A stretch of DNA of 64,000 nt from Halapricum desulfuricans. GTDB taxonomy: Archaea; Halobacteriota; Halobacteria; Halobacteriales; Haloarculaceae. Location of the stretch: contig NZ_CP064788.1 in NCBI RefSeq assembly GCF_017094525.1, positions 975,030 through 1,039,029 of the forward strand. The letters are read 5' to 3'. The notes beneath the pieces were generated by a model. It was not told where the DNA came from. It made no database searches and worked only from the letters and a program-made list of their open reading frames with translations. Below, piece by piece: positions 1 through 64,000 of the stretch. Within the stretch, counting starts at the first letter, position 1, and every line of letters begins with the position of its first letter. Both the position numbers and the translations under genes were made by a program.

Positions 1-841
1 CGTGGGCCTTATACTCGATGTAGTTGAGCAGGCGGGCGAACGGCATCTTGTGGGTCTTGTCGTTGACATACCGCCCCTTGTCGTTGTCTTTGCGAATTCC
101 ATCGAGATCGCCCACAACGATGACCGCGTTCCGTTCCTCGGCATCCTCCACAATCGAGCGAGCAATCTTGTGGAGGCGGTCGTCCACCTTCCGTGCTTCG
201 GCGTCCCCGATACGCTCAACCACCTGCTGTCCCTGTCGGGGTTTGGCTTTCCCGATGGACTTGCGCAGTTGCTTGTAGTGTTCGCGGAGACGGCGCACTT
301 CTTCACCGTAGAAGGTGGTTTTGCGGTCGGAGAGGAACGCGCAGGTAGCGACCCAGCGTGCGCCCATGTCGATAGCCAGCACGTCGTCGTACTCGTCTTG
401 GACGGTCACAGACCGCTTGACGACGAGATGGACGTACCAGTCACCGTCACGGCACACCAGTTCGCTGTCTCGAAGATTCCCCTCACGGACGAGTTGTGCG
501 TCCTTTCGTGGGACGTGGGCTGGACACCAGATGGAGTTGCCCTGTCCTTTCTCGGGGTCATAGACAGGGACTTTCACCCACCACGACGAGAGAACGGTGT
601 CTTTGTCGTAGGCCACGTCGAACACGTCGTTGCGAAGGACGACAGGTTGTTCCGTACCGGGGTTCGGGTCTTTCTGCCGTTGTACTTTCGACGCCTGCTG
701 ATCGGTTGCAGAGTACAGGTCGGCGTCTCCGCCGTGAACTTCAGTCTGGAACGCCTCATACTCACGGGCGAGCAGGTCAGCCTTCCTGTTGGTCAGTGAG
801 TGGAGTTTGACCCGCACCGTAGTTTTGACTGTCCGTTGCAT
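1..841 (-). CDS. tnpB: TnpB (IS605 OrfB, RuvC-like RNA-guided nuclease), C-terminally truncated by the window edge
   Basis: My own translation of the minus strand from the ATG at 839-841 gives MQRTVKTTVRVKL...AIDMGARWVAT...KTHKMPFARLLNYIEYKA with no stop through position 1. These are conserved TnpB motifs (RuvC-I aspartate). This ORF is missing from the supplied ORF track. Confidence 0.8.
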   Translation of the reverse strand, partial: MQRTVKTTVRVKLHSLTNRKADLLAREYEAFQTEVHGGDADLYSATDQQASKVQRQKDPNPGTEQPVVLRNDVFDVAYDKDTVLSSWWVKVPVYDPEKGQGNSIWCPAHVPRKDAQLVREGNLRDSELVCRDGDWYVHLVVKRSVTVQDEYDDVLAIDMGARWVATCAFLSDRKTTFYGEEVRRLREHYKQLRKSIGKAKPRQGQQVVERIGDAEARKVDDRLHKIARSIVEDAEERNAVIVVGDLDGIRKDNDKGRYVNDKTHKMPFARLLNYIEYKAH

Positions 842-843
842 GG

Positions 844-1257
844 CTACTCACCTGCTTGGGCGTCGATGTACTCCTCGATGACTTCGCTGGATACGTCGCT
901 CGCACTTGAGACGAAGTACGAGCGCGTCCACAGCGACGGCAAGCCGAAGTCGAACTCGTCCCGAAGTCGGCGCGAGGAGTAGCCCTTGACCTGTTGCATT
1001 ATCTTGTTCGGGGCAAGCGTCGGATCGCCTGTGATGAACAAGTGTACGTGGTCGGGGCGAATCGCCAACTCCAGCATCTCTACCCCAAGTTCGTCGGCTT
1101 TCTCCTCGATGAGTTCTTCGAGACGGTCGCGTACCTCGCCCACAAGCACCGATTTGCGGTACTTCGGACACCAGATGAAGTGATACTGGAGTTTGTGGAC
1201 GCTGGTACGTTCTCTGTCGAACCCACGAGGCATCGTCAGTATATAGATACCGCTCAC
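844..1257 (-). CDS. tnpA: IS200-type transposase TnpA (Y1 HuH)
   Basis: 137 aa with an HxH-like motif (DHVHLFI) and a catalytic Tyr region (QQVKGYSSRRLR) typical of IS200 TnpA. Confidence 0.9.
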   Translation of the reverse strand: MSGIYILTMPRGFDRERTSVHKLQYHFIWCPKYRKSVLVGEVRDRLEELIEEKADELGVEMLELAIRPDHVHLFITGDPTLAPNKIMQQVKGYSSRRLRDEFDFGLPSLWTRSYFVSSASDVSSEVIEEYIDAQAGE

Positions 1258-1444
1258 CTAAAGATGTTATGTGAACATCTAACCCCAGCCGTGGCTATGA
1301 ACGTGGAGAGGCTCCCAGTTGTCGGCTTCATCCCACGGCTAAAGCCGATGGGCTTTCGCCTCGCTACCGCTGTAACAGTTTCCGAAACGCCGTTTCGGTA
1401 GTTGTTTCCGCACCGATATGTCGACGGTCCTCTGCTGCGATCGA

Positions 1445-1852
1445 TCACTCGGTCGCTTCGATCCGCCCGACCATGCCGCCGCCCTCGTGGGGCACACAGA
1501 AGTACTCGTAGGTGCCGGGCACCTCGACAGTGTAACTGAACGTCTCGCCCCCGTAGAGGTTGCCGCCGCCGTCGGCGAACCACCGCTCGCGGGCCTCGGC
1601 TTCGCCGTCGAACCCGCCGGTCGCGAAGTACTCGGCCGCCTCGGGGATCCGGTCCTCGTAGGCTGTGACCGTGTGGGCGCGGGAATTGGTGTTCCGCCAG
1701 ACGACCGTCGTCCCGACCGGGACCGAAAGCGTCTCCGGTTCGAAGGACATCGAGGTCATCCCGACGTCGTAGCCCGAGCCGCCGGCCCCGACGCCCAGAC
1801 AGCCGCCGGCGAACGCGGCCCCGCCGGTCGCGAGAAACGCCCGTCGTTTCAT
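1445..1852 (-). CDS. halocyanin-like blue copper protein (cupredoxin) lipoprotein
   Basis: Start MKRRAFLATGGAAFAGGC gives a Tat motif plus lipobox. The C-terminal YFCVPHEGGGMVG is a type-1 copper ligand pattern. Confidence 0.8.
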   Translation of the reverse strand: MKRRAFLATGGAAFAGGCLGVGAGGSGYDVGMTSMSFEPETLSVPVGTTVVWRNTNSRAHTVTAYEDRIPEAAEYFATGGFDGEAEARERWFADGGGNLYGGETFSYTVEVPGTYEYFCVPHEGGGMVGRIEATE

Positions 1853-1955
1853 ACCGGTCGGTCGGGGCCGGAGAGCAAAGAGGCCTCTGGTGGGACATGC
1901 GGGACTCGACCCCGAGATCGAACGGCCTAAGGCGATCCTCGGCGACGGGACGGAT

Positions 1956-2651
1956 ATGCAGCTCCGGCCCCGGTTTCTCGGTCGCCTCGGCGCGGCCGAC
2001 GTCGTGACCGTCGCCAACGCCGCGCTGGGCTTTGCCGCCGCCGTGGCCGCGACGATCGACCCGCGACTGGCAGCGCGGCTCGTCCTGCTGGCGGCGATCG
2101 CCGACGGGCTCGACGGCGTGCTCGCGCGCGTCTACGGCAGCACGCAGGTCGGCGAGTACGTCGACTCGCTGGCCGACGTCGCCTCCTTCGGCGTCGCGCC
2201 CGCCGTGTTCGTCTACGTGATCGCAAGCCGGGAGTGGGGGCTAGAACTCGCGACGCTGTCCGTCGCCGAGGTCGTGACGCTCGCGATTCCGGCGCTGTAC
2301 GTCGCGGCGGCGGTCGTCCGGCTGGCGATGTACACGGCCTACGACCTCGAGGATCGGACGACTCGGGGCGTCCAGACGACGCTGGCAGCGACAGTCCTGG
2401 CGGCGGCGTACCTCTCTGGCGTCACCGACCCCGCGGTCCTGCTCGGCGCGACCGGCCTGTTCGTCTACCTGATGATCACCACGATCGAGTATCCCGAACT
2501 GGCCGAACGGGACGCCCTGGCGATGGGGGTCGTGCAGGCCGGAGCCGTGCTCGCGCCGCTGGCGTTCGCGCGCGTGTTCCCGCGGGCTCTGCTTGCGGCG
2601 GCGCTGGCGTATCTGCTGCTCGCGCCGGTGGTATACCCGCGGTCGCGGTGA
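1956..2651 (+). CDS. CDP-alcohol phosphatidyltransferase family protein (archaetidylserine synthase-like)
   Basis: DGLDGVLARVYGSTQVGEYVDSLADVASFGVAP matches the D-G-x2-A-R...G-x3-D-x3-D motif. The protein is polytopic and hydrophobic. Confidence 0.7.
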   Translation: MQLRPRFLGRLGAADVVTVANAALGFAAAVAATIDPRLAARLVLLAAIADGLDGVLARVYGSTQVGEYVDSLADVASFGVAPAVFVYVIASREWGLELATLSVAEVVTLAIPALYVAAAVVRLAMYTAYDLEDRTTRGVQTTLAATVLAAAYLSGVTDPAVLLGATGLFVYLMITTIEYPELAERDALAMGVVQAGAVLAPLAFARVFPRALLAAALAYLLLAPVVYPRSR

Positions 2652-2712
2652 CGACCCGAGCGCGGTAGCCGGAAGGGAAACGCTCTTGCCCGAGACACCC
2701 ACAGACAGGGGT

Positions 2713-3975
2713 ATGAGCAACGGGGACGAGCCGGACGACGGCGAGGCGGCACTGACCGACCTCGAGGACTTCGAGTCGCGGCTGGACTCGGTGGCAGAGT
2801 CGCTCGAGGCCGCCGGGACGGAGACCGACCTCGACGACGTCGAGGCGACGCTGGACGCGACCGCCGAGGCGCTCGAGGCCGCCGACCTGCCCGAACCGGA
2901 CGACGAAGACGAGGACGATCCGAGCGCAGAACTCGAAGGGCGGATCGACGGCCTTCGGGAGGACCTCAACGCACAGCGCGGCCCCTATCTCGAGGACGTC
3001 ACCGACGACCTCGAAAGCGTCGTCTCGACGGTCGAGGGGACCCGGTGGACCGAAACAGGTAGCGCGGAACTGGACGATGCCGTGGCGAGCTTTCTGGCGG
3101 AGATCGACGACGAGATCGATTCGACGGTCGAGGACGGCGAACCGGCCGATCGACTCGACGCCGCCGTCGAAGCGCTCTCGGAACTGGATCTCGATCCCGA
3201 CGAGGACACGGAGACCATCGAGGCGCTCCTGACTGCGGTCGACGGTCTCGAAGACGATATCGACGCTGCCGAGTCCTGGGACGATCTGACAGTTCGTGAA
3301 CAGCTCACTGCCGAAGGCTTCTACGAGGTCCTCGGTCCGGAGGGGCGCAGGGACTACCCGCCCGAGTGGAACGCGGTCAAGATCTACGAGAAGCGATACC
3401 AGCAGGACCGAAGCGACGGGGAAGCGATCGAGATGATCCTGCTCGCCCTGGAGAAGCTGCCCGGCGGCAAAGACCACTTCATGGAGGAGAACATCCTCGA
3501 TTCGCTAGCCCGGATCGCGCCGCCGGAGGCGCTCGAGGACGTCCTCCCGATGGCGGGCAAGCGCAACGAGAAGGCGATCAGAGTCGTCGGCAAGATCGGC
3601 GACCCCGGGGCGCTGGACACGTTGCTGGATTTCATCGACGGCGACGGGGACCGCTCGCTGCAGCTCGAGACGCTCCGTGCGGTCGGCGCGATCGGCAGCG
3701 AGGCGGCCACCCGGACAGTCGCAGACCGACTCGCGGCCGAGGACGCCGAGATCCGCTCCGCCGCCGCCCGGGCGCTCGGCCGGATCGGCGACACGCGAGC
3801 GATCGAGCCGCTCGCCGACGTGCTGGCCGACGACCCCGAGGCCAGCGTGCGGGCGAGCGCGGCGTGGGCGCTCGTCCAGATCGGGACCGAACGCGCCTTC
3901 GAGGCGGTTGAGACCAACGCTGACGACTCCTATCTCGTCCAGGTCGAGGCCGAGAAGGCCGCGCTGTCGTCCTGA
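2713..3975 (+). CDS. acidic HEAT-repeat (PBS-lyase-type) protein
   Basis: The C-terminal half carries repeated ...A..ALG.IGD..A...L...L.D.D..VR..AA.AL.. HEAT-like units. The N-terminal half is a very acidic low-complexity region. Confidence 0.6.
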   Translation: MSNGDEPDDGEAALTDLEDFESRLDSVAESLEAAGTETDLDDVEATLDATAEALEAADLPEPDDEDEDDPSAELEGRIDGLREDLNAQRGPYLEDVTDDLESVVSTVEGTRWTETGSAELDDAVASFLAEIDDEIDSTVEDGEPADRLDAAVEALSELDLDPDEDTETIEALLTAVDGLEDDIDAAESWDDLTVREQLTAEGFYEVLGPEGRRDYPPEWNAVKIYEKRYQQDRSDGEAIEMILLALEKLPGGKDHFMEENILDSLARIAPPEALEDVLPMAGKRNEKAIRVVGKIGDPGALDTLLDFIDGDGDRSLQLETLRAVGAIGSEAATRTVADRLAAEDAEIRSAAARALGRIGDTRAIEPLADVLADDPEASVRASAAWALVQIGTERAFEAVETNADDSYLVQVEAEKAALSS

Positions 3976-4008
3976 GGTTTTTATCCGAACTCGACGCGAC
4001 CCCGTGAT

Positions 4009-5772
4009 GTGTCACGGATCAGTGGGGCGCTGCTGGTCGCCGTCGGCCTGACTGCGATCGCCGGGCTCAGCTGCGCCGCCGCGACGACGCCGACCGGGGG
4101 AGCCGTGGCGATCGACGAAGCGGGAGTGTCAGCGGCCGACGGGACGAGTCTATCGGTCGATCGGACGACGAGTCAAGCGACCAACGAGACCACGGCGTCG
4201 TCGCCCAACGGGACGTCACCACCGGAACTGACAGCCGCCTATCCGAACCCGACCGCGTACGGCGACGAGGGGGAGTATCTCGTGCTCGAGGCACCGAACG
4301 GGACCGAACTCGGGGCGTACCGCCTCGACGACGGCCACCGGGAGGCGAGACTTCCCGACCGAACGGTCGGCGGTCGGATCGTGCTGACGGCCAACCGGAG
4401 TGCCGTCCCGGACGGCGTCCGGGGTCCGATCGTCGAGTGGTCGGAGATGGTTCCCCTGTCGAACGCCGGCGAGAGCCTGACGCTGTCGGACGGGAACGGG
4501 ACGGTCGAGACGCTCGAATACGAGGACGCACCCGAAGGTGAGGTGCTCCGGCCCGACACCGACCGGCGATGGCGAGCGCTCGGCGCGACGTCGTTCGAGC
4601 CGGTCGTCGGCGGCCCCGGATCGGTTCGAGCGTTCGCGTTGCCGGATTCGCCGAGCGTCCCACTTGCGGTTATCGAGAGCGCAGAGCGGCGAGTCCTGCT
4701 GGCGGGGTACACGTTCACCTCCGAGCGCGTGGCCGATCGACTGATCGCGGTTCGCGAGCGCGGCGTCGCGGTCGAGGTGATTGTCGACGGCGCACCGGTA
4801 GGAGGACTGACCGAGCGTAGCGCGGCCGTCCTCGATCGTCTGACAGCCGCGAACGTCAGTGTTCGAGTGGTTGGTGGCGACGGGGGACGGTACGAGTTCC
4901 AGCACGGCAAATACGCCGTCGTCGACGACCGGGCGATCGTACTCACGGAGAACTGGAAGCCAGCGGGCGTCGGCGGCGCGTCGAGTCGCGGCTGGGGCGT
5001 CGTCGTCGACTCGCCAGCAATCGTCGACGGACTGAGCAGGACGTTCCGTGCCGACAGCGGGAGTCGCGGTGCCGTCCCCTGGGAAGCGTTCCGCGGGGAC
5101 GTATCGCTCGAATCGGCGGCGCCGTCTCGGAGACAGTACCCCGCCCGGATCGAGTCGCAGTCGGTCGCGGTCGAGCGGGCGGAACTGGTCGTCGCACCCG
5201 ATAACGCGGCCGGTCGAGTTCAGGGGTTGCTGGCGAACGCGAGCGATTCCGTCCGGATCGTGCAGGTGTCGATCGGGGGGCGCGACGATCGGTTGCTCCG
5301 GGAAGCGATCGCAGCGGCCGAGCGCGGCGTCGAGGTCCGGATCCTGCTGTCGGGTGCGTGGTACGTCGAGGAGGAAAACCGCCGGCTCGTCGACCAGCTC
5401 CGGACGCTGTCCGCCCGCGAGGACCTCCCGCTGTCGGTCAGGCTGGCCGAGCCGGGCGGCCGCTACGAGAAGATCCACGCGAAGGGAGTCGTCATCGACG
5501 GCGAGACGGTGGTGCTGGGAAGTCTCAACTGGAACGACAACGCGTACGACGACAACCGCGAGGTCGCGGTCGTCCTGCACGGGACCGAAGCCGGGGCGTA
5601 CTTCCGGAAGGTCTTCGAGCGCGACTGGCGCGGCGGGATCACGCTGGTGCCCGCGGGCACGGTACTCACACTCGTCGCCGTCGTACTGCCGGTCGCGCGA
5701 CTCGGCCGGCGTGTCGAATTCGCATCGCAACCCGGGACGGAGCGGGAAGTACCAGGAGCACGGATCGACTAG
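4009..5772 (+). CDS. secreted phospholipase D-like (HKD) protein with an N-terminal lamin-tail-like domain
   Basis: Signal peptide. Two HKD motifs: FQHGKYAVVDDRAIVLTENW and IHAKGVVIDGETVVLGSLNWNDNAY. N-terminal YPNPTAYGDEGEYLVLEAPNGT is an LTD-like beta domain. Confidence 0.7.
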   Translation: MSRISGALLVAVGLTAIAGLSCAAATTPTGGAVAIDEAGVSAADGTSLSVDRTTSQATNETTASSPNGTSPPELTAAYPNPTAYGDEGEYLVLEAPNGTELGAYRLDDGHREARLPDRTVGGRIVLTANRSAVPDGVRGPIVEWSEMVPLSNAGESLTLSDGNGTVETLEYEDAPEGEVLRPDTDRRWRALGATSFEPVVGGPGSVRAFALPDSPSVPLAVIESAERRVLLAGYTFTSERVADRLIAVRERGVAVEVIVDGAPVGGLTERSAAVLDRLTAANVSVRVVGGDGGRYEFQHGKYAVVDDRAIVLTENWKPAGVGGASSRGWGVVVDSPAIVDGLSRTFRADSGSRGAVPWEAFRGDVSLESAAPSRRQYPARIESQSVAVERAELVVAPDNAAGRVQGLLANASDSVRIVQVSIGGRDDRLLREAIAAAERGVEVRILLSGAWYVEEENRRLVDQLRTLSAREDLPLSVRLAEPGGRYEKIHAKGVVIDGETVVLGSLNWNDNAYDDNREVAVVLHGTEAGAYFRKVFERDWRGGITLVPAGTVLTLVAVVLPVARLGRRVEFASQPGTEREVPGARID

Positions 5773-5862
5773 GTCGAAGCGATTCCGGGACGGAGGCGCT
5801 GCCGTCGCGAACGGACGGCCCGGGGCCGACGCTTTTGGTTCCGGGCGTCGAACTAGCAGGGA

Positions 5863-6552
5863 ATGACCCGTTTGCGGCGGTATCTCGGCGAACGTCACCG
5901 CCTGCTCGCGTGGACGTTGCTGATCGCCGGCGGGGGCTGGGTCGCGCTGAGAGAGTACCCGCCCGAACTCGCCGCGTACGCGGATCGGCCGACGGCGGTC
6001 GCGGTTCTGTCGGGCGTGTGGCTGGCGGGCGTGCTGGTCGTTCGACGACGCGAGCGACGCGCCTGGCGACGGCTGATCGAGGCGACGCCGTTCGAACCGC
6101 AGCACGACGGCGGCCTTCGCCGTCCGCCGCTCCAGCGATCGCTGAAGGGCAACGTGATCACGGCAGAACCGGTCGCTCGCGGGCTCGTCCGCCAGCGCGC
6201 CGTCCGCGTCGAGGCGACGGCGGGCGGCGTCACCGAGCCGATTGACGTCGTGCTCACCTACGTCGGAAGCGGGGGCACCGATCGCGGGGTCCAAACAGGG
6301 ACCGACGTGCTCGACGAACAGTTCGTCTTCGAGGTCACGTCCGGATCGAACCTCGCGTCGGTGTTCGATGCCGAGGTCCAGTCGGCGCTGCTCGACGTTT
6401 CGATCCCCGGCGAACTGGGGATCGACGGACGACACGTCAGCTACGAGATCCCGTTCACCCGCGTCCGGCCGTCGGAACTCGGTGCCGTCTCGAAGGCGGT
6501 CGCAACGGTGACCGCCCGCATGGAACACCTCGTCGCCGCCGGTCGACTGTGA
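5863..6552 (+). CDS. hypothetical membrane protein
   Basis: Two N-terminal TM helices and coding-like composition. No recognisable domain. Confidence 0.45.
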   Translation: MTRLRRYLGERHRLLAWTLLIAGGGWVALREYPPELAAYADRPTAVAVLSGVWLAGVLVVRRRERRAWRRLIEATPFEPQHDGGLRRPPLQRSLKGNVITAEPVARGLVRQRAVRVEATAGGVTEPIDVVLTYVGSGGTDRGVQTGTDVLDEQFVFEVTSGSNLASVFDAEVQSALLDVSIPGELGIDGRHVSYEIPFTRVRPSELGAVSKAVATVTARMEHLVAAGRL

Positions 6553-6572
6553 TCGCCGAGCGACACACGACG

Positions 6573-7289
6573 TTAAGGTTCCAACGCAACGAATTCGAGC
6601 CCGCGCTCGGCCAGCAGCGAACGGGCGCGGTCGGTGACCGACGGCGCGACGAGAATCCCGCGGACGCCGGTCTCCGCGTGGAGGTCCCGCTGCAGGGCCT
6701 CGACGTAGCGCGCGAGCTGGCCCACGGCGTCCGGGCCAACCCGCCGGCGTTTCAACTCCAGGACGACTGCCCGTCCGTCCTCGTCCTCGCCGTAGACGTC
6801 GACGGCACCCGCAGAAGTCCGTCGCTCGGTCGCGAGCGGGATAAAGCCGGACTCGATCAACGAGGGGTCGTCGAGGATCCGCTGGCGGAGGTCCTCCTCG
6901 GTCCCGGACAGCGACAGCTCCTCGGGGTCGGTCACGTCGAACGCCGCGACGTGCTCGACGGCCTCGAATTCCACCACGAGCTGTTCGTCGGGGTTGTCCC
7001 GGTGGCTTTCAACCACGAGCCCGCCGTCGACGGTCACCTCGCGGGTACACCCCGGCGGCTGCCAGTTCACCGGCTGGTGGCCCTCGTCAGTGTGGACCAG
7101 GACGGTCCCGTCGGGCTTGCACATGACGTGGCGGTCGCCGGGGCCGAGCGTGCTCGCCGCCCGGCCGTCGTACTCGACGGTACATTCGCCGAAGATCGTC
7201 ACGACGGCCCCGCTTTCGAGGCCCGCCTCGACGACCGACCGTGCCGTCTCGATCGAGGGATCGGTCCGGGCGCGAACGTCGGATGTCAC
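6573..7289 (-). CDS. nucS: endonuclease NucS (EndoMS, mismatch-specific)
   Basis: 238 aa. The C-terminal RecB-like nuclease motifs VDVYGEDEDGRAVVLELKRRRVGPDAVGQLARYVEAL are NucS-specific. Confidence 0.85.
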   Translation of the reverse strand: MTSDVRARTDPSIETARSVVEAGLESGAVVTIFGECTVEYDGRAASTLGPGDRHVMCKPDGTVLVHTDEGHQPVNWQPPGCTREVTVDGGLVVESHRDNPDEQLVVEFEAVEHVAAFDVTDPEELSLSGTEEDLRQRILDDPSLIESGFIPLATERRTSAGAVDVYGEDEDGRAVVLELKRRRVGPDAVGQLARYVEALQRDLHAETGVRGILVAPSVTDRARSLLAERGLEFVALEP

Positions 7290-7382
7290 GTCCGCCCGTA
7301 CTCGACCCGGGAACTAATACCGTCCGTTCCGTCCGTGCTCGCTCGGGGTGTCCATCGGACTGGGGGACTGTCGGGAGGACGG

Positions 7383-7898
7383 CTATCGGTCGGGCCGTCG
7401 CGGATCGAGGACCTCGCCGTCGAGGCGTTCTCGGACGGCCCGGTCCAGGATCGTCTGGGCCTCGACGACGCCGAGGGCCCCGTCCGAGATTCCCGTCGCG
7501 AGGACGCCTTTCGCCGCCCGGAGCCACCGCCGGAGCTCGGCCGCCTCGTCGGGGCTGTCGACAGCAACGATCAGTCCCCGGTCGTCTCCCGCCGTTGAAC
7601 GCTCCCTCAGGTAGTGGTCGAACCCGAACCACAGCGGCAAGTACGTCTCGATATCGTACTCGACGCCGACGCGATAGACGGCCTCGTGGCGGGCGAGATC
7701 GACCATCGTGAGCACGTGTTCGAACGGGCGCGCGACGACGTTCGGAGTCGGATCGACGTCACCGCCGGCGTACGGATCCGATGGCGTGATCGACCGGGCG
7801 AGCCGGCAGTCTAGCCCGCCCAGCCGAGACGTGTGCACGTTGAACCGCCCGTCCGGACGTTCGTAAGCGACCAGCGCGCGATGGCTCACGGCTCCCAT
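7383..7898 (-). CDS. conserved hypothetical protein
   Basis: ORF with acidic haloarchaeal composition. Start chosen at MGAVSHRAL. No domain recognised. Confidence 0.4.
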   Translation of the reverse strand: MGAVSHRALVAYERPDGRFNVHTSRLGGLDCRLARSITPSDPYAGGDVDPTPNVVARPFEHVLTMVDLARHEAVYRVGVEYDIETYLPLWFGFDHYLRERSTAGDDRGLIVAVDSPDEAAELRRWLRAAKGVLATGISDGALGVVEAQTILDRAVRERLDGEVLDPRRPDR

Positions 7899-8076
7899 CC
7901 CCTCCGTGCGTCTGCGAGTGCGATCACGCCCCGAGATGTGTCGGACCCCGGTATAAACGTCCGCCCGCGCCGGGGACTGTCCGAATTCACCCCTATTTTC
8001 CGAGAGGGACACGTTCCCGAGTATTACGAATTAGGGCAAAAGTATTATTTCTCCGTCCGGTATCGACGGCAAGAGC

Positions 8077-9180
8077 ATGTACGATCGTCGCACGGTACTC
8101 CGGGCGGCCGGTGCGGGGGCGGCGGCCGCACTGGCGGGCTGTTCAGTGACGGGCGATACGGCCACCGGCGCACGGACAGTGACCGACGGCGCGGGTCGGG
8201 ACGTCGAACTGCCCGAGTCGGTCGAGCGCGTCGTCGCAGTCGGGCCCGGATCCCTGCGGCAGGTGGCGTATCTCGGCGCGACCGATCGGGTCGTCGGCGT
8301 CGAGGCCGACAGGAACGGCTCGACGACGTCGGCACCGTACAACGTGGCCAACCCGGACCTCCGCGAGAAACCCGTTATCGGCTCTGTCGGACCCAACGCG
8401 GGCGGCAACGCCGAAGCGATCATCGCTGCCGATCCGGACGTGATCTTCTTCTACGGCGACACCTCTCGCGCCGAGACGCTGCAATCCCAGACCGGCATCC
8501 CCGTGGTAGCGTTGCGGATTACGGACTTCGGCAACGAGCACCGACGGAAACGCGTCTACGACATGTGGCGACTGGTCGGGACAGTCCTCGGACGCGAGGA
8601 CCGGGCCGAGAAGCTGGCGACGTTTGTCGAGGAGACGGTCGCCGACCTGCGTGATCGGACGGCGGACCTCCCGGACAGCCAGCGAGCGGCGGCATATGCC
8701 GGTGCGATCAGTTACAAGGGGGCACACGGGATCGCGACCACGCGCAGACAGTTCCCGCCGTTCAGGTACGCCGGCGTCGAGAACGTCGCGAACGGGCTCG
8801 AGACCGACGGGCCGTCCGTCGAGGTCAGCGAGGAGGCGCTGCTCGACTGGGACCCGGAGACGATATTCGTCGACGCGGATAACCTCTCGCGCGCTCGCGA
8901 AGATCTGACAGACAACGACGTGTACGACCGGCTCGCGGCCGTCGAGAACGGCGAGGTGTACACGCTCCTTCCCCACGCGAGCTACCACCACAACTACGGA
9001 TCGGTCCTGGCGAACGGCTACTTCGTCGGCACGACGCTGTATCCCGACCGGTTCGGCGACGTCGACTTCCGGACGAGGGTCGATTCGATCTACGAAACGA
9101 TGCTCGGTGCACCGCTATACGACGATCTGATCGACACCTACGGGGCCTATCAGCGCCTCGATGATCTCGATGTCGGGTGA
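8077..9180 (+). CDS. ABC transporter periplasmic substrate-binding lipoprotein (FecB/BtuF, iron-siderophore/cobalamin class)
   Basis: Tat motif RRTVLRAAGAG plus a lipobox Cys. Class III SBP pattern, directly upstream of FecCD permease and ATPase genes. Confidence 0.75.
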   Translation: MYDRRTVLRAAGAGAAAALAGCSVTGDTATGARTVTDGAGRDVELPESVERVVAVGPGSLRQVAYLGATDRVVGVEADRNGSTTSAPYNVANPDLREKPVIGSVGPNAGGNAEAIIAADPDVIFFYGDTSRAETLQSQTGIPVVALRITDFGNEHRRKRVYDMWRLVGTVLGREDRAEKLATFVEETVADLRDRTADLPDSQRAAAYAGAISYKGAHGIATTRRQFPPFRYAGVENVANGLETDGPSVEVSEEALLDWDPETIFVDADNLSRAREDLTDNDVYDRLAAVENGEVYTLLPHASYHHNYGSVLANGYFVGTTLYPDRFGDVDFRTRVDSIYETMLGAPLYDDLIDTYGAYQRLDDLDVG

Positions 9181-10288
9181 GACTGTCCGGGAGAACGACC
9201 CGGGTCAGCACTCCGGGCGTGACGAGACGGCAACATCGCGAGGTAGCGAGACAGTCCGAGAGCACCGCAAACAGACGACGCGACGCACCTACGTCGTCGC
9301 CGCGGGATCGACGCTCGTGCTCGTCGTCGTGTCGCTGCTCGCGATCGCTCTCGGATCTGTACACGTTCCGTTGCCCGACGTCCTCGCCGCGCTCGTCGGC
9401 GGCGGGAGTCAGACCCAGCGCACGATCGTCTGGAACGTTCGCTTGCCCCGGATCCTCGGTGCCGTCGTCGCCGGGGCGGGGCTAGCGGTCGCCGGCGCGG
9501 CGATGCAGACTGTCCTCCGGAATCCGCTCGGCGCGCCGTACACGCTGGGCATCTCGCAGGCGGCAGCGTTCGGCGCGGCCGTCACGGTCGTGTTCGGGTT
9601 TGGCACCGCGGCCTCGGAGTTCGCCTCGCTCGGGCCGTACGTGACGACCGTCGCGGCCTTCCTTGCGGCGATGGCCTCGACTGGACTGATCCTCCTGCTG
9701 GTGATATACCGACAGGCCACTCCGGAGACACTGATTCTCACGGGCGTCGCCGTGGGATCGCTGTTCACTGCCGGGATGACGCTGTTGCAGTACTTCGCCA
9801 GCGACACCGAGGTCGCGGCGATCGTCTACTGGACGTTCGGTGACGTCGGCCGCGCCGGCTGGCCCCACGTCGTCGTCATGGGCGTCGTCGTCGCGGTCGG
9901 ACTGGCGTACTTCCTGGCCAACGCCTGGAACTACGACGTCATGGACTCGGGGACGGCGACCGCGAAGAGCCTCGGCGTCCCCGTCGAGTCTCTGCGGATC
10001 AGGGGGATGGCCGTCGCGTCGTTCGTGACCGCGATCGTCATCTCGTTCGTGGGAATCATCGGCTTCGTCGGACTGGTCGCCCCCCACATCGTCCGGATGC
10101 TCGTCGGCGGGACCGAGCGCCACTTGTTGCCGATCACGGCCGTCGTCGGCGGTGCGCTGCTGGTCGCGGCCGACACGCTCGCGCGGACGGTCCTCGCGCC
10201 GGTCGTCCTGCCGGTCGGGATCCTCACGTCGTTTCTGGGCGCGCCGCTTTTCGTCTATCTCGTGATCAACGGGAGGGAGTACTGGTGA
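9161..10288 (+). CDS. ABC transporter permease, FecCD family
   Basis: Polytopic membrane protein with FecCD/BtuC-like glycine-rich helices. Overlaps the neighbouring genes. Confidence 0.8.
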   Translation: MISMSGETVRENDPGQHSGRDETATSRGSETVREHRKQTTRRTYVVAAGSTLVLVVVSLLAIALGSVHVPLPDVLAALVGGGSQTQRTIVWNVRLPRILGAVVAGAGLAVAGAAMQTVLRNPLGAPYTLGISQAAAFGAAVTVVFGFGTAASEFASLGPYVTTVAAFLAAMASTGLILLLVIYRQATPETLILTGVAVGSLFTAGMTLLQYFASDTEVAAIVYWTFGDVGRAGWPHVVVMGVVVAVGLAYFLANAWNYDVMDSGTATAKSLGVPVESLRIRGMAVASFVTAIVISFVGIIGFVGLVAPHIVRMLVGGTERHLLPITAVVGGALLVAADTLARTVLAPVVLPVGILTSFLGAPLFVYLVINGREYW

Positions 10289-11100
10289 CTCTCGAGATCC
10301 GGGATCTCGCGTTCGCGTACGGCGACGAACCGGTCCTCGACGGCATCGATCTGACCGCCCGTTCGGGGGAGTTGCTCGGGTTACTCGGACCCAACGGCTC
10401 GGGGAAATCGACGCTGTTGCAGACGCTCAACCGGATTCTCGAACCCGATGCGGGGAGCGTCCGGGTCGCGGGCGACCGCGTCTCGGAACTGGATCGCACG
10501 GCGCTCGCCCGCCGGATCGGCTACGTCCCGCAGGACGAACAGGGCGCGTTCCCGGCGACGGTCTTCGAGACGATCCTGCAGGGCCGGCGGCCCCACGGCG
10601 GCTGGTCACCGGGTCCGGACGACCGCGCGGCCGTCGAGGCGACGATCGAGCGACTCGGACTCGCCGAGTTCACGACCCGGAACGTCGCCGACCTCAGCGG
10701 TGGCCAGCGACAGAAGGTCCGGCTCGGGCGCGCGCTCGTCGGCGATCCGCCGGTGTTGCTGCTGGACGAACCGACCAGCGCGCTCGACCTGAAACACCAG
10801 CTCGACGTGATGGAACTGGTGGTCGGACACGTCCGCCAGCGAGGCGTCACCGGCGTCGTCGCCATCCACGATCTGAACCTCGCGGCGCGGTACTGCGACC
10901 GTGTCGCGTTGCTTTCCGACGGCGAAATATACGACGTCGGCGGCCCGAACGTGCTGACTCCGGAGACGATCCGCGATGTCTACGGCGTCGAGGCCACCGT
11001 CAAGGACCACCGCGGTCGGCGGCTGATCGTCACCGAGCGTCCCGTAGACGCGCTGCCCGCTGATGCGCGGACCCCGGTCGCGAGTGCCGACGACGACTGA
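10285..11100 (+). CDS. ABC transporter ATP-binding protein (FecE/BtuD-like)
   Basis: Walker A GPNGSGKST, ABC signature LSGGQRQ, Walker B LLLDEP. Confidence 0.9.
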   Translation: MTLEIRDLAFAYGDEPVLDGIDLTARSGELLGLLGPNGSGKSTLLQTLNRILEPDAGSVRVAGDRVSELDRTALARRIGYVPQDEQGAFPATVFETILQGRRPHGGWSPGPDDRAAVEATIERLGLAEFTTRNVADLSGGQRQKVRLGRALVGDPPVLLLDEPTSALDLKHQLDVMELVVGHVRQRGVTGVVAIHDLNLAARYCDRVALLSDGEIYDVGGPNVLTPETIRDVYGVEATVKDHRGRRLIVTERPVDALPADARTPVASADDD

Positions 11101-11523
11101 TCAACGTGCGACTCGGATCGGAACGGTGCGGAGCGACGATCCGGACGCGATGAACGACCACGATCGCTATCAGGCTGCAAATACGTACTAGCAACTATGA
11201 CACATTTATTATAAATGAATCCAAATCGACTGAGAACGTCTTTTTCCGGACTGTATTCTTTACTGTCGCTTCCGATATGCGGAGAAAATAGCCGATAACA
11301 TCACAGAGGCGAACCACTCTACGGGCGATCATATCTATCCCCAAATAATCGAGATTGTGCGGTTTTGTAGGGTTATATGCCGATATGATCCCGGAACAGT
11401 CTACTACAATCCGTTCAGAGAGCACCACGATACGAGGGGGATCGATCGACGCCATCTCCAAATTCTTACTGTTTACCCCGGACCACCAGTAAACATATGT
11501 ATTAGTAGTCGAATACAGGTTGT
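11101..11523. promoter_or_regulatory. AT-rich (about 45% GC) intergenic tract with TATA-like motifs upstream of the hydrogenase genes
   Basis: Sharp GC drop against the 65% GC surroundings. Multiple TTTATA/TTATAA motifs. Confidence 0.5.
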
Positions 11524-12747
11524 ATGGCGACGGCTCCACAGGGCAGGCGTCCCGTCAAACGGATACAACAGGAAACGAGGTACGACTTCCTTTCGCTGGC
11601 GGTCGATCGGGAGCCGGGAGACGTGGTTTCGGAGTTCTCGGCAGAGATCGACGCGGCGCTGGAGCGTGCCATCGAGGACGACCTCGAGGTCGCGTGGCTT
11701 CAGGGGCAGAGCTGTACCGGTTGTACGATCTCGCTGCTCCAGGGGGAGTATCCGGGAGACACGTTCCAGCTGGAGCGGTTCAGAGAGTCGATCGGGTTCC
11801 ACCCGACGCTGATGACCGACGCCGGGGACAGGGCGCTGGAGTCGATCGAGACCGCTCCGGACGTGCTGGTCATCGAAGGTTCGATCCCGGTCGAGGTCCC
11901 GCGCTCGGCGACGCTCGGGGTCGATCGGTTCGGGAACCGTCGGCCGATCGTCGACTGGGTGATGGAACTCGCGGAGCGTGCCGAGGTGGTCGTTGCCGTC
12001 GGGAGCTGTGCGGCGTACGGCGGGCTTCCGGCTGCCGGCAAGCGCGATCCGGAGGCAGCACGGCCCAGTCCGACCGGTGCGTCGGGCGTCCAGTTCGACG
12101 GTATCGACCCGGGTGGCGTGGTCGGTCCGGCGTTCACCACCGGCGCCGACCTCCCGGTGATCAACGTTCCGGGCTGTCCGGTCCATCCGGACCACATCCT
12201 GCTGACGCTCGCGACCGTTCTCAACGGCCACACGCCAACTCTCGACGAATTCAATCGGCCGCTGCCGCTTTTCACGCCGCTTATTCACGATGATTGCGCC
12301 CGTCGCCCGGACTACGAGGCGAAGAACTTCGCGTCGGAACCCGGCGAGGATGGATGTCTCTACGAGGTCGGCTGTGCCGGCGTCCACGCCCACTGTGACG
12401 ATTCCAAGCGACTCCGGAACGGCGAGACGACGATCTGTCGTGACGTCGGTGCGCCCTGTATCGGCTGTGTCGAGCCGGCGTTCTGGGACCGATTCACGCC
12501 GTTCTATGAGACCCGTGAGACGAGAGAGGAGGTCGACGAGCCCGAGCCGATCGACGAGTCCGAGCCGCTGATCCCGAGACCGGGGAACAGCCTCGCCGGG
12601 TTGTTGATCGCGATCCCGGTCTGTCTCCTGCTGGTGCCGTTGCTGCCGGTCTTCGGGGCGGTGTGGCTGCTCGACCGCTGGGTCGGTCCGGACGGGCCGA
12701 TCGCCTGGCGTGACGATCCACGAAACCGAACGGTCGGTGATCGCTGA
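11524..12747 (+). CDS. [NiFe] hydrogenase small subunit, membrane-anchored (C-terminal TM helix)
   Basis: Proximal cluster motifs LQGQSCTGCTISLL and GSCAAYGG, plus VPGCPVHPD. Distal-cluster Cys run and a C-terminal hydrophobic anchor. Confidence 0.85.
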   Translation: MATAPQGRRPVKRIQQETRYDFLSLAVDREPGDVVSEFSAEIDAALERAIEDDLEVAWLQGQSCTGCTISLLQGEYPGDTFQLERFRESIGFHPTLMTDAGDRALESIETAPDVLVIEGSIPVEVPRSATLGVDRFGNRRPIVDWVMELAERAEVVVAVGSCAAYGGLPAAGKRDPEAARPSPTGASGVQFDGIDPGGVVGPAFTTGADLPVINVPGCPVHPDHILLTLATVLNGHTPTLDEFNRPLPLFTPLIHDDCARRPDYEAKNFASEPGEDGCLYEVGCAGVHAHCDDSKRLRNGETTICRDVGAPCIGCVEPAFWDRFTPFYETRETREEVDEPEPIDESEPLIPRPGNSLAGLLIAIPVCLLLVPLLPVFGAVWLLDRWVGPDGPIAWRDDPRNRTVGDR

Positions 12748-14276
12748 TGCCGGAGATCGAGATCAACCCGACCACGCGGATCGAAGGCCACCACAGCACG
12801 ACGATCGACGTGCAGGACGGACAGATCGCGTCGGCCAAAAGCCACATGGAGATGTTCCGGGGCATCGAGAACATCACCGTCGGACGACCGCCCTCTGACG
12901 TCCCGCAGATCACGCAGATGGTCTGTGGGGTCTGTTTCACCTCCCACCGGAAGGCCGCGACGCTCGCGCTCGAGGACGCGGCCGCCCGCGCGGGCGTCTT
13001 CAGCGGCGTCCCGTACAACGCGCGAGTCCTTCAGAACGTCATGGAGGGGATGTTCCTGCTCTGGAACCACGCGATCCACCTGTTCACGCTGGCCGGGCCC
13101 GACTACAGCGACGCCGTCGCGGACACTGGCTACGAGCGACTCGATCCCAACGGCGGGGCCGGCTACGAGAGCGCGCTGTCCAACCAGCGGACGCTGCTAC
13201 AGGCGTTCACAGAGTTCGGCGGCCGGGCGCCGCACCCCCTGACGTACGCGCCGGGTGGCGTCGTCGCCCAACCGGACGCGGAGACGATGGAACGGGTCCG
13301 CGAGCGCGTCGAATCGGTCGACGAGTGGATCGGCCCGACCGACGCAGTCCCGGAAGTGCTGGAGGCGGTCCGCGACCGGCGGGGGCCGCCGAGCGGCGCG
13401 AGTGGACTGTACGACGTGCTGAGCGTGATCGTCGCTGCCGCCAGGGAAGACGCCGACGAGTTCGGGGTCGGGCCCGGGCGCTTCTACGCCAACGGGATGT
13501 TTTACGACGAAGGGGGCGGTCTCGTGTTCCCGGGCGGCGTCGTCTCGGACGGGTCGCTGCGTGATCCGAGTCGGACGGAGCTGCTCACGAGCATCACCGA
13601 AGACACGAGCCACGCATGGTACACCGAGTCGTCCGGAGGCCATCCACAGCGCGCCCCGCCCCCGGAGCCGGCACCGGACAAGGAGGGGGCGTACTCCTGG
13701 GGGAAAGCGCCGCGGTTCGACGGCAGGGCGGTCGAGACGGGACCGCTCGCGAGGCTGATCGCCGCCGACGAGGACCCGTTCGCCCTCCGGTCGCGACTCG
13801 GCGACGATCCCCGGCAGAGCAGCACGCTGAATCGTCTGATCGCCCGGGTACAGGAGTTCTTGCTCGTCAGGGACATGCTCGGGGAGTGGCTCGACGCGGT
13901 GGACGTCGACGGACCGCTACGGGCCGAGTGGACCGACGACTTCACGGGCGAAGGAGCGGGACTCTGGGGCGCTTCGCGCGGTGCTCTCTCCCACTGGGTT
14001 CGGGTCGAGGACGGTGAGATCGCCAACTACCAGATCATCTCGCCGACGCTGTGGAACCTCGGCCCCCGGGACGAAGCTGGCAACCCGAGCATCCTCGAGT
14101 ACGCACTGGAGGGGATGGCCGTCGAGGATCCCCGCGATCCGGTGAACGTGATGCGGACGATCCGGTCGTTCGATCCCTGTCTCGGCTGTGCCGTCCACGT
14201 TCAGGCCGGCGGCGGCGAACGGTTCGTTGGCGATCTGGAGCCACCACGTCCGGGAACCGGTGCGATCGACGGGTAG
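12747..14276 (+). CDS. [NiFe] hydrogenase large subunit
   Basis: N-terminal RIEGH and RxCGxC (QMVCGVCFTSH). C-terminal DPCLGCAVH Ni-binding motif. Confidence 0.9.
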   Translation: MPEIEINPTTRIEGHHSTTIDVQDGQIASAKSHMEMFRGIENITVGRPPSDVPQITQMVCGVCFTSHRKAATLALEDAAARAGVFSGVPYNARVLQNVMEGMFLLWNHAIHLFTLAGPDYSDAVADTGYERLDPNGGAGYESALSNQRTLLQAFTEFGGRAPHPLTYAPGGVVAQPDAETMERVRERVESVDEWIGPTDAVPEVLEAVRDRRGPPSGASGLYDVLSVIVAAAREDADEFGVGPGRFYANGMFYDEGGGLVFPGGVVSDGSLRDPSRTELLTSITEDTSHAWYTESSGGHPQRAPPPEPAPDKEGAYSWGKAPRFDGRAVETGPLARLIAADEDPFALRSRLGDDPRQSSTLNRLIARVQEFLLVRDMLGEWLDAVDVDGPLRAEWTDDFTGEGAGLWGASRGALSHWVRVEDGEIANYQIISPTLWNLGPRDEAGNPSILEYALEGMAVEDPRDPVNVMRTIRSFDPCLGCAVHVQAGGGERFVGDLEPPRPGTGAIDG

Positions 14277-14297
14277 GGATCTCCCGGCGACGAACGG

Positions 14298-15581
14298 TCA
14301 CACGTCACGGTCCGAGAGCGCCAGCACCGCCCCTGCCAGTACGTCAACGGCGATTTCGATCGACGCCTCGTCGACGTCGAAGGTACTCGTGTGATGGCCG
14401 CCCGGGTGATCGGTTCCGACGCCGACGTAGGTGGCATCGCCGCCGCTGTCCTGAACATGCCGCATCAGGTAGGTCGCGTCCTCGCTCCCGCCGAGTTCGT
14501 CGCGCTCGGTGACCGCGGTCACTCCCGGGCTCTCGCGCGCGACCTCGGCCACGACCGCGACCAGTTCGTCGTCGCTCTCGGCGCTCGGGGCCTGCCCGCG
14601 CGTCTCGACGGCCACGTCGCACTCGTGCATCTCCGCCGCGCTCGCCAGCACGCGCTCGGCGCGCTCGTAAGTGTAGTCGGCGAGTGCCGTCGTCTCGCCC
14701 CGGACCTCGCCCTCGACGAACGACTCGTCGGGGACGATGTTCGTCGCGGTGCCGCCGCCGACGATACCGGCGTTGACCCGGGTCGCCCCGTCGGTGTGTC
14801 GCGGGATGGCATACAGGTTCTGTACAGCGGTCGCGAGTGCCTGTACCGCGTTCGCCCCCTGCTCGGGGTGGGCTCCCGCGTGAGACGATTCTCCGGTGAA
14901 TTCCGCGAGGAACTGCCGGACGGCGAGGAAGCCGTCGATTCCGGCGACCACCTCGCCGGTCGGGTGGTCCAGTCCGACGTGGACTGCGAGCAGATACTCG
15001 ACGTCGTCGAGGTGACCCGACTCGGCCATCGGCTTCCCGCCGGCGATACGTTCTTCCCCCGGCTGGAAGAACACCTTTAGCGTCCCGGCGAAGTCCGACG
15101 CGAGCACCGCGTCGATCACGCCCACCCCGAACGTTGCGTGGGCGTCGTGACCACAGGCGTGCATGTAGCCGTCGTGTTTCGAACGGAACCCCTCGGCTGC
15201 GGGGTAGTGGTGTTCCGCGTCCGACTCCGTGATCGGGAGCGCGTCGATGTCGACCCGGAGTCCGACGGTCGGCCCCTCACCGCGTTCGATCACGGCGATC
15301 GCGCCGGTGTACCCGCCTTCCATCGGCTCCAGCAGCTCGGGATCCACACCGGCCGAGAGCGCCCGGTCGTACCACTCGGCGATCCCCTCCTCGTCGGGAA
15401 CGTTCATCCGGGCAGCCTCCTCGAGCACCGCCGGCCCGTAGTGGATCTCGTCGACGTCGCGTGCTCGCAACGCCTCGACGATCCGGGCAGTGGTGTAGAA
15501 CTCCCGCCAGGCGGGCTCTGGGTGTTGGTGGAGATCGCGTCTGAGGGCGATCAGGCCCTCGACCGTGTGTGTAGATACCAT
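14298..15581 (-). CDS. M20 family amidohydrolase / peptidase (M20D aminoacylase-hippuricase-like)
   Basis: Metal-binding motifs HACGHDAHA and GEE...GG. About 427 aa from MVSTHT. Confidence 0.75.
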   Translation of the reverse strand: MVSTHTVEGLIALRRDLHQHPEPAWREFYTTARIVEALRARDVDEIHYGPAVLEEAARMNVPDEEGIAEWYDRALSAGVDPELLEPMEGGYTGAIAVIERGEGPTVGLRVDIDALPITESDAEHHYPAAEGFRSKHDGYMHACGHDAHATFGVGVIDAVLASDFAGTLKVFFQPGEERIAGGKPMAESGHLDDVEYLLAVHVGLDHPTGEVVAGIDGFLAVRQFLAEFTGESSHAGAHPEQGANAVQALATAVQNLYAIPRHTDGATRVNAGIVGGGTATNIVPDESFVEGEVRGETTALADYTYERAERVLASAAEMHECDVAVETRGQAPSAESDDELVAVVAEVARESPGVTAVTERDELGGSEDATYLMRHVQDSGGDATYVGVGTDHPGGHHTSTFDVDEASIEIAVDVLAGAVLALSDRDV

Positions 15582-15649
15582 GTCGGTGCCACGGGATCGG
15601 TCGGCATAAACACCTGTGACGAGCAGCGACACGCCGAGGCGTTGCGATC

Positions 15650-16145
15650 CGACAGACCGGTGCGGTCGCTCGCGGGTTCGAGCGGCTGCGGGGAGTAAGC
15701 CCCCTTCTGTTCGGCCCGGCATTCGGCTGAGCGTCCGCGCCGCGTCCGGGCTACCTTGTGGCGCGGACTTGCACCGGTGAGGATTCGCCGTTCCATCCGT
15801 TCTCTGCTGTCGGCCTTCGGCGGGTCAACTTCCCGTTCCTTTCTCGGCAGGATACTCTGCCGGGCTTTCGTCCGACAGTCGACCCGACCTTCGTCAGTCA
15901 GGGTTCGCACGCTTCATCAGTCGAGCAGAGCGGTCTCGTTTCTGTTCCAGAGCCAGCGGTCTCCCGCTCCGGGTTTGCACCCGGTCACCTGCCCGGACGG
16001 TGGGGGGACTTTCCTCATGCCCCTTGCACGTGTTCCGGCGAGGCCTGAACAGTGATCCGGGGCACGGGGTCCGGGCTCCCGCTGCCATCTGACGTAGTCG
16101 GTCGTCCGGATTAACACTGTCGGCTGCCGTCGAGCGGTCGCGTGT
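15650..16145 (-). ncRNA. rnpB: RNase P RNA candidate
   Basis: No ORF over 430+ nt. The minus-strand transcript carries CR-I-like GAGGAAAGUCCCCCC and CR-V-like ACAGAAGGGGGCUUAC, with complementary C5/G5 for P4. An internal GGAACAGAAACGAG resembles CR-II/III. Many GC-rich hairpins. The ends are approximate. Confidence 0.6.
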
Positions 16146-16196
16146 TGGCCGGAACAAAAACGTGGGTTTAACAGTCCGGGTCACGACGGTCCGGGT

Positions 16197-16598
16197 ATGC
16201 AGGGTAATCTGCCGCCGGAAGCACAGGAGAAACTCGAGGAACTGCAGGATCTGCAGGAGACGGCCCAGCAGGTCGCCACGCAGAAACAGCAGGCCGAGAC
16301 CCAGCTCTCGGAGGCCGAGAGCGCGCTCGACGCGCTCGAGGACATCGACGAGGACACGGGCATGTACCGTCAGGTCGGCGAACTGCTCGTCGAGAGCGAC
16401 TACGACGAGGCCTACGACGACCTCGACGAGAAGGTCGACAACCTCGAAGTACGCGTCGAGACCCTCGAGAAACAGGAAGAGCGCGTCCAGGAACAGTTCG
16501 AGGAACTCCAGCAGGAGCTCCAGCAAATGCTCGGCGGCGGCGGCGGTGGCGGCGGTGCCGGCGGCCCGAGCCCCGACGTCGGCCCCGGCGGCGACTGA
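16197..16598 (+). CDS. pfdB: prefoldin subunit beta
   Basis: 133 aa coiled-coil with a beta-hairpin. Sequence is typical of archaeal PfdB, with a Gly-rich tail. Confidence 0.85.
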
Positions 16599-16602
16599 GG
16601 CC

Positions 16603-16836
16603 ATGGTCGAAGACCGCGAGGTCGTCCGGACGGCCGCCGATGCGGCCGAGAACGTTATCTTTTCGCGTTGTGACCGCTCGGCAGTCGACGACCTCGACAT
16701 CACCGTGACCTTCGAGGAAGGCGTGCTCGAAGTCGACGTCTATCTCGACGTCGCGGACGACCGGATCGACGACCAGCAACTCGCCGACGACGCCGCACTG
16801 GCCGCGCGAGCCGCCGTCGACGAGCTGTTTGCCTAG
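16603..16836 (+). CDS. small conserved protein (DUF3194-like), commonly downstream of pfdB
   Basis: 77-aa acidic ORF, ATG at 16603, immediately after pfdB. Not in the ORF track as a separate frame. Confidence 0.5.
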   Translation: MVEDREVVRTAADAAENVIFSRCDRSAVDDLDITVTFEEGVLEVDVYLDVADDRIDDQQLADDAALAARAAVDELFA

Positions 16837-17051
16837 GCCTCGCCCTCGTCGCGGACGAACCCCGTCCGGAAGGCGATCCAGGCCAGCACACTGATGAACA
16901 GGATGGGCGGCAAGATCAGAAACGCCCACAGCGGTTTCAGTCCCCACCCGAGCAACAGGACCAGGTTCCCGAGTCCCAACAAGAGAAAGGGCAACACCGC
17001 CAGCGTCGCCTGCTTGCGGTCGAGTTCGACCTCTACGCTGGAGGCGCTCAT
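16833..17051 (-). CDS. small membrane protein (two TM helices)
   Basis: 72 aa with two hydrophobic helices. Confidence 0.4.
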   Translation of the reverse strand: MSASSVEVELDRKQATLAVLPFLLLGLGNLVLLLGWGLKPLWAFLILPPILFISVLAWIAFRTGFVRDEGEA

Positions 17052-17149
17052 GGCCGCGTGTACGCGAGTCCGATAGAAAAGAACGGCGTTACCGGCGATT
17101 TCCAGGGGGAGGGCCGAGCGCAGGGGGTCTACTCGTCGGGGCCGGGAGT

Positions 17150-17569
17150 TCAGCTCTCGACCGTGTCGTCCGCGTCAGTCTGCTCGTCGCTATCGCCGTC
17201 GTCCGGCGTGATCTCGGCGATCGACGAGCCGAGGTCACCCTCCAGCTCGCCGTCGAGGAACTGGTTGATCGTCTCGTGGATCTCGGTCACGAAGTCGGGG
17301 ACCTGCTCGGGCATATCGGTCGGCGGGCCGCGGTCGTGGTCGGCGTTCGGACCGCGGTCGTCACTCGCGTGCGGGCCACGGTCGGCGGGCGGGCCACGCT
17401 CGGACTCGACCTCAGCCGTCGTCTCGTTGGCGTCGTCCGCGTCGGGCGTCGCGTTCGGCTGGTCAGTCGTCGGTCCGTCCGTGGGGGCGTTGCCAGGCAG
17501 GGCCGCCGCCGTACCGCCGGCGACGAGCACCACTGCGAGGGCAATGCCTGCGATCTTTGTGAGATTCAT
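17150..17569 (-). CDS. secreted acidic hypothetical protein
   Basis: Signal peptide MNLTKIAGIALAVVLVAGGTAAA, then a low-complexity acidic region. Confidence 0.5.
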   Translation of the reverse strand: MNLTKIAGIALAVVLVAGGTAAALPGNAPTDGPTTDQPNATPDADDANETTAEVESERGPPADRGPHASDDRGPNADHDRGPPTDMPEQVPDFVTEIHETINQFLDGELEGDLGSSIAEITPDDGDSDEQTDADDTVES

Positions 17570-17801
17570 GTTCGTTGCCTCCGGTCGGACCTATGTCGAG
17601 AGAGCCACTTCAACCGGGAACTCGCCGAAGCCGGTTCAGGGTCGATCGATCCGAATTGCGGCGACTTGATCGGTCAAACCGGCTTAATCGACGACAAATT
17701 TATATCGGATGATCGAATTCGGGCCACGTCCCGCCGGTAGCACGACCGGTCTTCGATGGCGCGCCCGAGTACTTTTGACAGTTCGCACCAAACGTCGAGA
17801 C

Positions 17802-18344
17802 ATGGAACACGAGGCGACAGTCGAGGGGATCGGCGTCGGGGTCGGGGAGGAAGGAGCCGGCGCGCCCGTCGTCCTGTTGCGAGCCGGCGGGCAGTACGTG
17901 CCGATCTTCGTCAGCGCCGATCAGGCCCAGTCGATGCAGCTGGCGATCGACGAGGAGCCCTTCGAGCGGCCGCTGACACACGACCTGCTGATCGAGATGC
18001 TCTCGGAGTTCGGTGGGGCGATCGATCGCGTCAGGATCGACGACCTGGCGGACGGCACCTTCTACGCGAAGATCGACGCCGAGCAGTACAACGAGGGGTC
18101 ACGCAAGGACGCCGTCTTCGACGCGCGGCCGAGCGACGGGATCGCGATTGCACTGCGGGTCGACTGTCCGATCGTCGTCGACGACGGGGTCGTCGAGGCG
18201 GCCGGTCGACCGCCGGAGGCCTTCGAGGTCGACGACGAAGCCGGGGAGTTCGGCGGCGAGGAACTCGACGAGATCGGCGATTTCGAGGAGGAAGACGACG
18301 AGTTCGGCGGGTTCGGCGACGACCCTGACGAGTTCGGGCGCTGA
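17802..18344 (+). CDS. bifunctional nuclease (DUF151/BFN) family protein
   Basis: PVVLLRAGGQYVPIFVSADQAQSMQLAI...PLTHDLL is the DUF151 core. Acidic C-terminal tail. Confidence 0.7.
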   Translation: MEHEATVEGIGVGVGEEGAGAPVVLLRAGGQYVPIFVSADQAQSMQLAIDEEPFERPLTHDLLIEMLSEFGGAIDRVRIDDLADGTFYAKIDAEQYNEGSRKDAVFDARPSDGIAIALRVDCPIVVDDGVVEAAGRPPEAFEVDDEAGEFGGEELDEIGDFEEEDDEFGGFGDDPDEFGR

Positions 18345-18367
18345 CGATCGCGTGAGGACAGTAGAGC

Positions 18368-18739
18368 ATGACCACGTATCTCCTCGCGAGCGCGTCCGTC
18401 CACACGACTGCAACGGTCTGTGACTACCTCGTCGATCGACTCGCCGACGACGACACGGTGATGGTACTCGGCGTGGTCGAACCGGGGGCCCCACAGCGGG
18501 ACGTCGGTGACGCGATCAACGTCGCCCGCGCACGCCTCGCCGCGGCGACGGTCTGGACCGAACGACGCGAGGGCGAGCCGGTCGAGGAGATCCTCGAGCT
18601 AGCGGCCGACATCGACGCCGACGAGCTCCTCGTCGGTCGGCGGAGCGGCGATCCCGAACGCCAGAGCGCGGGTCTCGGGAGCACCGCGGCGGCCGTCGCT
18701 GGCGAAGCCGAACGGCCGGTCGTGGTCGTGCCGGTGTGA
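18368..18739 (+). CDS. universal stress protein (UspA family)
   Basis: 123 aa. The C-terminal G-x2-G-x9-G(S/T) ATP-binding-like motif GLGSTAAAVAGEAERPVVVV. Confidence 0.7.
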   Translation: MTTYLLASASVHTTATVCDYLVDRLADDDTVMVLGVVEPGAPQRDVGDAINVARARLAAATVWTERREGEPVEEILELAADIDADELLVGRRSGDPERQSAGLGSTAAAVAGEAERPVVVVPV

Positions 18740-20298
18740 TCGCGTCCGACAGTATCAACATACCCGGCGCGCAATCGGGGGGTATGTCGGCATCCGAACT
18801 CGCAGCCGCCGTCAAGAAGTCGCTCGCGGTCGACGACGAGGAGTTTCAGGCACAGGCGGTCGAGGAGGCCGAACGGCTCAAAGCGGAAGTTCGGGACGGG
18901 ACCTTCGACAACAGCGAGACGATTGTCGGTCTCGAACTGGAGCTGTACGCCGTCGACGACCGGACCGACGCGCTCCAGCGGGTGCCCCGCCCATTGCTCG
19001 AGCGGATCGGCTTCGAGAAGGAACTCGGCCTGCACAACGCCGAGATGCAGACCAGCCCGCAGCCGCTGAACTCCTACGGGCTGGCCGCCCAGGAACAGGA
19101 ACTACAAGCCAACCTGGTCCCCGCTCAGGAGCGCACGCGCGCAGACGACATCCGGCTGGTCAGCGACGGGATGTGGACCGTCCCGCCGAACGGCGAGACC
19201 GCTCACTCGTATCTCTGTGACTCGGTCGAAGCCGACGGGATCCGCATCGCGACGAACATGTCCGATTCCGTCCGCTATCACGCGATGGCAAACACCGACT
19301 ATCCCTCGGGGCTGCGCCTGGACGCGCCGAACGTCACGCTTGAGGCCGACACGGTCATGCCCGAGAGTTTGATCACCTCGATCCAGCCCCACGTCCAGGT
19401 GCCTCACGCACCCGATCTGCCCGAGTATTTCCGATATGCGCTGCGGATCGCCGGGCCGCTGCTCGCGCTCGGGGTCAACTCGCCGTTCTTCCCGCCGGAC
19501 CTGTACGACGACGTCCCCGACGCGACGATCCTGGACGACGCCTGGATGGAGCACCGCGTCTCGGTGTTCGAGTCGGTACTGAACGCCGCCGACGGGTCGA
19601 TCCCGGACAAAGTGTGTTTCCCGCCCGACTTCGAGACCGTCGAGGACGCCATCGACGCCATCGTCGCCGACGAGACGATCGTCCCGATGGAAGTCGCCCG
19701 CGGCGAACGGTTCGACGATCAGTTCGCGCACGTCCGGCACAAACACGGCTCCTACTGGCGGTGGGTGCGGCCCGTCTTCGACGGCGCGACCCGTTCGCAG
19801 GCCAACGCCCGCATCGAGTTCCGACCGCTGCCGGGCCAGCCGACGATCCGGGACGCGATCGCGTTCCAGGCCGTGTTCGCCGGCCTCCTGGAGAGTTTGA
19901 TCCGGCGAGAACACCCCGTTCGAACCCTCGATTGGGAGCGCGCCGAACAGAACTTCTACAACGCGATGCGGGACGGACTGGAGGCGGAACTGGTCTGGAT
20001 CACGGGCGCGGGCGAGACGGCCGATCTCGACGAGATCTACGGCGAACTGTTCGAACACGCACGCGACGGCCTCGAGCTGCAGGGCCTGTCGGCCGAGCAG
20101 GCCCGGCGGTACATCCGCCCGCTGCGTGAGCGCGTCGACCGGCGGATGACCCCCGCCCGCTGGAAGTACGGCTACGTCCGCCGGCGCGTCCAAGAGGGCG
20201 TCCCGCTTCCGGAGGCGATCTGGGGGATGCAGGCCCAGTACATCCGCAAGCAGGAGGAGACGCTCATCGAGGGCGAGTTCACCGAGTGGCTCTCGTGA
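18736..20298 (+). CDS. glutamate--cysteine ligase family 2 (GCS2/YbdK-like) protein
   Basis: Long conserved ORF; ELELY, HNAEMQTSPQP and EFRPLPGQPT resemble GCS2 carboxylate-amine ligase motifs. The true start may be 18784. Confidence 0.5.
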   Translation: MIASDSINIPGAQSGGMSASELAAAVKKSLAVDDEEFQAQAVEEAERLKAEVRDGTFDNSETIVGLELELYAVDDRTDALQRVPRPLLERIGFEKELGLHNAEMQTSPQPLNSYGLAAQEQELQANLVPAQERTRADDIRLVSDGMWTVPPNGETAHSYLCDSVEADGIRIATNMSDSVRYHAMANTDYPSGLRLDAPNVTLEADTVMPESLITSIQPHVQVPHAPDLPEYFRYALRIAGPLLALGVNSPFFPPDLYDDVPDATILDDAWMEHRVSVFESVLNAADGSIPDKVCFPPDFETVEDAIDAIVADETIVPMEVARGERFDDQFAHVRHKHGSYWRWVRPVFDGATRSQANARIEFRPLPGQPTIRDAIAFQAVFAGLLESLIRREHPVRTLDWERAEQNFYNAMRDGLEAELVWITGAGETADLDEIYGELFEHARDGLELQGLSAEQARRYIRPLRERVDRRMTPARWKYGYVRRRVQEGVPLPEAIWGMQAQYIRKQEETLIEGEFTEWLS

Positions 20299-20445
20299 CC
20301 GCGCTCGACGTCCTCGCGGCGTTCGCGACCGACGAGTTCCCGACGGACGAACTCTCGCCGCGGCGACGACGGCCTCGCGGTCGCCGTCGAGAACGCCTAC
20401 CGCGTCGCCAGTACTGCGGCGCGTGACTTGCGCGAACGGTGACGC

Positions 20446-20931
20446 CTACGGTTCGTCTTCGGTGTGTTCGTCCTCGAGAAAGCCGTGGTACGAGCAGACG
20501 TACTCGTCGCGGATGATCTGCTCGTCGACGATTTCCAGCCCGAGGGCGTCGAGGTCCTCGGCGATCCGGTTGAGATCGTCGTGTGACTGCCCGATCGCGT
20601 TGACGTAGACGTTGCGCTTGCCAGTCATGATCTCGCGGACAGCGGTGACTCCCTCGACCTCGCGGGCCGCTTTCGCGAGTTCGTCTCGCTCGGTCACCGG
20701 TGCCGTACAGATGATCTTCGTGTACAGCGGGTAGCCGGCCCTGTCGTAGTCGATATCGATGTGATACCCGCGGACGACCCCGCTGTCTTCGAGTTTGCTG
20801 AGCCTGGTTCGAACCGTACTCGGAGACAGATCGAGTTCGGCTGCGATGTCGCTCGATGACGTGTGTCTCGCGTCTTTCTGCAGGTAGTAGAGGATCGACC
20901 GGTCGATCGAGTCCAGCTGTCCGTCTTTCAT
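20446..20931 (-). CDS. Lrp/AsnC family transcriptional regulator
   Basis: N-terminal HTH (DSIDRSILYYLQKDARHTSSSDIAAELDLSPSTVRTRLSKLE) plus a RAM-like domain. Confidence 0.85.
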   Translation of the reverse strand: MKDGQLDSIDRSILYYLQKDARHTSSSDIAAELDLSPSTVRTRLSKLEDSGVVRGYHIDIDYDRAGYPLYTKIICTAPVTERDELAKAAREVEGVTAVREIMTGKRNVYVNAIGQSHDDLNRIAEDLDALGLEIVDEQIIRDEYVCSYHGFLEDEHTEDEP

Positions 20932-21357
20932 CTATTGTCCCTTCTCTACCGAATGCATAATCATGGGGTTTTCGACTCGATCCGGATCGGCTGCGGCCGT
21001 TGCACGGAAGCCTCGCTGATCCGTAAGTAGCAACGAGTGGAAAGCGAACCGGCCGGGAAAAGTCCGGCCGGACGCTTGCCGCCCTGAATTGGTCCCCGCT
21101 GACGCTTCGGCCCTCCAAGCGAAGCGTCATCTGAACTTTGAGGTATGGACGGACTTAAAAGTACCGACACCAGGGGAAGAATACCACCCGTGAATGATCG
21201 ACGATTCGATGCTCGCACCGGTTGACGGGACAGAATAACTGGGAGACGGGGACCGCCTGTCGATCATCGACCGGAACTATCACGATCTCTCCCGACCGCG
21301 GCAGAACCCGCGCGTTCGCCAACCTCTTTCCGTTCGGAAATCGTCTTCCGAGTTGCT

Positions 21358-21777
21358 ATGCCAACACGCAACGCTGAAGCGACCTGGCGCGGCGACCTCA
21401 AGAGCGGGAGCGGCGACCTCGCACTCGGGAGCGGGGTCTACGAGGGTCCGTATTCGTTTGCGTCCCGGTTCGAGGACGGGGACGCGACCAACCCGGAGGA
21501 ACTGATCGGGGCGGCCCACGCCGGCTGTTTCGTCATGGCGCTGTCGAACGAACTCGACGAGGCGGGCTACGAGCCCGAGCAACTGCACGCCGACGCGGAG
21601 GTCCATCTCGACCCCGAAGCGCTCGAGATCGACTGGATCGAACTCACGCTCGAAGCGACGATCCCGGACATCGACGAGGACACGTTTCAGGAGATCGCCG
21701 CCGGCGCGAAAGCGGGCTGTCCGGTCTCGAAAGCGCTTGCAGGCGTCGACATTCGACTCGACGCGACGCTCGCGTAG
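21358..21777 (+). CDS. OsmC/Ohr family peroxiredoxin-like protein
   Basis: 139 aa. Conserved Cys pair (AHAGCFVMA ... AKAGCPVSKAL) typical of OsmC. Confidence 0.8.
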   Translation: MPTRNAEATWRGDLKSGSGDLALGSGVYEGPYSFASRFEDGDATNPEELIGAAHAGCFVMALSNELDEAGYEPEQLHADAEVHLDPEALEIDWIELTLEATIPDIDEDTFQEIAAGAKAGCPVSKALAGVDIRLDATLA

Positions 21778-21861
21778 GCGATCGTCCAGACGGGACGTCT
21801 GTTCCGTATCGACGACTCGATACGAGGTGGGAGGATCGGCAACTCGGTGTACGAACCCGTA

Positions 21862-22383
21862 TCAGCCGGTCGCGTTCTTCGGGACGACGAGGCGATCGCC
21901 CACGCCGACACCGGTCGCGTTTGCGTACCCGCGCGGGACTTCGAGGACGTACTGGCCAGTCCCGGGGTACCGCCGGAGGTCGTCGTCCGGCGTCTGTCCG
22001 GGGACGGGTGCGTGGTGGATCGTCGTGATCGTGCCGTTCGGGGCGGCGAAGACGATGTCGAGCGGGAAGTCCATGTCGCGCATGACGAACTCGTGGCGGC
22101 CGGAATCGGGAAAGACGAACAGCATGCCCTCACCGTCGGCGAGCGAGTCAGTCTTGCTGAGCCCCACATAGCGTTCACGCTGGCTGTCGGCGACTCGGAC
22201 GTCGACGGTCGCCAGTTCGGTTCCGTTTTCGTCGGCCAGCGTGACCGTGGCTTCCTCGTAGTCCAGCGGGTGCAGAAGGCCGCCGAGCGGCCCGGTCGGA
22301 TGCAGTGCCCAGAAGCCGACCACGAGGACGATGACCCCGACGGCGACGAGCGTAACGAGTCGGTCCCGGTCGGGCAACTCCAT
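21862..22383 (-). CDS. DUF192 domain protein
   Basis: N-terminal TM helix, then ...GLSKTDSLADGEGMLFVFP...MRDMDFPLDIVF typical of DUF192. Confidence 0.65.
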   Translation of the reverse strand: MELPDRDRLVTLVAVGVIVLVVGFWALHPTGPLGGLLHPLDYEEATVTLADENGTELATVDVRVADSQRERYVGLSKTDSLADGEGMLFVFPDSGRHEFVMRDMDFPLDIVFAAPNGTITTIHHAPVPGQTPDDDLRRYPGTGQYVLEVPRGYANATGVGVGDRLVVPKNATG

Positions 22384-22524
22384 ACGGACGCGAGGAGACG
22401 GCCGAGCGTAATACTGTCGCTGTACCGTTCCGACACCGCGGTGCCGACGGTATGGGCGAGCGTACAGCCGACTGTCGATCCAGAGAGAAAGCGTTATTCA
22501 CCCGGGCGGGCAAGACCGGTCTGT

Positions 22525-22598
22525 GGGTCCGTGGTCTAGTTGGTTATGACGCGGCCTTTACAAGGCCGAAGTCGGCGGTTCAAATCCGCCCGGGCCCA
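22525..22598 (+). tRNA. tRNA-Val(TAC): tRNA-Val (anticodon TAC)
   Basis: Cloverleaf traced manually. Acceptor GGGTCCG/CGGGCCC plus discriminator A. Anticodon stem CGGCC/GGCCG with loop TTTACAA. T-arm GGCGG-TTCAAAT-CCGCC. No encoded CCA. Confidence 0.85.
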
Positions 22599-22691
22599 TC
22601 ACTGCCGTCGAACGGACGTGAGACGGCTGTTTTGCCGACAAGGATTTGAACCAGACGAGTCGCGCGCAGCGAGGCGAGCACGTCTCGACGA

Positions 22692-22718
22692 GGTTCACAA
22701 TCCGCCCGGGCCCATCAC
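22692..22718 (+). repeat. direct repeat of the tRNA-Val 3' end (26/27 nt identical to 22577-22602); att-site remnant
   Basis: ggttcaCaatccgcccgggcccatcac versus tRNA ggttcaaatccgcccgggcccatcac. Confidence 0.7.
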
Positions 22719-22720
22719 GG

Positions 22721-23215
22721 TCAAAACGGCAGTCCGTACTTGCTGAGATACTGTGCGAGCCCGGTGAAGTAGGCGATCAGCCAGAGGACGACGTAGCCGG
22801 CGACGCCGATCCGCAGTCGGGAGCGCCAGTGGTCCATACGGTCGCCGCCGATCTCCGAGAGCAACAGGTCCTCGTCGTAGTCGTGATAGAGGTCGTGTTC
22901 CCACTTGGCGCGGAAGATCCGGACGATCCCGGTGAGCGCGAAGGCGAGAAACGCGTACGCGTGTAGTCCGATCACGGCGTGGAGGACGCTGAACCCGTAA
23001 AATTGTTCGAGCAGGTTCGGAAGCATCCAGCCGACAAGCGGGATCGTCGTCAGCGCGAGACCGGTGAACACAACCGAGAGGTGTCGGACCAGCACGCTCC
23101 AGGTGACGGGATCGTTGTCGATCACGATCCAGGCGCCGTACAGAAAGCAGGGGAAACTGAGCGTCACCGAGAGCACGACCAGCGTCGCGACCGTCCCGTC
23201 GGCCAGCCCGAGCAT
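22721..23215 (-). CDS. DUF420 family membrane protein
   Basis: 164 aa, polytopic, conserved haloarchaeal membrane family. Confidence 0.55.
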   Translation of the reverse strand: MLGLADGTVATLVVLSVTLSFPCFLYGAWIVIDNDPVTWSVLVRHLSVVFTGLALTTIPLVGWMLPNLLEQFYGFSVLHAVIGLHAYAFLAFALTGIVRIFRAKWEHDLYHDYDEDLLLSEIGGDRMDHWRSRLRIGVAGYVVLWLIAYFTGLAQYLSKYGLPF

Positions 23216-23270
23216 TGGCGACCGTAGGGACGGGGTCGTTAAAGAGTGTCCGGAGGCGGTCAGCGTTTCA

Positions 23271-23350
23271 TACGGACTACTGTGCGTCTGTTCCGCATTG
23301 ACCGCCCGTATTCGGGCAGTCGGAGCGGTAAATCGTTACGGCAGTCCGTA
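23271..23350. repeat. intergenic hairpin repeat element, copy a (GTCTGTTCC...CAGTCGGAGCGGTAAATCGTTAC inside an 8-bp outer stem)
   Basis: Shares its conserved flanks with copies at 39041, 39207, 40248 and 56142. The internal hairpin covaries. Confidence 0.6.
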
Positions 23351-24592
23351 TCAATTGAGTGCGCTGACGGCCACATTCACGACTCGGTTGTCGGGATCGA
23401 TACGGCGGTTTCGCAGGATCTCGTCCGTCCGTTCGTCCTCGAGTTCGGCACAGATTTCGGCGACCGCGAGTCGGATATCAGGATCGTCGGCATCGGCGTG
23501 TCGCCTAAGGAAGTCAAAAACTCGATCCGGAATCCGATCGGACGGCAACTCCGAGCCGATCGAACGGACGGTCTCGGCATCGACATCGTCTGTGTCCACG
23601 TTCGCGAGTGTCGCCTCGACACCTGTCGATTCGGTCTCCGTGTTGGTTCCGTTGTCGGTCACTTCACTATCGGAGGCATCGCCTGTCTCCTGGGCTATCG
23701 GTTCGACCTCGCTTGTCGGACCAGCAGCCCCACTCTCGGCAGAAACAGACGCGTCAGTCTGCTTCGAACTGGATGGAGCCTCAGGCGCCGGGTTCTCTAT
23801 CGAGCCGTCGGTAGTCACCGAATCGGACGGCGAGTGACTGCTCGACGAAGTCTCGGTGCCGCTATCGCCACCAGAGGCACTGTGCTCAGGTCGGATATGG
23901 TCGTCTGAGGCCGTCGAGAGGACAGTGTGTCGTCCCTTCCAGCCGGCACCAAGGATCGATCCGAGGAATGCGAACTCGCCGAGCGAGATGAGAAACAGGA
24001 GCGGCCGATCGAGCCCCGGCGAAGGAGTGACGACGCCAAGCGGGGCAAGGTCGATCAGCGAGAGGATGCGCCCGAAGAGGAAAAGAAAAGTGAGGCCGAA
24101 GGCGATCATCCAGGTGACTTTTCGCTGCGCGCGAGCGATCACCGCGACAACGGCGATCGGTGCTGTCGCGAAGAGAGTTATACGGATAATATCTCCCATC
24201 GACAAATAGATGGTCGCGCTGGTGAGGACGGTCAGCGAAAGGATCGTCGCCACGAAAACGTAGCCAGCGTAGGCCGCGTACAGCGTCCCGAACCGGTCGA
24301 ACTGGGCCTGAGCGTCGGCATCCGGGAGTTGCGTAGCCGTCTCTGAAGGTAACGAGTCAATAGAGTCGGACCCGGGCTCTGGCGAGGACTCCTGCGTGTT
24401 CGAACCCGTCTCGCTGGCGTTCTTGGCGACGTCACTTGCAGTGCTCGTGGCGCTGGCTGCAGCACTCGCGGCTGTCCGCGATCCGCCGATCAGTTTCAGG
24501 ATCGCGGTCTTGATCGTCCGGAACGCGGACAGCACGACGAACAGAGGTGCCAGGGCGCTCTTGATCGGCGCCATGATGAGCCGTCGGAGCAT
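23351..24592 (-). CDS. membrane protein with C-terminal HEAT-like repeats, last gene of the accessory cluster
   Basis: Four TM helices, a Ser/Thr-rich linker and C-terminal ...IRLAVAEICAELEDERTDEIL...NVAVSAL HEAT-like units. Confidence 0.5.
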   Translation of the reverse strand: MLRRLIMAPIKSALAPLFVVLSAFRTIKTAILKLIGGSRTAASAAASATSTASDVAKNASETGSNTQESSPEPGSDSIDSLPSETATQLPDADAQAQFDRFGTLYAAYAGYVFVATILSLTVLTSATIYLSMGDIIRITLFATAPIAVVAVIARAQRKVTWMIAFGLTFLFLFGRILSLIDLAPLGVVTPSPGLDRPLLFLISLGEFAFLGSILGAGWKGRHTVLSTASDDHIRPEHSASGGDSGTETSSSSHSPSDSVTTDGSIENPAPEAPSSSKQTDASVSAESGAAGPTSEVEPIAQETGDASDSEVTDNGTNTETESTGVEATLANVDTDDVDAETVRSIGSELPSDRIPDRVFDFLRRHADADDPDIRLAVAEICAELEDERTDEILRNRRIDPDNRVVNVAVSALN

Positions 24593-24594
24593 GC

Positions 24595-25380
24595 TCAGAC
24601 CACCGCCGGGTACTGGGACTGGTCGACGCCGAGTGTCTCTAGCAAGTCCTGTGCGGGTGGTACGTCATCGGCCGAGGTCGCGGTCGCGACCCGGTCGAGC
24701 GCACCCTCGAGTTCTTCGAGTCGGTCAGTGACTTCCTCGAGATTCAATATCCGCGGCGACAGTGAGAGGTACGTCGATCCTTCGACCTCAATGAGGTCGT
24801 CCATGTCCATCGTCGGCATCCCCTCGTCCGGCAGTTCCAGCCGTCCGAAGCCGGTGACAGTAACGGGAGACGCCAGTTCGATCTCACCTTCGACGACGGC
24901 CTGTGGCAAGACGGTTGACACGTCGTTCAGTTTTGTCTGGCCGTAGGATTTGAACGTGTAGACGAGACTGTTCTGGGCAACCAGTTTCCGCTCTGCGCTG
25001 ACAATACCAATGACGGCGCAATTCTCAAGGATCACGTCGGTACCGACGACGTTGCCGTAGACGATTGCGTCCGTGAGGCGGATTCGGGTTCCCGTCACCG
25101 TTCCGTAGACAGTCGCACCCGACCCAGCGACCTTGCCGTCGGCTCCGACTTCACCTTCGACGCTTCCGTCCTCGAACTCGACACTTTCGGCCCCCATGAC
25201 CGAGCCTTCGACGGTGCCGCCCTTGATTTCGACCGTCTCGCCGTAGACGCTGCCCTGAACTGTCGCTCCCTCGTAGATACGGACTGGCCGTCCGATCTCG
25301 GCTTTGACTGTGGGGACGATCTTGCCGTCATAAGTTTCGCCCTCCTCGACGATGGCTCGAGTCTTTTCGATCGACGCCAT
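24595..25380 (-). CDS. bactofilin-domain (beta-helical polymer-forming) protein
   Basis: Tandem G-x-V-x-G-x-V beta-helix repeats (VQGSVYGETVEIKGGTVEGSVMGAESVEFEDGSVEGEV...) typical of bactofilin/DUF583. Confidence 0.65.
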   Translation of the reverse strand: MASIEKTRAIVEEGETYDGKIVPTVKAEIGRPVRIYEGATVQGSVYGETVEIKGGTVEGSVMGAESVEFEDGSVEGEVGADGKVAGSGATVYGTVTGTRIRLTDAIVYGNVVGTDVILENCAVIGIVSAERKLVAQNSLVYTFKSYGQTKLNDVSTVLPQAVVEGEIELASPVTVTGFGRLELPDEGMPTMDMDDLIEVEGSTYLSLSPRILNLEEVTDRLEELEGALDRVATATSADDVPPAQDLLETLGVDQSQYPAVV

Positions 25381-26307
25381 TCAAGATCCCCCCTCCGTAG
25401 CGACAGTTACCTGATCGTCCACTGCGTCCGCGACCACCGCTTCGTAGGACAGGAGCGGTCGACTGTCGTCGATGTGTGACTCCAGCCCATCGAGGATCTC
25501 CGACCCTTCGATCGTATCCGAACGAGCAGGGGTGAGAGACGTCCGCCCGACGAGTCGTTCCATTCCGGGGAAGGTATCGAGCGACACGTCGACAGGACCG
25601 TCCCTTGACGTAGCCTGGGACGGGGCGACGACGTGCTGTTCGGTCTGGCCGTCCCGTTCGACGGTCACGACGTAGTAGGGGACCTGAACCGTCGTCGGCT
25701 CGGGCTGTGGGGGATCAAACGAGGTCCGCGTCCGCTGGATCCGTTCGACGAGTTCGTGCTGCTGGTCGACGAACTCGTGGATCTCGGAGACGACCTCGCC
25801 GGTCGTGGATTCGATCCGGTCGTGGCGCCGCTGTTCGACCGCTTGGTTTTGGGACTGGAGGGTCTGCCAGGTCGTCGTGACGTGTTCGACGAAGGGTTGC
25901 TCGATTCCTTCCTCGAACTCCTCTTCGTCGATCTCGAAGATGTGAGCACCAAGATCTCGAATCCGTTTCGCGGCCTTCTCGTCGAGTTCCTCGTGTTTTC
26001 GCTCGTATCGCTCCGCGATCCGATCGAGTTGGCGTTCGAGTTCCTCGTGTTCTGTCTCGATACGCTCCTGTTCGGCCGTGATCTGTGGACGGATCTCTCT
26101 GACCTCCGCGACCCGCTCCATCATCTTCATCTCGGCCTGGGCCTGGATCGATTCATAAATCGCATCGATGAGCTCTTCGAAGCCCTCTTTCGCGACTGTG
26201 TGGACCTTTTTGACTTCTTGCCGGACTTCCTTGACAGACTTGAGAATATCACCGACCGTCTGGTGAATCCGCTTGAGGATCGGATGTAGGTCGTCGTTCC
26301 CAGCCAT
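25381..26307 (-). CDS. coiled-coil hypothetical protein
   Basis: Heptad-rich, charged; lower GC than the core genome. Confidence 0.5.
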   Translation of the reverse strand: MAGNDDLHPILKRIHQTVGDILKSVKEVRQEVKKVHTVAKEGFEELIDAIYESIQAQAEMKMMERVAEVREIRPQITAEQERIETEHEELERQLDRIAERYERKHEELDEKAAKRIRDLGAHIFEIDEEEFEEGIEQPFVEHVTTTWQTLQSQNQAVEQRRHDRIESTTGEVVSEIHEFVDQQHELVERIQRTRTSFDPPQPEPTTVQVPYYVVTVERDGQTEQHVVAPSQATSRDGPVDVSLDTFPGMERLVGRTSLTPARSDTIEGSEILDGLESHIDDSRPLLSYEAVVADAVDDQVTVATEGGS

Positions 26308-26310
26308 GGG

Positions 26311-27891
26311 TTAGGCCCCCCTCCGGTCGGGATGATTCGCACTGTTCTGGTTGATCGTGTGCGCGAGCCGTGCCGCGTTTTTGTCCTCCTCGGCCTGTTT
26401 TTTCCTCGCACGCTCGTCCTCTGCTGCCTGCTGGGCGGCGAGGAACTCACGCTGACGCTGGCGTTCGTCCTCGCGTAACATCTCAGCCCGTTGTTCGGCC
26501 TCGGACTCGGCCTGTTCGATACGGTCGTTGACGACCCCTTCGGTTTCTTCGAGGACGCGTTCGGTCTCCTCGTCGATCGTCTCGAATGCCTGGGAGACGT
26601 CTTGCCGGAACTGGTTTATCTTCTGTTCTTGCAGGCGATCGTACTCATCCATCAGGTCGCCGAGGACGTCGACCATCCCCTGTTTGGCCCGTGCCTCCGT
26701 CTGGAGATCCCGGATCTTCGAGCGGATGTCCTTGATGCGTTCTTCCACGGTCCGGATCTCCTCGCGTTGCTGTTCGTACTCGCGTTCTTGCAGTTCGGCT
26801 TTCTGGTCCTCGATAGACTCGTAGATCTCTCGACGCTGGTCGTCCTTCTCGATCCAGAGCTGTTCCCACACGTCAAGGACGATCTCGTCACGGATGCGAT
26901 GTCGAGGGATCCCCGCTGCCGGGTCAAACGACGACCGGCAGGTGTCACAGTACCACTCACCGTCGTCGCGAACTTCGAGTTGTGACTCGATGTCGTCTGT
27001 CATGCAGTCCGGGCAGTAGAAGTGATACGAGACGAGTCCGAACATGTCGCTGGCCCGTCGAATGTGATCGTTGAGCAAGTCCGTCGCCAACTCTTGGAGT
27101 CCGGAGAGGTCGTTGGCGATACGGCGGCTCTGTTCACTCACGTCGAGCAGGACAGATTCTCCATGGTCCTCGTCGGCCATCGACTCGAACTCGTCGAACG
27201 TCCGGACCTGTTCTGTCGCTTCCTCCTGCGACAGCGATACGCCCCCAGCGTCGACAGTGTCGTTCTCGGCCGACGGGACCAACCGAGACAGCGAATCGAT
27301 AGCTGGGTCCCCCTCATCAAGGACCGGGGCGGAAATCTCGTGGGTCTGACTGTCGTTGATCTCCGATCTAATGGTCGAAATGGTCTGGACGAACTCCTTT
27401 TCAACGTCGGTTTCGTCGGTCATCACGACAGGGTACTCACTCATCGAGTCCAGCGTCTGTTTGACCTGCTGTGCGTGTTCCGGGCTATCGAGAAGGCGCA
27501 ACTGAAACTGTTTTGACTCGATCGATTCCGTCGCGTCGAAGACCACCGTCCCGTCGTCGTCGGGGACGAGATGACCCGTCCAGTAGCCCTTCTCGATCGA
27601 CGTGACAGTCGGCTCTGGACTCCGGGAACGAACGTAGGCGCCGCCGCCGACACCGCCAACGATACCGACCCCAGCAAGCGCCAGTCCCGGTCCGGATTGG
27701 TTGGACGCCACCAGGGCGATCCCCGCGATCATCACAACGACGGCCGACACGACGACGAGTTTTAGTCGGGACCACTGCTGCTCGTAGTGATCTTCGAGGT
27801 CGTCGCTGACGGCCTCGTGAACCGCGATCGATTGGGCGTGTCGTTCGTCGACACCGTTCGAATTGACGTACACCACAGAGGGTATGCGCAT
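26311..27891 (-). CDS. membrane-anchored coiled-coil protein with a central zinc ribbon (CPDC...CDTC)
   Basis: TM helix near the N-terminus, a Cys4 ribbon (YHFYCPDC...WYCDTC) and a long E/R/Q-rich coiled coil. Confidence 0.5.
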   Translation of the reverse strand: MRIPSVVYVNSNGVDERHAQSIAVHEAVSDDLEDHYEQQWSRLKLVVVSAVVVMIAGIALVASNQSGPGLALAGVGIVGGVGGGAYVRSRSPEPTVTSIEKGYWTGHLVPDDDGTVVFDATESIESKQFQLRLLDSPEHAQQVKQTLDSMSEYPVVMTDETDVEKEFVQTISTIRSEINDSQTHEISAPVLDEGDPAIDSLSRLVPSAENDTVDAGGVSLSQEEATEQVRTFDEFESMADEDHGESVLLDVSEQSRRIANDLSGLQELATDLLNDHIRRASDMFGLVSYHFYCPDCMTDDIESQLEVRDDGEWYCDTCRSSFDPAAGIPRHRIRDEIVLDVWEQLWIEKDDQRREIYESIEDQKAELQEREYEQQREEIRTVEERIKDIRSKIRDLQTEARAKQGMVDVLGDLMDEYDRLQEQKINQFRQDVSQAFETIDEETERVLEETEGVVNDRIEQAESEAEQRAEMLREDERQRQREFLAAQQAAEDERARKKQAEEDKNAARLAHTINQNSANHPDRRGA

Positions 27892-27982
27892 ATGTAGCAC
27901 ATATCTCGTAGAAGGCATGATACATAGTTCCTACGCCTGGTAACCGCTCCGTCGGGTGGCGTCACGAGACTCGACTCCGCGA

Positions 27983-29260
27983 TCACGAACCGAATAGCTC
28001 GCGTAGCTGCCTGAACAGAGAACCAGCCACGTCCGAGAGGCTGCGTTCGATCTCAGTCGCTTCCGTCGTCTCGCCCGACGAGCGAGTCGCCTCGGAACGA
28101 CGGAGGCTATCCGTTTCAATACCGACACGTTCCCGGTCGAGAGTCCCGGACGCCTCGCCGGCGATACCGGGAGCGTCCGTCCGTCTCTGCCAGGGGAACG
28201 TCCGCATCTCCGTCGACTGGGACTGGTCCCGGATTGTATCGAGGACGCTGCTGTCTTCCGCACGAGCGGCGAAGGAACTCCCCTCGGCGAAATCGCTTCG
28301 AGCGCGATGACGGCTCGTCGATCCGCCGACATCGGTCGAATAAGTACCACCGGAACAGCACAGAAGCGACACCGACTCGTCGAGGACAACCGCACGGAAC
28401 AGCGCAGTCAGATCACGTCGGAAATCGAGCATCGATTCGTATCGCTCGTCCCGTTTTTTCGCAAGGGCCGTTCCGAGGACCCCATCGACCGCTGCTGGAA
28501 GGTCGGGATCGACCTGTGTCGGCGGGTCAGGTGCATCAGTGAGATGGTGGTTCATCACCGCTTTGGCGGTGCCTGTAAACGGTGGATGCCCGGTCAGGAG
28601 CTCGTACACTACTGTCCCGAGCTGGTAGATGTCAGTTCGATCGTCCGGCGGCCCGAGCGTCTCGGGATCGAACTGTTCCGGTGCCGAGTACCGCGGTGAG
28701 AGTCCGTTCACCTCCTGTGAGTGGTGCAACAACAGTTTGGACAGTCCCCAGTCGCTCACCTTCGGAACGTCCCAGGTTCGGTCGTCGGTCGTCCGAAACA
28801 GCACGTTCTCGGGTTTCAGATCGAGATGTGCGACACCGTAGCGGTGGGCGTCCCGGACAGCGTTCGCGACCCAGGCACCGATCCACAGCGCTTCACCAAA
28901 GTCAATCTCACCGGTTCGGTCGGCAAGCGAGCCTCCGTCCATGTACTCCAGGGCGATCCAGGGAACCGGTGTCGAACCCCAGTCGACGATACCGACGATC
29001 CCGTCGTGGCTGTCGATCTGCTCCCACGTTTCTGCCTCCGAGACGACCCGCTGGGCGAGTTCCCGGTCCAGCGTCCCCTGCAGGCGCGGTTGCTTAACTG
29101 CCAGCACGGTGCCGTCCGGAGCACGCATCTTCGTTACGTCGGCTGTTCCTCCGATACCGATCTGCGCCTGCTCTTCCAGCGTCGAGAGATCAACATCGAT
29201 CGCTGGCGCCGCGGGCACGTGCTCTGGGATCGCCGTGTGATCAGTCGGCGATAGATTCAT
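27983..29260 (-). CDS. Hanks-type serine/threonine protein kinase
   Basis: VAIK-like AVK, HLDLKPENVL catalytic loop, SDWGLSK (DFG-equivalent) and APE motifs. Ser/Thr-rich C-terminal tail. Confidence 0.85.
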   Translation of the reverse strand: MNLSPTDHTAIPEHVPAAPAIDVDLSTLEEQAQIGIGGTADVTKMRAPDGTVLAVKQPRLQGTLDRELAQRVVSEAETWEQIDSHDGIVGIVDWGSTPVPWIALEYMDGGSLADRTGEIDFGEALWIGAWVANAVRDAHRYGVAHLDLKPENVLFRTTDDRTWDVPKVSDWGLSKLLLHHSQEVNGLSPRYSAPEQFDPETLGPPDDRTDIYQLGTVVYELLTGHPPFTGTAKAVMNHHLTDAPDPPTQVDPDLPAAVDGVLGTALAKKRDERYESMLDFRRDLTALFRAVVLDESVSLLCCSGGTYSTDVGGSTSRHRARSDFAEGSSFAARAEDSSVLDTIRDQSQSTEMRTFPWQRRTDAPGIAGEASGTLDRERVGIETDSLRRSEATRSSGETTEATEIERSLSDVAGSLFRQLRELFGS

Positions 29261-29469
29261 TGGACCCGACTAGCCGTATCCCGGTTCGGATGGGGTTCCC
29301 GAATCCGAAGCGGATATCTGGTCGCCCCCCTCTTGACGAGCGGGCGTCGGAGGGGGACGCTGTCGAATCCATCGGACGCGGTGTTCGGACGCACAGTTGT
29401 ATGCCAGTCTGGCACGATAAATAGTGTTTCGCTCGTTTCATAAAGTACTGGCCACCGGATAGGAGCCAG

Positions 29470-30240
29470 TCACACATCAGTGAGGTCCTCGCCGCACTCG
29501 GGACAGACCTGCGCTTTCGCGGGGATGGACTCGCCACAGAACAGACAGTACTTGCGAGTTCGTTTGTCTGCCGAACGTTCGGCCTCGCACTTCGGACAGA
29601 CCGGACCGGTATAGGTGATCCCATGAGTCTGACAGCTGTTTTGCGTGTCCGTTTCGCTGACTGTCTCCGGCGCGTCACCGGACGTGGCGCTCTGTGAGTT
29701 ACCACCGACGTTCGACCTGTTGACGACACTATCGTCGACGGTCACGTCGCCACCCCGCGAATCTTCCCCCGCCTGTCCGGGGCCGATGTCCGATCGGTTG
29801 ACGACGCTGTCGTTGACGGTCGTGCTGTTGTCGACCTTATCGCCGGCGACGTAATCGCCGCCGCTGACTTCGATCCGGGCGTCGCGCTCGACGGTCAGGC
29901 GGAGTTGGGTCTGGTAGCCGAGTTCGATCACCGCGTCTCGACGCACGCGCTCGCTGAATCCCTCTTCGATGTCGTGGGAGTCCCCTTCGGTCCGGACGAC
30001 GACGCCGTTAGAGTTTCCCCGGTTACGGACTTCGATCGACTCCGGCTGTGGGACGAACACGACAGGCGGATCGTCGCCTTTCTTCTTGGAGACGGTCACG
30101 TCCGCGATCCCGAGCGGTGCGACGCCGGTTTCGGTCTCGACGACGACTTCTTGATCCCGGGCGGGATCGCGGTAGACCTCCGTGCGTGACTCGATCGGGA
30201 CGGCCCCATTGTCGGTCCTCTCGGGCGAGAGATAGCCCTT
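29470..30240 (-). CDS. double zinc-ribbon protein with internal tandem repeats
   Basis: C-terminal CPKCEAE...CLFCGESIPAKAQVCPECGEDL. Tandem DSVVNRS(D/N)(I/V)G repeats, also visible at the nucleotide level. Start at MKGYLSP. Confidence 0.55.
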   Translation of the reverse strand, partial: KGYLSPERTDNGAVPIESRTEVYRDPARDQEVVVETETGVAPLGIADVTVSKKKGDDPPVVFVPQPESIEVRNRGNSNGVVVRTEGDSHDIEEGFSERVRRDAVIELGYQTQLRLTVERDARIEVSGGDYVAGDKVDNSTTVNDSVVNRSDIGPGQAGEDSRGGDVTVDDSVVNRSNVGGNSQSATSGDAPETVSETDTQNSCQTHGITYTGPVCPKCEAERSADKRTRKYCLFCGESIPAKAQVCPECGEDLTDV

Positions 30241-30346
30241 CATGCCTCTCTGCAAGCGTATTATATCTGGGAACCCATGAAAATGTGGGAATATGTCTGA
30301 TGCATATACATAGACCCAGACAAGCGTTTGGCCGCGACTTCGGGCG

Positions 30347-31117
30347 TCACTCCCGCATGTACGCCTGCTCGACCCGACTTGCGATCCGCTCGACACGCCT
30401 GATCCGATCCTCGGCCAACTCCCCATCCGTACCCAGCGCCTCGAAGGCCTCGATCAATCCCTCGACATCTTCCCGGACGTCCTCGTAGGCGCTATCGTCG
30501 ACGGGATGTTCGGCCATGAACTCCCGAACTTCCTCGGCGCGTTGGAGACACGCTGTCGCGGAGTCGTGGGCAGCTGCTTCCAGATGCTCCGCAAGCGACT
30601 GCCCGAGATAATCGACCGCCTCTTCACCGCCCTCGTCTTCCTCGTCGCTACCTTCATCTCGTTCCATCCGGGTGATATCCGACAGTCGCCGCCGGGCACG
30701 CCTGCGCTCGTCTTCGTAGGTCGCGTTGCCGGCGATCTCCGCCAGCGCCTTCCCCACTTCGCCCCGGAGCGTCTCACCCAGACCGGCATAGATCTCCCGG
30801 AGCGCGTCGATAGCGTCTAGCCGGTCGTCCGAAAACTTCGAATCATCAGCGAGTTCGGTTAGCGTCTCGACGACGACCTCTTCAATCGGGTCTGACTCGC
30901 TTTCGAAACAGGCCAGCAACTCCTCGCGGGCCAACTCGCGCTCGTCGCGGTGAGTCGACTCCAGTGTGATTTCCCGGAACGCCTCAGCGATAGTCCGCTT
31001 GTCCTCCACGGGCGCGTCCGGATACAGCTCGGCCAGCGACTCGATGGCCTCCTCGCGATCCCGCGAATAGGGCGAATCCAGCGCAGTCTCGCGATGCGTG
31101 TCGATGCTGTGCTGCAT
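30347..31117 (-). CDS. acidic alpha-helical repeat (HEAT-like) protein
   Basis: Repeated ...A.ESL.EL.......A..L.E... units. Start at MQHSIDTH (ATG 31115-31117). Confidence 0.45.
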   Translation of the reverse strand: MQHSIDTHRETALDSPYSRDREEAIESLAELYPDAPVEDKRTIAEAFREITLESTHRDERELAREELLACFESESDPIEEVVVETLTELADDSKFSDDRLDAIDALREIYAGLGETLRGEVGKALAEIAGNATYEDERRRARRRLSDITRMERDEGSDEEDEGGEEAVDYLGQSLAEHLEAAAHDSATACLQRAEEVREFMAEHPVDDSAYEDVREDVEGLIEAFEALGTDGELAEDRIRRVERIASRVEQAYMRE

Positions 31118-31118
31118 C

Positions 31119-32882
31119 TCAGTCACCTCCGAGGTCGTGGCCGCAATTGAGGCAAAACTCGTCGTCCGGCTCGACTTCCGCCTCACACTCGGGACAGACG
31201 ACGACCCGATCGGTACCGGAGTCATTACTACCGTCCGAGTCACTACCGCCGCCCTGGACGATCGTGGTGTCGCCGTCGTCGCTGCGCCCCGGATCGGAGA
31301 CGATCACGTTGTCGGAGGTGTCTTCGGCCGCGGCTGTGCCGGTCTCGCTCACGTTGTCCATCGCGGACTCGCTGGTCTCCTGTACCCGGTCCATCGAATC
31401 CGCAGCGATGTCTTTGATCTCCTCGCGGAACTCCTTTTGATCCTCGGCACGCTTGCGCTCGGCCTCGGCGTTGTGGGCCTCCTGGCGGGCCTTCGCGAGT
31501 TCGTCGGAGTCTTTCGCGCCAAGCGCTTCCAGTTGCTCGGGGGTGAGGTCCTCGGCAGCCTCGATCTCGGCGATCTCGGAGACGGCCTCGTCGACACTGT
31601 CCATACTCGCAAGCGTCGAAAGATCGACTTCGTCGCGTGCCCGCAGACGCTCTTTCTCGACTTCGGCCTCGTGTTCCTCGCGGCGCATTTCCAACTCATC
31701 TTCGCGTTCCTCGACGTCGAGACCGTCCATATCCTTCTTTTTCTTGAGGTGCATCAGGTCCTCGATCTCATCGACGTCCTGCTCGTGTTCGAGTTCGCGC
31801 CGTTCGACCTCGCCCTCTTTTTTCGTGGTTTTGATCTCTTCGGTGTGCTCAACGTCCTCGCGTTCGGCCGTGTGCTCGTGGCGGCGCTCCATGTCCGACT
31901 TCTCGTGTCGGTGTTCGATCTCCTGGGTCTCGATCTCGTGGTCGGCGGCCTGCTCGCTGGTCTCCCGGCGGACGCGCTGCTCGTTTTCGTGAACGCTGTC
32001 CGCAGTCTCGCGCTCGCGATCCCGGCGGTCCAGTCGGGCTTCGTCGTCCTTGATATCCTCCTCTTTCTCGCGGATCTCGACGTCCTTGTTCGCCTCGCGG
32101 ATGTGGTCCTGATCGTCCACGAAACTGACAGACAGCAGATCGACCAATCGAAGACCGTACCGCTGGAGGGCCGAGCGACAGGCACGCTCGATATTCTGAG
32201 CGAGTCGCTGTTTGAGTTCGCGATTACCATAGACGTCCTCGCGGTCGTACTCGCGCATCGTCGCTTCCAGTTCGTCCTCGATCGGACCGCCAAGCACCTG
32301 TTGGAAAGTCCGGCTGGTGACGGTCCCGCGGTCGGAAAGCAGACTCGTAAACAGTGTCATCGGATCGTCGACATCGATGGCGAGTTCGAAAGCGACGTCC
32401 AGCGGATACTCGCTGGCGGTCCGAGCACTCGCTTCGAGCGTGACCGTTGTCTCACGGCGCTCGATCAAGATTGCCGCGATGTCGCCGGTCTTCTGCAAGG
32501 ACGTGATCTGCTCACCCAGCGAGTCTAGCGTATGTTTGCCCGGTCCCAGCCGCTCGACGACTTGCCCATCGTGCACGAAAAGCGCCTCGTTGCCGGCCTC
32601 GATCGAGACCTGCTTTCGCCGTGTTAGTTTCCCCCAGAGACTATCGGATCCGAGCTCGCCGGCGTCGGCACGGCGAGCGAACTCGTGCGGTTTCAACCGG
32701 AGTGCGCCGTCCTGAGACGCTGTTGTCGGGCCGAGTTCGGCACGGCAGTTCGGGCAAAAGTTCGCCGCTGCTGGCACGGCTGTCCCGCAGTCGGGGCAAG
32801 TCCGCTCGACGGACGCACCACACTCACTGCAGAACGTCGCCTCGTCAGGCAGCGAGGCCCCGCAGTCGGGGCAGGTCGTCAT
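31119..32882 (-). CDS. SPFH/band-7 (flotillin-like) protein with N- and C-terminal zinc ribbons and a long charged coiled coil
   Basis: N-terminal CPDCG...CSECG...CPDCG...CPNC. SPFH core SIEAGNEALFVHDGQVVERLGPGKH ... YGLRLVDLLSVSF. E/R/K-rich flotillin-like coiled coil. C-terminal CPECEAE...CLNCGH. Confidence 0.65.
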   Translation of the reverse strand: MTTCPDCGASLPDEATFCSECGASVERTCPDCGTAVPAAANFCPNCRAELGPTTASQDGALRLKPHEFARRADAGELGSDSLWGKLTRRKQVSIEAGNEALFVHDGQVVERLGPGKHTLDSLGEQITSLQKTGDIAAILIERRETTVTLEASARTASEYPLDVAFELAIDVDDPMTLFTSLLSDRGTVTSRTFQQVLGGPIEDELEATMREYDREDVYGNRELKQRLAQNIERACRSALQRYGLRLVDLLSVSFVDDQDHIREANKDVEIREKEEDIKDDEARLDRRDRERETADSVHENEQRVRRETSEQAADHEIETQEIEHRHEKSDMERRHEHTAEREDVEHTEEIKTTKKEGEVERRELEHEQDVDEIEDLMHLKKKKDMDGLDVEEREDELEMRREEHEAEVEKERLRARDEVDLSTLASMDSVDEAVSEIAEIEAAEDLTPEQLEALGAKDSDELAKARQEAHNAEAERKRAEDQKEFREEIKDIAADSMDRVQETSESAMDNVSETGTAAAEDTSDNVIVSDPGRSDDGDTTIVQGGGSDSDGSNDSGTDRVVVCPECEAEVEPDDEFCLNCGHDLGGD

Positions 32883-32952
32883 AGTTGCCCCCCATGCAGC
32901 GAGTCAAGACGGTTTGGGTCAGTCGATACGCGCGTAGTGGTCTGCTCGTGTG

Positions 32953-33717
32953 TCATCGTGGATTATCTCCCTGATCGAGGCGCTGCTGTCGGCGTTCGAG
33001 GGCGGTTTCGAGGTCGCGGAGCCGGCGGTGAACCGTCTCGAAGTGTTCTCCGGCGGGGTTAGGAAGAGACTGCTCTAGGGCGTCAAGTTCCTCGTGGAGC
33101 CGGTCGATAGCCGCCACGAGATCCGTATGAATAGAGACAACGGCCGAACGATCGCGAAGAGATACGGCATCAGTAGATATGCCGTCCTGTGGACTCGTTA
33201 TTCGCTGTTCGGCCTGCCGGACGGTTTCGGCCAGCGAGCCGACTCGGGCGGCAGCGTCCCGGTCACCACTCTCGACGAGTCGATCGTGAACGTCGTCAAG
33301 GACTGACCTGGCCGCCGCGAGCTCGGTAGCCAGGTGCGATCGAACCTCGGCGTCGACGCTGGCGATCGAATCGGGCGACGAGTACGGCTCCGAGACGACG
33401 TCCCTGAGCGGTTCCGGAACGTCAACCGCGTCGGGCTGAGGGGGTGTCGACAGATCAGCCGCTGCTGGCGCAGACGCGGCTTCGGAGCTGTGGCGGGCAA
33501 AATGATACGCGATCCCCCAGAGAAACGCCAAAGCGGTGGATATCAGCAACATGCCGGTCACGGACTCGGGCAGCGAGAGGCCGACAGTCGAGAGCACTGA
33601 ATCACCGATCGACCGACTGATCCCCGTCACAAGGGACGTATGAGCACTGATGTATGCGCCGAGGACGATACTTCCGAAAGAAGCGATCGCGTGTGAAGCG
33701 CCTGTCTTGGCCGGCAT
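32953..33717 (-). CDS. membrane protein, possible SPFH partner
   Basis: Three N-terminal TM helices and a helical C-terminal domain. Confidence 0.4.
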   Translation of the reverse strand: MPAKTGASHAIASFGSIVLGAYISAHTSLVTGISRSIGDSVLSTVGLSLPESVTGMLLISTALAFLWGIAYHFARHSSEAASAPAAADLSTPPQPDAVDVPEPLRDVVSEPYSSPDSIASVDAEVRSHLATELAAARSVLDDVHDRLVESGDRDAAARVGSLAETVRQAEQRITSPQDGISTDAVSLRDRSAVVSIHTDLVAAIDRLHEELDALEQSLPNPAGEHFETVHRRLRDLETALERRQQRLDQGDNPR

Positions 33718-33720
33718 ACG

Positions 33721-34929
33721 TCACCTCTCGTATCCCGTCAGTGTCGCCTCGGTCTCCTCGATCGCCCGTTCGAGATGGGATTGAGTGATCGGCTGGACAT
33801 CGTCACTCTCGCGGGCGTCTTCGAGGGCGTATCTGGCGGCATTGGTCGCAACGATCTCCAGATCGCGCGCCGAGTAGCCCGCCGTCTGTCCCTTCGTCGT
33901 TTCCCAGTCGATCTCTTCGTGGAGGACCGGTCGATTCCGGAAGTGAACTCGCAATATCGCTGCGCGTGCCGGTGCGTCAGGAGGGGGGACTTCGATCCGC
34001 TCCTGAAAGCGGCTAACTGCGGCGTCGTCGACTTCCTCGGGGAGGTTCGTCGCGCCGACAACGATCACATCCTCGCCGCGGGTTTCGGTGAGTTCAGTCA
34101 GAAACTGGTTGACCATCTGGCGTTCGCTCTGAGTCTTCTGCGAGCCGCCGCTTCGGGACGGCATCAGGGCGTCGATCTCGTCGACGAAGATCAGACATGG
34201 CTGGTTCGATCGAGCGACCTCGAACAGCTCCGCGACGTTGTCAGCCGCTTCCCCGACCAGTGAGCTGGTGATGTCCGTGGCCCCGATCTCGATGAAATTG
34301 TAGCCGAGCTCTCCGGCCAGGGCGTTCGTAATGTACGTCTTCCCGGTTCCCGGCGGCCCGTACAGGAGGATCGCGTTGACGACGCCGAGATCGTACTCCT
34401 CGTAGAGGTCCGGCCGCTCCAGCGGATCGATCACGGTGTCTCTGAGTGTCTCCTTGAGCTCGCCCATCCCGCCGACGTCCTCGAAAGCCATCTCGGGCGG
34501 CTCTTCGAGAAATCCGCTCGCGTCCGTCTCTGTATCCGGTGTGGCTGACGACACCCCACTCGGCCGGGAGCCGTTGTTTCGACCGTCTGACGACTTCCCG
34601 CTCGCCGACGGAGTACTGTTCGGTGGCGTATCTGACCTCAATGGCCCATCGGGAGCATCTGCACCCGTTCCCGGCTGCTGACCGTCGAGCGAGCCAGCCC
34701 CTTCGAGTCGCTCGGCAGCCGTTCGAAGGTTTTCGGCGAGTTCGTGCCGCTTCGTCGCGAGCCGATCGCTCGACTCGGCGTTGGCGATGTCTTCGAGCGT
34801 CTCCGCACACTTGCGGTAGAGCTTCGCGGCTTTCTCGGCGTCACCGCGTTCCCGGTAGGCGTCGGCCTTCACCCGGTACTGCTCGTAGTTGTCCTTGAGG
34901 ATCTGCTTCTGGGCCTGATCTTCGATCAT
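33721..34929 (-). CDS. MIT-domain AAA+ ATPase (Vps4/CdvC-like)
   Basis: N-terminal MIT-like three-helix region (MIEDQAQKQILKDNYEQYRVKADAYRERGDAEKAAKLYRKCAETLEDIA), a Ser/Pro-rich linker and an AAA domain. Walker A GPPGTGKT, Walker B IFVDEID, SRH ...AVSRFQERIEVPPPD. An alternative start at 35001 would overlap the upstream gene. Confidence 0.75.
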   Translation of the reverse strand: MIEDQAQKQILKDNYEQYRVKADAYRERGDAEKAAKLYRKCAETLEDIANAESSDRLATKRHELAENLRTAAERLEGAGSLDGQQPGTGADAPDGPLRSDTPPNSTPSASGKSSDGRNNGSRPSGVSSATPDTETDASGFLEEPPEMAFEDVGGMGELKETLRDTVIDPLERPDLYEEYDLGVVNAILLYGPPGTGKTYITNALAGELGYNFIEIGATDITSSLVGEAADNVAELFEVARSNQPCLIFVDEIDALMPSRSGGSQKTQSERQMVNQFLTELTETRGEDVIVVGATNLPEEVDDAAVSRFQERIEVPPPDAPARAAILRVHFRNRPVLHEEIDWETTKGQTAGYSARDLEIVATNAARYALEDARESDDVQPITQSHLERAIEETEATLTGYER

Positions 34930-34966
34930 CGCGGGTCCTCCGATCGTTGCGCCGCCCGAATCATGG

Positions 34967-35689
34967 TCAGATCGTGCCGATGTCTTCGTCGAGGTCCTCA
35001 TCGAGGTCGGCGTCGAGACTCACCTCATCGAGGCCCTCTTCAGCTTCAACTTCCTGTTCGACGTCGATCTCTTCCTCGGAGATCTCTCCCGCCGCCATCT
35101 CCTCCATCATCTCCATCTCTTCGCTGTCTTCGGTCCCCATCTCGACGTTCATCACATCGATGTCCAGCCCTTCCTGAACCTCCTGCATGATCTCCATGTC
35201 GAGGTCGAACTCGACCATCTGATTCATCATGTCCTCCTGAACGGACTCGACGTCGACATCACGTTCCCGGATGATCTGTTCGATTTCGGTCGTGTCCCCA
35301 TCGTGCATGTCCTGGAGTTCGCGCGCCCCTTCTACGCTGACGACCGTCCCGAGGACAACGCTGTTTTTCTGGTACTGCTTCTTCTTTAGTTTGTACTTCT
35401 TTTTCGCAATCTGTGCCTTCTTCGCGTAGCTTTCCCGCTCGATTTCGTTCGTCTGTGCTCCCTTCTGGAGCAACTCCTTGTACTCGTTTGCATACTGATT
35501 CATCTCCTGTTCGATCCGCTTGCGCTGCTTGCGGAGTTTGATCTTGTCCCGACGGAGGTCCTCGTCGTTGTAGACTGCCTCATCAAGCAGGGAATTGGCC
35601 GATTCACCGAAGTAATCCTGTACCCAGTTGCGAACTTGCATGGTTGGTGTGTATGTTTGGATTGGCAAATTACTTTGCACGCGATCCAT
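34967..35689 (-). CDS. ESCRT-III/Snf7-like coiled-coil protein with an acidic C-terminal tail
   Basis: Basic N-terminal helices (LRRDKIKLRKQRKRIEQEMNQYANEYKELLQKGAQTNEIERESYAKKAQIAKKKYKLKKKQYQ). Central and C-terminal Met/Glu/Asp-rich helices (MMNQMVEFDLDMEIMQEVQEGLD). This is the Snf7/CHMP charge asymmetry, and the gene sits next to the MIT-AAA ATPase. Confidence 0.55.
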   Translation of the reverse strand: MDRVQSNLPIQTYTPTMQVRNWVQDYFGESANSLLDEAVYNDEDLRRDKIKLRKQRKRIEQEMNQYANEYKELLQKGAQTNEIERESYAKKAQIAKKKYKLKKKQYQKNSVVLGTVVSVEGARELQDMHDGDTTEIEQIIRERDVDVESVQEDMMNQMVEFDLDMEIMQEVQEGLDIDVMNVEMGTEDSEEMEMMEEMAAGEISEEEIDVEQEVEAEEGLDEVSLDADLDEDLDEDIGTI

Positions 35690-35967
35690 CAGATCTCTGG
35701 TTCAAACACCAGCAGCGTCCCGAGCACGCCCAGCACCGAGCCAGCGGCGGCAGCCAGCACCAGCAACTTCATCTCCGAAACGGTGACCGTCAGCATCTCC
35801 TCGCCGAACGTCGCCTCGGCGTAGATGATCGCTGCGCCAACGAGTACGCCGCCGAACGCCCCAGCCGCGACCCGCTGTTCCATCAACTTGTACACGCCCA
35901 ACACGAGGGTCGCAGCGACGAGGAGGTTCAGTACGAACGCGCCTCCGATCCAGAGTGTGATCGACAT
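35689..35967 (-). CDS. small membrane protein (three TM helices), first gene of the accessory cluster
   Basis: 92 aa, hydrophobic; its start codon overlaps the next gene. Confidence 0.45.
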   Translation of the reverse strand: MSITLWIGGAFVLNLLVAATLVLGVYKLMEQRVAAGAFGGVLVGAAIIYAEATFGEEMLTVTVSEMKLLVLAAAAGSVLGVLGTLLVFEPEI

Positions 35968-36330
35968 GGCTTTGTCAGCTCACGTGACCAACATCCGTGT
36001 CTACCCACTTAAATTTACCTACTATCTGGTTCTTCTACTGAATATCCATTTTGGAGAAGAATGTGTATCGAATATTCACACTCGTAGACGATCAATAGGC
36101 CGACAAAGTGGGGTATAGCGACCCGTTTGTGCGCTGTACACGACCGAGCGTCGTTGAAAGCGACCACTGTGCCCACAGACTGCTTGCCTCCGATTTGGAG
36201 AAAAGCTTTAGTTATTGGCATCGGAGATATAGAACAGAGATGAGACAGTCAGGTATGCGGACCCGCGCAGTCCGGTCGATCGGGGCAGTCGATCGACGTG
36301 AGAGGTGGCGGTCAGTGCAGGTGTTCGCCC
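35968..36330. promoter_or_regulatory. AT-rich divergent promoter region between the minus-strand cluster and the plus-strand gene pair
   Basis: About 45% GC with TATA-like motifs (tttaaatttacc, atattcacact). Confidence 0.5.
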
Positions 36331-36852
36331 ATGAGTGGTGAGTCAGATGAGGAGTACCTGTTCGTGGTCGACTACAAGTCGGACGCCGAGCGCAAACGCG
36401 TCGAGTATCTGTTCGAGAACGCGGACGGCGAGATCGAGTCGCTCGAAGGGCTGTCACGGATTGCGCACGATGTCGACCACGAGGCCATCTACGAGCAGCT
36501 CGTCTCGAAGGTCCCCGACGAGCAAGTCACGGCGTATCGTCTCGAACCGGTCGACATCGCGGCCGAACCCGAGCGCGTCACCGTCGAGCAGACGATCGAC
36601 GCGGCACCCGAAACCGTCGAGACGTTCGTCGAGTACATGCTCTCGAAGAAGAAAGCGGTCCTCCAGTCGTCAGCACGCAACGTGTACGAAGTCTACACGA
36701 AGAAAGGCCGTGCGGAGATCAGCTACGAACTCGACGGCGACGGCGGCGGGACGGTCGCCAGGATCCGGATCGACGGCTATCCGCCAGCACCGTCGTTTCT
36801 CGCCGAGTTCTTCGAGACCGAACTGACAGATTATGCGGAGAGCCAATTATGA
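36331..36852 (+). CDS. hypothetical acidic protein
   Basis: 174 aa from MSGESDEEY. Overlaps the downstream gene by 4 nt. Confidence 0.5.
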   Translation: MSGESDEEYLFVVDYKSDAERKRVEYLFENADGEIESLEGLSRIAHDVDHEAIYEQLVSKVPDEQVTAYRLEPVDIAAEPERVTVEQTIDAAPETVETFVEYMLSKKKAVLQSSARNVYEVYTKKGRAEISYELDGDGGGTVARIRIDGYPPAPSFLAEFFETELTDYAESQL

Positions 36853-39005
36853 CAACGTTCACCGACCGATTCGACGAGTTGACTCACGAAATGGAGGTCC
36901 TCCTCGATGAGGACCTCGCGTCGATCCAGAAGATGCCCGAACAGACCCGGCTGGAACGGTACAACAGTCTCAAATCCGACGAGGAGGAGTTCGTCTGGGA
37001 GTTCGCCAAGGAATTCGATCAGCTGACCGGCAGCGAGCGCGAAGACGTGCGGGCGAAGTTCAGACTCGCGCGACTGCTGATCGCGGCGAGCTTCTACGAG
37101 GAAGGGTCGCTCCCGCGCGCGATGCGCGACGATTTCGTCGAGACTGAACTGCAAGCCGTTGTCGACTTCGAGCGCTACAAGCGCTTCGACGTGCTCACCG
37201 AAGAAGAGATCGAGGCCAAGATCCGCCGGATGGACGGCGAAGTGTACGAACTCGTCACCGAGTACACCTCGACTCAGATCGCCAACATGGACGAGCTGAT
37301 GGACGAACCGGACGTCCAAAGCGACGTCATGCGAAAGCTTCTGGACCGCTATCAGGAGCGTTGCGAGAAGATCCGACAAGGGTTTTTCGTCTACGTCGAG
37401 ACCCACGGCCTCGAACACATGGTCGAGTCTATCGAGGCGGCCGTCCAAGCGGTCTCGGAGTCGGCCGACGAGCGTGAGGCGATCCAAGCAGAGCTCCGTG
37501 AAGAGATTCAGTCATTGTCTGAGTCACTGGAAGCCGACTTTCGACAGCAACAGCGTACATTCGAGGCACAGCTCCAGCAGGTCGAACACGAGATTACCAG
37601 CCAGACCGTCGATAGCGAGCAACTTCAGTCGGAACTCCAGCGCCTCGAACAGCAGGGCGATTCACTTACCGAACAGCAGGAGGTGCTCCTGGAGGAGTTC
37701 GGCGAGCGGATCGAACGCACGTCGACACTGGAGACGCGTCTCTCGACAAAGATCGAACAGCTCGAGGAGGTCCAACGCCAGACCAGAGAGGAGGTCCGCA
37801 AGGCCGCCCGCGAGGAGACGACCGCCGTCGTCGAGGAGGAACTGGCTGCGTTGCGCGAGCAGCGCGAGCAGCTCCAAGCGGAGATCGACACGCTCGAGCG
37901 CGAACGCGAGAGCATCGAGGTCGCCCGCGAACGTCTCGGTGAGAAGCAACAGCGCCTGTCCACCGAAGTCGATGGCCTGGCCGAACAGCGTGCTACGATC
38001 GAAGACACGACGGAGAAGCTCGACGAAACAGAGGCCGAACTCGCCGAACAAACCGACCGCCTTGCTGACGAGCGCGACGAACTCGCAGACACACGCGACC
38101 AGCTCAAGGACCGGCAGCGAGACCTCAAATCCGAGGTCGAGGACGCCCAGCAGTCGCTCAGCGCGGGCGACAACACGCTACCGGACCGGGCAATCAGCAC
38201 TTCAATGGCCCGACTGCTGGAGATGGACTACGTCGGTCGCTTCGACACGTCGATGCACGACGCCGAATCGGTCGTCACGACCGACGGGACCGTCGAGATC
38301 CCGGACGGGTACTGGGCCGATCGAAGCGAGCATTTGAACGATCAAGTCCGACTCGACCAGTTACTCGACGCCGACGGCACGCCCGAGAAATATCCCCTCG
38401 ACCGTCGCGCCAGATATTTCGTCACCGGTTCGGGACTACTGGGATTGCGGTCACGCCGGAAGATGGTGATCGAGGCGGCGATCAAGTCTAACCTTGAGGC
38501 CCACGCGACGAACGGTTTCGACGCTGCGCCCCGCGATCTCGACGATCTGCTCAATGTGGTCAACGACGCCGTCTACGAGGCTCAACAGAACGATTATCAC
38601 TATCTGTTGGGTGTTGCCTCACCGACGGGCTGGACCGACCGGGTGATCAGACAGGTCGAGGGCGGGAACGTAGCACGATCACGGTACTCCCGCCATCTCA
38701 GTCTGGTGCTGGTCGATCTCCAGCACGGCGACATCTACTACGACGATAGTGACGAGATCGCCAGCGAAAACAGCGATCTCTACGAAATTCCCGTAACGGC
38801 CGAGCGTGTCGATAAGGCGGTCGACGTGATCCGGTCGAACTACATCGAGGAGGTGGGGATCGATAGCGTCCTGCTGGAAGAGGTCGTCGAGGAGCAGGGA
38901 TTCGACGTCCGTGAAACCAAGGAGGCCTTCGACCGACTTGCGGAGAGCGGAGTGGGCGAACAACTGCATATCGACGAGTACGGGCTTGCGCTCGACGTCT
39001 CGTGA
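36849..39005 (+). CDS. large coiled-coil protein (718 aa) with a globular C-terminal domain
   Basis: About 250 aa of E/Q/R-rich heptads (SMC/Rad50-like coiled-coil character). C-terminal domain has YHYLLGVASPTGWTD...LVLVDLQHGDIYYDD. Confidence 0.55.
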   Translation: MTTFTDRFDELTHEMEVLLDEDLASIQKMPEQTRLERYNSLKSDEEEFVWEFAKEFDQLTGSEREDVRAKFRLARLLIAASFYEEGSLPRAMRDDFVETELQAVVDFERYKRFDVLTEEEIEAKIRRMDGEVYELVTEYTSTQIANMDELMDEPDVQSDVMRKLLDRYQERCEKIRQGFFVYVETHGLEHMVESIEAAVQAVSESADEREAIQAELREEIQSLSESLEADFRQQQRTFEAQLQQVEHEITSQTVDSEQLQSELQRLEQQGDSLTEQQEVLLEEFGERIERTSTLETRLSTKIEQLEEVQRQTREEVRKAAREETTAVVEEELAALREQREQLQAEIDTLERERESIEVARERLGEKQQRLSTEVDGLAEQRATIEDTTEKLDETEAELAEQTDRLADERDELADTRDQLKDRQRDLKSEVEDAQQSLSAGDNTLPDRAISTSMARLLEMDYVGRFDTSMHDAESVVTTDGTVEIPDGYWADRSEHLNDQVRLDQLLDADGTPEKYPLDRRARYFVTGSGLLGLRSRRKMVIEAAIKSNLEAHATNGFDAAPRDLDDLLNVVNDAVYEAQQNDYHYLLGVASPTGWTDRVIRQVEGGNVARSRYSRHLSLVLVDLQHGDIYYDDSDEIASENSDLYEIPVTAERVDKAVDVIRSNYIEEVGIDSVLLEEVVEEQGFDVRETKEAFDRLAESGVGEQLHIDEYGLALDVS

Positions 39006-39040
39006 TAAATTCTGACAGTGAAACGAAAGCCAAGATTCGC

Positions 39041-39117
39041 AGTGATTACTGTCAGTCTGTTCTGGATCGACCGCACGAAGGGGTGCAGTCGGACCGGTAA
39101 ATCGTTGCAGTAACGAC
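39041..39117. repeat. intergenic hairpin repeat element, copy b
   Basis: GTCTGTTCTGGATCGACCGCACGAAGGGGTGCAGTCGGACCGGTAAATCGTTGC flanked by an imperfect outer stem. Confidence 0.6.
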
Positions 39118-39206
39118 TATCAAGCGTGCTTGCCGACAGTGGGGCAGAGCCAGCAGTGATCGACGAGATGGGGTTCTGGAACTGCGGTCAGTGGATCGAG
39201 ACACTC

Positions 39207-39287
39207 ATACGGTCGGTTGTAAGTCTGTTCCAGATCGATCGCATCCGTTATGCGATCGTACCGGTAAATCGTTACAACCGACCGTAT
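39207..39287. repeat. intergenic hairpin repeat element, copy c (perfect 16-bp outer stem)
   Basis: atacggtcggttgtaa ... ttacaaccgaccgtat encloses GTCTGTTCCAGATCGATCGCATCCGTTATGCGATCGTACCGGTAAATCG. Confidence 0.65.
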
Positions 39288-39400
39288 CAGCTATTGCGGG
39301 CCGAATACGATCCCGATGCCAAGCGCACCACCCTGCGACTGCAGAGACCTCACGCCGGTGAACGATACGTGTAAGGCCCCGGAAACCGAATCTATGGCTA

Positions 39401-40240
39401 ATGGACGCGTCCGGTTCCACGCCGCCCGAGGCCGACTCGTCGACAAATAACGGGGACGAAGCGGGCGACGGGACGAGCACCGAAGACGATGACCGCTCGA
39501 CGGAGCAGCTCCGCGAACGGGTCGAACAGAAGTACGACTTCGAGGACTTCGGCCCGCGAGATATGGCCGAGATGACCGCCGAGGAGTGGGAGGCGGCGTT
39601 CGACGCCGACAGCTGGATCACTGGCGACGAACTGCTCAACCGCGTCGAGGCCGACCTCAAACAGCGGGTGCTCGATCGGGACGTCTTCGCCCGGATCGAA
39701 CGCGGCGACGAGTACCTGCTGGCATACTCCGAGGCCGGCTTCGCGCTGGTCTACCCTGACGGCAGCGTCGAGGGCGAAGGAACGGTCCTGCGGGACGTCA
39801 AGCCGGTGATCGCGCTGTGCTCGATGGACGACTACGAGGTCCCGGACGTACCCGACGGCGAGGTGCTCCCCGAGCCACAGGATGTGCCCGAGGGCGGCAG
39901 CGAACTCGGGAACATGATGGTCCAGGTGATCGCCGTCGTGCAGCTGCTGGCCGGCGTGATCCTGTTCGGTGCCGGGATCGTCCTCGGGCTGGAGCCGATC
40001 CCGCTCGTCGCCGGGCTCGGATTTTTCGTCGTCGGTGTGGGGCTGCTGTTCGTCGTGGCCAACGCCCGACTGTCCGATCGGTTCCGCTCCGAGGAGTTTC
40101 GGGACCGCCTGCGAGCGGTCAACGTCGGCGGCGAACGCCCGGACTTTCTCCCCGTCGACGAGGACGGCAACCTGACGACCGACCGACTCGACGGCGACTC
40201 CGAGAGTGTGCTTCCGCCCCGACCGGATCGCGAGGAGTGA
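39401..40240 (+). CDS. membrane protein with an acidic N-terminal domain
   Basis: Two TM helices (MMVQVIAVVQLLAGVILFGAG..., GLGFFVVGVGLLFVVA). Confidence 0.5.
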   Translation: MDASGSTPPEADSSTNNGDEAGDGTSTEDDDRSTEQLRERVEQKYDFEDFGPRDMAEMTAEEWEAAFDADSWITGDELLNRVEADLKQRVLDRDVFARIERGDEYLLAYSEAGFALVYPDGSVEGEGTVLRDVKPVIALCSMDDYEVPDVPDGEVLPEPQDVPEGGSELGNMMVQVIAVVQLLAGVILFGAGIVLGLEPIPLVAGLGFFVVGVGLLFVVANARLSDRFRSEEFRDRLRAVNVGGERPDFLPVDEDGNLTTDRLDGDSESVLPPRPDREE

Positions 40241-40247
40241 TCGTACG

Positions 40248-40327
40248 TCTGTTTCGTATCGATCGCAGGCGGTCGGAGCGGTACGACAACCCGTGTGATG
40301 CTGTCGGTTACCGGTCTGTGACAGCAT
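40248..40327. repeat. intergenic hairpin repeat element, copy d (degenerate) plus an adjacent 8-bp stem hairpin
   Basis: GTCTGTTTCGTATCGATCGCAGGCGGTCGGAGCGGTACGAC, then gatgctgtc-ggttaccggtctgt-gacagcatt. Confidence 0.5.
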
Positions 40328-40538
40328 TCGCCATATCGGGACAGCGAATCGTCTCGAAACGGCACCGTCAATATATGTTATAAATGCCGTGTGAATCGCT
40401 ACCGCTGAACTATATACCCGAGTGTTTGGGCCACCTGTGCGAAAAGAATATATATTGGATTGTGTTGCGGTCCCGATTTCCCCCATATATCGGGGGTTCC
40501 GGTGGCTTTATACAAAAAAGAGGCGGAGGGTGTGGTAC

Positions 40539-41165
40539 ATGCACAGGCGGGACTTTCTCCGGACGGCCGGCGGTGCGGCCGGCGGGGCGGGCGCGCTCGC
40601 GGCCAGCGGGTCGGCGACCGCCCAGGCCGCCGAGCAGCCGGATTACGGCGGGTATCTGGACAGCGCGAACGGGTTCGGCGGCTCGACGACTGACCTCCGG
40701 GGCCAGGAGGAGGTCACGATCGCCGTCGGGGCCGGCAGCGACGGCTACGCGTTCGATCCCGCGGCCGTGTGGGTCGATCCCGGGACGACCATCGTCTGGG
40801 AGTGGACCGGGGCGGGCGGCGATCACAACGTCGTCGGCGAGAGCGTCGAGTTCACCTCCGGCGATCCCGTCGGCGAGGAAGGCTACACCTACGAACAGAC
40901 CTTCGCGGAGTCCGCCGTCGTCACCTACTACTGCAGCCCACACGAGAACCTCGGCATGCTCGGCGCCGTCGCCGTCGGCGACGACATCCCCACCGTCGAG
41001 GTCGAGGCCGGCGGCGGCGCACAGAGTCCCGAGGAGATGGGCGTCCCCTTCCAGCCACATTTCGTCGGTATCGCGACGTTGCTGATGATGGGTGTGACGT
41101 TCATCTATACGTTCTTCTTCCTGAAGTACGGTGAATCGGCCCACACCAGCGGGGGGCGAAACTGA
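40539..41165 (+). CDS. halocyanin (blue copper protein) with a Tat signal and C-terminal TM anchor
   Basis: MHRRDFLRTAGGAAGGAGALAASGSATA is a Tat signal. The copper ligands sit in YYCSPHENLGMLGAV. Confidence 0.85.
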   Translation: MHRRDFLRTAGGAAGGAGALAASGSATAQAAEQPDYGGYLDSANGFGGSTTDLRGQEEVTIAVGAGSDGYAFDPAAVWVDPGTTIVWEWTGAGGDHNVVGESVEFTSGDPVGEEGYTYEQTFAESAVVTYYCSPHENLGMLGAVAVGDDIPTVEVEAGGGAQSPEEMGVPFQPHFVGIATLLMMGVTFIYTFFFLKYGESAHTSGGRN

Positions 41166-41548
41166 TGTCCTCGGGCAGCACCTACGGCGACATCCACCGC
41201 TACGAACAGCCCCGGGAGAGCCCGGCGGCGGCGCTGGCGATCGTCCTGTTGACGATCGTCGAGATCGTCTTCGTCGGCCTGTTCACCTTGGGACTGCTCA
41301 ACGGCTGGGGCCGGAGCGCGGAGGGCAACATGTTCCTCGGCGGGGTTCTCGGTGTCATCTTCATCGACCTGTCGTTCGTCCTGCTGTTGTACCGCAAGGA
41401 GTTCCTGCCGGACGTGATGATCGTCAAGAAGCGCCGGCGCAAGTGGGAGGATCTGTACGTCCGCGAGGAGGACGTCGACGGGACCTCCGTAACTGACGGG
41501 GCTCTCGAGAACGCAAAACGCGCGCTCTATCCCTACTACAAACGATAA
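41165..41548 (+). CDS. membrane protein of the cytochrome bc-type cluster
   Basis: 127 aa, two TM helices; starts at the halocyanin stop codon. Confidence 0.5.
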   Translation: MSSGSTYGDIHRYEQPRESPAAALAIVLLTIVEIVFVGLFTLGLLNGWGRSAEGNMFLGGVLGVIFIDLSFVLLLYRKEFLPDVMIVKKRRRKWEDLYVREEDVDGTSVTDGALENAKRALYPYYKR

Positions 41549-41550
41549 CC

Positions 41551-42417
41551 ATGTCCGCAGACGAAGACAAGTATCCGAGCGAATCGGGACGACGGCGGTT
41601 CGTGAAAGGCGTCGTCGGCAGCGCCGCTCTCGGGACGGTTGCGACCGGGACCGCGGCGACTGTCGAGGTGGCAACCTCCGCCGCCGGTGCTGGCGGCGGG
41701 ATCACGGAATACTTCGCCATCGAGAACACCGACGGGCCGGCCCCGCGCGGGATGCCGATCATTCCCGTCGAGATCAGAAACGACAACGAGATATACGGCC
41801 GCTGGCCCGAACCGGAAACCCAGACGGTCCAGGGTAAGGAGGTGACCGTTGCCGAGATGGACGTCGGCGGGACGACCTACAGTACTACCTGGTTCCAGTA
41901 CTGTGGCGTCCAGACCTACGAGGGCATTCAGCCCGACGCAGACCAAGATAACGCATTCCGCTCGGCCGGTGGTACCTACGACTGGCAGGCCGACGTCGAC
42001 GACGGCGCGGTGCTGACGCTGGATATGTTCGACGACTACGAAGGGTGGGGCAACGGCATCGGACAAGACGGCCTCGGCAAGCCGGCGGTGGCGAACTGGC
42101 GCTCGGACGGCGACGTCCAGACGATCCCCGTCCAGGTCATGCGCAGCCCCGAAGTGAGCAAGATGATCGCGGGCGAAGGCAAGTACGCCTCGCTGTCGGG
42201 CGAGGCGCGAAGTTTCCTGGAAGCGGCGACCGAAAACGACGTGATGGCGTGGCTCAACAAGTGCACGCACTTCTGCTGTGTGCCCGGGTTCAAAGCCTTC
42301 GGCGGCAGCGCCCGCTTCGGCGGTGAAAACTCCGTGTACTGCCAGTGTCACCAGTCGATCTACGATCCCTTCAGCCCGGTGAGACGGACGTTCACCGCAC
42401 TGCCACGGACCGAGTGA
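41551..42417 (+). CDS. petA: Rieske [2Fe-2S] iron-sulfur protein
   Basis: Tat-like RRRFVKG and the Rieske boxes CTHFCC ... CQCHQS. Confidence 0.85.
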   Translation: MSADEDKYPSESGRRRFVKGVVGSAALGTVATGTAATVEVATSAAGAGGGITEYFAIENTDGPAPRGMPIIPVEIRNDNEIYGRWPEPETQTVQGKEVTVAEMDVGGTTYSTTWFQYCGVQTYEGIQPDADQDNAFRSAGGTYDWQADVDDGAVLTLDMFDDYEGWGNGIGQDGLGKPAVANWRSDGDVQTIPVQVMRSPEVSKMIAGEGKYASLSGEARSFLEAATENDVMAWLNKCTHFCCVPGFKAFGGSARFGGENSVYCQCHQSIYDPFSPVRRTFTALPRTE

Positions 42418-42421
42418 TATC

Positions 42422-43225
42422 ATGAGTCTCGAACGCAAAGACGACCACGATCACAACGCCTGGCTGGAGAACCGCGACGACCTCTCGCACATCGAGACCG
42501 TCTACCTGACTGCGCTGATGTGGCTCGACAAGCGGCTTCGCATCGTCGACTACCTGGAACTGCTCGAGGACCTCTACTACAAGGTCAACATGCAGATGCC
42601 AAAGAGCCACACCGAACAATACGGCCTGGACAACAAGTTCTGGTACTGGTACCCGCTGTACGCGCTGGGATCGTTCTCGACGCTGGCATATATCGTCGCG
42701 GCGATCTCGGGTGCGCTGCTGGGCTTTTACTACACACCCGGTGCCGGCGCGAGCGAGTCCGCGTCACTGGCCTACACCCAGATCGAGTTCATCATGATGG
42801 AGCTGAACTTCGGGTACTTCCTGCGGAGCCTCCATCGCTGGTCCGCGCAGGTGATGGTCGCGGCCGTCTTCCTGCACATGCTCCGGGTGTACTTCACCGG
42901 GGCCTACAAGGAACCGCGCGAACTGAACTGGCTGCTCGGGATCGTGTTGATCAGCCTGACGATGGTCTTCGGGTACACCGGCTACCTGCTGCCGTGGGAT
43001 CAGCTGGCCTTCTGGGCCGGCCAGATCGGCGTCGAGATGAGCCTCTCGATCCCGCTGATCGGCGAGTGGGTCGCCCAGTTGCTGTTCGGCGGCTTCACGC
43101 CGAACCCGGCGACGCTCCAGCGGATGTACATCCTGCACGTGTTCTTCCTGCCCTTCATCGTGACGACGCTGATCGCCATCCACATCGGCATCGTCTGGAT
43201 GCAGGGCATCGCGGAACCGCACTGA
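42422..43225 (+). CDS. petB: cytochrome b (b6-like N-terminal subunit) of the bc complex
   Basis: Four-helix core with conserved His pairs (LRSLHRWSAQVMV..HMLRVYFTGAY; LPWDQ). Confidence 0.85.
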   Translation: MSLERKDDHDHNAWLENRDDLSHIETVYLTALMWLDKRLRIVDYLELLEDLYYKVNMQMPKSHTEQYGLDNKFWYWYPLYALGSFSTLAYIVAAISGALLGFYYTPGAGASESASLAYTQIEFIMMELNFGYFLRSLHRWSAQVMVAAVFLHMLRVYFTGAYKEPRELNWLLGIVLISLTMVFGYTGYLLPWDQLAFWAGQIGVEMSLSIPLIGEWVAQLLFGGFTPNPATLQRMYILHVFFLPFIVTTLIAIHIGIVWMQGIAEPH

Positions 43226-43231
43226 TCACAC

Positions 43232-43999
43232 ATGACTGACGACACAGACACCACGGACGAACGCACCGACGGCGGCGAGACGGGGATCGTCCCGCCCGAC
43301 GACGAAACCCCGACCTGGAGCGAGCGCAAGGCGCGCAAGCAAGGGCTCTCGCGGCTGACCTACGAGTACTTCGAGCGCGCTCGACGCGAGGATCAGGATC
43401 TGCGCCAGCAGTCGAGTTACGTCGAACGGGACGTGCTCGGCTTCCCGGCCTGGCCCCACGAGATGGTGCGCAACCTCTCGCTGGCGAGTTTCTTCGTCGG
43501 GATGATTATCGTCCTCTCGGCGACACTGCCGCCACACATCGACGCGCCGGCCAACCCCAGCAGTACACCGGCGGTCATCCTGCCGGACTGGTATCTCTAC
43601 TGGTCGTTTGGCCTGCTCAAACTCGGCTTTCTCAATCCCGACCTGTCGCTTCTAGGCGGCGAGAAGCTGATGTCCGACCGGACCTACGGCGTCGTCGCGA
43701 ACCTCGTCGTCGTCGGGATCGTCGCCATCGTCCCGTTCCTGAACAAGGGCAGCGCGCGCCGGCCGGTCGAACAGCCGTTCTGGGCGTCGGTCGGCGTCGC
43801 CGGCGTCGTCTTCGCGTTCACGATCGCAGTTCTCTCGATCAAGAACCTCGTTCCGATCGAAGAGGGGCTGTTGAACGACCTGACCTTCCTGTTGCCGGTC
43901 GTCGCCGGGTTCATCAGCTATACGGTGTTGAAGTCGATGCGCGAGGGCTACATGTTCAACCTCAACCGCCGGTACTACCGGCTCAGACCACCCAAGTAA
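43232..43999 (+). CDS. petD: cytochrome b C-terminal subunit (subunit IV-like)
   Basis: Membrane protein downstream of petB with PDWYLYWSFGLLK, matching the split b6/subunit IV pattern. Confidence 0.7.
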   Translation: MTDDTDTTDERTDGGETGIVPPDDETPTWSERKARKQGLSRLTYEYFERARREDQDLRQQSSYVERDVLGFPAWPHEMVRNLSLASFFVGMIIVLSATLPPHIDAPANPSSTPAVILPDWYLYWSFGLLKLGFLNPDLSLLGGEKLMSDRTYGVVANLVVVGIVAIVPFLNKGSARRPVEQPFWASVGVAGVVFAFTIAVLSIKNLVPIEEGLLNDLTFLLPVVAGFISYTVLKSMREGYMFNLNRRYYRLRPPK

Positions 44000-44001
44000 C
44001 T

Positions 44002-44373
44002 ATGAGCAGCGATACACCACCACGGCGCACGTCCGACGGATCGGTCGTCGTCCCGATGCGCGTCTACAAGGGGATCACCGTCTTCTCGACGCTCGTCGCG
44101 ACGGGACTGGTCGTGTTCGGATTCTTCATGTTCGACGCGGCCACCCGGCTAGACAACCCGATCCGCGAGGCGGCCGTCTGGACGGTCGGACTCACCGGAT
44201 GGACGCCCTCGGTCGGCGCGGTCAACGTCGCCTTCGGCCTGCTCGGGATCGGGGTCATCGTTCTCGGGGCCGGATCGTACGTCCTCGGCACGCGGTTCAA
44301 GACCGCCGAGATGGTCGACAGCGAGCGGCGAGACACCACTGCGGACTCACAGGAGGCACACGACGATGGCTGA
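44002..44373 (+). CDS. small membrane protein
   Basis: 123 aa, three TM helices, in an operon with the pet genes. Confidence 0.45.
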   Translation: MSSDTPPRRTSDGSVVVPMRVYKGITVFSTLVATGLVVFGFFMFDAATRLDNPIREAAVWTVGLTGWTPSVGAVNVAFGLLGIGVIVLGAGSYVLGTRFKTAEMVDSERRDTTADSQEAHDDG

Positions 44374-44632
44374 CGAATTCGCGAAAGGATTCGGGATTCT
44401 GATGACGGCTGGACTGGGCTGGATGATCATCGCGGGCTGGTACCAGACGCCGAGTTTTTCGGGCGCACAGCTGTTCGGCGAACGACCGTCCGATCCGGGC
44501 GTCTACGCCGAGCTCGCGCTGACGCTCGGCGACGCGCTGTTCTGGTTCGCCGCCTTCGGCGCGCTCGCGTTCTGGCTCGTCATTCCGGCCGGACGCAAGC
44601 TCCGGGCCGAGATCGAATCACGCTCCGGGTGA
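44366..44632 (+). CDS. small membrane protein
   Basis: 88 aa, two TM helices. Confidence 0.4.
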   Translation: MADEFAKGFGILMTAGLGWMIIAGWYQTPSFSGAQLFGERPSDPGVYAELALTLGDALFWFAAFGALAFWLVIPAGRKLRAEIESRSG

Positions 44633-44676
44633 CCTACCTATCAAAAGTTAAGGCCCCACATCCCGAGACACTGCAT

Positions 44677-44988
44677 ATGGCTGTCGACAGAGAGACTCCT
44701 CCGTCGGAGATCACGACGCTGGTCGGTCGCGAGGTCTACTCGAACAACGGCGTTTTCGTCGGCGAGATCGAGGATCTGCGGCTCGATCTCGCGACCGAGA
44801 ACGTCACCGGGCTGGCGCTGCACCAGCTCAACCAGGAACTGTTCGATCAGGAGATCAACCGTTCGCGCGGCGTCATCGTACCCTACCGGTGGGTGCAGGC
44901 CGTCGGCGACATCGTCATCGTCAACGACATCGTCGAGAGACTCAAGCGCCCCGGCGAAGACGAGTCCGACGACGATGTCGTCGCCTGA
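44677..44988 (+). CDS. PRC-barrel domain protein
   Basis: LVGREVYSNNGVFVGEIEDLRLDLATENVTGLAL is typical of a PRC barrel. Confidence 0.65.
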   Translation: MAVDRETPPSEITTLVGREVYSNNGVFVGEIEDLRLDLATENVTGLALHQLNQELFDQEINRSRGVIVPYRWVQAVGDIVIVNDIVERLKRPGEDESDDDVVA

Positions 44989-44991
44989 CCG

Positions 44992-46446
44992 CTAGCTCCC
45001 GTTCGAACCGTCGCTCTCGACGCCCATCGCCTCGAACAACTTCGTCTTGACGGCTTCCTCGGTCAGCGACAGCAACAGGTCGCGGTTGTCCTCGGTCGAT
45101 TCGATCCCCGTGAAGATGCCCAGCGGGATCTCGACGCTCGCGTCGGTCGAGTGGCCCGCTGCCTCGCCGATGTCGGAGAAGGCATCGCCGAGAACGTTCC
45201 CGATGTTCAGTCGGATGTCCTTCGAGCGTGCGGCGAGATAGATCGTGTCGTCGACGATCCCGAAGACGGCCGTCGTCGTGATCCCCTCGAGGTTGAGCAG
45301 TTGCTGGGCGGCCTGGGTCAGCGCCTCGCGGTCGCGGATGAACCCCGCGTTCGATATCAGGTGACTCCCCCGGACGTCGCGGTTGCGGATCGCCTCTGCG
45401 AGCACGTCCAGCGTCTCGGGGCTCATCGACGGCGATTCGACCTGCTCGAGCGTGTCGTGATCGGCGAAGGGGTACAGATATGCCGCGGCCGTCAGGTCTG
45501 CTGGCGTGGTGTCGCGCTTGAAATCCAGCGTCTCCGCGCGGATGCCGTACAGCAGTGCGGTCGCGACTTCCTGACTGAGATTTAGATCGAACTCCTGGAC
45601 GTACTTCGTGAGGATCGTCGAGGTTGCCGAGACGTTCGGGCGGATGTCCGAGAAGTCGGTCTCGATTTCGGCGTCCGGTTCGCGATGATCGATGACGATG
45701 TCGACGTCCGTCTCGGGCATCAACTCCGTGTCGCCGGTCTTGGAGTAATCGACCAGCGCGACGGTGTCGTAAGTCTCGAAATCGACCTCGTTTCGCGAGA
45801 CGAGTTCGATCCCGAGGAGGTTGACGAACGCCCGGTTCTCGTGGTGGCCGATCTCGCCCTCGTAGACGATATCGGCCTCGATATCCCGATGTTCGGCGAT
45901 CGCCTGCAGCGCCGCAGCGCTGGCGATCGAGTCCGGATCCGGGCCGCGATGGATCAGGATCGCGAGCCGCGATTCGGTACCGTCGATGAGTGCCGCCAGC
46001 TGTTCGGCCCGGTGTTCGAGTTCGCCGGTCTCCAGCGATCGAAGCGCCGAGTCCGCGATCACTGCCGAGGGGTTGATGACGACATCGGCTCCCAGTTCCG
46101 TCAGTTCGTCGGCGGAGACCGGATCGGACGCTCGGGCGACGATGAAGTGATCGGTCTCGGCCGCTCTGAGCGTCTCCGTGGCCGCCTTGTTCGCCTCGAC
46201 GTCCGAGGAGAGGATCAACACCGCGTCGCGTCCCTCGACGTGCTCGACGATCTCGGGATCGCGGATGTCGCTGACCTGCGCGTTGAGGTCCTGATCCCGG
46301 AGCGCCTCGACTCGTCCCTCGTCCTTGTCGAGAATGAGCACGTCCTTGCCCTCCTCGACGAGTTCCTCGGCAACCGCGTGCCCCACGCTCCCGCAGCCGA
46401 GAATGGCATACGAGGACATCGACGCCATCGTAGTCCCGGTACTCAT
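44992..46446 (-). CDS. TrkA-N (Rossmann) domain fused to a DHH/DHHA1 phosphoesterase (NrnA-like)
   Basis: ILGCGSVGHAVAEEL is the Rossmann motif. DHH motifs DHH... (VIDHREPD, GGHSTDASV), then a DHHA1-like region (GGGH equivalent AAGHSTDAS). Confidence 0.6.
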   Translation of the reverse strand: MSTGTTMASMSSYAILGCGSVGHAVAEELVEEGKDVLILDKDEGRVEALRDQDLNAQVSDIRDPEIVEHVEGRDAVLILSSDVEANKAATETLRAAETDHFIVARASDPVSADELTELGADVVINPSAVIADSALRSLETGELEHRAEQLAALIDGTESRLAILIHRGPDPDSIASAAALQAIAEHRDIEADIVYEGEIGHHENRAFVNLLGIELVSRNEVDFETYDTVALVDYSKTGDTELMPETDVDIVIDHREPDAEIETDFSDIRPNVSATSTILTKYVQEFDLNLSQEVATALLYGIRAETLDFKRDTTPADLTAAAYLYPFADHDTLEQVESPSMSPETLDVLAEAIRNRDVRGSHLISNAGFIRDREALTQAAQQLLNLEGITTTAVFGIVDDTIYLAARSKDIRLNIGNVLGDAFSDIGEAAGHSTDASVEIPLGIFTGIESTEDNRDLLLSLTEEAVKTKLFEAMGVESDGSNGS

Positions 46447-46689
46447 GGTGTCTTGTCTGTTGGCGTCGAGACTCTTATAATCCGGACTTTCGCCCCCGAG
46501 ATGGACACGTCGGGTCCGGTGTGTGTCACCCGAAGTAGGTGGTCGGAAGAGCCAGACCGGAGACGGATCGTCGTATCGCGCTGATCACGGTGTGATCGAT
46601 CCGGAAGACGACTCGGAGGGATAGCCAGTGTCACGAGTTCGATTCCGTGAACGCAGAGGATTTACGACCGCACCGGCTACGTCACGGCG

Positions 46690-47787
46690 ATGAGCAAGCC
46701 GAGCCCCGAGGTCTACGAGCGGGGGAAGGGAATGGACGCCCACAACCAGGTGATGCGGGAGATCCGCAGCCGCAAGGACAAAAGTTACGACCCGACCGAG
46801 CCGACCCGGGTCTGGCTCGACGAGGACAACACGCCGGACGGGATCGTCCGGAGCCTGACGATCGTGCTCAACACCGGCGGCTGTCGGTGGGCCCGCGCCG
46901 GCGGCTGTACGATGTGCGGGTACGTCGCCGAGTCGGTCGAGGGCGGTACCGTCGCCCACGAAGACCTGCTGACCCAGATCGACGCGACGCTTGAGCACGA
47001 GCGTGACAACGCCGACGAACCCGCCGAGCAGGTCAAGATCTACACCTCCGGGAGTTTCCTCGACGAACGCGAGGTCCCGGCCGAGACCCGACAGGCCATC
47101 GCGTCGGCGTTCGCCGACCGCGAGCGGATCGTCGTCGAAAGTCTGCCGGACTTCGTCGACCGCGGGAAGATCGCCGACTTCACCGACGAAGGACTGGAGA
47201 CTGACGTCGCCGTCGGCCTCGAGACCGCGACCGATCGTGTCCGCCGCGACTGCGTGAACAAGTACTTCGAGTTCGCCGACTTCGAGGAAGCCGCCGCCGA
47301 AGTCCGGGCGGCCGACGCCGCCGCCGAGGACGCAAGCGTGGGCGTGAAAGCCTATCTCCTGTTGAAGCCGCCGTTTCTCAGCGAGTCCGAGGCGATCGAG
47401 GACATGAAGCGATCGATCCGCCGCTGTGCGGGCGTCGATGGGTGTCACACCGTCTCGATGAACCCGACGAACGTCCAGAAGTACACCGAGGTCGAGCAAC
47501 TCTACTTCGAGGACGGCTACCGGCCGCCGTGGCTCTGGAGCGTCGCCGAGGTGCTCGAATCGACGGCCGACGAGGACGTCATCGTCGTCTCCGATCCGGT
47601 CGGTCACGGCTCGGATCGGGGCCCGCACAACTGCGGGGAGTGTGACGACCGCGTCCAGAAGGCGATCAAGGACTTCAACCTCCGGCAGGACCCGTCGGTC
47701 TTCGAGCAGGTCTCCTGTGAGTGCGAGCTGACCTGGGAGGCTGTCGTTGAACGCGAGACCGGGTACAACCTGCCGCTTGCACGGTGA
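46690..47787 (+). CDS. radical-SAM-like Fe-S protein of the TIGR01210 / archaeosine-synthesis (RaSEA-like) family
   Basis: Cys cluster GGCRWARAGGCTMCGY and TIM-barrel-like composition. Assigned from family memory, so tentative. Confidence 0.4.
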   Translation: MSKPSPEVYERGKGMDAHNQVMREIRSRKDKSYDPTEPTRVWLDEDNTPDGIVRSLTIVLNTGGCRWARAGGCTMCGYVAESVEGGTVAHEDLLTQIDATLEHERDNADEPAEQVKIYTSGSFLDEREVPAETRQAIASAFADRERIVVESLPDFVDRGKIADFTDEGLETDVAVGLETATDRVRRDCVNKYFEFADFEEAAAEVRAADAAAEDASVGVKAYLLLKPPFLSESEAIEDMKRSIRRCAGVDGCHTVSMNPTNVQKYTEVEQLYFEDGYRPPWLWSVAEVLESTADEDVIVVSDPVGHGSDRGPHNCGECDDRVQKAIKDFNLRQDPSVFEQVSCECELTWEAVVERETGYNLPLAR

Positions 47788-47835
47788 CGATCGCAATAGG
47801 GTCGCTTTTCCGTTCCCGTCGTCTACGGACGGCCA

Positions 47836-48843
47836 ATGAGCCAACCCTTCGAGAATCTCCCGACGACCCCGCGATCGTCGGAACTCATCGATAAGGCCTT
47901 CTCGCGGGCGGCCCGTGCCGGACGGGCCAAGGACGGCTTCGACGCCCAATCGTCGATGCTCCAGACGGCCGCGAACATCTGCTCGGACAACCTCGAGAAC
48001 GTCGTCACCGAGTGGCCCGACTTCGACGGTCTGGACCCGTTCTACCGCGACCTCGCCGACGCCGTGCTCGCCGGCGAAACCGCCATCGGCAGCGAAGATC
48101 AGCGCGGCGTCGACGCCCTGCGCCAGCACCTCTCGGAAGTCACCTGGGCCTCCCGAAAGGCCGCCGACATCCGCGGGGAGTACCACACGAAGCTCCGCAA
48201 CGCGAGCGACGTCGATCACGCGCGCAAGCTTCGCAAACAGGCCTTCGCCCGGCTGGCTGACGTCGTCGAGCAGGTCGAGGACTCGCTGCTGGCGATCGCC
48301 GCCGCTCGCGAGGCTCTGCGAGATCTGCCGGACATCCGCCCGGACGAACCGACGATCGTGGTCGCCGGCTACCCCAACGTCGGCAAGTCCTCGTTCGTCA
48401 ACAGCGTCACCCGTGCCTCCAACGAGATCAACTCCTATCCGTTCACCACCACTGAGATCCACGTCGGCCACGTCGAGGATGACCATATCCGCTATCAACT
48501 CGTCGATACGCCGGGGCTGCTCGATCGCCCGCCCCAAGAGCGCAACGAGATCGAGTCCCAGGCCGTGAGCGCGCTGGAGCATCTGGCCGACGCCGTGCTC
48601 GTGCTCGTCGACGCCAGCGGCGAGTGTGGCTACCCGATCGAGGTCCAGCTGGAGCTGCGCGACGCGCTGTGCGAGCGGTTCGCCGAGGTGCCCGTGCTGA
48701 CGGTCGCGAACAAGGCCGATCGCTCCCGGGACGTCGAAGCCGACCACTACATGAGCGTCACCGAAGACGAGAACGTCGAGACTGTTCTCGCGGCCGCGAT
48801 CGAAGCCGTCGACTACGAGCCCGAGCTGCCTTTCGAGGAGTGA
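47836..48843 (+). CDS. NOG1-family GTPase
   Basis: G1 GYPNVGKSS, G3 DTPG, G4 NKAD. N-terminal NOG1-like helical domain. Confidence 0.8.
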   Translation: MSQPFENLPTTPRSSELIDKAFSRAARAGRAKDGFDAQSSMLQTAANICSDNLENVVTEWPDFDGLDPFYRDLADAVLAGETAIGSEDQRGVDALRQHLSEVTWASRKAADIRGEYHTKLRNASDVDHARKLRKQAFARLADVVEQVEDSLLAIAAAREALRDLPDIRPDEPTIVVAGYPNVGKSSFVNSVTRASNEINSYPFTTTEIHVGHVEDDHIRYQLVDTPGLLDRPPQERNEIESQAVSALEHLADAVLVLVDASGECGYPIEVQLELRDALCERFAEVPVLTVANKADRSRDVEADHYMSVTEDENVETVLAAAIEAVDYEPELPFEE

Positions 48844-48936
48844 CGGAAGAGACACACTCATCTCGACACGTGTGACCACCAGATACTGGCCTCGACAATC
48901 GTGACTGCTTTGACCTGGGACGCCGAGAGACCCTGT

Positions 48937-50229
48937 ATGGACACAGACGTTTCCCAGTCGACGGTCGGCGGGACAGTACAGGCCCCGCCGTCGAAGAGTT
49001 ACACACACCGGGCGATTCTGGCGGCCGGCTACGCTGAGGGCGCGACGGTGCGGGATCCGCTGGTCAGTGCCGACACAAAGGCGACGATGCGCGCAGTCGA
49101 AGCCTACGGCGGCAGTGTCGAGCGACACGACGATCATCTCGAAGTTGACGGTTTCGACGGGCTTCCCGATGTCCCCGACGACGTGATCGACTGTGCCAAC
49201 AGCGGGACGACCATGCGGCTCGTGACCGCGACGGCCGCACTCGGCGACGGGCTGACGGTCCTCACCGGGGACGACTCGCTCCGATCGCGTCCGCAGGGTC
49301 CGCTACTCGACGCTATCGACCAGCTCGACGGTCGGGCGGAGAGCACCCGGGCGAACGGTCAGGCGCCGCTGGTCGTCGGCGGTCCCGTAGCGGGCGGGTA
49401 CGTCTCGATTCCGGGCGACGTTTCCTCTCAATACATCACGGCCCTGCTGATGGCCGGCGCGATCACCGACGAAGGGGTCGAGATCGGCCTCGAAACCGAA
49501 CTCAAGTCCGCGCCGTACGTCGACATCACGATCGAAGTTCTGGAGGCGTTCGGCGTCGAGACCGAATCGATCGCCGACGGGTTCACCGTCGCGGGCGGAC
49601 AATCCTACGATCCCGCCGGCGGCGAGTACACTGTCCCCGGCGATTTCTCGTCGATCTCATATTTGCTCGCGATGGGCGCGCTGGCCGCGCCGGACGGGCT
49701 GACTGTCACCGGTGCGTATCCGAGCGCGCAGGGCGATTCGGCGATCGTCGACGTGCTCCAGCGGATGGGTGCGGACCTCACCTGGGACCGCGAAGCGGGC
49801 GAAATTCACGTCAGCAAGTCCGATCTCACGGGCGTCGAAGTCAGCGTCGCGGACACGCCTGACCTCCTGCCGACGATCGCCGTCATCGGGGCTGTCGCCG
49901 ACGGGACGACGACGATCGTCGACTGTGAGCACGTTCGATACAAGGAGACTGACCGCGTCGCCGCGATGGCCGAGGCGCTCTCCGCGATGGGCGCGTCGAT
50001 CGAAGAGGAACACGACACGCTGACGATCCACGGCGGTGACAGCGATCTCGACGGGACGACCGTCGACGGCCGAGCCGATCACCGGATCATCATGTCGCTG
50101 TCGGTCGCGGGGCTCGTCGCTGACGGGACGACGACTGTCGAGGGAATCGAACACGTCGACGTGTCGTTCCCCCACTTTTTCGATGAACTCGACGCACTCG
50201 GCGGCGATGTGACAACCTCACGCGCCTGA
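48937..50229 (+). CDS. aroA: 3-phosphoshikimate 1-carboxyvinyltransferase (EPSP synthase)
   Basis: [20 protein letters not shown] and DHRIIMSL are conserved EPSPS motifs. Confidence 0.9.
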
Positions 50230-50322
50230 CGCGATTCGAGACACACGCCCGTCGCTCCGAAAATCCTGTCGAACGAATTGAGTTGGGAATACGCGAAACG
50301 CAGCTGCTCAGTATCTCTAGCC

Positions 50323-50337
50323 AAACATCTGGCGCAT
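50323..50337. repeat. left direct repeat (attL-like) of the integrated element: aaacatctggcgcat, matching the secY 3' end at 57530-57544
   Basis: 14-17 nt identity with the last codons of secY (MMRQMFG). Confidence 0.65.
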
Positions 50338-50441
50338 AATCCATGTTTTGGGGACACACAGGGAACCCAACAGCGGTGAATATCGACATCCGACTCAGTA
50401 ACAGCGGCTTCTGAAAATCCTTACTTCGCGGGCCGTCGTAA

Positions 50442-51533
50442 ATGCCGATAATGAGTCACGAGTGCGACGATTGCGGACAAGAGTTTGACACACTCTCACG
50501 GCTCCGCCTGCACGATTGTCCCGGCAACCAGCCTGCCGAAGCGACAGAGAACTCCACGACTGAGACGACAGACGCATCTACTGGAACCTCGCTTGATGAT
50601 TCCGGCCTTGACCGAGAGAAACTCGAACGCGAGTACCCCGACGTAGTTGGAGACCTGCCCGAACTCTTTGACGACGCGCGCGAGGGGGATCTATCAGCTC
50701 TGTTTCGTGCAATTGCCGAATACGAACGAGTGCTGGCGAAAGTCTTCCGCGGCGACGCACCGGGCGGCGACGAGCTCCACCGTGACCTCTTGTTCGCCTA
50801 CTACGAACCGCTCGCCGATGGACTTGCTGCCGCAGCGGAGACGAACGGATGGGACGCACTCATTGAATTTGCTGACGCCTATGATCCGCGCGAACAGGAC
50901 GCGCTCCCTGAAGTCGGGCACGTCATCGCCAATGCACTCGGCCGCTCGGTGATTCGGACCCGCCAGGACGACGGCGTCGATGCTATCCCGGCTGCCGCGC
51001 TGGCGTTTCTCGGTGCGATCCCTGAGTATGTTGACGAGCACCACGTCGCGTACGAGGAGTCGTACACCTACGGCTGGGGGATCGGCCATCCCGAGTATTC
51101 CGTCGCTGACCAGCTCCTCGCGCTCGCTGAAGACGAACCAAAGTTCGTGAAAATCACGCTGAACACGGCGTTCTACGTAGATCAGCACGCCGCCATCGAC
51201 GTGTTAGAGACGCTCGTCACCGACGATGAAATCTCCGGCACACGCAGTACCCTTGGGTTGGAAACCGACCTCACGGAGTTCTACTTCCAAGCCGTCGCCG
51301 ACCTCGAAACAGAGGCACTGCTCGGGCCCCACGCCCCGCCGTACTGGGACGAGGACGACGACCTCCCTCGCGTCGTTGATGTCGATCCCGACGTGAAACA
51401 GCGGATTCGAGCCCTTGCCCACGAGACCGGTGTTGCTGACGGGCTTCCCGCCGAGTGGGCACTTCGAGACCTTGAGCCAGGGCCGATGTCGGAGATGCTG
51501 GACATGATGAGCGCGAGGGACGATACTCCCTGA
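50442..51533 (+). CDS. hypothetical protein with an N-terminal C2H2-type zinc finger
   Basis: HECDDCGQEFDTLSRLRLHDCPG. Confidence 0.5.
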   Translation: MPIMSHECDDCGQEFDTLSRLRLHDCPGNQPAEATENSTTETTDASTGTSLDDSGLDREKLEREYPDVVGDLPELFDDAREGDLSALFRAIAEYERVLAKVFRGDAPGGDELHRDLLFAYYEPLADGLAAAAETNGWDALIEFADAYDPREQDALPEVGHVIANALGRSVIRTRQDDGVDAIPAAALAFLGAIPEYVDEHHVAYEESYTYGWGIGHPEYSVADQLLALAEDEPKFVKITLNTAFYVDQHAAIDVLETLVTDDEISGTRSTLGLETDLTEFYFQAVADLETEALLGPHAPPYWDEDDDLPRVVDVDPDVKQRIRALAHETGVADGLPAEWALRDLEPGPMSEMLDMMSARDDTP

Positions 51534-51584
51534 TCAGTCCAACGGCCCCACACGATTTTATTCGTTGCTCGCCTCACTCGACCT

Positions 51585-52580
51585 ATGTCGTTCAGTGTCT
51601 CGTGGCACACGCTTCTTGACGAACTCGATGATCTCCCGGAGGATGCTACACTGCTCACGCCGCTGTCACACGACCGCTTTCGCGTGACCGACGTACAAGA
51701 GCAACGAGTGGTCATCGAGTTTCTCGACCGCGACATTGACGAGTCGCGGCCGCTCCAACGGGACCAGTTCGAGACGCTGTACCGCCGACTCACTGACGAG
51801 TATGATGGCTTTGACCTCGACAGGCTCCCGCCTGACGCCGACCCGTACCCTGCGGTGCTGTCTGTGCATCCACGGTTCGAAATCGACGAAGACCAGGGTG
51901 TGCTCGTCGAGAAAGAAGGCCCGACGGCCAGCCAACTCCTTGACGCCGAAGACGAATCCACGACTGTGGAGGACCGAACTGAGCCAGAGCTGGACGTGTA
52001 TGCTGATGCGCTGTTACTCGTGGATGCCCTCGAACGTCACGAAGTCGAGGTCCTCGAGGACATGGAGACGGACGCGCTGGTCAACCTCTATACGCTGCTC
52101 TCGGACGTGCAACGCAACGCGAACGACCTCCGGCAGGACGTGGCCGACGTGCTGTTGAACCGCCTCCACCACGACCGGCCGGTGAGCGGGCCGTTCGGTT
52201 CCGTCCAGCGAACCACGCGGCGCAACCGCTCACTCAAAGACGACGACGAGGTGCTAGAAACCCTCGAAGCGGCTGGCATCGACCGCGAGCGCGTTTTGGG
52301 CGTGGATCGTGACAAGGTAGACGACGCCTTGGACGTCACCGAACTGTCGGAGAGCGACGTGTACGAGATCGAGCAGTCCGAGTACGTCCGCAAAGCCGAG
52401 GTAGACGAGGAACGCAAGGAAACCCGGCTTCAGGGACTCAAAGATCAACTTGCTGCCGCTGAGGGTGACGAGGCCGAGGAACTCCGCGAGGAGATCGAAG
52501 ACCTCGAAGATCGCATCGAGGAGTTGACCGAGTTCAAATCGGGTGCATCGTTTCACACCCGCGCCGGGGGTGAGCCATGA
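51585..52580 (+). CDS. hypothetical acidic protein
   Basis: 331 aa with a C-terminal coiled-coil. Confidence 0.45.
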   Translation: MSFSVSWHTLLDELDDLPEDATLLTPLSHDRFRVTDVQEQRVVIEFLDRDIDESRPLQRDQFETLYRRLTDEYDGFDLDRLPPDADPYPAVLSVHPRFEIDEDQGVLVEKEGPTASQLLDAEDESTTVEDRTEPELDVYADALLLVDALERHEVEVLEDMETDALVNLYTLLSDVQRNANDLRQDVADVLLNRLHHDRPVSGPFGSVQRTTRRNRSLKDDDEVLETLEAAGIDRERVLGVDRDKVDDALDVTELSESDVYEIEQSEYVRKAEVDEERKETRLQGLKDQLAAAEGDEAEELREEIEDLEDRIEELTEFKSGASFHTRAGGEP

Positions 52581-52927
52581 CCGAGCGCGACGAGGAACGA
52601 GAAGAGCGCATCAAGATGGAGATTATCGTGGACGCTTATACTCAGGACGAACAGGCGATGGGTTGGCATATCTATCTGGAGGAGATGATGGACTTCCCCT
52701 TTGAGGTGCGCTGTATCGACGAGCAGGAGGTCTCACCGCTGGAGGAAGGGGAGACAGTTCGTGTGATCGGTAAGCCATCATCGGAGCCGTCGCTCCGCCA
52801 GCAGTTCGTCACCATCGAGTGGAACGACCGCGAGTTCGGTGTCCCACTGAGCCAACTGGAACCTGTCGAAGCCAGCGCTGACACTGAGCAAGCTGTCGCC
52901 GACTGGCACTACTGGCTCGAACGATAG
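52577..52927 (+). CDS. hypothetical acidic protein
   Basis: 116 aa, translationally coupled (ATGA overlap). Confidence 0.4.
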   Translation: MTERDEEREERIKMEIIVDAYTQDEQAMGWHIYLEEMMDFPFEVRCIDEQEVSPLEEGETVRVIGKPSSEPSLRQQFVTIEWNDREFGVPLSQLEPVEASADTEQAVADWHYWLER

Positions 52928-53104
52928 CCTCACCAGTGTGTTGGGTTGCGAATTCTCTGCTGAGCGTTCACGGTTTCAGCCAGTTTCGACGGTCTACCCT
53001 TCGATTCTCACCTTGACCGACCCACCGAACCCTATCAGAAACCAGGACTACCAGCGATCAGCTGGGAAATCAACTGGAAACCAGCTGCGCTGCCTACTGA
53101 TGGC

Positions 53105-53175
53105 TGTGACGTATTCCGGTTAGATATATAAATATTTGAGTTTGCCGGAATTCCGGTTAAGTATATAAGATAGCG
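53105..53175. promoter_or_regulatory. AT-rich putative operator/promoter with two direct repeats ATTCCGGTTA(GA/AG)TATATAA and a CCGGAATTCCGG palindrome, upstream of the AbiEi-like gene
   Basis: Sequence tgacgtattccggttagatatataaatatttgagtttgccggaattccggttaagtatataag. Confidence 0.45.
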
Positions 53176-53191
53176 CGATAACCTAGACATC

Positions 53192-53803
53192 ATGCTGCTG
53201 GAGCCCCCAGACAGGGATCGCGGATTCAAGAAAGAACGCATCCATCGCGTCCTGCTCAACCATCCAGACGGCGAGCTTAGCCGCTACGAAATCACACAAC
53301 AAGCCAACGCCTCAACCTCATGGGCTTACGACTACCTCGACCAACTCGAGAACGACGCCCTCGTCGAAGACACGGTCGTTCTGGACCCGCGAACGCTGTA
53401 CGACCGTTGGCGCGAGACTCGGATCCAACCCAACACAATCCAGGTTTCCCTCCAACAGCCCCTCGATCGCATCCAAAGCACCGGACTGGACTATGCGCTC
53501 ACAACCGACGAGGCCGAACAGATCCATCAAGGATTCCTGTTCCCCTCGACAACCGCCGTCTACGTCCATGAAGCCGACATCGAGGAGTGGCTTGAGATGA
53601 TCGAACAGTCGGGGCTAATTGGCGGCGGGAACACGGAACTTCGCGCCACCGACGAACACGTCTTCTACAACGCCCAGACCGTCGAAGAGATGACGACAGT
53701 CTCCATCCCACAGCTGATCGTTGACTTGCTTGACTCGGACGGTCCCGCCGTTGAAGCGGCCAATCGCCTCATGTCCCGCCACCACGGGTTAAACGATGAG
53801 TAG
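53192..53803 (+). CDS. AbiEi-like antitoxin / transcriptional regulator (N-terminal winged HTH)
   Basis: 203 aa, wHTH-like N-terminus; overlaps the downstream nucleotidyltransferase gene by 8 nt. Confidence 0.45.
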
Positions 53804-54623
53804 GGCCGACCGCAGCCAATACACAGACGCGGTGACGCAGTATTCGGAACGCGAACTGCAAGACATCCTGACGGTCGCGGAGCCACCTGTGTGTCTCCTC
53901 GGTGGCTGGGCCGTCCACATCCATGTGACCGACGCGTTCCAAACCCAGCAAGGCCGTCGCTACATTGGCTCCCGGGATATTGACATCGGTGTCCACATTG
54001 ACCCTGAGTGGACATCTGAAGAGCTGTCAGAGACGCCGGTCGCCCTGACGCTCACCCGTATCGAGGATGACCTTGAGTATAACCGCGGGCGCTTCGGTTT
54101 CTACCAACAGTTTCACCGCGAGACGGGTGATCGACTCACTGATGCGGACGCCAGTGAACTGCCACCTCACGAACTGTTCCGTGTAGACATCGATGTCATT
54201 CCTGACACGACGGCGTTGGACGCGTTCGAAGACCGGTTTGGGTTTCGGCCGCCTGCCGAGCCGCTGCTCAAACCGGTGTTCCAGCACGGAGTCGGTGACC
54301 CGCTCTCCGACTACGTGGACTGGGACGTTCCGGACGGGGTTGGGATTGCCCCGCCAGCGGCATTAGCGGCGATGAAAGTTCGGGCGTTCCCGGATCGAGA
54401 CAAGAGCCACAAGCGCCTGAAAGACCTGGCAGATCTTCACGCGTTGCTGTGGTACGTTACCGACTACGAGGAAATTACGGCAGCAACCCGGGAGAGGATT
54501 ACGGCGGATGACATCGCGGGGTTTGAGCAGGCACTCACAGACGGAGAGTACGACCAGGCAGCATCATTACTCCAAGTAGACTCCACGACCGTTCGACAGT
54601 CAATTGAACGATTTTTGCAGTGA
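53796..54623 (+). CDS. AbiEii/AbiGii-like nucleotidyltransferase toxin family protein
   Basis: NTase fold motif [11 protein letters not shown]...[13 protein letters not shown] (GG...S.D.D). Size about 275 aa. Confidence 0.5.
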
Positions 54624-54705
54624 ATCGTGATGCGTCCTCCATCTTGACAGGGCGTTTGGAGGAGTCGGCCCAGACGTGAAGTGATCGGCGGAGCCACTGC
54701 TCACT

Positions 54706-54864
54706 ATGGCGCGACGCTCCGAAACCTGTCCCAACTGTGGCCACAGCTTCAGCTACAACGAAGCGACCGGGACCGGCCCATCAGAATTCATGAACGAAGG
54801 CCAGTGTCCCAACTGTCGGTACTTCCCAACCGGCGTAATCAGCGGAATTGAATCGCCGAGTTAA
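54706..54864 (+). CDS. small zinc-ribbon protein (52 aa)
   Basis: MARRSETCPNCGHSF...GQCPNCRY gives two CPNC pairs. Below the ORF-track cutoff; I translated it by hand. Confidence 0.4.
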   Translation: MARRSETCPNCGHSFSYNEATGTGPSEFMNEGQCPNCRYFPTGVISGIESPS

Positions 54865-54890
54865 CAACGAGAAAGTGTCTGGATCTGGAT

Positions 54891-56063
54891 GTGTTCAAGA
54901 TCCCCGATCCAGACGGTTACCTTTCGGCATCGGACGTGAAAGACGTAGCGGAAGAAGTCATTACTCCACTCCCGTTGCCGGGTGTCGAGGGGAGCCCCCT
55001 CGACCCCGGCGACATCTGGCTCGTCGTCATCTTGGCTTGCGTCAACCAGACCTCGATTTGGGAAACCTGCAACGACACCAACGGAACGCCGTGTGACGAC
55101 ACTGTCTTCACATGGCTCCATACGCTCGACCGAGCGTGGCTCGAGTTCGTCGCTAACCGTCTGCTCGGACGCCTCGCCATGACGATTCTCGACCCTGACC
55201 GGTCGAGAATCGTCTCCATCGACTTCATCGATAACCCCTATCATGGCGAGCACTACGCCGACGACGGCGAACTCTGCTCGATGGCTCCCAAGGACGGGAC
55301 AACTACCTGCCACCGCTATTGCACGGCCTACGTCGTCTCCAACGAGAAGCCGGTGACGCTGGCGATGACGTATGTCCGCAGTGACGAAGATGAGGCTGAC
55401 GCGGTCGAGCGCGTGCTCGCCCGCGTCGAGAACTACCCCTTCGAGATCGACCTGCTGCTTGCCGACAGCGGCTTCTACAACGAGCGCGTCATCCGCCGTG
55501 CTCGCGATATCGCCGCAACGGTCGTCCACGTTCCGAAGAAGGGCGAGCGCATGAAAGACAAACTCGACGTCCACAAGTCGTACATGACGACCTATCGCAT
55601 GTACAAAGACAGCGAGCGGGAACTGCGCTTCCCGCTCGCGGTCGCTGTCTCCTACCAGAACGGTGATCGTGGCAAGCACGGTGAGGTTGTCCGTGGCTAC
55701 GTCGCGTGCGGCGTTACTGATCGCTCGGCCAAGCAAATCGAACGCCTCTACAGGAAACGCTCTGGCATTGAAACAACCTACCGCTTACTCCGGCAAGCAC
55801 GCGGGATCACGACGACGCGTGATCCTGTCGTGCGGTTTGCCATCATGTTGGTCGCAGCATTGCTGGAGAACCTGTGGCTCGTGCTCAGGTGGGCGGTCGT
55901 CGCCCGCCCGCGCCGGGGCGGGCGCGACCTGCCCGAGGAGTTCACATTCAAGACGTTCCGTGACTGGATTCGGCACGAGCTGGAAGAAGAGTTACGACGC
56001 CGGTGGAAAGTCAAAGCGAACGGGGTTGGTGTGCGGGCGTCACAGGCAACGGCCGCGGGCTGA
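54891..56063 (+). CDS. DDE transposase of a haloarchaeal ISH-type element (IS4/ISH3-like)
   Basis: 390 aa. A DDE region (...LLLADSGFYNE..., ...RSGIETTYR...) typical of haloarchaeal IS4-superfamily transposases. Confidence 0.65.
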   Translation: MFKIPDPDGYLSASDVKDVAEEVITPLPLPGVEGSPLDPGDIWLVVILACVNQTSIWETCNDTNGTPCDDTVFTWLHTLDRAWLEFVANRLLGRLAMTILDPDRSRIVSIDFIDNPYHGEHYADDGELCSMAPKDGTTTCHRYCTAYVVSNEKPVTLAMTYVRSDEDEADAVERVLARVENYPFEIDLLLADSGFYNERVIRRARDIAATVVHVPKKGERMKDKLDVHKSYMTTYRMYKDSERELRFPLAVAVSYQNGDRGKHGEVVRGYVACGVTDRSAKQIERLYRKRSGIETTYRLLRQARGITTTRDPVVRFAIMLVAALLENLWLVLRWAVVARPRRGGRDLPEEFTFKTFRDWIRHELEEELRRRWKVKANGVGVRASQATAAG

Positions 56064-56141
56064 CCGGGGTCAGCCCACGGCCTGTTCACTGGGCGGTGAG
56101 CGACAGCTGTCGGCAGACACCGGCGAGATTTGGTTGCTATC

Positions 56142-56166
56142 GTCTGTTCGGAGCGGTGAATCGGAA
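56142..56166. repeat. short copy (e) of the hairpin repeat family; flanks only: GTCTGTTCGGAGCGGTGAATCGGAATC
   Basis: Contains both conserved flank motifs, joined without the central hairpin. Confidence 0.4.
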
Positions 56167-56211
56167 TCATCTCGATCTACACCGCGGGAGCAGCCGAAAC
56201 TGATAGTCAAA

Positions 56212-56880
56212 TCATACAGAAAGTGACTTTTTCGGGCCGTTCAGACAGGCCCCTCTCGACTCATTTGGGAAGTAACGGGTATACCAGTTCAGCCGCACCG
56301 CAATTTCATTCCTGAGCCGTGTCTGCTTCCTCTTTCCCGGCACGTTGTCAAACAGTTGCTCGACAGCCTGCGGCTTCAGTGCGAGGACCGCATCACCGTC
56401 CCGTGTCCCGTCTAAATCTAGCCCAGCCGTAGTGTGTTGTCGTTTGTACTCTGAGGTCGATGCGTGCACGTCGAAATCATCCTTCAGATTGATATCACTC
56501 TTGTCACGACAGGGGTGCCCGTGCTCGAGCTCCAACCGGTCGTGCATCTGATCGTTCTCGACAACCGAATAAAATGACTGGACTGACCGATAGTAACTGT
56601 CGATCGTCGTATCCGACTGATCCGTGATCGATTGGATATACCCTATGACATCCTCAGTCACTGCCGCAAGCGGATCAATACCCCGCTGCTCGCAATAAGC
56701 CAACCAGTACCTGACTTCCCTCCCGCGAGTGTCCGACGTCGATCCTTTGGTGCCCTGCTTCTGCGACTTGAGACTGTCTAGGTATAGGCCCAGAAGTTCC
56801 TCATTCTCGGGAGAAATCTGATTTTCGTCGGGCGTTGCAAACTGCCCTTTGTCGTTTCGCTTCGTCATAGAGTCATCCAA
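56212..56880 (-). pseudogene. tyrosine recombinase/integrase; N-terminal core-binding domain intact, catalytic domain missing (interrupted at the IS junction)
   Basis: SAM-like CB domain (LAYCEQRGIDPLAAVTEDVIGYI...YYRSVQSFYSVV), then the reading frame ends about 10 aa into the expected catalytic domain. No R..HxxR..Y region is found beyond the IS. Confidence 0.55.
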
Positions 56881-57470
56881 TGCCGTGTACCATCAACGAC
56901 GATACTCTCCACCGACAGGGTCGATCGTTTCTCGAGGTAGATCAGTGCCTCGCGCACCAACGGCTCCGGCTCATTCAATACGTCAGCAACCTTTTCTGCC
57001 GATCCATCGATGTCACCCTTCTCGGCTACCTCTGCGGCGCTCAAGAGTTGTTCCTGCGCCTTTTTCAGTCGCAAATCCTGAGTGTTCGTCGTTGATTCTG
57101 CATCCGCTGGCGGTTCGGGTGCCGCAGGGAGTTCTTCATACGCATCCATGGCCGTCGATTCGACTTGCTCCTGGGAGTACCCCTCTGAGACCATCATCTC
57201 GTCAATTTGGTTTTGGAGGGCCTCGGTCCGGTTCTCAACTTCCTCCATGGCCTTCTGATGCATCTGCTCAGCTAATTCGACTCCATCAGCTTCGACTCCC
57301 CCGTAAGCACCCAACTCAGATTCGTGTACGTACTCGTCTCTAATTTCTCGATCAACCGCGCGACGAACCAGCGTCGTCAGCGTCTCCCCTTCCTCGAGTG
57401 CCTCCCGCCACTCTTCTTTCTTCTCGGGCGTCACCCGCACATTCAGTTTGACTTTCTTCCGGTCGCTCAC
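56865..57470 (-). CDS. ribbon-helix-helix (CopG-like) domain protein
   Basis: N-terminal VKLNVRVTPEKKEEWREALEEGETLTTLVRRAV is RHH. Co-transcribed with the integrase (16-nt overlap). Confidence 0.55.
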   Translation of the reverse strand: MSDRKKVKLNVRVTPEKKEEWREALEEGETLTTLVRRAVDREIRDEYVHESELGAYGGVEADGVELAEQMHQKAMEEVENRTEALQNQIDEMMVSEGYSQEQVESTAMDAYEELPAAPEPPADAESTTNTQDLRLKKAQEQLLSAAEVAEKGDIDGSAEKVADVLNEPEPLVREALIYLEKRSTLSVESIVVDGTRHWMTL

Positions 57471-57524
57471 ACCCGCAGCTACTCACACTAATAAAATAAA
57501 TCTAGGGTCCCAGCGGGTCCCCAG

Positions 57525-59000
57525 TTAACCGAACATCTGGCGCATCATGGGGTGCATCTCCATGAGCTGTTCTTCGGCGATCTCCTCGTAGAGCTTGTAG
57601 GTAATCGAGACAGTCAGCAGCAGCCCCGTTCCGGAGACGCCACCGATCGTCCCGAGCATGTTCGCGCCGACGGCGAGCAGGCCAACGAGTGCACCGCCGA
57701 TGACAGTCACCTGCGGGATGTATCGTTCGAGCACCTTCTCGAGGACGCCGGGGTTCTGCCGGAACCCGGGGATCTGCATCCCGGAGTTCTGGATCTGCTG
57801 GGCCGTCGCTTCCGGCCCCATGTCGGTCGTCTCGACCCAGAAGATGGCGAAGATCGCACCGCCGATGACCATGAACGTCAGGTCCACGGCCACCCGCAGC
57901 AGGATCTGCCAGACTTCCGGACTCCCGGTCGGTGTCGTGACGAACCACATCCAGTCCTGGCGCGTCTGGATCGGAGCCAGGTAGTAGAACAACCCACTGA
58001 TGGGCTGGCCCTGCGCGTTGTACGCACCGACCCAGGCCGGCAGCGAGGCCTGGGAGTTGAGCAGTTGCCCGATGAACTGGATGTTCTGCTGGAGCGCCCG
58101 CACGAGGATCATCGGCAGGACGCTCGCGTAGATGAGTTTGACCGGGAAGCGCCCGCGTGCGCCCTTGACCCGGGCGTGACTCAACGGGATCTCGACCCGG
58201 ACGGACTCGGCATAAACCACGATCACGAAGATAAGGATCGTCGTGATGATCGCGAGGATGCCCGAAATCTGTCCGCTCCCGCTCTGGAACCCGAAGAAGA
58301 GGTTCTCGGCGGTGACGGGTAGATTGCCGAGCGCCATCCGAATATACGCCGGGATGATACCGAGCGTCGCCCCGGGGAGTGCCTCGATAGCGATGATGCC
58401 GCCGATGAGCCGCTGGCTCACGCCGGCGATGATGAACAGCCCGACGCCGCTGCCGACGCCCCACTTGCTGATCACCTCGTCCATGTACAGGATGAGAACA
58501 CCGCCGACGAACACCTGCCCGAACATGAGCATGTTCACGCCGAACGTGCCGCCCGGGAACGTCTGTGCGAGCGTCTCACTCGCCGGCAGGAAGTTCCCGG
58601 CGAACACCATCGGGAGTCCCGTCAGCACGACCATCGCGATCACAAGCAGCTTCTGCAGCCCCTGATAGAGGATCTGATCGCGGGGGTTGTTCTGGGTGTC
58701 GAGCCCCAGCAGGTTCGCACCGCCCAGTAGTTGCAGGACGATGCTCCCCGTGACGATCGGGCCGATACCGAGATGGACGATCGTCCCCTGTCCGCCCGCG
58801 AGGATCGATCGGAAGCGGCCGAACGCGTCGCTACCGGCACCGCGCTCGAGCCCGAACAGGAACACGTTCGTCAGGAAGAAATACAGGACCAGGACGCCCG
58901 CAGTCCAGGCCAGCTTCCGTTTGAACGGCACGTGTCGGTCGGGCCGCTCCACGGAGGGCATGCGGGTGAGCACCGGTTCGGCGGTGTCCTTCCAGCTCAT
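57525..59000 (-). CDS. secY: preprotein translocase subunit SecY
   Basis: 491 aa, 10 TM helices, with conserved SecY segments (GIMPFIY-like, plug). Confidence 0.9.
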   Translation of the reverse strand: MSWKDTAEPVLTRMPSVERPDRHVPFKRKLAWTAGVLVLYFFLTNVFLFGLERGAGSDAFGRFRSILAGGQGTIVHLGIGPIVTGSIVLQLLGGANLLGLDTQNNPRDQILYQGLQKLLVIAMVVLTGLPMVFAGNFLPASETLAQTFPGGTFGVNMLMFGQVFVGGVLILYMDEVISKWGVGSGVGLFIIAGVSQRLIGGIIAIEALPGATLGIIPAYIRMALGNLPVTAENLFFGFQSGSGQISGILAIITTILIFVIVVYAESVRVEIPLSHARVKGARGRFPVKLIYASVLPMILVRALQQNIQFIGQLLNSQASLPAWVGAYNAQGQPISGLFYYLAPIQTRQDWMWFVTTPTGSPEVWQILLRVAVDLTFMVIGGAIFAIFWVETTDMGPEATAQQIQNSGMQIPGFRQNPGVLEKVLERYIPQVTVIGGALVGLLAVGANMLGTIGGVSGTGLLLTVSITYKLYEEIAEEQLMEMHPMMRQMFG

Positions 59001-59002
59001 CG

Positions 59003-59488
59003 TTATTCGTTGTCGGCGTCGGATCCGTCTTCAGCCTGTCGCTTCTCCCCGCGTTCGGTCAGCTCGACGCTGCCCCCCGCGGCCTCGACTTTCTCGCGAG
59101 CGCTCTCGGAGAAGTCGTCGGCGACCAGCTCGAGCTCGTTGCGGACCTGCCCGGCACCGAGCACCTTCACGACGTCGGTGTCGGCGGTCGTATCGACGAT
59201 CTCGCGGACATCGATCCGGTAACCGCCGTCGGTCTCCTCTGCGAGGCCGTCCGCTGCGAGCAGCGGCGCGTCCTCGTCGAGTTCGCGAACGTCGATCGTC
59301 TCGACGGTTTCTTTGCTCTTCTCCGGGCGCGTGAACCCGGACTTGCCGAGCGGTTCGTGGTTGTGGAACTCGTGTTTGTCCCGACCGGCCGCGCCGCGAC
59401 CGCCGCGGTGACCGGCCCCGCGTCGGTTCTTGTGGGAACCGCCGCCGTGCGTGCGCGAACCGCGCTGGCGTTTCTTCTTGCTCGTCAT
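59003..59488 (-). CDS. rpl15: 50S ribosomal protein L15 (uL15)
   Basis: MTSKKKRQRGSRTHGGGSHKNRRGAGHRGGRG. Confidence 0.85.
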   Translation of the reverse strand: MTSKKKRQRGSRTHGGGSHKNRRGAGHRGGRGAAGRDKHEFHNHEPLGKSGFTRPEKSKETVETIDVRELDEDAPLLAADGLAEETDGGYRIDVREIVDTTADTDVVKVLGAGQVRNELELVADDFSESAREKVEAAGGSVELTERGEKRQAEDGSDADNE

Positions 59489-59957
59489 TATCGCATCGCC
59501 TCCAGGAGTTCGTCGATATCCTCGGTCGCCTGTTTGCCGAGCTGTCCGCCTTCCTTGGTCGGGTGTTTGATCCCGTCGTGGCCGCCACGCGGCGGGTGCA
59601 GTCGCAGCGTCGGTGACAGTCCCTGCTCTTTCAGCGTCGTCTCCTCCTCGAGCAGCGCCTGTGCGAGTTCGCCGACGCTGTCGTAGTCGGTCTCCCAGGT
59701 CGCCCACCAGCTGTCGTCGTCGAAGCCGTCACCCTCGAGGGGTTCGGCCCGCTTTTTCAGCACTGTCTCCAGGGCGTCCTGGCTGGGTTCACCGTGTGCG
59801 ACCCAGTCGTTGACCTTCGTGATCATGCCGCGATAGGCGTCCGTGTCCGGCACCAGTGTCGCGTGGTTGACACGCCCCAGGTTCAGCATGTCGAGCGTAT
59901 CCTCGACATCGCCGGACATGTTGACCTCGCCGCGAAGTTGAACCACTGCCTTCATCA
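59488..59957 (-). CDS. rpl30: 50S ribosomal protein L30 (uL30)
   Basis: [26 protein letters not shown]. Position in the spc operon. Confidence 0.8.
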
Positions 59958-60593
59958 TTCGATCACCTCGCGCTTCTCGTAGGCTCGCTCGGGGACGCGC
60001 GCCTCGGCGGTGTTTCGCAGGGCGTTGAACGTCGCCTTTGCGAAGTTGACCGTCGTGCGCGTGTTCCCGGACGAACGCGTCCAGATGTCCTCGATGCCTG
60101 CGAGTTCGAGCACCTTGCGGACGGTCTCCCCGCCCGCCAGGCCCAGTCCGCGTGGTGCGGGCTGGAGCTCGACCTCGACGCTGCCGGCCTTGCCGGTCGT
60201 GCGTAGCGCGACCGTGTGCGGTCGGCCACAGCCACACTCCCAGGAGCCACAGCTCCGGGAGACGTCGATGAGGTTGAGTTTGGCGATGTCGATCGCCTTC
60301 TGGATCGCGCCGCCGACCTGATCGTCACGCCCCTCGGCGTAGCCGACCAGTCCGTCGCGGTTGCCCACGACGACGACACAGCGGAACTTGACCCGCCGCC
60401 CCGAGTCGGTCATCCGCTGGACCATGTTGATGTCCAGTACTTCGTCCTCCAGATCGGGGACGAGCTGGTCTACGATCTCCGGCTCTTTCAGCGGCAGGCC
60501 GGCGTTGAGGGCGTCGACCATCGTGTCGATCTCGCCCTCGGCTACCTTCCGGCCGAGCCGCGTCCGTGGTGTCCATCCGTCTGCTTCACTCAT
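59955..60593 (-). CDS. rps5: 30S ribosomal protein S5 (uS5)
   Basis: Conserved S5 dsRBD and C-terminal domain. Confidence 0.9.
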
Positions 60594-61153
60594 AGGTCGA
60601 TGTCACCCTTCAGGAGGGCCTCTCGAATCGTGTCGAAGTGCGACGGCAGCTCCGTCGCGTCGAAGTCCCCACTGTAGAGGTCCTCGTCCAGCGAGTCGGC
60701 GTACTCGGCGATGTGCTCGCCGCGCGTGCGCTCCCAGGGCGCGAGTACCTCGTCGTTGTGGGGGATTTCCAGGCCGGCGTCGATTGCGCCTTCCTGCACT
60801 GCGAATACTTTACTACCGGGGGTCGGGCTGTTGAGTCCGATGTCCAGCACGGCCGACTCGTAGCCGGCCTCGACGGCCCGCAGTCCGGCCAGCAGCCCCG
60901 TGAGGTACGCGGCCGGCAGATTGCCCGTGGGGGCTTGCCAGCCGTACTCCTCGAGGTCGCTGGAGACCGCACTCGCGGCCGTCTCGTCGCCGTCGGGACC
61001 CCTCGTCACCAGCTGCGCCCTGACGTGTTTGTTGCTCTTGCGAGCGACCAGGCGTGGCTTGCCGGATTTCAGCAGGCGCAACCGCTGATGGTAGTCCGTC
61101 CGGGCCTCGCGGCGCCGGCGCATCGGAACGTTGTATCGTGGTCCTGTCGCCAT
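60590..61153 (-). CDS. rpl18: 50S ribosomal protein L18 (uL18)
   Basis: Typical archaeal L18 sequence. Confidence 0.85.
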
Positions 61154-61605
61154 CAGTTCTCACCGAATTGGGCTTCGATATACCGCTCAAGGTCGGCGAC
61201 CGAATCGAACTCGCCGCCGCTCGCGCGGTCGTATAGCGTGCGATACTCCGAGGGACTCAGCTTCTCTTCCTCGTCGCGCAGCTCGCGCAGCCGACGCCGC
61301 TGGGCGCGGATGCGCGACTGCCAGTCTTCGCGGTCGTCCTGTCGACCGCCGGCTTTCCCCTTGCGGGAACCGTGTCCCTTCTGGTGGCCGTAGGAACGCT
61401 TCTGCTGGCGCTCCTTCGCGCGGCCGCGGGAGTTGCCGGCGGCTTCTTCGGTCTGAATGAGTCCCTGCTCGACCAGTTCGCGGACGTCCTCGCGAGTGAT
61501 CGCGTCGGCGATCTCGCCCTGCGCGTCGGGATCGAACCAGATCCGGTTCTTCCCGACGTCCAGCACGTCCGCAGCCAGTCGCTTCTGTGCGCTGAGATCG
61601 GTCAT
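61153..61605 (-). CDS. rpl19e: 50S ribosomal protein L19e (eL19)
   Basis: [26 protein letters not shown]... Confidence 0.85.
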
Positions 61606-62312
61606 TCTGACACCTCCACTTCGACGTAGGTGGGATTGAGGACGCGAATCTCGGCGTCCTCGGCGGCTTCCTCGATCCGCTCGCGCTTGCGCGCGCCGAC
61701 TTTCGAGGCGATGCGCACGGCCTGGGTGTCGCCGTCGACGTCCTCGAGGTCGTCCACGTTGTGCACGCGGACCTCCTCGAAGCCGCTGGGGTGCAGTCCC
61801 CGAACTTCCTCGGGCGTCCGGAAGCCGGCTTCGACTTTCGGACCCTTGCCCTTGACGCCCTTCCGCTGCTTGGAGAGGCCGCCCCGGGGCTCGCGCCACG
61901 AGGTCGGCGTGCGCTTTTTCTTGTGGTAGTCCTGGCGGTTGAACTGCGGCTTGCCGACCCGCTTGCGCTGGGTCAGCAGTCGCTCGGTCCCCTCGTCGAG
62001 ATCGGGCGTCTTCGACGCCAGCCCGCGGGGCTGCAGTTCCGTCTCGACTTCTTCCTCGGGCTCTTCCTCCGCCTCGGGCTCTTCTTCTTCGACTTCGCCC
62101 TCGGCTTCTTCGGAGACTTCGAGCCCGCCGACGTCGGCTTTGATTCGCGCGGCGAGCGCGTTCCCGACGCCCTCTGTTTCGGCGAGTTCTTCCTGCGAGG
62201 CGGCTTGGACGTCGTCGACCGTCTCGAAGCCGGCCTCTCGCAGTGCTTCGGCTTTCGCGTCGCCGACACCGCTGATGTCGGTCAACGCCTCGAACTCGTT
62301 TTCCTCGGCCAT
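61602..62312 (-). CDS. rpl32e: 50S ribosomal protein L32e (eL32) with an acidic N-terminal HhH extension
   Basis: C-terminal ...RQDYHKKKR...WREPRG... is L32e. Confidence 0.8.
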
Positions 62313-62848
62313 CAGACGTCACCTCGCGATGGTTTCTGGGTAATGTAGACGCCGTCTTGGAAGATCCGGACGTCCTTGTCCGTGACGCGGGTCAACTGTT
62401 CGATATCGGCAGCCGTCTGGCCGACGTCTTCGATGCTCGGCCCGGAGAGTGTGACCTCCTCGCCGTCGACATCGACCTCGGTGTCGCCGTGGATCGGCGT
62501 CTTCCGCGGGGCCTTCTCCCCGAGGAAGTTCTCGATGACGACCTCGTCGCCTTCGGCGCGGACCTGCATCGGGAAGTGTGAGTAGAAGACTTCCATCTTG
62601 TACTCCCAGCCTTCGGTAACCCCGTGGAACATGTTCTCCACGTGGCTCTCGAAGGTCCCGACGGTCGCGCGCGTCTTGGCGTCCCCGGCCTCGGACTCGA
62701 TGACGACCTCGCCACCGTTTGCCTCAACAGAGACGTCCGGGTACCAGAGTCGGCGCGTGACGCTGCCCTGCGGTCCCTCGACGGTCAGCTCGAGACGGTC
62801 CATCTCGGCGCTGACGTCATCCGGAATTTCGAGTGCTGTTCGTGCCAT
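62312..62848 (-). CDS. rpl6: 50S ribosomal protein L6 (uL6)
   Basis: [15 protein letters not shown]...; start ATG at 62846-62848. Confidence 0.85.
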
Positions 62849-62850
62849 TG

Positions 62851-63243
62851 TTAGTAGACGTATGCGATCACCTGGCCACCGACGCCCGCTTCGCGGGCCT
62901 CGTAGTGGCTCATGATCCCGTGGCTGGTGGTCACGACGAGTGCGCCGTAATCCTGTGCGGGGAGAAACCGCTTCTCCCACTTCTCGAACTCGTCAGCGCC
63001 CGCCGAATAGCGGGGCTGGACCGAGCCGCACTCGTTGATCGCACCCTTCAGTTCGACCTCGAACCGACCGGCTTTGCCGTCGTCGACGAACTCGAAGCCG
63101 CCGATGTACCCGCTGTCGTAGAAGACTTCGAGTACGCTGCCGATCTCGTTCGAGGCGGGCTCGACTGTCTGTGTCAGCTTCCCGACGCCCTCGGCGTTGT
63201 CGATCGCCGACAGCGCGTTGCTGAGTGGGTCGTTTCCTGTCAT
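62851..63243 (-). CDS. rps8: 30S ribosomal protein S8 (uS8)
   Basis: [18 protein letters not shown]... Confidence 0.85.
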
Positions 63244-63245
63244 TG

Positions 63246-63437
63246 TTAGCTGTACTTCTTGAAGCCCATGTCGCGGGAGATCTCCCGGAAGCACTGGCGA
63301 CACAGCCAGATGTCGTACTTGCCGACCAGACCCTGCTCGCGACCGCAGCGCTGGCAGACCTGCATCTGTTCGGTTCGCTTTGCGGCCTGCTCGCCGGTGG
63401 CTTCGTTCGTGTCCTGCTCGGATTCGCTCTCGCTCAT
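63246..63437 (-). CDS. rps14: 30S ribosomal protein S14 (uS14, Zn-binding type)
   Basis: [25 protein letters not shown]. Confidence 0.85.
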
Positions 63438-63964
63438 TCGTTCACCTCCGCGTCGAAGGTCGACTCGACGAACGCGATTGCGTCCTCCGGATCGAGCCGG
63501 TGGTTCGAGGGGATCGGACGGGCGGCCTTCTCGCGCTTGGCGACGCGATAGCCCGGACGGACCAGGTTGACCGTCACGTCCAGCCCGTAGATCCCGATCG
63601 TCGGGTCGTACTCCTGACTCGGGAACTCGGTGTGTTCCTCGACACCGAAGCTGAAGTTGCCCGTGTCGTCGAACTGCCCCGCGTCGAGATCGACCAGGGG
63701 CAGTGACGTCTCGAGGAACTGTTCGGCCTGCTCGTCGCGCAGCGTGACCTTCGCTCCGATCGGGTCGCCCTCTCGGATGTTGAACTCACCGACCGTCTCT
63801 TTCGCCTGGGTCCGGACGGACTCCTGGCCGGTGATCTCTTCGAGGATCTCCTCGGCGTTGGCGAGTTCGCGACCGCCCTCGCCGACGCCCATGTGGACGA
63901 CGACCTTCTCGATGCGCGGCTCGCGCATCTCGTGGAACTCGCCGCTCTCGCTTTCCGAGCTCAT
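63434..63964 (-). CDS. rpl5: 50S ribosomal protein L5 (uL5)
   Basis: Typical L5 sequence. Confidence 0.85.
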
Positions 63965-64000
63965 TCGTCGTCACCTCCGGCGTCTTCAGTGTCTGCCTGC
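63961..64000 (-). CDS. rps4e: 30S ribosomal protein S4e, C-terminal end only (partial, window edge)
   Basis: Operon position, and an in-frame acidic C-terminus ending ...DDE*. Confidence 0.4.

Follow-up and report, generated by a model that had tools for sequence, protein, structure and literature searches.

A lone [NiFe] hydrogenase gene pair of Halapricum desulfuricans, probably an accessory enzyme of the cytoplasmic membrane face that is matured in trans

The [NiFe] hydrogenase gene pair in a 64-kb window of the Halapricum desulfuricans chromosome (the window being the whole stretch of DNA that was analysed) is best read, with a probability somewhat better than even, as a functional operon of two genes for a second, accessory hydrogenase, which would lie at the cytoplasmic face of the membrane, be matured in trans and probably have been acquired. 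The enzyme was placed in 'type B', a name given here to a haloarchaeal clade without Tat signal and without cytochrome b. This clade is not described in the literature found; group 1 clades undescribed so far have been noted in Halobacteriota in a preprint. The host, previously taken for a plain aerobic heterotroph, belongs to a species described as sulfur-respiring, with H2-using relatives (PMC5437934, PMC6176080). The features of the locus, with SSU and LSU denoting the small and large subunit, are listed below in window coordinates.

11101-11441, no strand: AT-rich non-coding spacer of about 41-47% GC, without recognisable element
11442-11523, plus strand: conserved promoter-proximal region; DNA homology with three related loci (L005, L006 and L007) begins at 11442
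11486-11509, plus strand: 24-nt box CCAGTAAACATATGTATTAGTAGT, invariant in the alignment with relatives, at -38 to -15 from the ATG
11524-12747, plus strand: SSU of a [NiFe] hydrogenase, type B, 407 aa, with Oxidored_q6 (PF01058) and NiFe_hyd_SSU_C (PF14720) domains and ligands aligned to solved structures
11575-11628, plus strand: putative decayed Tat-signal relic TRYDFLSLAVDREPGDVV, SSU aa 18-35, aligned with cytochrome-b-linked relatives
12592-12672, plus strand: C-terminal hydrophobic helix LAGLLIAIPVCLLLVPLLPVFGAVWLL, SSU aa 357-383, presumed tail anchor
12747-14276, plus strand: LSU of a [NiFe] hydrogenase, 509 aa, NiFeSe_Hases (PF00374, E 1e-81), ligands aligned to 5JSU; exactly identical to QSG08457.1 of H. 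desulfuricans (P0361)
14199-14273, plus strand: 25-aa C-terminal extension of the LSU after DPCLGCAVH, presumed substrate of a maturation endopeptidase
14298-15722, convergent: M20 amidohydrolase, starting 21 nt past the LSU stop

Both open reading frames were intact, and they overlapped in the sequence ATGA. All Ni-Fe ligands and catalytic residues of the LSU were found (RIEGH; C60, C63 and H67; R473; and DPCLGCAVH with C478, C481 and H484). In the SSU, alignment to solved structures gave C64, C67, C162 and C218 as ligands of the proximal cluster and H255, C258, C278 and C284 as those of the distal cluster; the medial region contained C291, C305, C312 and C315, and a 4Fe-4S medial cluster is predicted because an additional Cys occupies the Pro238-equivalent position. 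The preliminary description had reported complete metal-ligand motifs in both subunits, and for the ligands themselves this held, while its RxCGxC motif had to be replaced by QMVCGVC in the LSU N-terminal region (Met in place of Arg is the norm of the clade, found in 81 of 117 homologues); its reservation that a ligand cysteine might prove mutated on precise alignment fell away, as every ligand was present in LSU and SSU. Part of the LSU extension (RFVGDLEPPRP) was conserved between orphan pairs and relatives that retain an adjacent HycI gene. The corresponding locus of a sister strain (L001) was 99.2% identical to the window, and across both genes the two strains differed at 13 nucleotides (11 synonymous, 2 nonsynonymous), the SSU being identical save A379T. 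Against the other orphan pair, that of a metagenomic relative with 89% identity (L005), dN/dS was 0.117 for the LSU and 0.149 for the SSU, indicating purifying selection; as this comparison is between two orphan lineages, selection has acted since the loss of HycI.

The N-terminal GRRPVKR of the SSU, earlier proposed as a candidate Tat signal, did not fit that role, since the RR pair at aa 8-9 has no uncharged hydrophobic stretch behind it. The true homologous position is that of the relic, which aligned with the (S/T)RRNFL(K/R)L motif and hydrophobic h-region of cytochrome-b-linked relatives and appears to have decayed: the window SSU reads TRYDFLSLAVDREPGD (TRYDFLSL) there, with RR changed to RY and a charged segment following. 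The h-region of the relic contained four charged residues and had a mean Kyte-Doolittle (KD) hydropathy of 0.41, compared to about 1.3 in cytochrome-b-linked relatives, and no uncharged h-region was found across the first 60 aa of the SSU (maximum KD19, the Kyte-Doolittle 19-residue mean hydropathy, 0.38). By alignment and hydropathy, the SSU is thus predicted to carry no twin-arginine signal; dN/dS in the relic segment was 0.18. At the other end of the protein, the C-terminal transmembrane (TM) anchor reported previously was recovered as the hydrophobic helix at aa 357-383 (KD19 2.64), which was also the sole high-confidence helix (pLDDT 80-91) in a single-sequence AlphaFold model of the SSU that was otherwise poor (mean pLDDT 38.7) and usable for this helix only. 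With no export signal and a tail helix, the enzyme would, judged from its sequence, most likely be assembled and kept in the cytoplasm, with the tail holding it at the cytoplasmic face of the membrane.

Hydrogenases of this kind had been thought to occur in only a few lineages, but the search produced 1618 related matches in hypersaline genomes and metagenomes, distributed over many genera. Among 20 related loci that were read, the eight without a cytochrome b gene between LSU and HycI were the same eight in which the LSU was 65-76% identical to that of the window; in the remaining 12, with cytochrome b, identity was 55-59%, except for one locus (L023) at 65%. No homologue of PF01292-type cytochrome b was found in any of the eight type-B loci. 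The SSUs read from cytochrome-b loci all carried the canonical TRRNFLKL signal, whereas those of the clade without cytochrome b had xPDFLxL followed by a charged segment, and the twin arginine was missing at the homologous position in nine of the ten type-B SSUs listed, Haloarcula halophila (L004) keeping RR before PDFL. One Halorhabdus locus (L003) broke the split, having a Tat signal and no cytochrome b. The C-terminal helix was kept in most type-B SSUs, while one type-B-like SSU (P0395) had neither Tat motif nor TM helix. Type B was monophyletic in the phylogeny, with the Tat and cytochrome-b locus L023 basal to it, and the nearest non-haloarchaeal relatives retained Tat signals. As a proxy for group assignment, the best solved matches were group 1a/1b enzymes for the LSU and HucS for the SSU, group placement being by structure matches only. 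On the favoured reading, type B descends from group 1 uptake hydrogenases that were Tat-exported and linked to cytochrome b; its twin-arginine signal has decayed, leaving a conserved relic at the N-terminus, and the cytochrome b gene has gone. Besides the C-terminal hydrophobic helix, most type-B SSUs have an acidic linker.

An exported uptake hydrogenase, which would reach the outer face through a cryptic Tat signal or through hitch-hiking, be anchored there by the SSU C-terminal helix and deliver electrons to the quinone pool via the cytochrome b of the resident cluster, is considered unlikely. The closest solved relatives of the LSU are indeed periplasmic (group 1a/1b), and the C-terminal TM helix is as in exported group 1 SSUs, but a variant without any TM helix exists (P0395). 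An RR pair is present at aa 8-9, and Haloarcula halophila retains one before PDFL; however, in the window SSU neither the former nor the homologous motif precedes an uncharged hydrophobic stretch, and Haloarcula halophila is the one exception among the type-B SSUs listed. A suitable cytochrome b should be included in the cluster of the conventional, Tat-exported hydrogenase ('type A') on the same chromosome, yet across the loci read the signal and cytochrome b had been lost together, with L003 as the exception.

Maturation of the pair must, on the favoured reading of a functional accessory enzyme, be provided in trans from hyp genes elsewhere on the chromosome. Using haloarchaeal queries in tblastn, no match to HycI, HypA-F or hydrogenase-type cytochrome b was obtained in the 64-kb window, in agreement with the earlier statement that neither hyp gene nor endopeptidase is encoded there; the parallel statement on cytochrome b applied to the hydrogenase type only, since a bc-type cytochrome b pair with halocyanin, of another family, was located at 40.4-44.0 kb, 28 kb from the hydrogenase. 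The convergent peptidase gene said to follow the pair immediately was confirmed as the M20 amidohydrolase. A role of this enzyme in place of the maturation protease was dismissed, since its family is of the aminoacylase type and the gene is missing from the orthologous context in L005. Hyp genes outside the window, for which a search had been suggested, were found: HypD (QSG08898.1) and HypF (QSG09079.1) are on record for the strain of the window, and the whole set is present in the sister strain, at two separate loci (hypCDEAB, L010, and hypF, L011) about 560 kb and 205 kb from the pair. The hyp genes required for a maturable hydrogenase are therefore in the genome, as HypD and HypF in this strain and as hypABCDEF in its sister, and their position elsewhere on the chromosome explains the lack of neighbouring maturation genes. 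A Salinibaculum chromosome similarly carried two isoenzymes with one HypD and one HypF.

The strain of the window also has a type-A hydrogenase, consisting of SSU QSG08410.1 (with Tat signal) and LSU QSG08411.1, 46 accession numbers from the LSU of the window and in a cluster some 40 kb from the pair. The order of this cluster in congeners is SSU-LSU-cytb-HycI-orf67 (L020 and L021), and from this gene order the endopeptidase acting on the pair would probably be that of the type-A cluster. The protease cluster of H. hydrolyticum had no H. desulfuricans member among those listed. A genome scan for the endopeptidase gave 63 loci, none of them in H. desulfuricans, but says nothing on absence, because Haloarcula halophila and Halodesulfurarchaeum formicicum were also missed even though their own sequences were in the query. 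Since a [NiFe] endopeptidase as a rule serves a single isoenzyme, it can only be assumed that the type-A protease also processes the LSU of the pair.

In other genera, the type-B structural genes are followed immediately by hypCDEABF and an endopeptidase gene of their own, while the window and L005 have the two structural genes only. The relatives can be arranged in a reduction series, from the full cluster (L004, L014-19 and L032) through SSU-LSU-HycI (L008 and L009) to SSU-LSU (window and L005), and the lineage of the window would thus have been left with the structural genes and a promoter of about 82 bp. Such a series, like the absence of HycI, hyp and cytochrome b genes beside the pair or in the window, would also be expected of a non-functional remnant, in which the downstream protease and hyp genes were deleted and the pair can no longer be matured. 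This is decidedly unlikely, given that neither ORF is disrupted and no ligand is missing, that dN/dS values of 0.12-0.15 between the orphan lineages point to selection since the loss of HycI, that the promoter and the LSU C-terminal extension have been conserved, and that the two strains have near-identical genes, 11 of the 13 differences being synonymous. The preliminary description had tied a remnant to a genome without any hyp gene, and the HypD and HypF genes, together with these dN/dS values, speak against it. A cytoplasmic H2 sensor, that is, a regulatory hydrogenase controlling the resident uptake enzyme, would share the missing Tat signal, the missing redox partner and the coexistence with a conventional uptake hydrogenase, but is hardly credible, as regulatory hydrogenases lack the LSU C-terminal extension that is present and presumably cleavable here, no histidine kinase or response regulator adjoins the pair, type B is elsewhere often encoded with a complete maturation operon, and the SSU has a membrane helix.

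If the pair is the functional accessory hydrogenase favoured here, electrons would most likely be exchanged with the menaquinone pool directly or with a soluble carrier, and its role could be H2 uptake or, alternatively, H2 evolution and cycling. A wider proposal can be offered only tentatively, namely that type B is a group 1-derived subgroup in which an exported respiratory enzyme was turned inward, with the relic under purifying selection, cytochrome b lost and, in most members, a new tail anchor at the cytoplasmic face. In fermentative, sulfur-respiring haloarchaea such an enzyme could evolve H2, or cycle it together with the outward-facing type-A enzyme, and the orphan pair would show that two structural genes alone can pass between genomes and be matured by the machinery of the recipient, including a non-cognate endopeptidase.

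Upstream of the pair, the AT-rich tract of about 420 bp that had been described was recovered as 423 bp (11101-11523) of 46.8% GC with a core (11181-11523) of 43.4% GC, and it was the longest and most AT-rich island of the 64-kb window. Its spacer part was 98.8% identical in the sister strain, but showed no similarity to other fetched loci, the AT-rich tract that precedes the 89% orthologue included. An IS remnant, an ncRNA and a decayed gene were rejected as identities for the tract (no Rfam family, no Pfam match on ORFs and no repeats), and a sigma-70/terminator scan gave nothing above chance, the sigma-70 model being irrelevant to an archaeon. From the homology with L005, L006 and L007, the promoter-proximal 82 bp or so travels with the gene pair, and the invariant box within it could be a TATA/BRE or regulator site.

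Acquisition of the pair had been suggested on the basis of a compositional boundary. The coding GC content of the pair (66-69%) matched that of the flanking genes (68-69%), so that the boundary is no evidence for acquisition, although acquisition as such remained plausible from phylogeny and strain variability. The pair sits in a clade separate from the resident Halapricum enzyme, and its closest relative (89% aa identity) lies in an unrelated genomic context, where homology reaches no further than 82 bp ahead of the SSU start codon. The 90% LSU cluster of the pair had members from two of the four H. desulfuricans chromosomes seen in protein clusters, absence from the other two strains being read off such 90% clusters, a clustering that leaves apart some proteins 95-98% identical. 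The hyp genes shared 86-95% identity with their H. hydrolyticum counterparts and are therefore native, and the native structural genes are those of type A. The pair was thus probably acquired horizontally, or is at least strain-variable; there may have been loss in two strains instead of gain in others. A search of a plasmid collection gave no match.

For a lone hydrogenase pair without maturation genes, the ordinary answer is that accessory genes stand elsewhere on the chromosome. Members of the clade to which this one belongs occur widely across hypersaline genomes and metagenomes, and their sequences imply an enzyme that derives from a respiratory uptake hydrogenase but faces the cytoplasm and does without cytochrome b. 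If true, models of H2 in anaerobic haloarchaea would shift to production or cycling and not uptake alone. The locus is also a natural experiment on the strictness with which an endopeptidase keeps to its cognate large subunit and on the role of a decayed Tat signal peptide, and cultured H. desulfuricans strains appear to include both carriers and non-carriers of the pair.

Among known systems, the nearest described family is the haloarchaeal HydABC, with an LSU 55-59% identical to that of the window; its members in Halodesulfurarchaeum formicicum (HTSR_0657-0658) and Natrarchaeobaculum sulfurireducens AArc1 are group 1a by HydDB, and have a canonical Tat signal, a HydC cytochrome b, and HydD and hypA-F immediately downstream in a compact module (PMC6176080). 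The window pair shares with HydABC the (Q/G)(M/K)VCGVCF motif, the SSU insertion GxQF...GGxxGPxF and an LSU C-terminal extension of about 25 aa, and a similar FecCD-type ABC transporter occurs near both, but the pair has a different SSU C-terminal tail and no Tat signal, and neither hydC, hydD nor hypA-F adjoins it. The best solved LSU match was the [NiFeSe] hydrogenase Hys of Desulfovibrio vulgaris (5JSU/3ZE6), in whose SSU, as in that of the window, the medial cluster is surrounded by four Cys, giving three predicted 4Fe-4S clusters. The NCBIfam NiFeSe models scored highest on the window proteins, yet far below their curated cut-offs (176 relative to 470, and 345 relative to 600), and the fourth LSU ligand is Cys (DPCLGC), not selenocysteine as in Hys, which is moreover periplasmic and Tat-exported. 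The isoenzymes Hyd-1, Hyd-2 and Hyd-3 of E. coli share one hyp set encoded elsewhere, as is proposed here; each has a dedicated endopeptidase in its own operon, unlike the window pair. The best solved SSU match was Huc of Mycobacterium smegmatis (group 2a; 7UTD/7UUR/8DQV; E 4e-45), which has the same insertion. The LSU of the window is closer to group 1a/1b than to Huc (E 3e-66 versus 2e-50), and Huc has a separate HucM scaffold, no SSU tail helix and a medial-cluster region without the additional Cys. Huc is membrane-associated and reduces menaquinone with neither Tat signal nor cytochrome b, and therefore provides a working model for quinone access from the cytoplasmic side.

The hydrogenase pair consisted of two forward-strand reading frames, sharing an ATGA overlap, between an AT-rich tract and a convergent gene:

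11101-11523, upstream of the small subunit (SSU) gene: AT-rich tract, 46.8% GC (core 43.4%)
11524-12747, forward strand: SSU, 407 aa; Pfam Oxidored_q6 and NiFe_hyd_SSU_C
12747-14276, forward strand: large subunit (LSU), 509 aa; Pfam NiFeSe_Hases (E 1e-81)
from 21 nt past the LSU stop, convergent to the pair: M20 amidohydrolase

The AT-rich region (put at about 45% GC) and the directly following convergent peptidase gene of the preliminary description were thus both recovered. The LSU was exactly identical to QSG08457.1/WP_229111668.1 from the H. desulfuricans strain with a 2,893,909-bp chromosome, and the pair's genes are already annotated in GenBank. The corresponding locus of a sister strain (L001; CP064789.1, 2,940,228 bp) was 99.16% identical to the window across 21.5 kb, with one amino-acid change per subunit. 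Relatives of H. desulfuricans are anaerobic sulfur respirers, some growing on H2 (PMC5437934, PMC6176080).

The best NCBIfam models for the pair were group 1-type, every score lying far under the curated cut-off. Alignment to solved structures identified RIEGH, C60/C63/H67, R473 and DPCLGCAVH as ligands and catalytic residues of the LSU, and all of them were invariant in 117 full-length homologues; of the two LSU motifs claimed previously, DPCxxCxxH stood, while RxCGxC reads QMVCGVC, Met being the clade norm there. Ser66 (window 12942-12944) adjoins the conserved His; this position is Cys in 101 of the 117 clade members (CGVCFxCH), Ser in the window sublineage (homologues P0001-P0004 and P0006) and Thr in P0005. 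In the SSU, the same type of alignment bore out the claimed cysteines of all three clusters: the proximal and distal ligands are complete, and the medial cluster is ringed by four Cys, the extra one replacing the Pro of 3Fe-4S enzymes. Because this medial pattern is that of the [NiFeSe] hydrogenase Hys, the SSU is predicted to hold three 4Fe-4S clusters. The proposed C-terminal membrane anchor corresponds to a strongly hydrophobic helix (aa 357-383).

A comparison of 20 related loci distinguished the Tat-exported, cytochrome-b-linked haloarchaeal hydrogenases (type A; the already published module of Sorokin et al., PMC6176080) from a Tat-less, cytochrome-b-less clade (type B). In type-A SSUs, an h-region free of charged residues comes after (S/T)RRNFL(K/R)L; next to the SSU gene stand those for LSU, cytochrome b and HycI and then a 67-aa ORF, in most cases with hypCDEABF behind it. 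Type-B loci are without cytochrome b and have HycI fused to a Zn-ribbon domain, then hypCDEABF. The Zn-ribbon-like domain forms the C-terminus of the type-B maturation proteases and reads WYCxDC...GHxVxGxxRPERLL (L004 11518-12147, L008 2546-3193); its type-A counterpart is the separate 67-aa ORF between HycI and hypC (L002 13095-13298). At the Tat position, type-B SSUs have xPDFLxL and a segment with 2-4 charged residues, and they also carry an extended acidic linker and, at the C-terminus, a hydrophobic helix; one type-B-like representative had neither Tat motif nor TM helix. The window LSU shared 65-76% identity with type-B and 55-59% with type-A LSUs, placing the pair in type B, which was monophyletic in the LSU tree with a Tat-plus-cytochrome-b locus (L023) basal. 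A Halorhabdus locus (L003) fitted neither type, having a Tat signal and HycI and no cytochrome b; homology of its SSU (strain SVX81, 9047-9994) ends after the NRP motif, with Arg/Ser-rich sequence replacing the C-terminal Fe-S domain. This pattern resembles a frameshift or pseudogene, even though the genes for LSU and HycI come next.

The nearest non-haloarchaeal SSU relatives have Tat signals, and GRRPVKR had been suggested as a possible one in the window SSU. This motif lies upstream of the homologous Tat position, which reads TRYDFLSLAVDREPGDVV, and no hydrophobic stretch follows it, leaving export unlikely. The simplest reading of the type-B sequences is that these enzymes are no longer exported and would act on the cytoplasmic side.

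The closest LSU relative (metagenomic P0002, 89% identity by BLASTP) likewise comes from a locus with just the two structural genes, whose neighbours are entirely different and whose long AT-rich upstream tract is unrelated in sequence; homologous DNA was confined to the interval between a point 82 bp ahead of the SSU start and one 25 nt short of the LSU stop. The next relative (75% identity) has kept HycI and is without hyp genes. That the window pair is a non-functional remnant might be supposed from its isolation, but the structural genes are intact and under purifying selection: dN/dS between the two orphan pairs was 0.149 (SSU) and 0.117 (LSU), and 0.18 for the Tat relic segment alone. 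These low values speak against decay after the loss of HycI, as do a conserved 25-aa LSU C-terminal extension and an invariant 24-nt box at -38 to -15; a remnant appears less probable still than export.

The tract at 11101-11523 is the most AT-rich stretch of the window, and outside the conserved 82 bp no RNA family, protein domain, repeat or match elsewhere was found in it. AT-rich first 100-200 bp are common 5' of haloarchaeal hydrogenase operons, and tracts of about 400 bp occurred at both orphan pairs and two type-A loci (L022 and L024). The compositional boundary taken earlier as a sign of acquisition did not hold up; since the coding GC of the pair equals that of its flanks, base composition says nothing on its origin. 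Horizontal acquisition is nevertheless plausible from clade membership, the unrelated context of the orthologue and the occurrence of the LSU cluster in only two of the four H. desulfuricans chromosomes encountered (type-A LSU: four of four; counted from protein clusters, not genome alignments).

Directly 5' of the pair, a Peripla_BP_2/FecCD/ABC-ATPase transporter (8077-11100) shares 44-55% identity with the transporter found after hyp in the Halodesulfurarchaeum clusters L002 and L026. This recalls a published association of metal-uptake ABC systems with haloarchaeal hydrogenase modules, though the resemblance may be coincidental. A cluster at 39401-44373 (DUF7319, halocyanin, DUF7318, a Tat-signal protein without Pfam match, cytochrome b N- and C-terminal domains, DUF7315) looks like a haloarchaeal bc-like complex. 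An IS200-like transposase (844-1257), a DDE transposase (54891-56063) and two lower-GC regions (55-62%; 24500-36000 and 50000-57000) that code for an AAA ATPase together with Zn-ribbon and Pfam-less proteins may represent integrated elements.

Haloarchaeal tblastn queries for HycI, HypA-F and hydrogenase cytochrome b matched nothing in the 64-kb window, in agreement with the earlier report of no hyp or endopeptidase gene there; its statement on cytochrome b holds for the hydrogenase type and fails for a bc-type cytochrome b, present with halocyanin at 40.4-44.0 kb, far from the pair. Elsewhere in the genome, where a search for hyp genes had been proposed, the strain's records include HypD (QSG08898.1) and HypF (QSG09079.1), and the sister strain carries hypC-D-E-A-B at one locus (L010 9674-14800, ending at a tyrosine integrase plus DUF5805) and hypF alone about 355 kb away (L011 10001-12328). 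The operon was split by a rearrangement, since the contiguous hypCDEABF of H. hydrolyticum (L012 9716-15877) has the same genes 3' of hypF as L011 (two Pilin_N genes, purF, L37e and LSM); the order of accessions points to an inversion that separates the two H. desulfuricans strains. The hyp genes are native to Halapricum, their proteins being 86-95% identical to the H. hydrolyticum counterparts.

The chromosome of the window strain encodes a second, conventional hydrogenase (SSU QSG08410.1/WP_229111600.1, with the canonical Tat signal QTRRNFLKLAGTMSAGAVV; LSU QSG08411.1), whose accessions stand 46 numbers away from that of the window LSU, which puts the genes roughly 30 kb outside the window's left end. 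Type-A clusters of H. hydrolyticum and a Halapricum MAG read SSU-LSU-cytochrome b-HycI-small Zn-ribbon ORF, and a maturation endopeptidase is probably present likewise in this genome. In a second genus, a 3,942,322-bp Salinibaculum contig (P0033, P0392, P0175, P0351) seemingly combines a type-B-like and a type-A-like LSU on one chromosome; the matches listed for it contain a single HypD and a single HypF.

The puzzle of a hydrogenase without adjacent maturation genes has, with hyp in trans, an ordinary solution: native Hyp proteins and the type-A endopeptidase would mature the window pair. H. desulfuricans reportedly ferments sugars, forming H2. A role as H2 sensor is highly improbable and, like export and a remnant, each on its own grounds, was rated below the proposed maturation in trans. 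No published description of the type-B clade was found in the literature; one preprint notes undescribed group 1 clades, Halobacteriota included. The matured enzyme would face the cytoplasm, tail-anchored, and exchange electrons with menaquinone or a soluble carrier. The best solved structure match to the SSU was Huc (group 2a), which sets a precedent for menaquinone being reached by an enzyme with neither Tat signal nor cytochrome b.

Follow-up and report, generated by a model that had tools for sequence, protein, structure and literature searches.

Partial duplicates of tRNA genes are routinely taken as the footprints of integrated elements and are used for calling genomic islands. In the window (the whole 64-kb stretch of Halapricum desulfuricans DNA analysed here) a tRNA-Val gene is followed by a near-copy of its own 3' end, which the original prediction had read as an att-site scar marking an integration hotspot. 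The locus thus raises the question of what the duplicate is, how it may have arisen, and whether it bounds the low-GC gene cluster that begins a short distance downstream. On balance, we favour the reading that the duplicate closes one ~115-bp, partly eroded unit of a tandem-repeat family, the members of which occur alone or in tandem arrays downstream of tRNA-Val, tRNA-Met, and Glu-like tRNA genes in Halobacteria. The features on which the analysis is based are compiled in Table 1.

Table 1. Coordinates of the tRNA gene, the repeat parts, the neighbouring genes, and the low-GC island in the window
Feature	Position	Strand	Evidence
DUF192 gene, divergent from tRNA-Val	21862..22383	-	pair comparison
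tRNA-Val(TAC)	22525..22598	+	ARAGORN; Rfam tRNA model 67.5 bits, E 3.6e-14
Direct copy 1 of the repeat, GGTTCAAATCCGCCCGGGCCCATCAC	22578..22603	+	sequence, exact 20-mer search
HP1 (hairpin 1), GCCGTC-GAAC-GGAC-GTGA-GACGGC then TGTTTT	22604..22627	+	motif search, relatives
Reversed partial T-arm copy, GGATTTGAACC	22642..22652	+	sequence; predicted fold
HP2 interior, stem AGACG/CGTCT around AGTCGCGCGCAGCGAGGCGAGCA	22653..22691	+	sequence comparison
Direct copy 2 of the tRNA 3' end, GGTTCACAATCCGCCCGGGCCCATCAC	22692..22718	+	sequence, 20-mer search, alignment with relatives
DUF7321 membrane-protein gene, core gene convergent with tRNA-Val	22721..23215	-	Pfam PF24007, E 9e-74
Low-GC island, ~16 kb, in the DUF7321/DUF7319 intergenic region	23255..39312 (approximate)	.	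empty site CP064787, junction sequences
DUF7319 gene, ancestral divergent neighbour of DUF7321	39401..40240	+	locus comparison

The tRNA-Val(TAC) gene is the sole tRNA gene that ARAGORN found in the 64-kb window. It does not encode CCA, its acceptor stem is GGGTCCG/CGGGCCC, and its discriminator base is A. Direct copy 1 consists of the last 21 nt of the gene and 5 nt of trailer, beginning with the final two bases of the T-stem 5' strand and continuing through the T-loop, the T-stem, and the acceptor 3' strand into the trailer. Direct copy 2 matches it at 26 of 27 positions with one C inserted, as had been predicted, and the two copies enclose ~89 bp. A repeat that starts two bases before the T-loop and passes the tRNA end has the geometry expected for recombination in a tRNA gene, and to this extent the original prediction is supported. 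The exact 20-mer AATCCGCCCGGGCCCATCAC was found at two sites only in the 64 kb, also with up to 3 mismatches allowed (chance expectation 0.01), and the third copy of the tRNA-end core that had been proposed as a target for a downstream search is thus missing from the window.

The enclosed DNA is ordered. The reversed T-arm-like fragment reported for the spacer was recovered as the 11-mer GGATTTGAACC, which is the reverse complement of the T-arm core of tRNA-Val, lies between both direct copies, and matches the T-arm of the adjacent tRNA (GGTTCAAATCC). In the predicted fold it forms the 5' arm of a long hairpin (HP2), the 3' arm of which is copy 2. Upstream of it lies HP1, the stem of which surrounds a conserved tandem G.A mismatch.

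The tRNA-Val repeat also lies next to DUF7321 in close relatives of the window. Over 20.5 kb the chromosome CP064789.1, from a sister strain, shares 98.9% identity with the window, and the two do not differ in the tRNA-repeat region. CP064787.1 carries a tandem repeat with a period of 116 bp, 2.1 copies, and 99% identity, and its junction holds three copies of the tRNA end, the third of which is diverged and partial and abuts the same DUF7321 stop codon. The number of full units at the junction is accordingly one in the window and in CP064789, and two in CP064787. H. hydrolyticum has one unit and a DUF7321 that is 91% identical; its direct repeat is longer (~43 nt) because its second copy keeps trailer sequence that was lost from the window, where, in the alignment to L081 and L002, ~11 nt that relatives retain are missing between copy 2 and the DUF7321 stop codon. 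The HP1 stretch is identical in the window, CP064787, and H. hydrolyticum. Since CP064789, CP064787, and H. hydrolyticum share both the duplication and the downstream gene with the window, the duplication predates these lineages, as an ancient fixed feature would, but its copy number is not invariant. Judged from the aligned junctions, the Halapricum structure is a tandem repeat that begins inside the T-arm, was inherited by two species, and is still changing in copy number.

Two 99%-identical 116-bp copies in CP064787 against one in the window are exactly the outcome of unequal crossing-over, and a plain local tandem duplication of the tRNA 3' end and its trailer (by slippage or unequal crossing-over), free of any mobile or functional meaning, would account for the growth of such an array but not for its first unit. 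The relatives that are free of the repeat have an unrelated trailer, the spacer is absent from all unduplicated relatives, and the reversed copy and the GA-hairpin modules are common to units behind different tRNAs in different families. We therefore hold simple duplication to be very improbable as the whole explanation.

The repeat-free relatives also place the repeat in the history of the chromosome. The tRNA-Val/DUF192 pair is conserved across Halapricum, and H. salinum and metagenomic relatives have tRNA-Val divergent from DUF192 as in the window. In these relatives the stop codon of a PMT_2 glycosyltransferase gene follows ~18 bp after the tRNA-Val 3' end, and the trailer is T-rich, unrelated to that of the window, and without a repeat. 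A search for DUF7321 recovered 75 homologous loci, among which H. hydrolyticum was the only one besides the window to have the tRNA beside DUF7321. Elsewhere in Halapricum, both in genomes (H. desulfuricans CP064791.1 among them) and in metagenome contigs, the genes after DUF7321 are a 54-codon ORF, HycI, and those of a NiFe hydrogenase operon. As tRNA-Val leads to PMT_2 and DUF7321 leads to the hydrogenase genes in the relatives that lack the repeat, the repeat marks the junction of two once-separate regions, and by this comparison of gene order it is located exactly at a rearrangement breakpoint that joined them. Every genome with DUF7321 after tRNA-Val carries the repeat. The empty site that the original prediction proposed to look for in relatives did not materialize: a classical one, with tRNA-Val followed by DUF7321 and no repeat, was present in none of the genomes compared, and the repeat-free relatives have PMT_2 rather than DUF7321 in that place.

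Units of the same construction were found behind other tRNA genes. A metagenome scan using the 22-nt tRNA end as query yielded at least 120 loci, and the contigs were tentatively placed in Halobacteria on the basis of their GC content, tRNA type, and sample names. Same-strand copies of the tRNA end, two to three per locus and 100-153 bp apart, were present in 20 of the 48 loci with a GC content above 0.57 among the matches listed, a frequency that describes a sample picked by one 22-mer and not whole genomes. None of the low-GC loci among the matches listed had this 100-153-bp spacing. At least five further loci (L120, L123, L147, L175, and L184) hold a unit in which the second copy retains the T-arm only. 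The metagenome tRNAs with units were Val(TAC) and Met(CAT), some of them intron-containing. BLAST with the window unit added a unit behind tRNA-Val(CAC) on an 828-kb replicon of Natronorubrum bangense and one behind a Glu-like tRNA on a 987-kb replicon of Natrinema thermotolerans. These two units each copy the different 3' end of their own tRNA and have a matching reversed copy.

Hypersaline metagenomes and the two Natrialbaceae replicons together provided at least 32 distinct units of ~100-153 bp, and no ORFs were present in the units. The order of parts was the same in all 32: a direct copy of the tRNA end, a first hairpin, a reversed and diverged copy, a second stem-loop, and the next direct copy. 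The reversed copy occupied the equivalent place in every one of them (32/32), and its sequence tracks the tRNA type, being GGCGG(A/T)TTGAAC for CCGCC tRNAs, CTGGGATTTGAA for the CCCAG tRNA, and GGCAATTTGAACC for the CTGCC tRNA. A loop, AGUCGCGC.CAGCGA..GCGAGCA, is conserved across families. A 23-tRNA array on a plasmid of Haloarcula halophila includes a putative tRNA-Cys gene in which the module separates the T-stem from the T-loop. The spacer of the window thus belongs to an ordered ~115-bp unit with an architecture common to dozens of units behind other tRNAs, which speaks against its being the randomly decayed remnant of an integrated element.

All modules of the family are present in the window unit (22578-22718), with a shortened HP2 apex and a 1-nt insertion in the second copy. 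Its HP2 interior is more similar to that of the Natronorubrum bangense tRNA-Val(CAC) unit (73% identity), the closest HP2 outside the window's own species, than to that of the sister species H. hydrolyticum (64%), and it looks like a Natronorubrum-type module from which the GAAC..GTGA apex was deleted. When the window unit is folded as a whole, the z-scores reach only about -1.6. Because it is eroded (1-nt insertion, apex deletion, shortened trailer), the window unit may no longer do anything and may be inert. The repeat of the window would accordingly be a decaying member of a cassette-like family tied to tRNA 3' ends. This family is apparently undescribed: no account of such tRNA-3'-end-linked units was found in the literature, which is not proof of novelty, and Rfam searches at permissive thresholds (E up to 10) matched only the tRNAs themselves.

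Turnover of units was also visible between close relatives. The metagenome loci L113 and L201 have their first unit in common, and L201 has an extra, unrelated second unit. H. hydrolyticum and the window are 88% alike in their first hairpins, whereas in HP2 the H. hydrolyticum unit is closer to a unit behind tRNA-Met on a different contig (81% identity) than to that of the window (64%). These cases show that arrays gain and lose units, and that the number and identity of units differ between close relatives.

The structure of the units was assessed from predicted folds and a hand-anchored comparison. The HP1 core GAAC-N3-7-GUGA stands between covarying stems in 20 of the 32 units drawn from the matches listed and the two replicons, and the stem variants are complementary throughout (for example GCCGUC/GACGGC, GCUGC/GCAGC, GCCGC/GCGGC, CUGC-GA-G/C-GA-GCAG). 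The GAAC..GUGA motif is also found at the tip of many second hairpins, and the reversed copy and the next direct copy are predicted to form the base of a long hairpin. In the predicted minimum-energy folds, 43 of 59 2x2 internal loops on the tRNA-sense strand were GA/GA, and the predicted folding of the sense strand was more stable than that of the antisense strand in 26 of 32 units (mean 3.9 kcal/mol; p = 1e-4). RNAalifold, given 20 long hairpins aligned with plain MAFFT, which is not structure-aware, recovered 4 trivial pairs only and not the hairpin. Taken together, the predicted folds point to a structure formed by one strand, either as RNA or as single-stranded DNA. Given the GA/GA bias and the greater stability of the sense strand, a double-stranded protein-binding palindrome is a poor fit.

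Several known structures were ruled out as templates. A degenerate second tRNA or minihelix would need a 5' acceptor strand, which is absent on inspection of the sequence. The loops face each other without the stagger of a bulge-helix-bulge intron, a canonical K-turn would require a 3-nt bulge that is missing, and an H/ACA guide is excluded because neither a pocket nor an ACA box was found. An IS200/IS605-type insertion was rejected as well, since its mechanism yields no duplication.

It is conceivable that the units act primarily as structured RNA co-transcribed with the tRNA, be it in processing, in regulation, as a decoy, or as a by-product resembling rtT. The reversed copy would then have two alternative pairing partners, the 3' half of the tRNA itself and the copy downstream, and tandem copies would arise by duplication. 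The constant placement of the units on the tRNA-sense strand, the more stable folding of that strand, the conserved tandem G.A mismatches between covarying stems, the loop kept across families, and the intron-like position of the module in the putative Haloarcula tRNA-Cys gene are in line with such a role. Tandem G.A pairs and GCGAAGC-type hairpins, however, are also stable in single-stranded DNA. Moreover, no Rfam family was matched, a tRNA-like minihelix would lack its 5' acceptor strand, and neither a bulge-helix-bulge, a K-turn bulge, nor an ACA box could be fitted by inspection of the sequence. The strain-variable number of units and the eroded copy of the window argue against strong selection at this locus, and we consider a primary role as RNA rather unlikely.

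The 3' ends of tRNA genes are known targets of haloarchaeal elements; in SNJ2-type sites the core at the tRNA 3' end is 14 bp long, and int lies at a distance of 48 bp (PMC5861418).

An element that integrated at the locus of the window should have left traces of its genes or relatives among viruses and plasmids. Pfam searches of the window region found no integrase, element gene, or remnant between or beside the copies, which are flanked by DUF192 and DUF7321. The genes directly downstream of ten other arrays were ordinary cellular genes, no integrase lay beside these ten arrays, and no recombinase was tied to the units in either the window region or the ten arrays. Neither the trailer 25-mer nor the 22-nt core was matched in a scan of viral contigs; a looser hairpin-plus-T-arm pattern retrieved ordinary tRNAs only, with nothing relevant in 12 high-GC loci. 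A metagenome scan with the trailer hairpin of the window likewise gave 0 matches. BLAST of the window unit and 19 concatenated units found nothing in a phage collection and, in a plasmid collection, only the large chromosome-like Natronorubrum and Natrinema replicons and a 28-nt match to the Haloarcula tRNA array. The viral contigs and the phage and plasmid collections yielded no matching attP, no free or circular form, and no virus-borne or small-plasmid copy of the unit.

These results bear on the reading as a classical att scar, according to which the tRNA and the duplicate are the attL and attR of a large element that internal deletion has reduced to ~89 bp. In its favour are the intact tRNA with a direct repeat of its 3' part (26/27 nt), the rearrangement of the locus relative to its relatives, and the extent of the repeat, which starts at the T-loop and continues into the trailer (~43 nt in H. 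hydrolyticum). Such an extent is reportedly typical of tyrosine-integrase identity blocks in tRNA genes. Against it, the intervening DNA has the same ordered modules as 31 other 100-153-bp units behind other tRNAs, no integrase fragment or element gene was detected in the region, no attP was matched in the virus or plasmid collections, and the SNJ2-type arrangement of a 14-bp core with int 48 bp off was not seen at the locus. The original downstream flank, PMT_2, was not found after the second copy either. An att scar is quite improbable here, and it is the weakest account in comparison with a recombinase or an RNA because the random remnants, the element genes, and the old flank that it predicts were all unseen. 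Of the proposed integration hotspot there remain the geometry of tRNA recombination, the synteny breakpoint, and the variation in copy number between strains; an integrase, an element gene, a virus, or a small plasmid did not turn up.

The units share with tyrosine-integrase attL/attR pairs (SNJ2-type haloarchaeal proviruses, SSV, and pNOB8 types) the direct repeat of the tRNA 3' part from the T-loop onwards, the intact tRNA, and the association with genome rearrangement. They differ in that they enclose ~89 bp of fixed modular architecture without an integrase or element gene, have the reversed copy 40-60 bp from the direct copy rather than adjacent to it as in a core site, stand in tandem, and have no attP donor that could be found.

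Among described patterns the nearest is probably the set of 178-bp tandem repeats distal to E. coli tyrT, associated with rtT RNA (Rfam RF00391); each contains the 3' end of tRNA-Tyr, and changes in their copy number are attributed to unequal crossing-over. Like these, the haloarchaeal units are tandem and co-oriented, stand directly behind a tRNA, and each contain a copy of the tRNA 3' terminus, but they differ in organism and sequence, have no Rfam match, occur behind several tRNAs, and add a reversed tRNA copy and GA-mismatch hairpins. Small hairpin-forming intergenic repeats of the REP/BIME and MITE types also cluster downstream of genes. Unlike them, the units are not dispersed (the HP1 motif occurs once in the 64 kb, next to tRNA-Val), have no terminal inverted repeats with target-site duplication, and are tied to tRNA 3' ends, with the adjacent tRNA dictating part of their sequence.

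Integron attC sites and the folded single-stranded attP of CTX phage are imperfect palindromes that are recombined as a folded strand. The resemblance comprises a long imperfect palindrome with an inverse-core/core pair as outer arms (here the reversed and direct T-arm copies), a structure conserved beyond its sequence, a strand-specific hairpin, and head-to-tail units beside a fixed primary site. By contrast, no IntI-like or Xer-like gene is linked to the units, they contain no ORF, their core is a tRNA T-arm and not GTTRRRY or dif, and for them single-strand recombination is inferred only.

From the anatomy of the units alone we infer the following course of events. A first unit would arrive at, or be copied from, the segment from the T-loop to the 3' end through a recombination event in which the tRNA is restored. 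The likeliest route, on the model of folded attC or CTX-phage sites, would be a site-specific recombinase that acts on a hairpin-forming site. Recombination of a folded single strand would explain the imperfect palindrome that reproduces the target, the strand bias, and the head-to-tail arrays; as no enzyme is linked to the units, the folded-strand recombinase stays an analogy. Arrays might then expand and shrink through unequal crossing-over between direct copies, of which CP064787 and the window would be a direct example, and direct and inverted copies could serve as substrates for chromosomal rearrangement, which would fit the Halapricum junction. Put most broadly, and as a tentative proposal by analogy that is less likely than not, the units might be a hitherto unrecognized class of very small cassettes without genes, inserted into the T-loops of haloarchaeal tRNA genes as folded single strands by a recombinase of the host or of an element; they would be an archaeal, tRNA-targeted counterpart of attC and CTX-phage sites, with arrays driving rearrangements and transcripts possibly acting on tRNA maturation. 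A role as RNA after co-transcription with the tRNA would be compatible with recombinase-mediated insertion, and the two need not be exclusive.

Should the family prove real, a structured and rapidly changing appendage, described in no database, would be attached to many haloarchaeal tRNA genes. This would matter for the annotation of tRNA fragments and islands, would bear on why haloarchaeal gene order breaks at tRNA genes, and would possibly be relevant to the processing of tRNA transcripts. The units would also be a testable candidate for a new archaeal recombination substrate or small RNA.

The low-GC cluster of 12 genes was placed ~600 bp beyond the duplicate by the original prediction, and its start lies ~540 bp past it. 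The DUF7321 stop codon abuts copy 2, and this core gene thus stands between the duplicate and the cluster, a detail absent from the earlier description, so that the tRNA repeat does not bound the island. DUF7319 is divergently adjacent to DUF7321, ~115 bp apart, in nearly all of the 75 DUF7321 loci and in CP064787.1 and H. hydrolyticum, and the DUF7321/DUF7319 intergenic region of CP064787 is the empty site for the 16-kb island. An origin of the island in the tRNA event was ruled out by the intervening core gene, the empty site elsewhere, and terminal repeats of its own; as judged from the junctions, the island is an insertion independent of the tRNA repeat. Reading the duplicate as an att scar would have assigned the 16-kb island to the wrong site. 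Scans of the island proteins with defence-system and NCBIfam models returned only sub-threshold domain-level matches. Three copies of a ~85-nt structured element of its own lie at the ends of the island, two on the right and a single one on the left. The same spot between DUF7321 and DUF7319 is occupied by a different insert, of two genes, in other strains and in many metagenome contigs. The ORF g39398 is an antisense shadow of DUF7319.

The 16-kb low-GC island lies in the divergent intergenic region between the core membrane-protein gene DUF7321 and its ancestral neighbour DUF7319 (Table), and is missing from CP064787.1 and H. hydrolyticum. At the same DUF7319/DUF7321 spot, H. desulfuricans CP064791.1 and many metagenome contigs carry a different insert of two genes, the products of which (~555 and 204 aa) had no Pfam match. 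Since different inserts occupy this one spot, the recurrent insertion site is the DUF7319/DUF7321 intergenic region and not the tRNA.

Table. Coordinates of the island, its end elements and features in related loci (L-numbers)
Feature	Position	Strand	Location or context
Low-GC island, 16 kb	window 23255-39312 (approximate)		within DUF7321/DUF7319 divergent intergenic region
Structured element (~85 nt), copy 1	window ~23270-23353		left island end
Structured element (~85 nt), copy 2 (middle)	window ~39044-39123		right island end
Structured element (~85 nt), copy 3	window ~39207-39288		right island end
362-codon ORF	window 39398-40486	minus	antisense to DUF7319
Two-gene insert	L077 7345-10000; also L078-L080, L093-L098		DUF7319/DUF7321 intergenic spot
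Putative tRNA-Cys(GCA)	L220 ~5913-6058		Haloarcula halophila plasmid CP119561.1

The island codes for a Ser/Thr kinase, a classic AAA ATPase, several zinc-ribbon proteins, and HEAT-repeat, bactofilin-like and long coiled-coil proteins; none of its proteins has an integrase or transposase domain. Comparison with defence-system models yielded only sub-threshold similarity (PD-T4-6/MADS6 kinase, IetA). The ORF antisense to DUF7319 (39401-40240, plus) had conserved tblastn matches in 60 loci and was rejected as a real gene, being an antisense shadow of DUF7319; long antisense ORFs in high-GC DNA may thus appear conserved.

The left island end carries one copy of a structured element and the right end two, all in the same orientation. 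Its outer stem shows covariation from copy to copy (ATACGGACT.../...AGTCCGTAT vs ATACGGTCGGTTGTAA/TTACAACCGACCGTAT), its internal loops GTCTGTTCC and CGGTAAATCGTT are conserved, and an inner hairpin is present. The two outer copies fold with z-scores of about -5 to -8, the middle one (39036-39128) with -1.9. The empty site, which is the intergenic region without island, lacks the element, and a 12-mer of the element was found elsewhere only in one Salinirubellus locus (L074). Separately, the 13-mer ACGGCAGTCCGTA lies within the final codons of DUF7321 (22727-22739) and recurs at 23340-23352, within the right arm of the first element copy (chance expectation in 64 kb about 0.002).

In the arrays of hairpin-rich units behind haloarchaeal tRNAs, each unit of which closes with a direct copy of the tRNA 3' end, the second T-arm copy is split in several cases (L120, L147, L175, L184, L123): behind GGTTCAAATCCGCC come one or two additional hairpins (such as GGAAGAAC-GAG-TTCTTCC or CTCAC...GTGAG), after which CCCGGGCCCA resumes. 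The gap between T-stem and acceptor strand of the copies is therefore an insertion point for further hairpin modules. In addition, tRNA-Val(TAC) and elongator tRNA-Met(CAT) of these haloarchaea have an identical ~25-nt 3' end, GGTGGTTCAAATCCGCCCGGGCCCA, with a T.G wobble in the T-stem (L113, L149, L160, L167, and others), which would fit 3'-end homogenisation by the recombination process proposed for the units.

The same GUCGCGCACAGCGAAGCGAGCACGUC module as in the tRNA-linked units was also found within the putative tRNA-Cys(GCA) of Haloarcula halophila, which ARAGORN does not call; it is part of the ~69 nt that separate the T-stem 5' strand (GTCGG) from the T-loop. A gene for a family-B DNA polymerase lies on one side of this putative tRNA and a TROVE (Ro60-like) gene on the other, in an array of 23 tRNA genes.

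Follow-up and report, generated by a model that had tools for sequence, protein, structure and literature searches.

A patchily distributed ESCRT-like locus of Halapricum desulfuricans, probably of the Halo_FHA clade, and its adjoining bactofilin operon

Extent and composition of the locus

In the window (the whole 64,000-nucleotide stretch of the H. desulfuricans genome that was analysed), twelve ORFs, here numbered g1 to g12 from high to low coordinate, occupy positions 23351-35967, all on the minus strand as the initial annotation had it; the NCBI gene calls of H. desulfuricans CP064789.1 match for the nine genes shown, with g4 clipped at the edge of the locus. The tight packing that was first described holds for seven of the eleven intergenic gaps (0-47 bp) but not for the other four (g7|g8, 209 bp; g8|g9 and g6|g7, 91 bp each; g4|g5, 70 bp). 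The drop in base composition had been overstated at 52-58% GC: the cluster measures 0.610, against 0.666 in the left flank and 0.645 in the right, and only the g2 region falls as far as 0.53. GC3 is 0.70-0.76 in the cluster versus 0.80-0.91 in flanking genes, and the block of lower GC3 extends to position 39005, taking in two plus-strand genes (36331-39005) that the original cluster boundary wrongly omitted. The intergenic region between this divergent operon and g1 (35968-36330; GC 0.56-0.57 in the 35-37 kb windows) presumably holds promoters in both directions. The Ser/Thr-rich linkers that had been reported can be seen in g3, g8 and g12. The tRNA-Val(TAC) gene (22524-22600) is indeed followed by an exact 19-nt repeat of its 3' end (22699-22717), but a core DUF7321 gene (GC3 0.86) separates it from the cluster. 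No third copy of the repeat was found at the far end of the cluster, and no evidence was found to support integration at tRNA-Val.

Genes of the ESCRT-like module

The divergent operon pairs an arCOG08177-type gene with an arCOG09748-type gene. The first, p184 (36331-36852, plus strand), encodes an inactivated Cas2-like domain and a TBP/DUF3568-like domain. It has no Pfam match; its family HMM matches HMUK_RS15890 of H. mukohataei (165 bits), labelled arCOG08177 in Table S2 of Makarova et al. 2024 (mBio, PMC10936438), and its motifs YLFVVDYKSDAERKRVEY and ETFVEYMLSKKKAVLQ..EVYTKKG agree with Fig. S3 of that paper. The second, up718 (36849-39005, plus strand, 718 aa), encodes a helical domain at the N-terminus, then a long coiled coil and a globular domain, with a C-terminus that is likely a winged helix. 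By tblastn it matches pHmuk01 positions 77707-79725 (E 2e-81, 98% coverage), where the gene HMUK_RS15885, also matched by the family HMM (514 bits), is labelled arCOG09748 in the same table.

On the minus strand, g1 (35689-35967) encodes a small, 92-aa membrane protein in which a hydropathy scan shows about three hydrophobic segments. The next gene, g2 (34967-35641, minus strand, 224 aa), is 100% identical to one NCBI H. desulfuricans protein and encodes a long helical hairpin, placed at residues 26-63/66-112 by an AF2 model, with a basic N-terminal half (net charge +7 over residues 1-110) and a very acidic C-terminal half (-45 over residues 111-224). The Snf7 relationship first proposed for it was reached by neither HMM nor fold search: Pfam Snf7 matched neither g2 nor 53 relatives down to 18% identity, the family profiles matched no ESCRT-III chain in the PDB, the fold search returned no specific match, and the labelled arCOG07402 proteins of H. 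mukohataei likewise lack a Snf7 match. The g2 protein is ESCRT-III-like in its hairpin model, its charge asymmetry, its colinear alignment by hhalign with five eukaryotic ESCRT-III proteins (P 0.0012 over 112 colinear columns, with a probability of only 20%), which beats four coiled-coil controls, and the match of its broad family HMM to HMUK_RS15780 (60 bits), listed as arCOG07402, 'ESCRT-III/Snf7 family' (PMC10936438 Table S2).

The Vps4-like ATPase g3 (33721-34929, minus strand, 402 aa) starts with an MIT-like domain of three helices (nt 34690-34929), which a Ser/Thr/Gly-rich linker connects to a single AAA cassette. The AAA assignment was confirmed (Pfam E 4.8e-38), and the NCBIfam CdvC model matches at E 1.1e-49, no better than FtsH or Cdc48. 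The MIT assignment is weak (Pfam E 0.031; N-terminal profile against Sulfolobus Vps4 MIT domains, E 0.0025-0.054). Aligned with yeast Vps4, g3 has Walker A and B motifs and the SRH motif SRFQERIEVPPP, but its pore-loop Trp is replaced by Leu, and the beta-domain and the C-terminal helix are absent. The following gene, g4 (32953-33717, minus strand, 254 aa), encodes a membrane protein of no Pfam family, for which a hydropathy scan gives one or two hydrophobic segments around residues 52-74 and which has a helical coiled-coil-like tail; a full-length homologue was found in Halorhabdus only, and the N-terminal 77 residues resemble small ORFs in related loci L009, L014 and L019.

In the product of g5 (31119-32882, minus strand), two Zn ribbons are followed by an SPFH domain (nt 32031-32606), a long charged coiled coil and another Zn ribbon at the C-terminus; a hydropathy scan shows no hydrophobic segment. 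The SPFH call held once the domain was trimmed (Band_7 PF01145, 42.8 bits, above the gathering cut-off), and all seven homologues match; the Zn-ribbon families match at E 1e-14 to 1e-19. The adjacent helical protein g6 (30347-31117, minus strand, 256 aa) had been taken for a HEAT protein, which is not supported (HEAT_2, E 0.1). Instead, its C-terminal ~90 residues form a 'CdvA-like' domain: residues 175-255 match the C-termini of FHA proteins in L002 and L016 by tblastn, and an HMM of the domain matches g6-type genes adjoining SPFH genes, FHA fusions elsewhere, and residues 146-213 of HMUK_RS15770.

The FHA domain of g7 (29470-30255, minus strand), a decisive fold match at nt 29878-30243, had been missed when the gene was described as a repeat-containing double zinc ribbon. 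This arCOG13166-type protein, whose family HMM scores 69.5 bits against the labelled pHmuk01 gene, continues with a disordered linker and C-terminal Zn ribbons. In the linker, checked translations contain two copies of a (S/D)(T/V)TVxDSVVNRS motif (29713-29826). In the SPFH-type loci and in L004, a locus that is incompletely typed, the TTVxDSVVNRS motif, which fits FHA ligands, is carried by FHA-Zn-ribbon proteins, beta-helix paralogues and small Zn-ribbon proteins; it was found in neither the fusion-type loci nor the stand-alone bactofilin operons. A soluble Hanks-type Ser/Thr kinase, confirmed as such (Pkinase, E 1.1e-29), is encoded by g8 (27983-29260, minus strand, 425 aa), with its HLDLKPEN, SAPE and AVK lysine motifs all present and a disordered Ser/Thr-rich tail. 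In most of the related loci, too, a kinase gene is located downstream of the FHA gene. The scan of the cluster genes revealed no phosphatase gene, although L007 and pHmuk01 do carry one.

Distribution and linkage

Among 1.84 billion proteins, the ESCRT-III-like family has no more than 94 cluster representatives. A pattern-seeded scan of 185,579 species genomes, in which distant relatives may be missed, found it in 17 other genomes. Some of the related loci are on megaplasmids. Spanning about ten genera, 16 of the 17 loci contain up718, g2 and g3; p184 is present upstream of up718 in 8 and g1 in 10. The divergent operon is the most consistently linked partner of the cluster. Only this operon and g1-g2-g3 are near-universal. 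The twelve-gene order is not conserved, and the single module initially proposed is instead a composite.

Two architectures were distinguished. In all nine loci without an SPFH gene, the FHA protein carries the CdvA-like domain as a fusion. In the seven loci found to have both an SPFH gene and a CdvA-like domain, the domain is encoded separately, by a gene adjoining the SPFH gene; it was not found in L017. Homologues of g5 itself were found in 7 of the 17 related loci. Of the 8 SPFH-type loci, 7 have the bactofilin trio (g9-g11) or paralogues of it within 10 kb, against 0 of the 9 fusion-type loci (Fisher p 4e-4, uncorrected for phylogeny).

The bactofilin operon

The first gene of the bactofilin operon, g9 (26311-27891, minus strand, 526 aa), encodes one transmembrane segment by hydropathy scan, CxxC pairs and a C-terminal coiled coil. 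It is followed by the coiled-coil gene g10 (25381-26307, minus strand, 308 aa) and by g11 (24595-25380, minus strand, 261 aa), a bactofilin-family beta-helix whose score against Pfam Bactofilin (23.3 bits) is below the cut-off of 27.9, but whose identical NCBI protein is named 'bactofilin family protein' and many of whose 102 homologues carry PF04519. The last gene, g12 (23351-24592, minus strand, 413 aa), encodes a membrane protein with about five hydrophobic segments by hydropathy scan, a Ser/Thr-rich linker and C-terminal HEAT repeats; the HEAT assignment that failed for g6 stands here (HEAT_2, 32 bits over the C-terminal 90 residues).

In Haloglomus, Halonotius, Halosegnis and Natrinema, g9-g10-g11 homologues (44-69% identical) are arranged in the same operon, with g11 kept behind g9 and g10 and no ESCRT gene within 10 kb. 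In L018-L021, g9 homologues (44-60% identical) hold the same position and g10 homologues are 44-61% identical. A HEAT gene resembling g12 lies beside the stand-alone operon in two of the four genera; weak g12 homologues are located after the bactofilin gene in L019 and ahead of the operon in L021. The genes g9-g12 are a separate haloarchaeal operon, of which the first three genes also stand alone in other genera, and positions 23351-39005 probably comprise two adjoining modules, one of ESCRT type (29470-39005, perhaps with g8) and the bactofilin operon (23351-27891).

Because g9-g11 occur without ESCRT genes in four genera, their adjacency here could be a historical accident, in which an unrelated cytoskeletal operon (g9-g12, possibly with g8) landed beside the ESCRT-like locus in an ancestor common to Halapricum and Halorhabdus. 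Elsewhere, the canonical trio adjoins such a locus in Halorhabdus only, where the g7-g11 block is on the opposite side, and the Halonotius operon is accompanied by a g8-like kinase; the kinase beside the stand-alone operon of L019 is 44% identical to g8. This explanation is possible but on balance doubtful. Both g7 and g8 stay joined to g9-g11, not to g1-g6, in Halapricum and Halorhabdus alike, and five other SPFH-type loci have diverged g10 and g11 paralogues, in order, between ESCRT-linked genes; the beta-helix paralogues end in the TTVxDSVVNRS motif of the g7 linker. An HMM of the divergent ~335-aa paralogues (L007, L013, L014 and L017) matches g10 (E 4e-11) and also finds the L009 copy. 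Ahead of these genes lie candidate divergent g9 paralogues, by HMM match in L007 and by ORF size and position in L009, L013, L014 and L017.

Relationship to published ESCRT systems

The initial annotation knew of no named counterpart, and this proved wrong. Comparative genomics has defined a Halo_FHA clade of archaeal ESCRT-type systems, for which Table S1 lists three proteins of Halapricum desulfuricans, WP_229124351 (arCOG09748), WP_229124354 (Vps4) and WP_229124358 (arCOG13166), and the Vps4 tree list places the H. desulfuricans entry beside Halorhabdus, Halonotius and Natronolimnobius, the last being the Halo_FHA representative (PMC10936438). Judged by sequence, the module at 29470-39005, perhaps with the kinase g8, would belong to this clade, with a probability of about 0.7. 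The core of the system consists of the arCOG08177 protein, the arCOG09748 winged-helix protein, the small membrane protein, the ESCRT-III-like protein, the MIT-AAA Vps4-like ATPase, the FHA protein and the Hanks kinase; further parts here are the membrane/coiled-coil protein g4, the soluble Zn-ribbon-SPFH protein g5 and g6 with its CdvA-like domain. The locus is real, and it adds incrementally to a system already known instead of representing a new kind. These additions are the SPFH-containing sub-architecture, the recurrent bactofilin-like paralogue modules within such loci and the shared TTVxDSVVNRS motif, none of which was found described in PMC10936438.

Possible functions

An auxiliary machine for cytokinesis or cell shape, in which the ESCRT-III-like filament, Vps4-like ATPase and bactofilin would act at the division site or poles, like the Cdv system of Crenarchaeota or the halofilins of Haloferax, is unlikely. 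The three components of the Cdv machine do have counterparts here in the CdvA-like domain, ESCRT-III-like protein and Vps4-like ATPase, shape transitions in Haloferax are governed by the bactofilin relatives HalA and HalB (PMC11459167), and deletion of ydjG or ydjH in Bacillus causes shape defects under stress (PMC8581546). However, the CdvA similarity is weak (HHpred probability 53, PMC10936438 Table S3) and the PRC-barrel of CdvA is absent; the locus cannot be a general component of division, since it is rare (17 of 185,579 species genomes in the pattern-seeded scan, which may miss distant relatives) and absent from model haloarchaea according to the tables of PMC10936438; and the complex euryarchaeal ESCRT systems, found in organisms with a complete FtsZ machinery, are argued there to be non-divisional.

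Another function entertained in the initial annotation, conflict with viruses or plasmids, would have the kinase and FHA protein sense infection, and the AAA ATPase and membrane proteins execute abortive infection or membrane disruption. Defence systems do contain kinase, FHA and AAA modules. The patchy accessory distribution, GC3 below that of the flanks, plasmid-borne relatives and PADLOC matches of g3 to IetA (E 3.5e-33) and of g8 to the PD-T4-6 kinase (E 1.9e-44) would suit such a system, but it is unlikely: these matches are generic and at domain level, with housekeeping AAA models as good or better (FtsH 172 bits and CdvC 169, against IetA 115); the other cluster proteins have no meaningful PADLOC match (g9 and g10 have low-scoring coiled-coil matches only); no effector, such as a nuclease, protease, TIR or Sir2, was recognised; the genes directly around the cluster are core genes rather than a defence island; and no relative was found on viral contigs.

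The initial annotation was probably right in taking this for an accessory ESCRT-like membrane-remodelling locus, one that is patchily distributed; its interpretation as a whole is partly supported. For an ESCRT-type system of the Halo_FHA clade, we infer each step of the mechanism as follows. The ESCRT-III-like g2 would polymerise on the membrane via its basic N-terminal hairpin, and a Vps4-like hexamer of g3 would grip the acidic tail of the polymer by its MIT domain and use ATP for remodelling or disassembly, resulting in membrane deformation, scission or repair. The kinase g8 may phosphorylate the threonines of T-x-x-D motifs, among them those of the g7 linker, and the FHA domain may dock on the phosphothreonines, which would make assembly or cargo recruitment dependent on phosphorylation. 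The CdvA-like, winged-helix and arCOG08177 proteins could serve as adaptors in the manner of ESCRT-I and ESCRT-II. The bactofilin module, whose diverged paralogues bear the same TTVxD motif in five related loci, may supply a curvature-sensing platform. For a mechanism of this kind, PspA-YdjGHI offers a precedent (PMC8581546). In the cell, the system would probably serve vesicle formation, the sorting of phosphorylated proteins, as has been proposed (PMC10936438), or membrane maintenance, rather than cytokinesis.

Identity of the locus with the Halo_FHA system

The twelve minus-strand open reading frames at 23351-35967, numbered from the high-coordinate end (g1, 35689-35967) down to g12 (23351-24592), are real genes, and NCBI gene calls for H. 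desulfuricans (CP064789.1) are concordant for the nine genes shown there, g4 being cut at the edge of that locus. Start codons were corrected for g2, the ESCRT-III-like gene (to Met17, 224 aa), for g3, the gene of the Vps4-like ATPase (to "MIEDQ", 402 aa), and for g6, which encodes a CdvA-like protein (to "MQHSID", 256 aa).

Makarova, Tobiasson, Wolf, Koonin et al. (mBio 2024, PMC10936438) defined ESCRT clades in Euryarchaeota, including Halo_FHA, which consists of Vps4, ESCRT-III and arCOG13166 (an FHA plus a CdvA-like domain), with arCOG09748 (with a C-terminal winged helix), arCOG08177 (inactivated Cas2 and TBP domains), Ser/Thr kinases and phosphatases as frequent companions. Table S1 of that paper lists WP_229124351 (arCOG09748), WP_229124354 (Vps4) and WP_229124358 (arCOG13166) for Halapricum desulfuricans; in its Vps4 tree list, WP_229124354 stands between Salinigranum and Halorhabdus in a run that includes Natronolimnobius, the clade representative, and relatives of g2 from J07HX64 and A07HN63 are likewise entered under arCOG07402. 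From the consecutive accession numbering we infer that WP_229124354 is g3, the only MIT-AAA gene of the locus.

The gene families of the locus were compared with labelled genes of H. mukohataei plasmid pHmuk01. The larger gene of the two-gene operon divergent from g1, up718 (36849-39005, plus strand), matches HMUK_RS15885, labelled arCOG09748 in Table S2 (PMC10936438), at E 2e-81 with 98% coverage. Family HMMs score 514 bits for arCOG09748 (up718) and 165 bits for arCOG08177 (p184, the first gene of the operon, 36331-36852, plus strand), 69.5 bits (FHA) and 25 bits (CdvA-like domain) against labelled arCOG13166, and, for the g2 family, 60 and 41 bits against the arCOG07402 genes HMUK_RS15780 and RS15835. 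The product of p184 also bears the sequence signatures of Fig. S3 in PMC10936438. An arCOG13166-type FHA protein is therefore linked to Vps4 and ESCRT-III genes at this locus, and the optional genes arCOG09748, arCOG08177 and a Ser/Thr kinase are all present. Judged by these sequence relationships, the core of the locus is the published Halo_FHA ESCRT-type system, already listed for this species; the arCOG labels and the Table S1 entries thus contradict the initial annotation, according to which the gene combination had no named counterpart.

The Halapricum locus shares with the published system the Vps4-like ATPase, arCOG07402 upstream of it, arCOG13166, arCOG09748, arCOG08177 and the Ser/Thr kinase, but differs from it in that FHA is fused to zinc ribbons while the CdvA-like domain is a separate gene, in the addition of a zinc-ribbon-SPFH gene and a bactofilin operon, and in having no PP2C phosphatase. 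In the text of PMC10936438, SPFH appears only in the Meth_adaptin clade and bactofilin is never mentioned. No phosphatase was found among the Halapricum cluster genes scanned; a PP2C phosphatase is encoded in the Salinarchaeum locus (L007, 6019-6813, minus strand; Pfam E 8.5e-16), and a PP2C gene is annotated in the pHmuk01 locus (L023, 26756-27475, plus strand). The CdvA-like residues 146-189 of the H. mukohataei FHA protein (L023, 8349-9005, plus strand) match the VPS28 C-terminus at E 0.14, far below significance, a faint match that echoes the idea of Vps28-C-like helical bundles in PMC10936438.

Extent, composition and flanks

Seven of the eleven intergenic gaps measure 0-47 bp, as had been described; the other four, at 70-209 bp, are neither tiny nor overlapping. 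The GC content of the cluster is 0.610, against 0.666 in the left flank and 0.645 in the right, and its third-position GC is 0.70-0.76, against 0.80-0.91 in flanking genes; the compositional shift is therefore real, though about half the size first estimated. The block of lower third-position GC extends to 39005 and so takes in the two plus-strand genes divergent from g1. The cluster as first described is real, but it was mis-delimited and partly mis-annotated. It is flanked by core genes, on the left DUF7321, tRNA-Val, DUF192 and an Lrp-type regulator, and on the right DUF7319, a halocyanin-like protein and cytochrome b.

In the region of tRNA-Val(TAC) (22524-22719), an exact 19-nt copy of the tRNA 3' end lies about 100 bp downstream (26 nt if one insertion is allowed), both copies falling within 22583-22717. 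No third copy was found in the window, neither copy lies beyond the cluster, and no integrase domain appeared in the Pfam results for the window genes scanned. Integration of the cluster at tRNA-Val was rejected, there being no border repeats and no integrase, because the repeat copies adjoin each other and a core gene separates them from the cluster. The duplication was probably left behind by an integration or excision long ago, independently of the ESCRT-like island.

Elsewhere in the window, a second low-GC block (50200-57500, GC 0.55-0.61) just before SecY (57525-59000, minus strand) looks like a small mobile or defence islet, with ORFs for a CcbP-like calcium-binding protein (52577-52927), an AbiEii-like toxin (53796-54623) and a DDE transposase (54891-56063), all on the plus strand, and three further ORFs with no Pfam match. 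Two 1-kb windows, 1-1000 and 11001-12000, have GC contents of 0.58-0.59 in a region otherwise at 0.63-0.71.

The ESCRT-III-like protein and its ATPase

The assignment of g2 to Snf7 was not borne out by HMM search: PF03357 matched neither g2, nor trimmed g2, nor any of 54 family representatives. Three labelled arCOG07402 proteins of H. mukohataei likewise gave no Snf7 HMM match, and two g2 family profiles (A1 and A6) had zero matches to ESCRT-III chains in the PDB at E up to 10. The family is small: clustering at 90% identity gives 64 clusters, and a search of 1.84 billion proteins yielded 94 representatives. Profile A1 was aligned by hhalign with five eukaryotic ESCRT-III sequences, namely Snf7 (in agreement with its PDB entry), a Shrub fragment taken from a PDB alignment, and three CHMP sequences that may be approximate; the probability was 20% and P 0.0012, over 112 colinear columns spanning alpha1-alpha4 (g2 28-160 against Snf7 25-148), whereas four coiled-coil controls reached P 0.006-0.19 over only 13-39 columns. 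Residues 1-110 of g2 carry a net charge of +7 and residues 111-224 a net charge of -45, a split that fits an ESCRT-III-type protein, as does its invariant position upstream of the ATPase gene: g2 ends 37 bp before g3, and the order g2-then-g3 is kept in 17 of 17 loci. We conclude that g2 probably acts as an ESCRT-III-like protein and is a candidate member of the superfamily.

The AAA part of the MIT-AAA assignment of g3 was confirmed, with a single cassette (PF00004, E 4.8e-38) containing the Walker A motif GPPGTGKT, the Walker B motif FVDEID and the second region of homology SRFQERIEVPPP, which is of the RF-x-RI-x-P-P type in an alignment with yeast Vps4 (reference sequence identical to PDB 5uie). 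The MIT part fell below the Pfam threshold (E 0.031; 14.8 bits, cut-off 30). A profile of 13 family N-termini matches the MIT domains of Sulfolobus Vps4/CdvC (2v6y, E 0.0025; 2w2u, 0.0065; 4lcb, 0.054), and TPR proteins outrank MIT domains in the search with the N-terminal family profile. By HMM score, g3 is not separable from FtsH or Cdc48 (NCBIfam E-values of 1.1e-49 for CdvC and 2.3e-50 for both FtsH and Cdc48); against the PDB it scored 158 bits with Vps4, for one domain, and about 281 bits with p97, the sum of two domains. Pore loop 1 (residues 221-227) reads SSLVGEA in all 15 family members, as against SKWMGES in yeast Vps4, so that Trp206 of the yeast protein is replaced by Leu in 15 of 15. 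This tryptophan grips substrate in Vps4. In the same alignment the g3 family has no counterpart of the C-terminal helix of Vps4 or of its beta-domain, which is the Vta1 site.

Scaffold and signalling domains

A Pfam scan of the full-length proteins confirmed the AAA domain of g3, the kinase of g8 (Pkinase, E 1e-29) and the zinc ribbons of g5 and g7, and returned nothing above threshold for Snf7, MIT, SPFH or HEAT. Some of these domains were recovered from trimmed sequences. The SPFH domain proposed for g5 (31119-32882, minus strand) was missed altogether in the full-length protein, and scored 42.8 bits with Band_7 (PF01145; cut-off 23.6) once trimmed to residues 61-295, the alignment spanning profile positions 2-169 of 176; Band_7 was above the cut-off in all seven homologues. 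The charged coiled coil and zinc ribbons of g5 seem to suppress the match, which is a caution for automated annotation of such multi-domain proteins. HEAT repeats were likewise upheld for g12 (HEAT_2, 32 bits on the last 90 residues) and not for g6, whose N-terminus reaches only E 0.1.

An FHA-domain profile gave no FHA match in Pfam or the PDB; the FHA beta-sandwich fold of g7 was recognised from a structure model predicted from homologue sequences, whose best structural matches include GarA and FhaA. Candidate phosphothreonine binders in g7 are R25, S52 and N74/N79, which show a conservation of 90% or more across 47 homologues and follow one another as expected. The bactofilin assignment of g11 stood in part: its own score against PF04519 is below the cut-off (23.3 bits, cut-off 27.9), but an identical protein is named "bactofilin family protein" by NCBI, and many of 102 g11 homologues, at 50-71% identity, carry PF04519 in precomputed annotation.

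Two architectures among related loci

The g2 alignment was searched against one genome per species, and the loci found were then mapped by tblastn and HMMs. There were 17 loci, in Halorhabdus, Haloglomus, Halonotius (six), Salinarchaeum, Halosimplex, Salarchaeum, Halobaculum, Haloplanus and several MAGs, of which all 17 have g2 and g3, 16 have arCOG09748, ten have g1 and eight have arCOG08177. The order of the twelve genes is not conserved, even the closest relative, Halorhabdus, having its g7-g11 block beyond the divergent operon. No relative of g2 was found on viral contigs or, by tblastn, on plasmids. Relatives of arCOG09748 (32-33% identity, 97-98% coverage) are present on megaplasmids of 220-420 kb, namely pHmuk01 and those of Halarchaeum sp. 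CBA1220 and Halomicrobium sp. LC1Hm, which fits a mobile, accessory distribution. Halonotius aquaticus has two ESCRT-like loci on different contigs (L010 and L011), in addition to a stand-alone bactofilin operon.

Nine loci are of a fusion type, in which an FHA-CdvA-like fusion gene lies directly 3' of the ATPase gene and no SPFH gene is present, and eight, the window counted, are of an SPFH type. In seven of these eight the CdvA-like domain is encoded by a separate g6-type gene adjoining the SPFH gene; it was not found in the remaining one (L017). Wherever FHA was found in SPFH-type loci (the window, L001, L007 and L014), it is fused to zinc ribbons. This shifting of the CdvA-like domain between genes points to a functional link of FHA, the CdvA-like domain and SPFH. 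A rough neighbour-joining tree of the ATPases places most SPFH-type loci together, with two exceptions. The SPFH-type sub-architecture was not found in the text or the available table parts of PMC10936438.

The bactofilin-like module

A g9-g10-g11 operon of 44-69% identity occurs in Haloglomus litoreum, Halonotius aquaticus, Halosegnis marinus and Natrinema salinisoli, and no ESCRT-like gene lies within 10 kb of any of these four stand-alone operons. A g12-like HEAT gene stands beside the operon in Halonotius and Natrinema, and a g8-like kinase gene adjoins it in Halonotius. Thus, g9-g12 constitute a separate module that can occur without ESCRT-like genes. The Halonotius operon (L019) comprises kinase, HEAT protein, g9, g10, bactofilin and g12 genes, and is situated between A-type ATP synthase genes, near an IS remnant.

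Five SPFH-type loci (L007, L009, L013, L014 and L017) contain a paralogue set between the ESCRT-linked genes. Its members are a g9-like gene of about 520-650 aa, backed by an HMM match in L007 and elsewhere by its length and location; a g10 paralogue of about 335 aa, whose HMM matches g10 of the window at E 4e-11; a beta-helix paralogue of about 390 aa, which the g11 HMM picks up (E 1e-6 to 1e-8) in every locus but L007, where a paralogue HMM recognised it; and a small zinc-ribbon protein. Pfam does not recognise the 390-aa beta-helix paralogues as bactofilins. The trio or its paralogues are found within 10 kb in seven of eight SPFH-type loci and in none of nine fusion-type loci (Fisher p 4e-4, with no correction for phylogeny; Halonotius is the named source of six fusion-type loci), and the presence of the bactofilin operon beside the ESCRT-like locus is probably not pure accident. 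This recurrent module, too, was not found in the text or the available table parts of PMC10936438.

A candidate docking motif

The repeat that had been noticed in g7 exists as two copies of (S/D)(T/V)TVxDSVVNRS (29791-29826 and 29713-29748, minus strand). Across loci the motif takes the form (S/R)TT(V/I)xDSV(V/L)NRS, often following DxSTTVx heptads, and besides g7 it is carried by the small zinc-ribbon proteins, by the beta-helix paralogues, which end in it, and by the FHA-zinc-ribbon proteins of L007 and L014. It was found in the window and in L007, L009, L013, L014, L017 and L004, being limited to SPFH-type loci apart from one ORF of L004, which is incompletely typed. The text and available table parts of PMC10936438 contained no such candidate FHA docking motif.

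The motif threonine has Asp at +3 (T-x-x-D), the preference of FHA domains such as Rad53 FHA1, and GarA has a threonine-rich self-ligand. It is therefore proposed, by inference from these sequence features, that the linked kinase may phosphorylate the motif and that the FHA domain may bind it when phosphorylated.

Proposed mechanism and alternatives

On the best-supported reading, the locus encodes an accessory machine of the ESCRT type that remodels membranes and is controlled by the kinase and the FHA protein. More tentatively, with roughly one chance in three of being right, Halo_FHA systems may comprise two architectures, the fusion type and one in which an FHA-zinc-ribbon protein, a separate CdvA-like protein, SPFH and a bactofilin-like module are coupled via the phosphorylated motif. 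In the SPFH type, the FHA-CdvA-like fusion would be split into an FHA-zinc-ribbon protein and a helical CdvA-like protein, and a soluble zinc-ribbon-SPFH scaffold would be added. Also recruited would be a three-part module (a membrane coiled-coil protein, another coiled-coil protein and a bactofilin-like beta-helix), either as paralogues inside the locus or as the canonical operon adjoining it. Phosphorylated TTVxDSVVNRS would tether the motif-bearing parts to the FHA protein, so that a bactofilin-type cytoskeleton and an SPFH microdomain might be coupled, under phosphorylation control, to an ESCRT-III/Vps4-type machine.

As the output of such a machine, Makarova et al. proposed not division but the formation of vesicles or the sorting of phosphoproteins (PMC10936438). 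The pspA-ydjGHI system of Bacillus subtilis, in which an ESCRT-III-fold protein is brought to the membrane by two membrane proteins together with a soluble SPFH protein (PMC8581546), resembles the locus in that the SPFH protein g5 has no membrane-spanning part and is encoded along with two membrane proteins, g1 and g4; the resemblance is meant as a functional analogy, not as a claim of membership or of homology between g2 and PspA, and the Bacillus system has no Vps4-like ATPase, kinase or FHA protein. On the strength of this parallel, membrane maintenance is as good a candidate for the function.

A defence role for the ESCRT-like locus is conceivable: PADLOC returned a generic AAA ATPase (IetA, TRIP13), a generic kinase (PD-T4-6) and low-scoring coiled-coil matches, but no partner such as IetS and no complete named system, and viral contigs yielded no relatives of g2. 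A named PADLOC defence system was accordingly rejected, the matches being to generic domains only. Given how sparsely the locus is distributed, a general role in division or cell shape is unlikely.

Comparison with other systems

The Cdv system of Crenarchaeota is an essential division machine. The locus resembles it in that the ESCRT-III-like gene adjoins the gene of an AAA ATPase with a putative MIT domain, one domain shows limited resemblance to the helical hairpin of CdvA, and the N-terminal profile of g3 matches Sulfolobus CdvC MIT domains; it differs in that g2 has neither a Pfam Snf7 signal nor a winged-helix extension, the PRC barrel of CdvA is missing, and its distribution is accessory. 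Eukaryotic ESCRT-III and Vps4 share with g2 and g3, respectively, a basic N-terminal hairpin (predicted in g2) with an acidic tail, and the succession of MIT (weak in g3), linker and single AAA cassette with an RF-x-RI-x-P-P second region of homology; the differences are the Leu in place of the pore-loop Trp and the missing beta-domain and C-terminal helix in the g3 family, and, for g2, sequence similarity to Snf7/CHMP that reaches only the hhalign P of 0.0012.

The Meth_adaptin system of Methanosalsum zhilinae also has an SPFH protein (WP_013898576) with coiled coil and zinc ribbon, encoded beside ESCRT-III and Vps4, but the adaptin-appendage, GOLD and ProX components were not found at the Halapricum locus (PMC10936438). 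Although g11 is probably, like the halofilins, a beta-helix protein of the bactofilin family, it has neither the two-subdomain helical-hairpin layout of HalA nor the membrane domain of HalB (PMC11459167), and orthology of g11 with HalA or HalB is unsupported by this architecture. The words operon, neighborhood and synteny are absent from the main text of PMC11459167, so the operon context of g9, g10 and g11 is apparently not covered there. Mycobacterial GarA and FhaA offer a further analogy, a Ser/Thr kinase gene beside an FHA protein bearing threonine-rich motifs, although the output proposed here would be membrane remodelling rather than metabolic enzymes or cell-wall synthesis.

To our knowledge, comparative genomics is the only source of information on archaeal ESCRT-type systems other than those of the Cdv and Asgard lineages, and a literature search found no later experimental work on the haloarchaeal ones. 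Downgraded from a cluster with no known counterpart, the locus is a published system with incremental additions, a compact and well-delimited example that raises no new question. The additions, namely the SPFH sub-architecture, the bactofilin-like module and the docking motif, are incremental and rest on about eight loci. Haloarchaea divide with FtsZ, and the candidate roles of an ESCRT-III/Vps4-like machine in them are vesicles, protein sorting, membrane repair and defence; what the locus adds to this question in testable form is a soluble SPFH partner, in parallel with PspA-YdjI, a candidate docking motif with its kinase, and a recurrent link to a bactofilin-like module.
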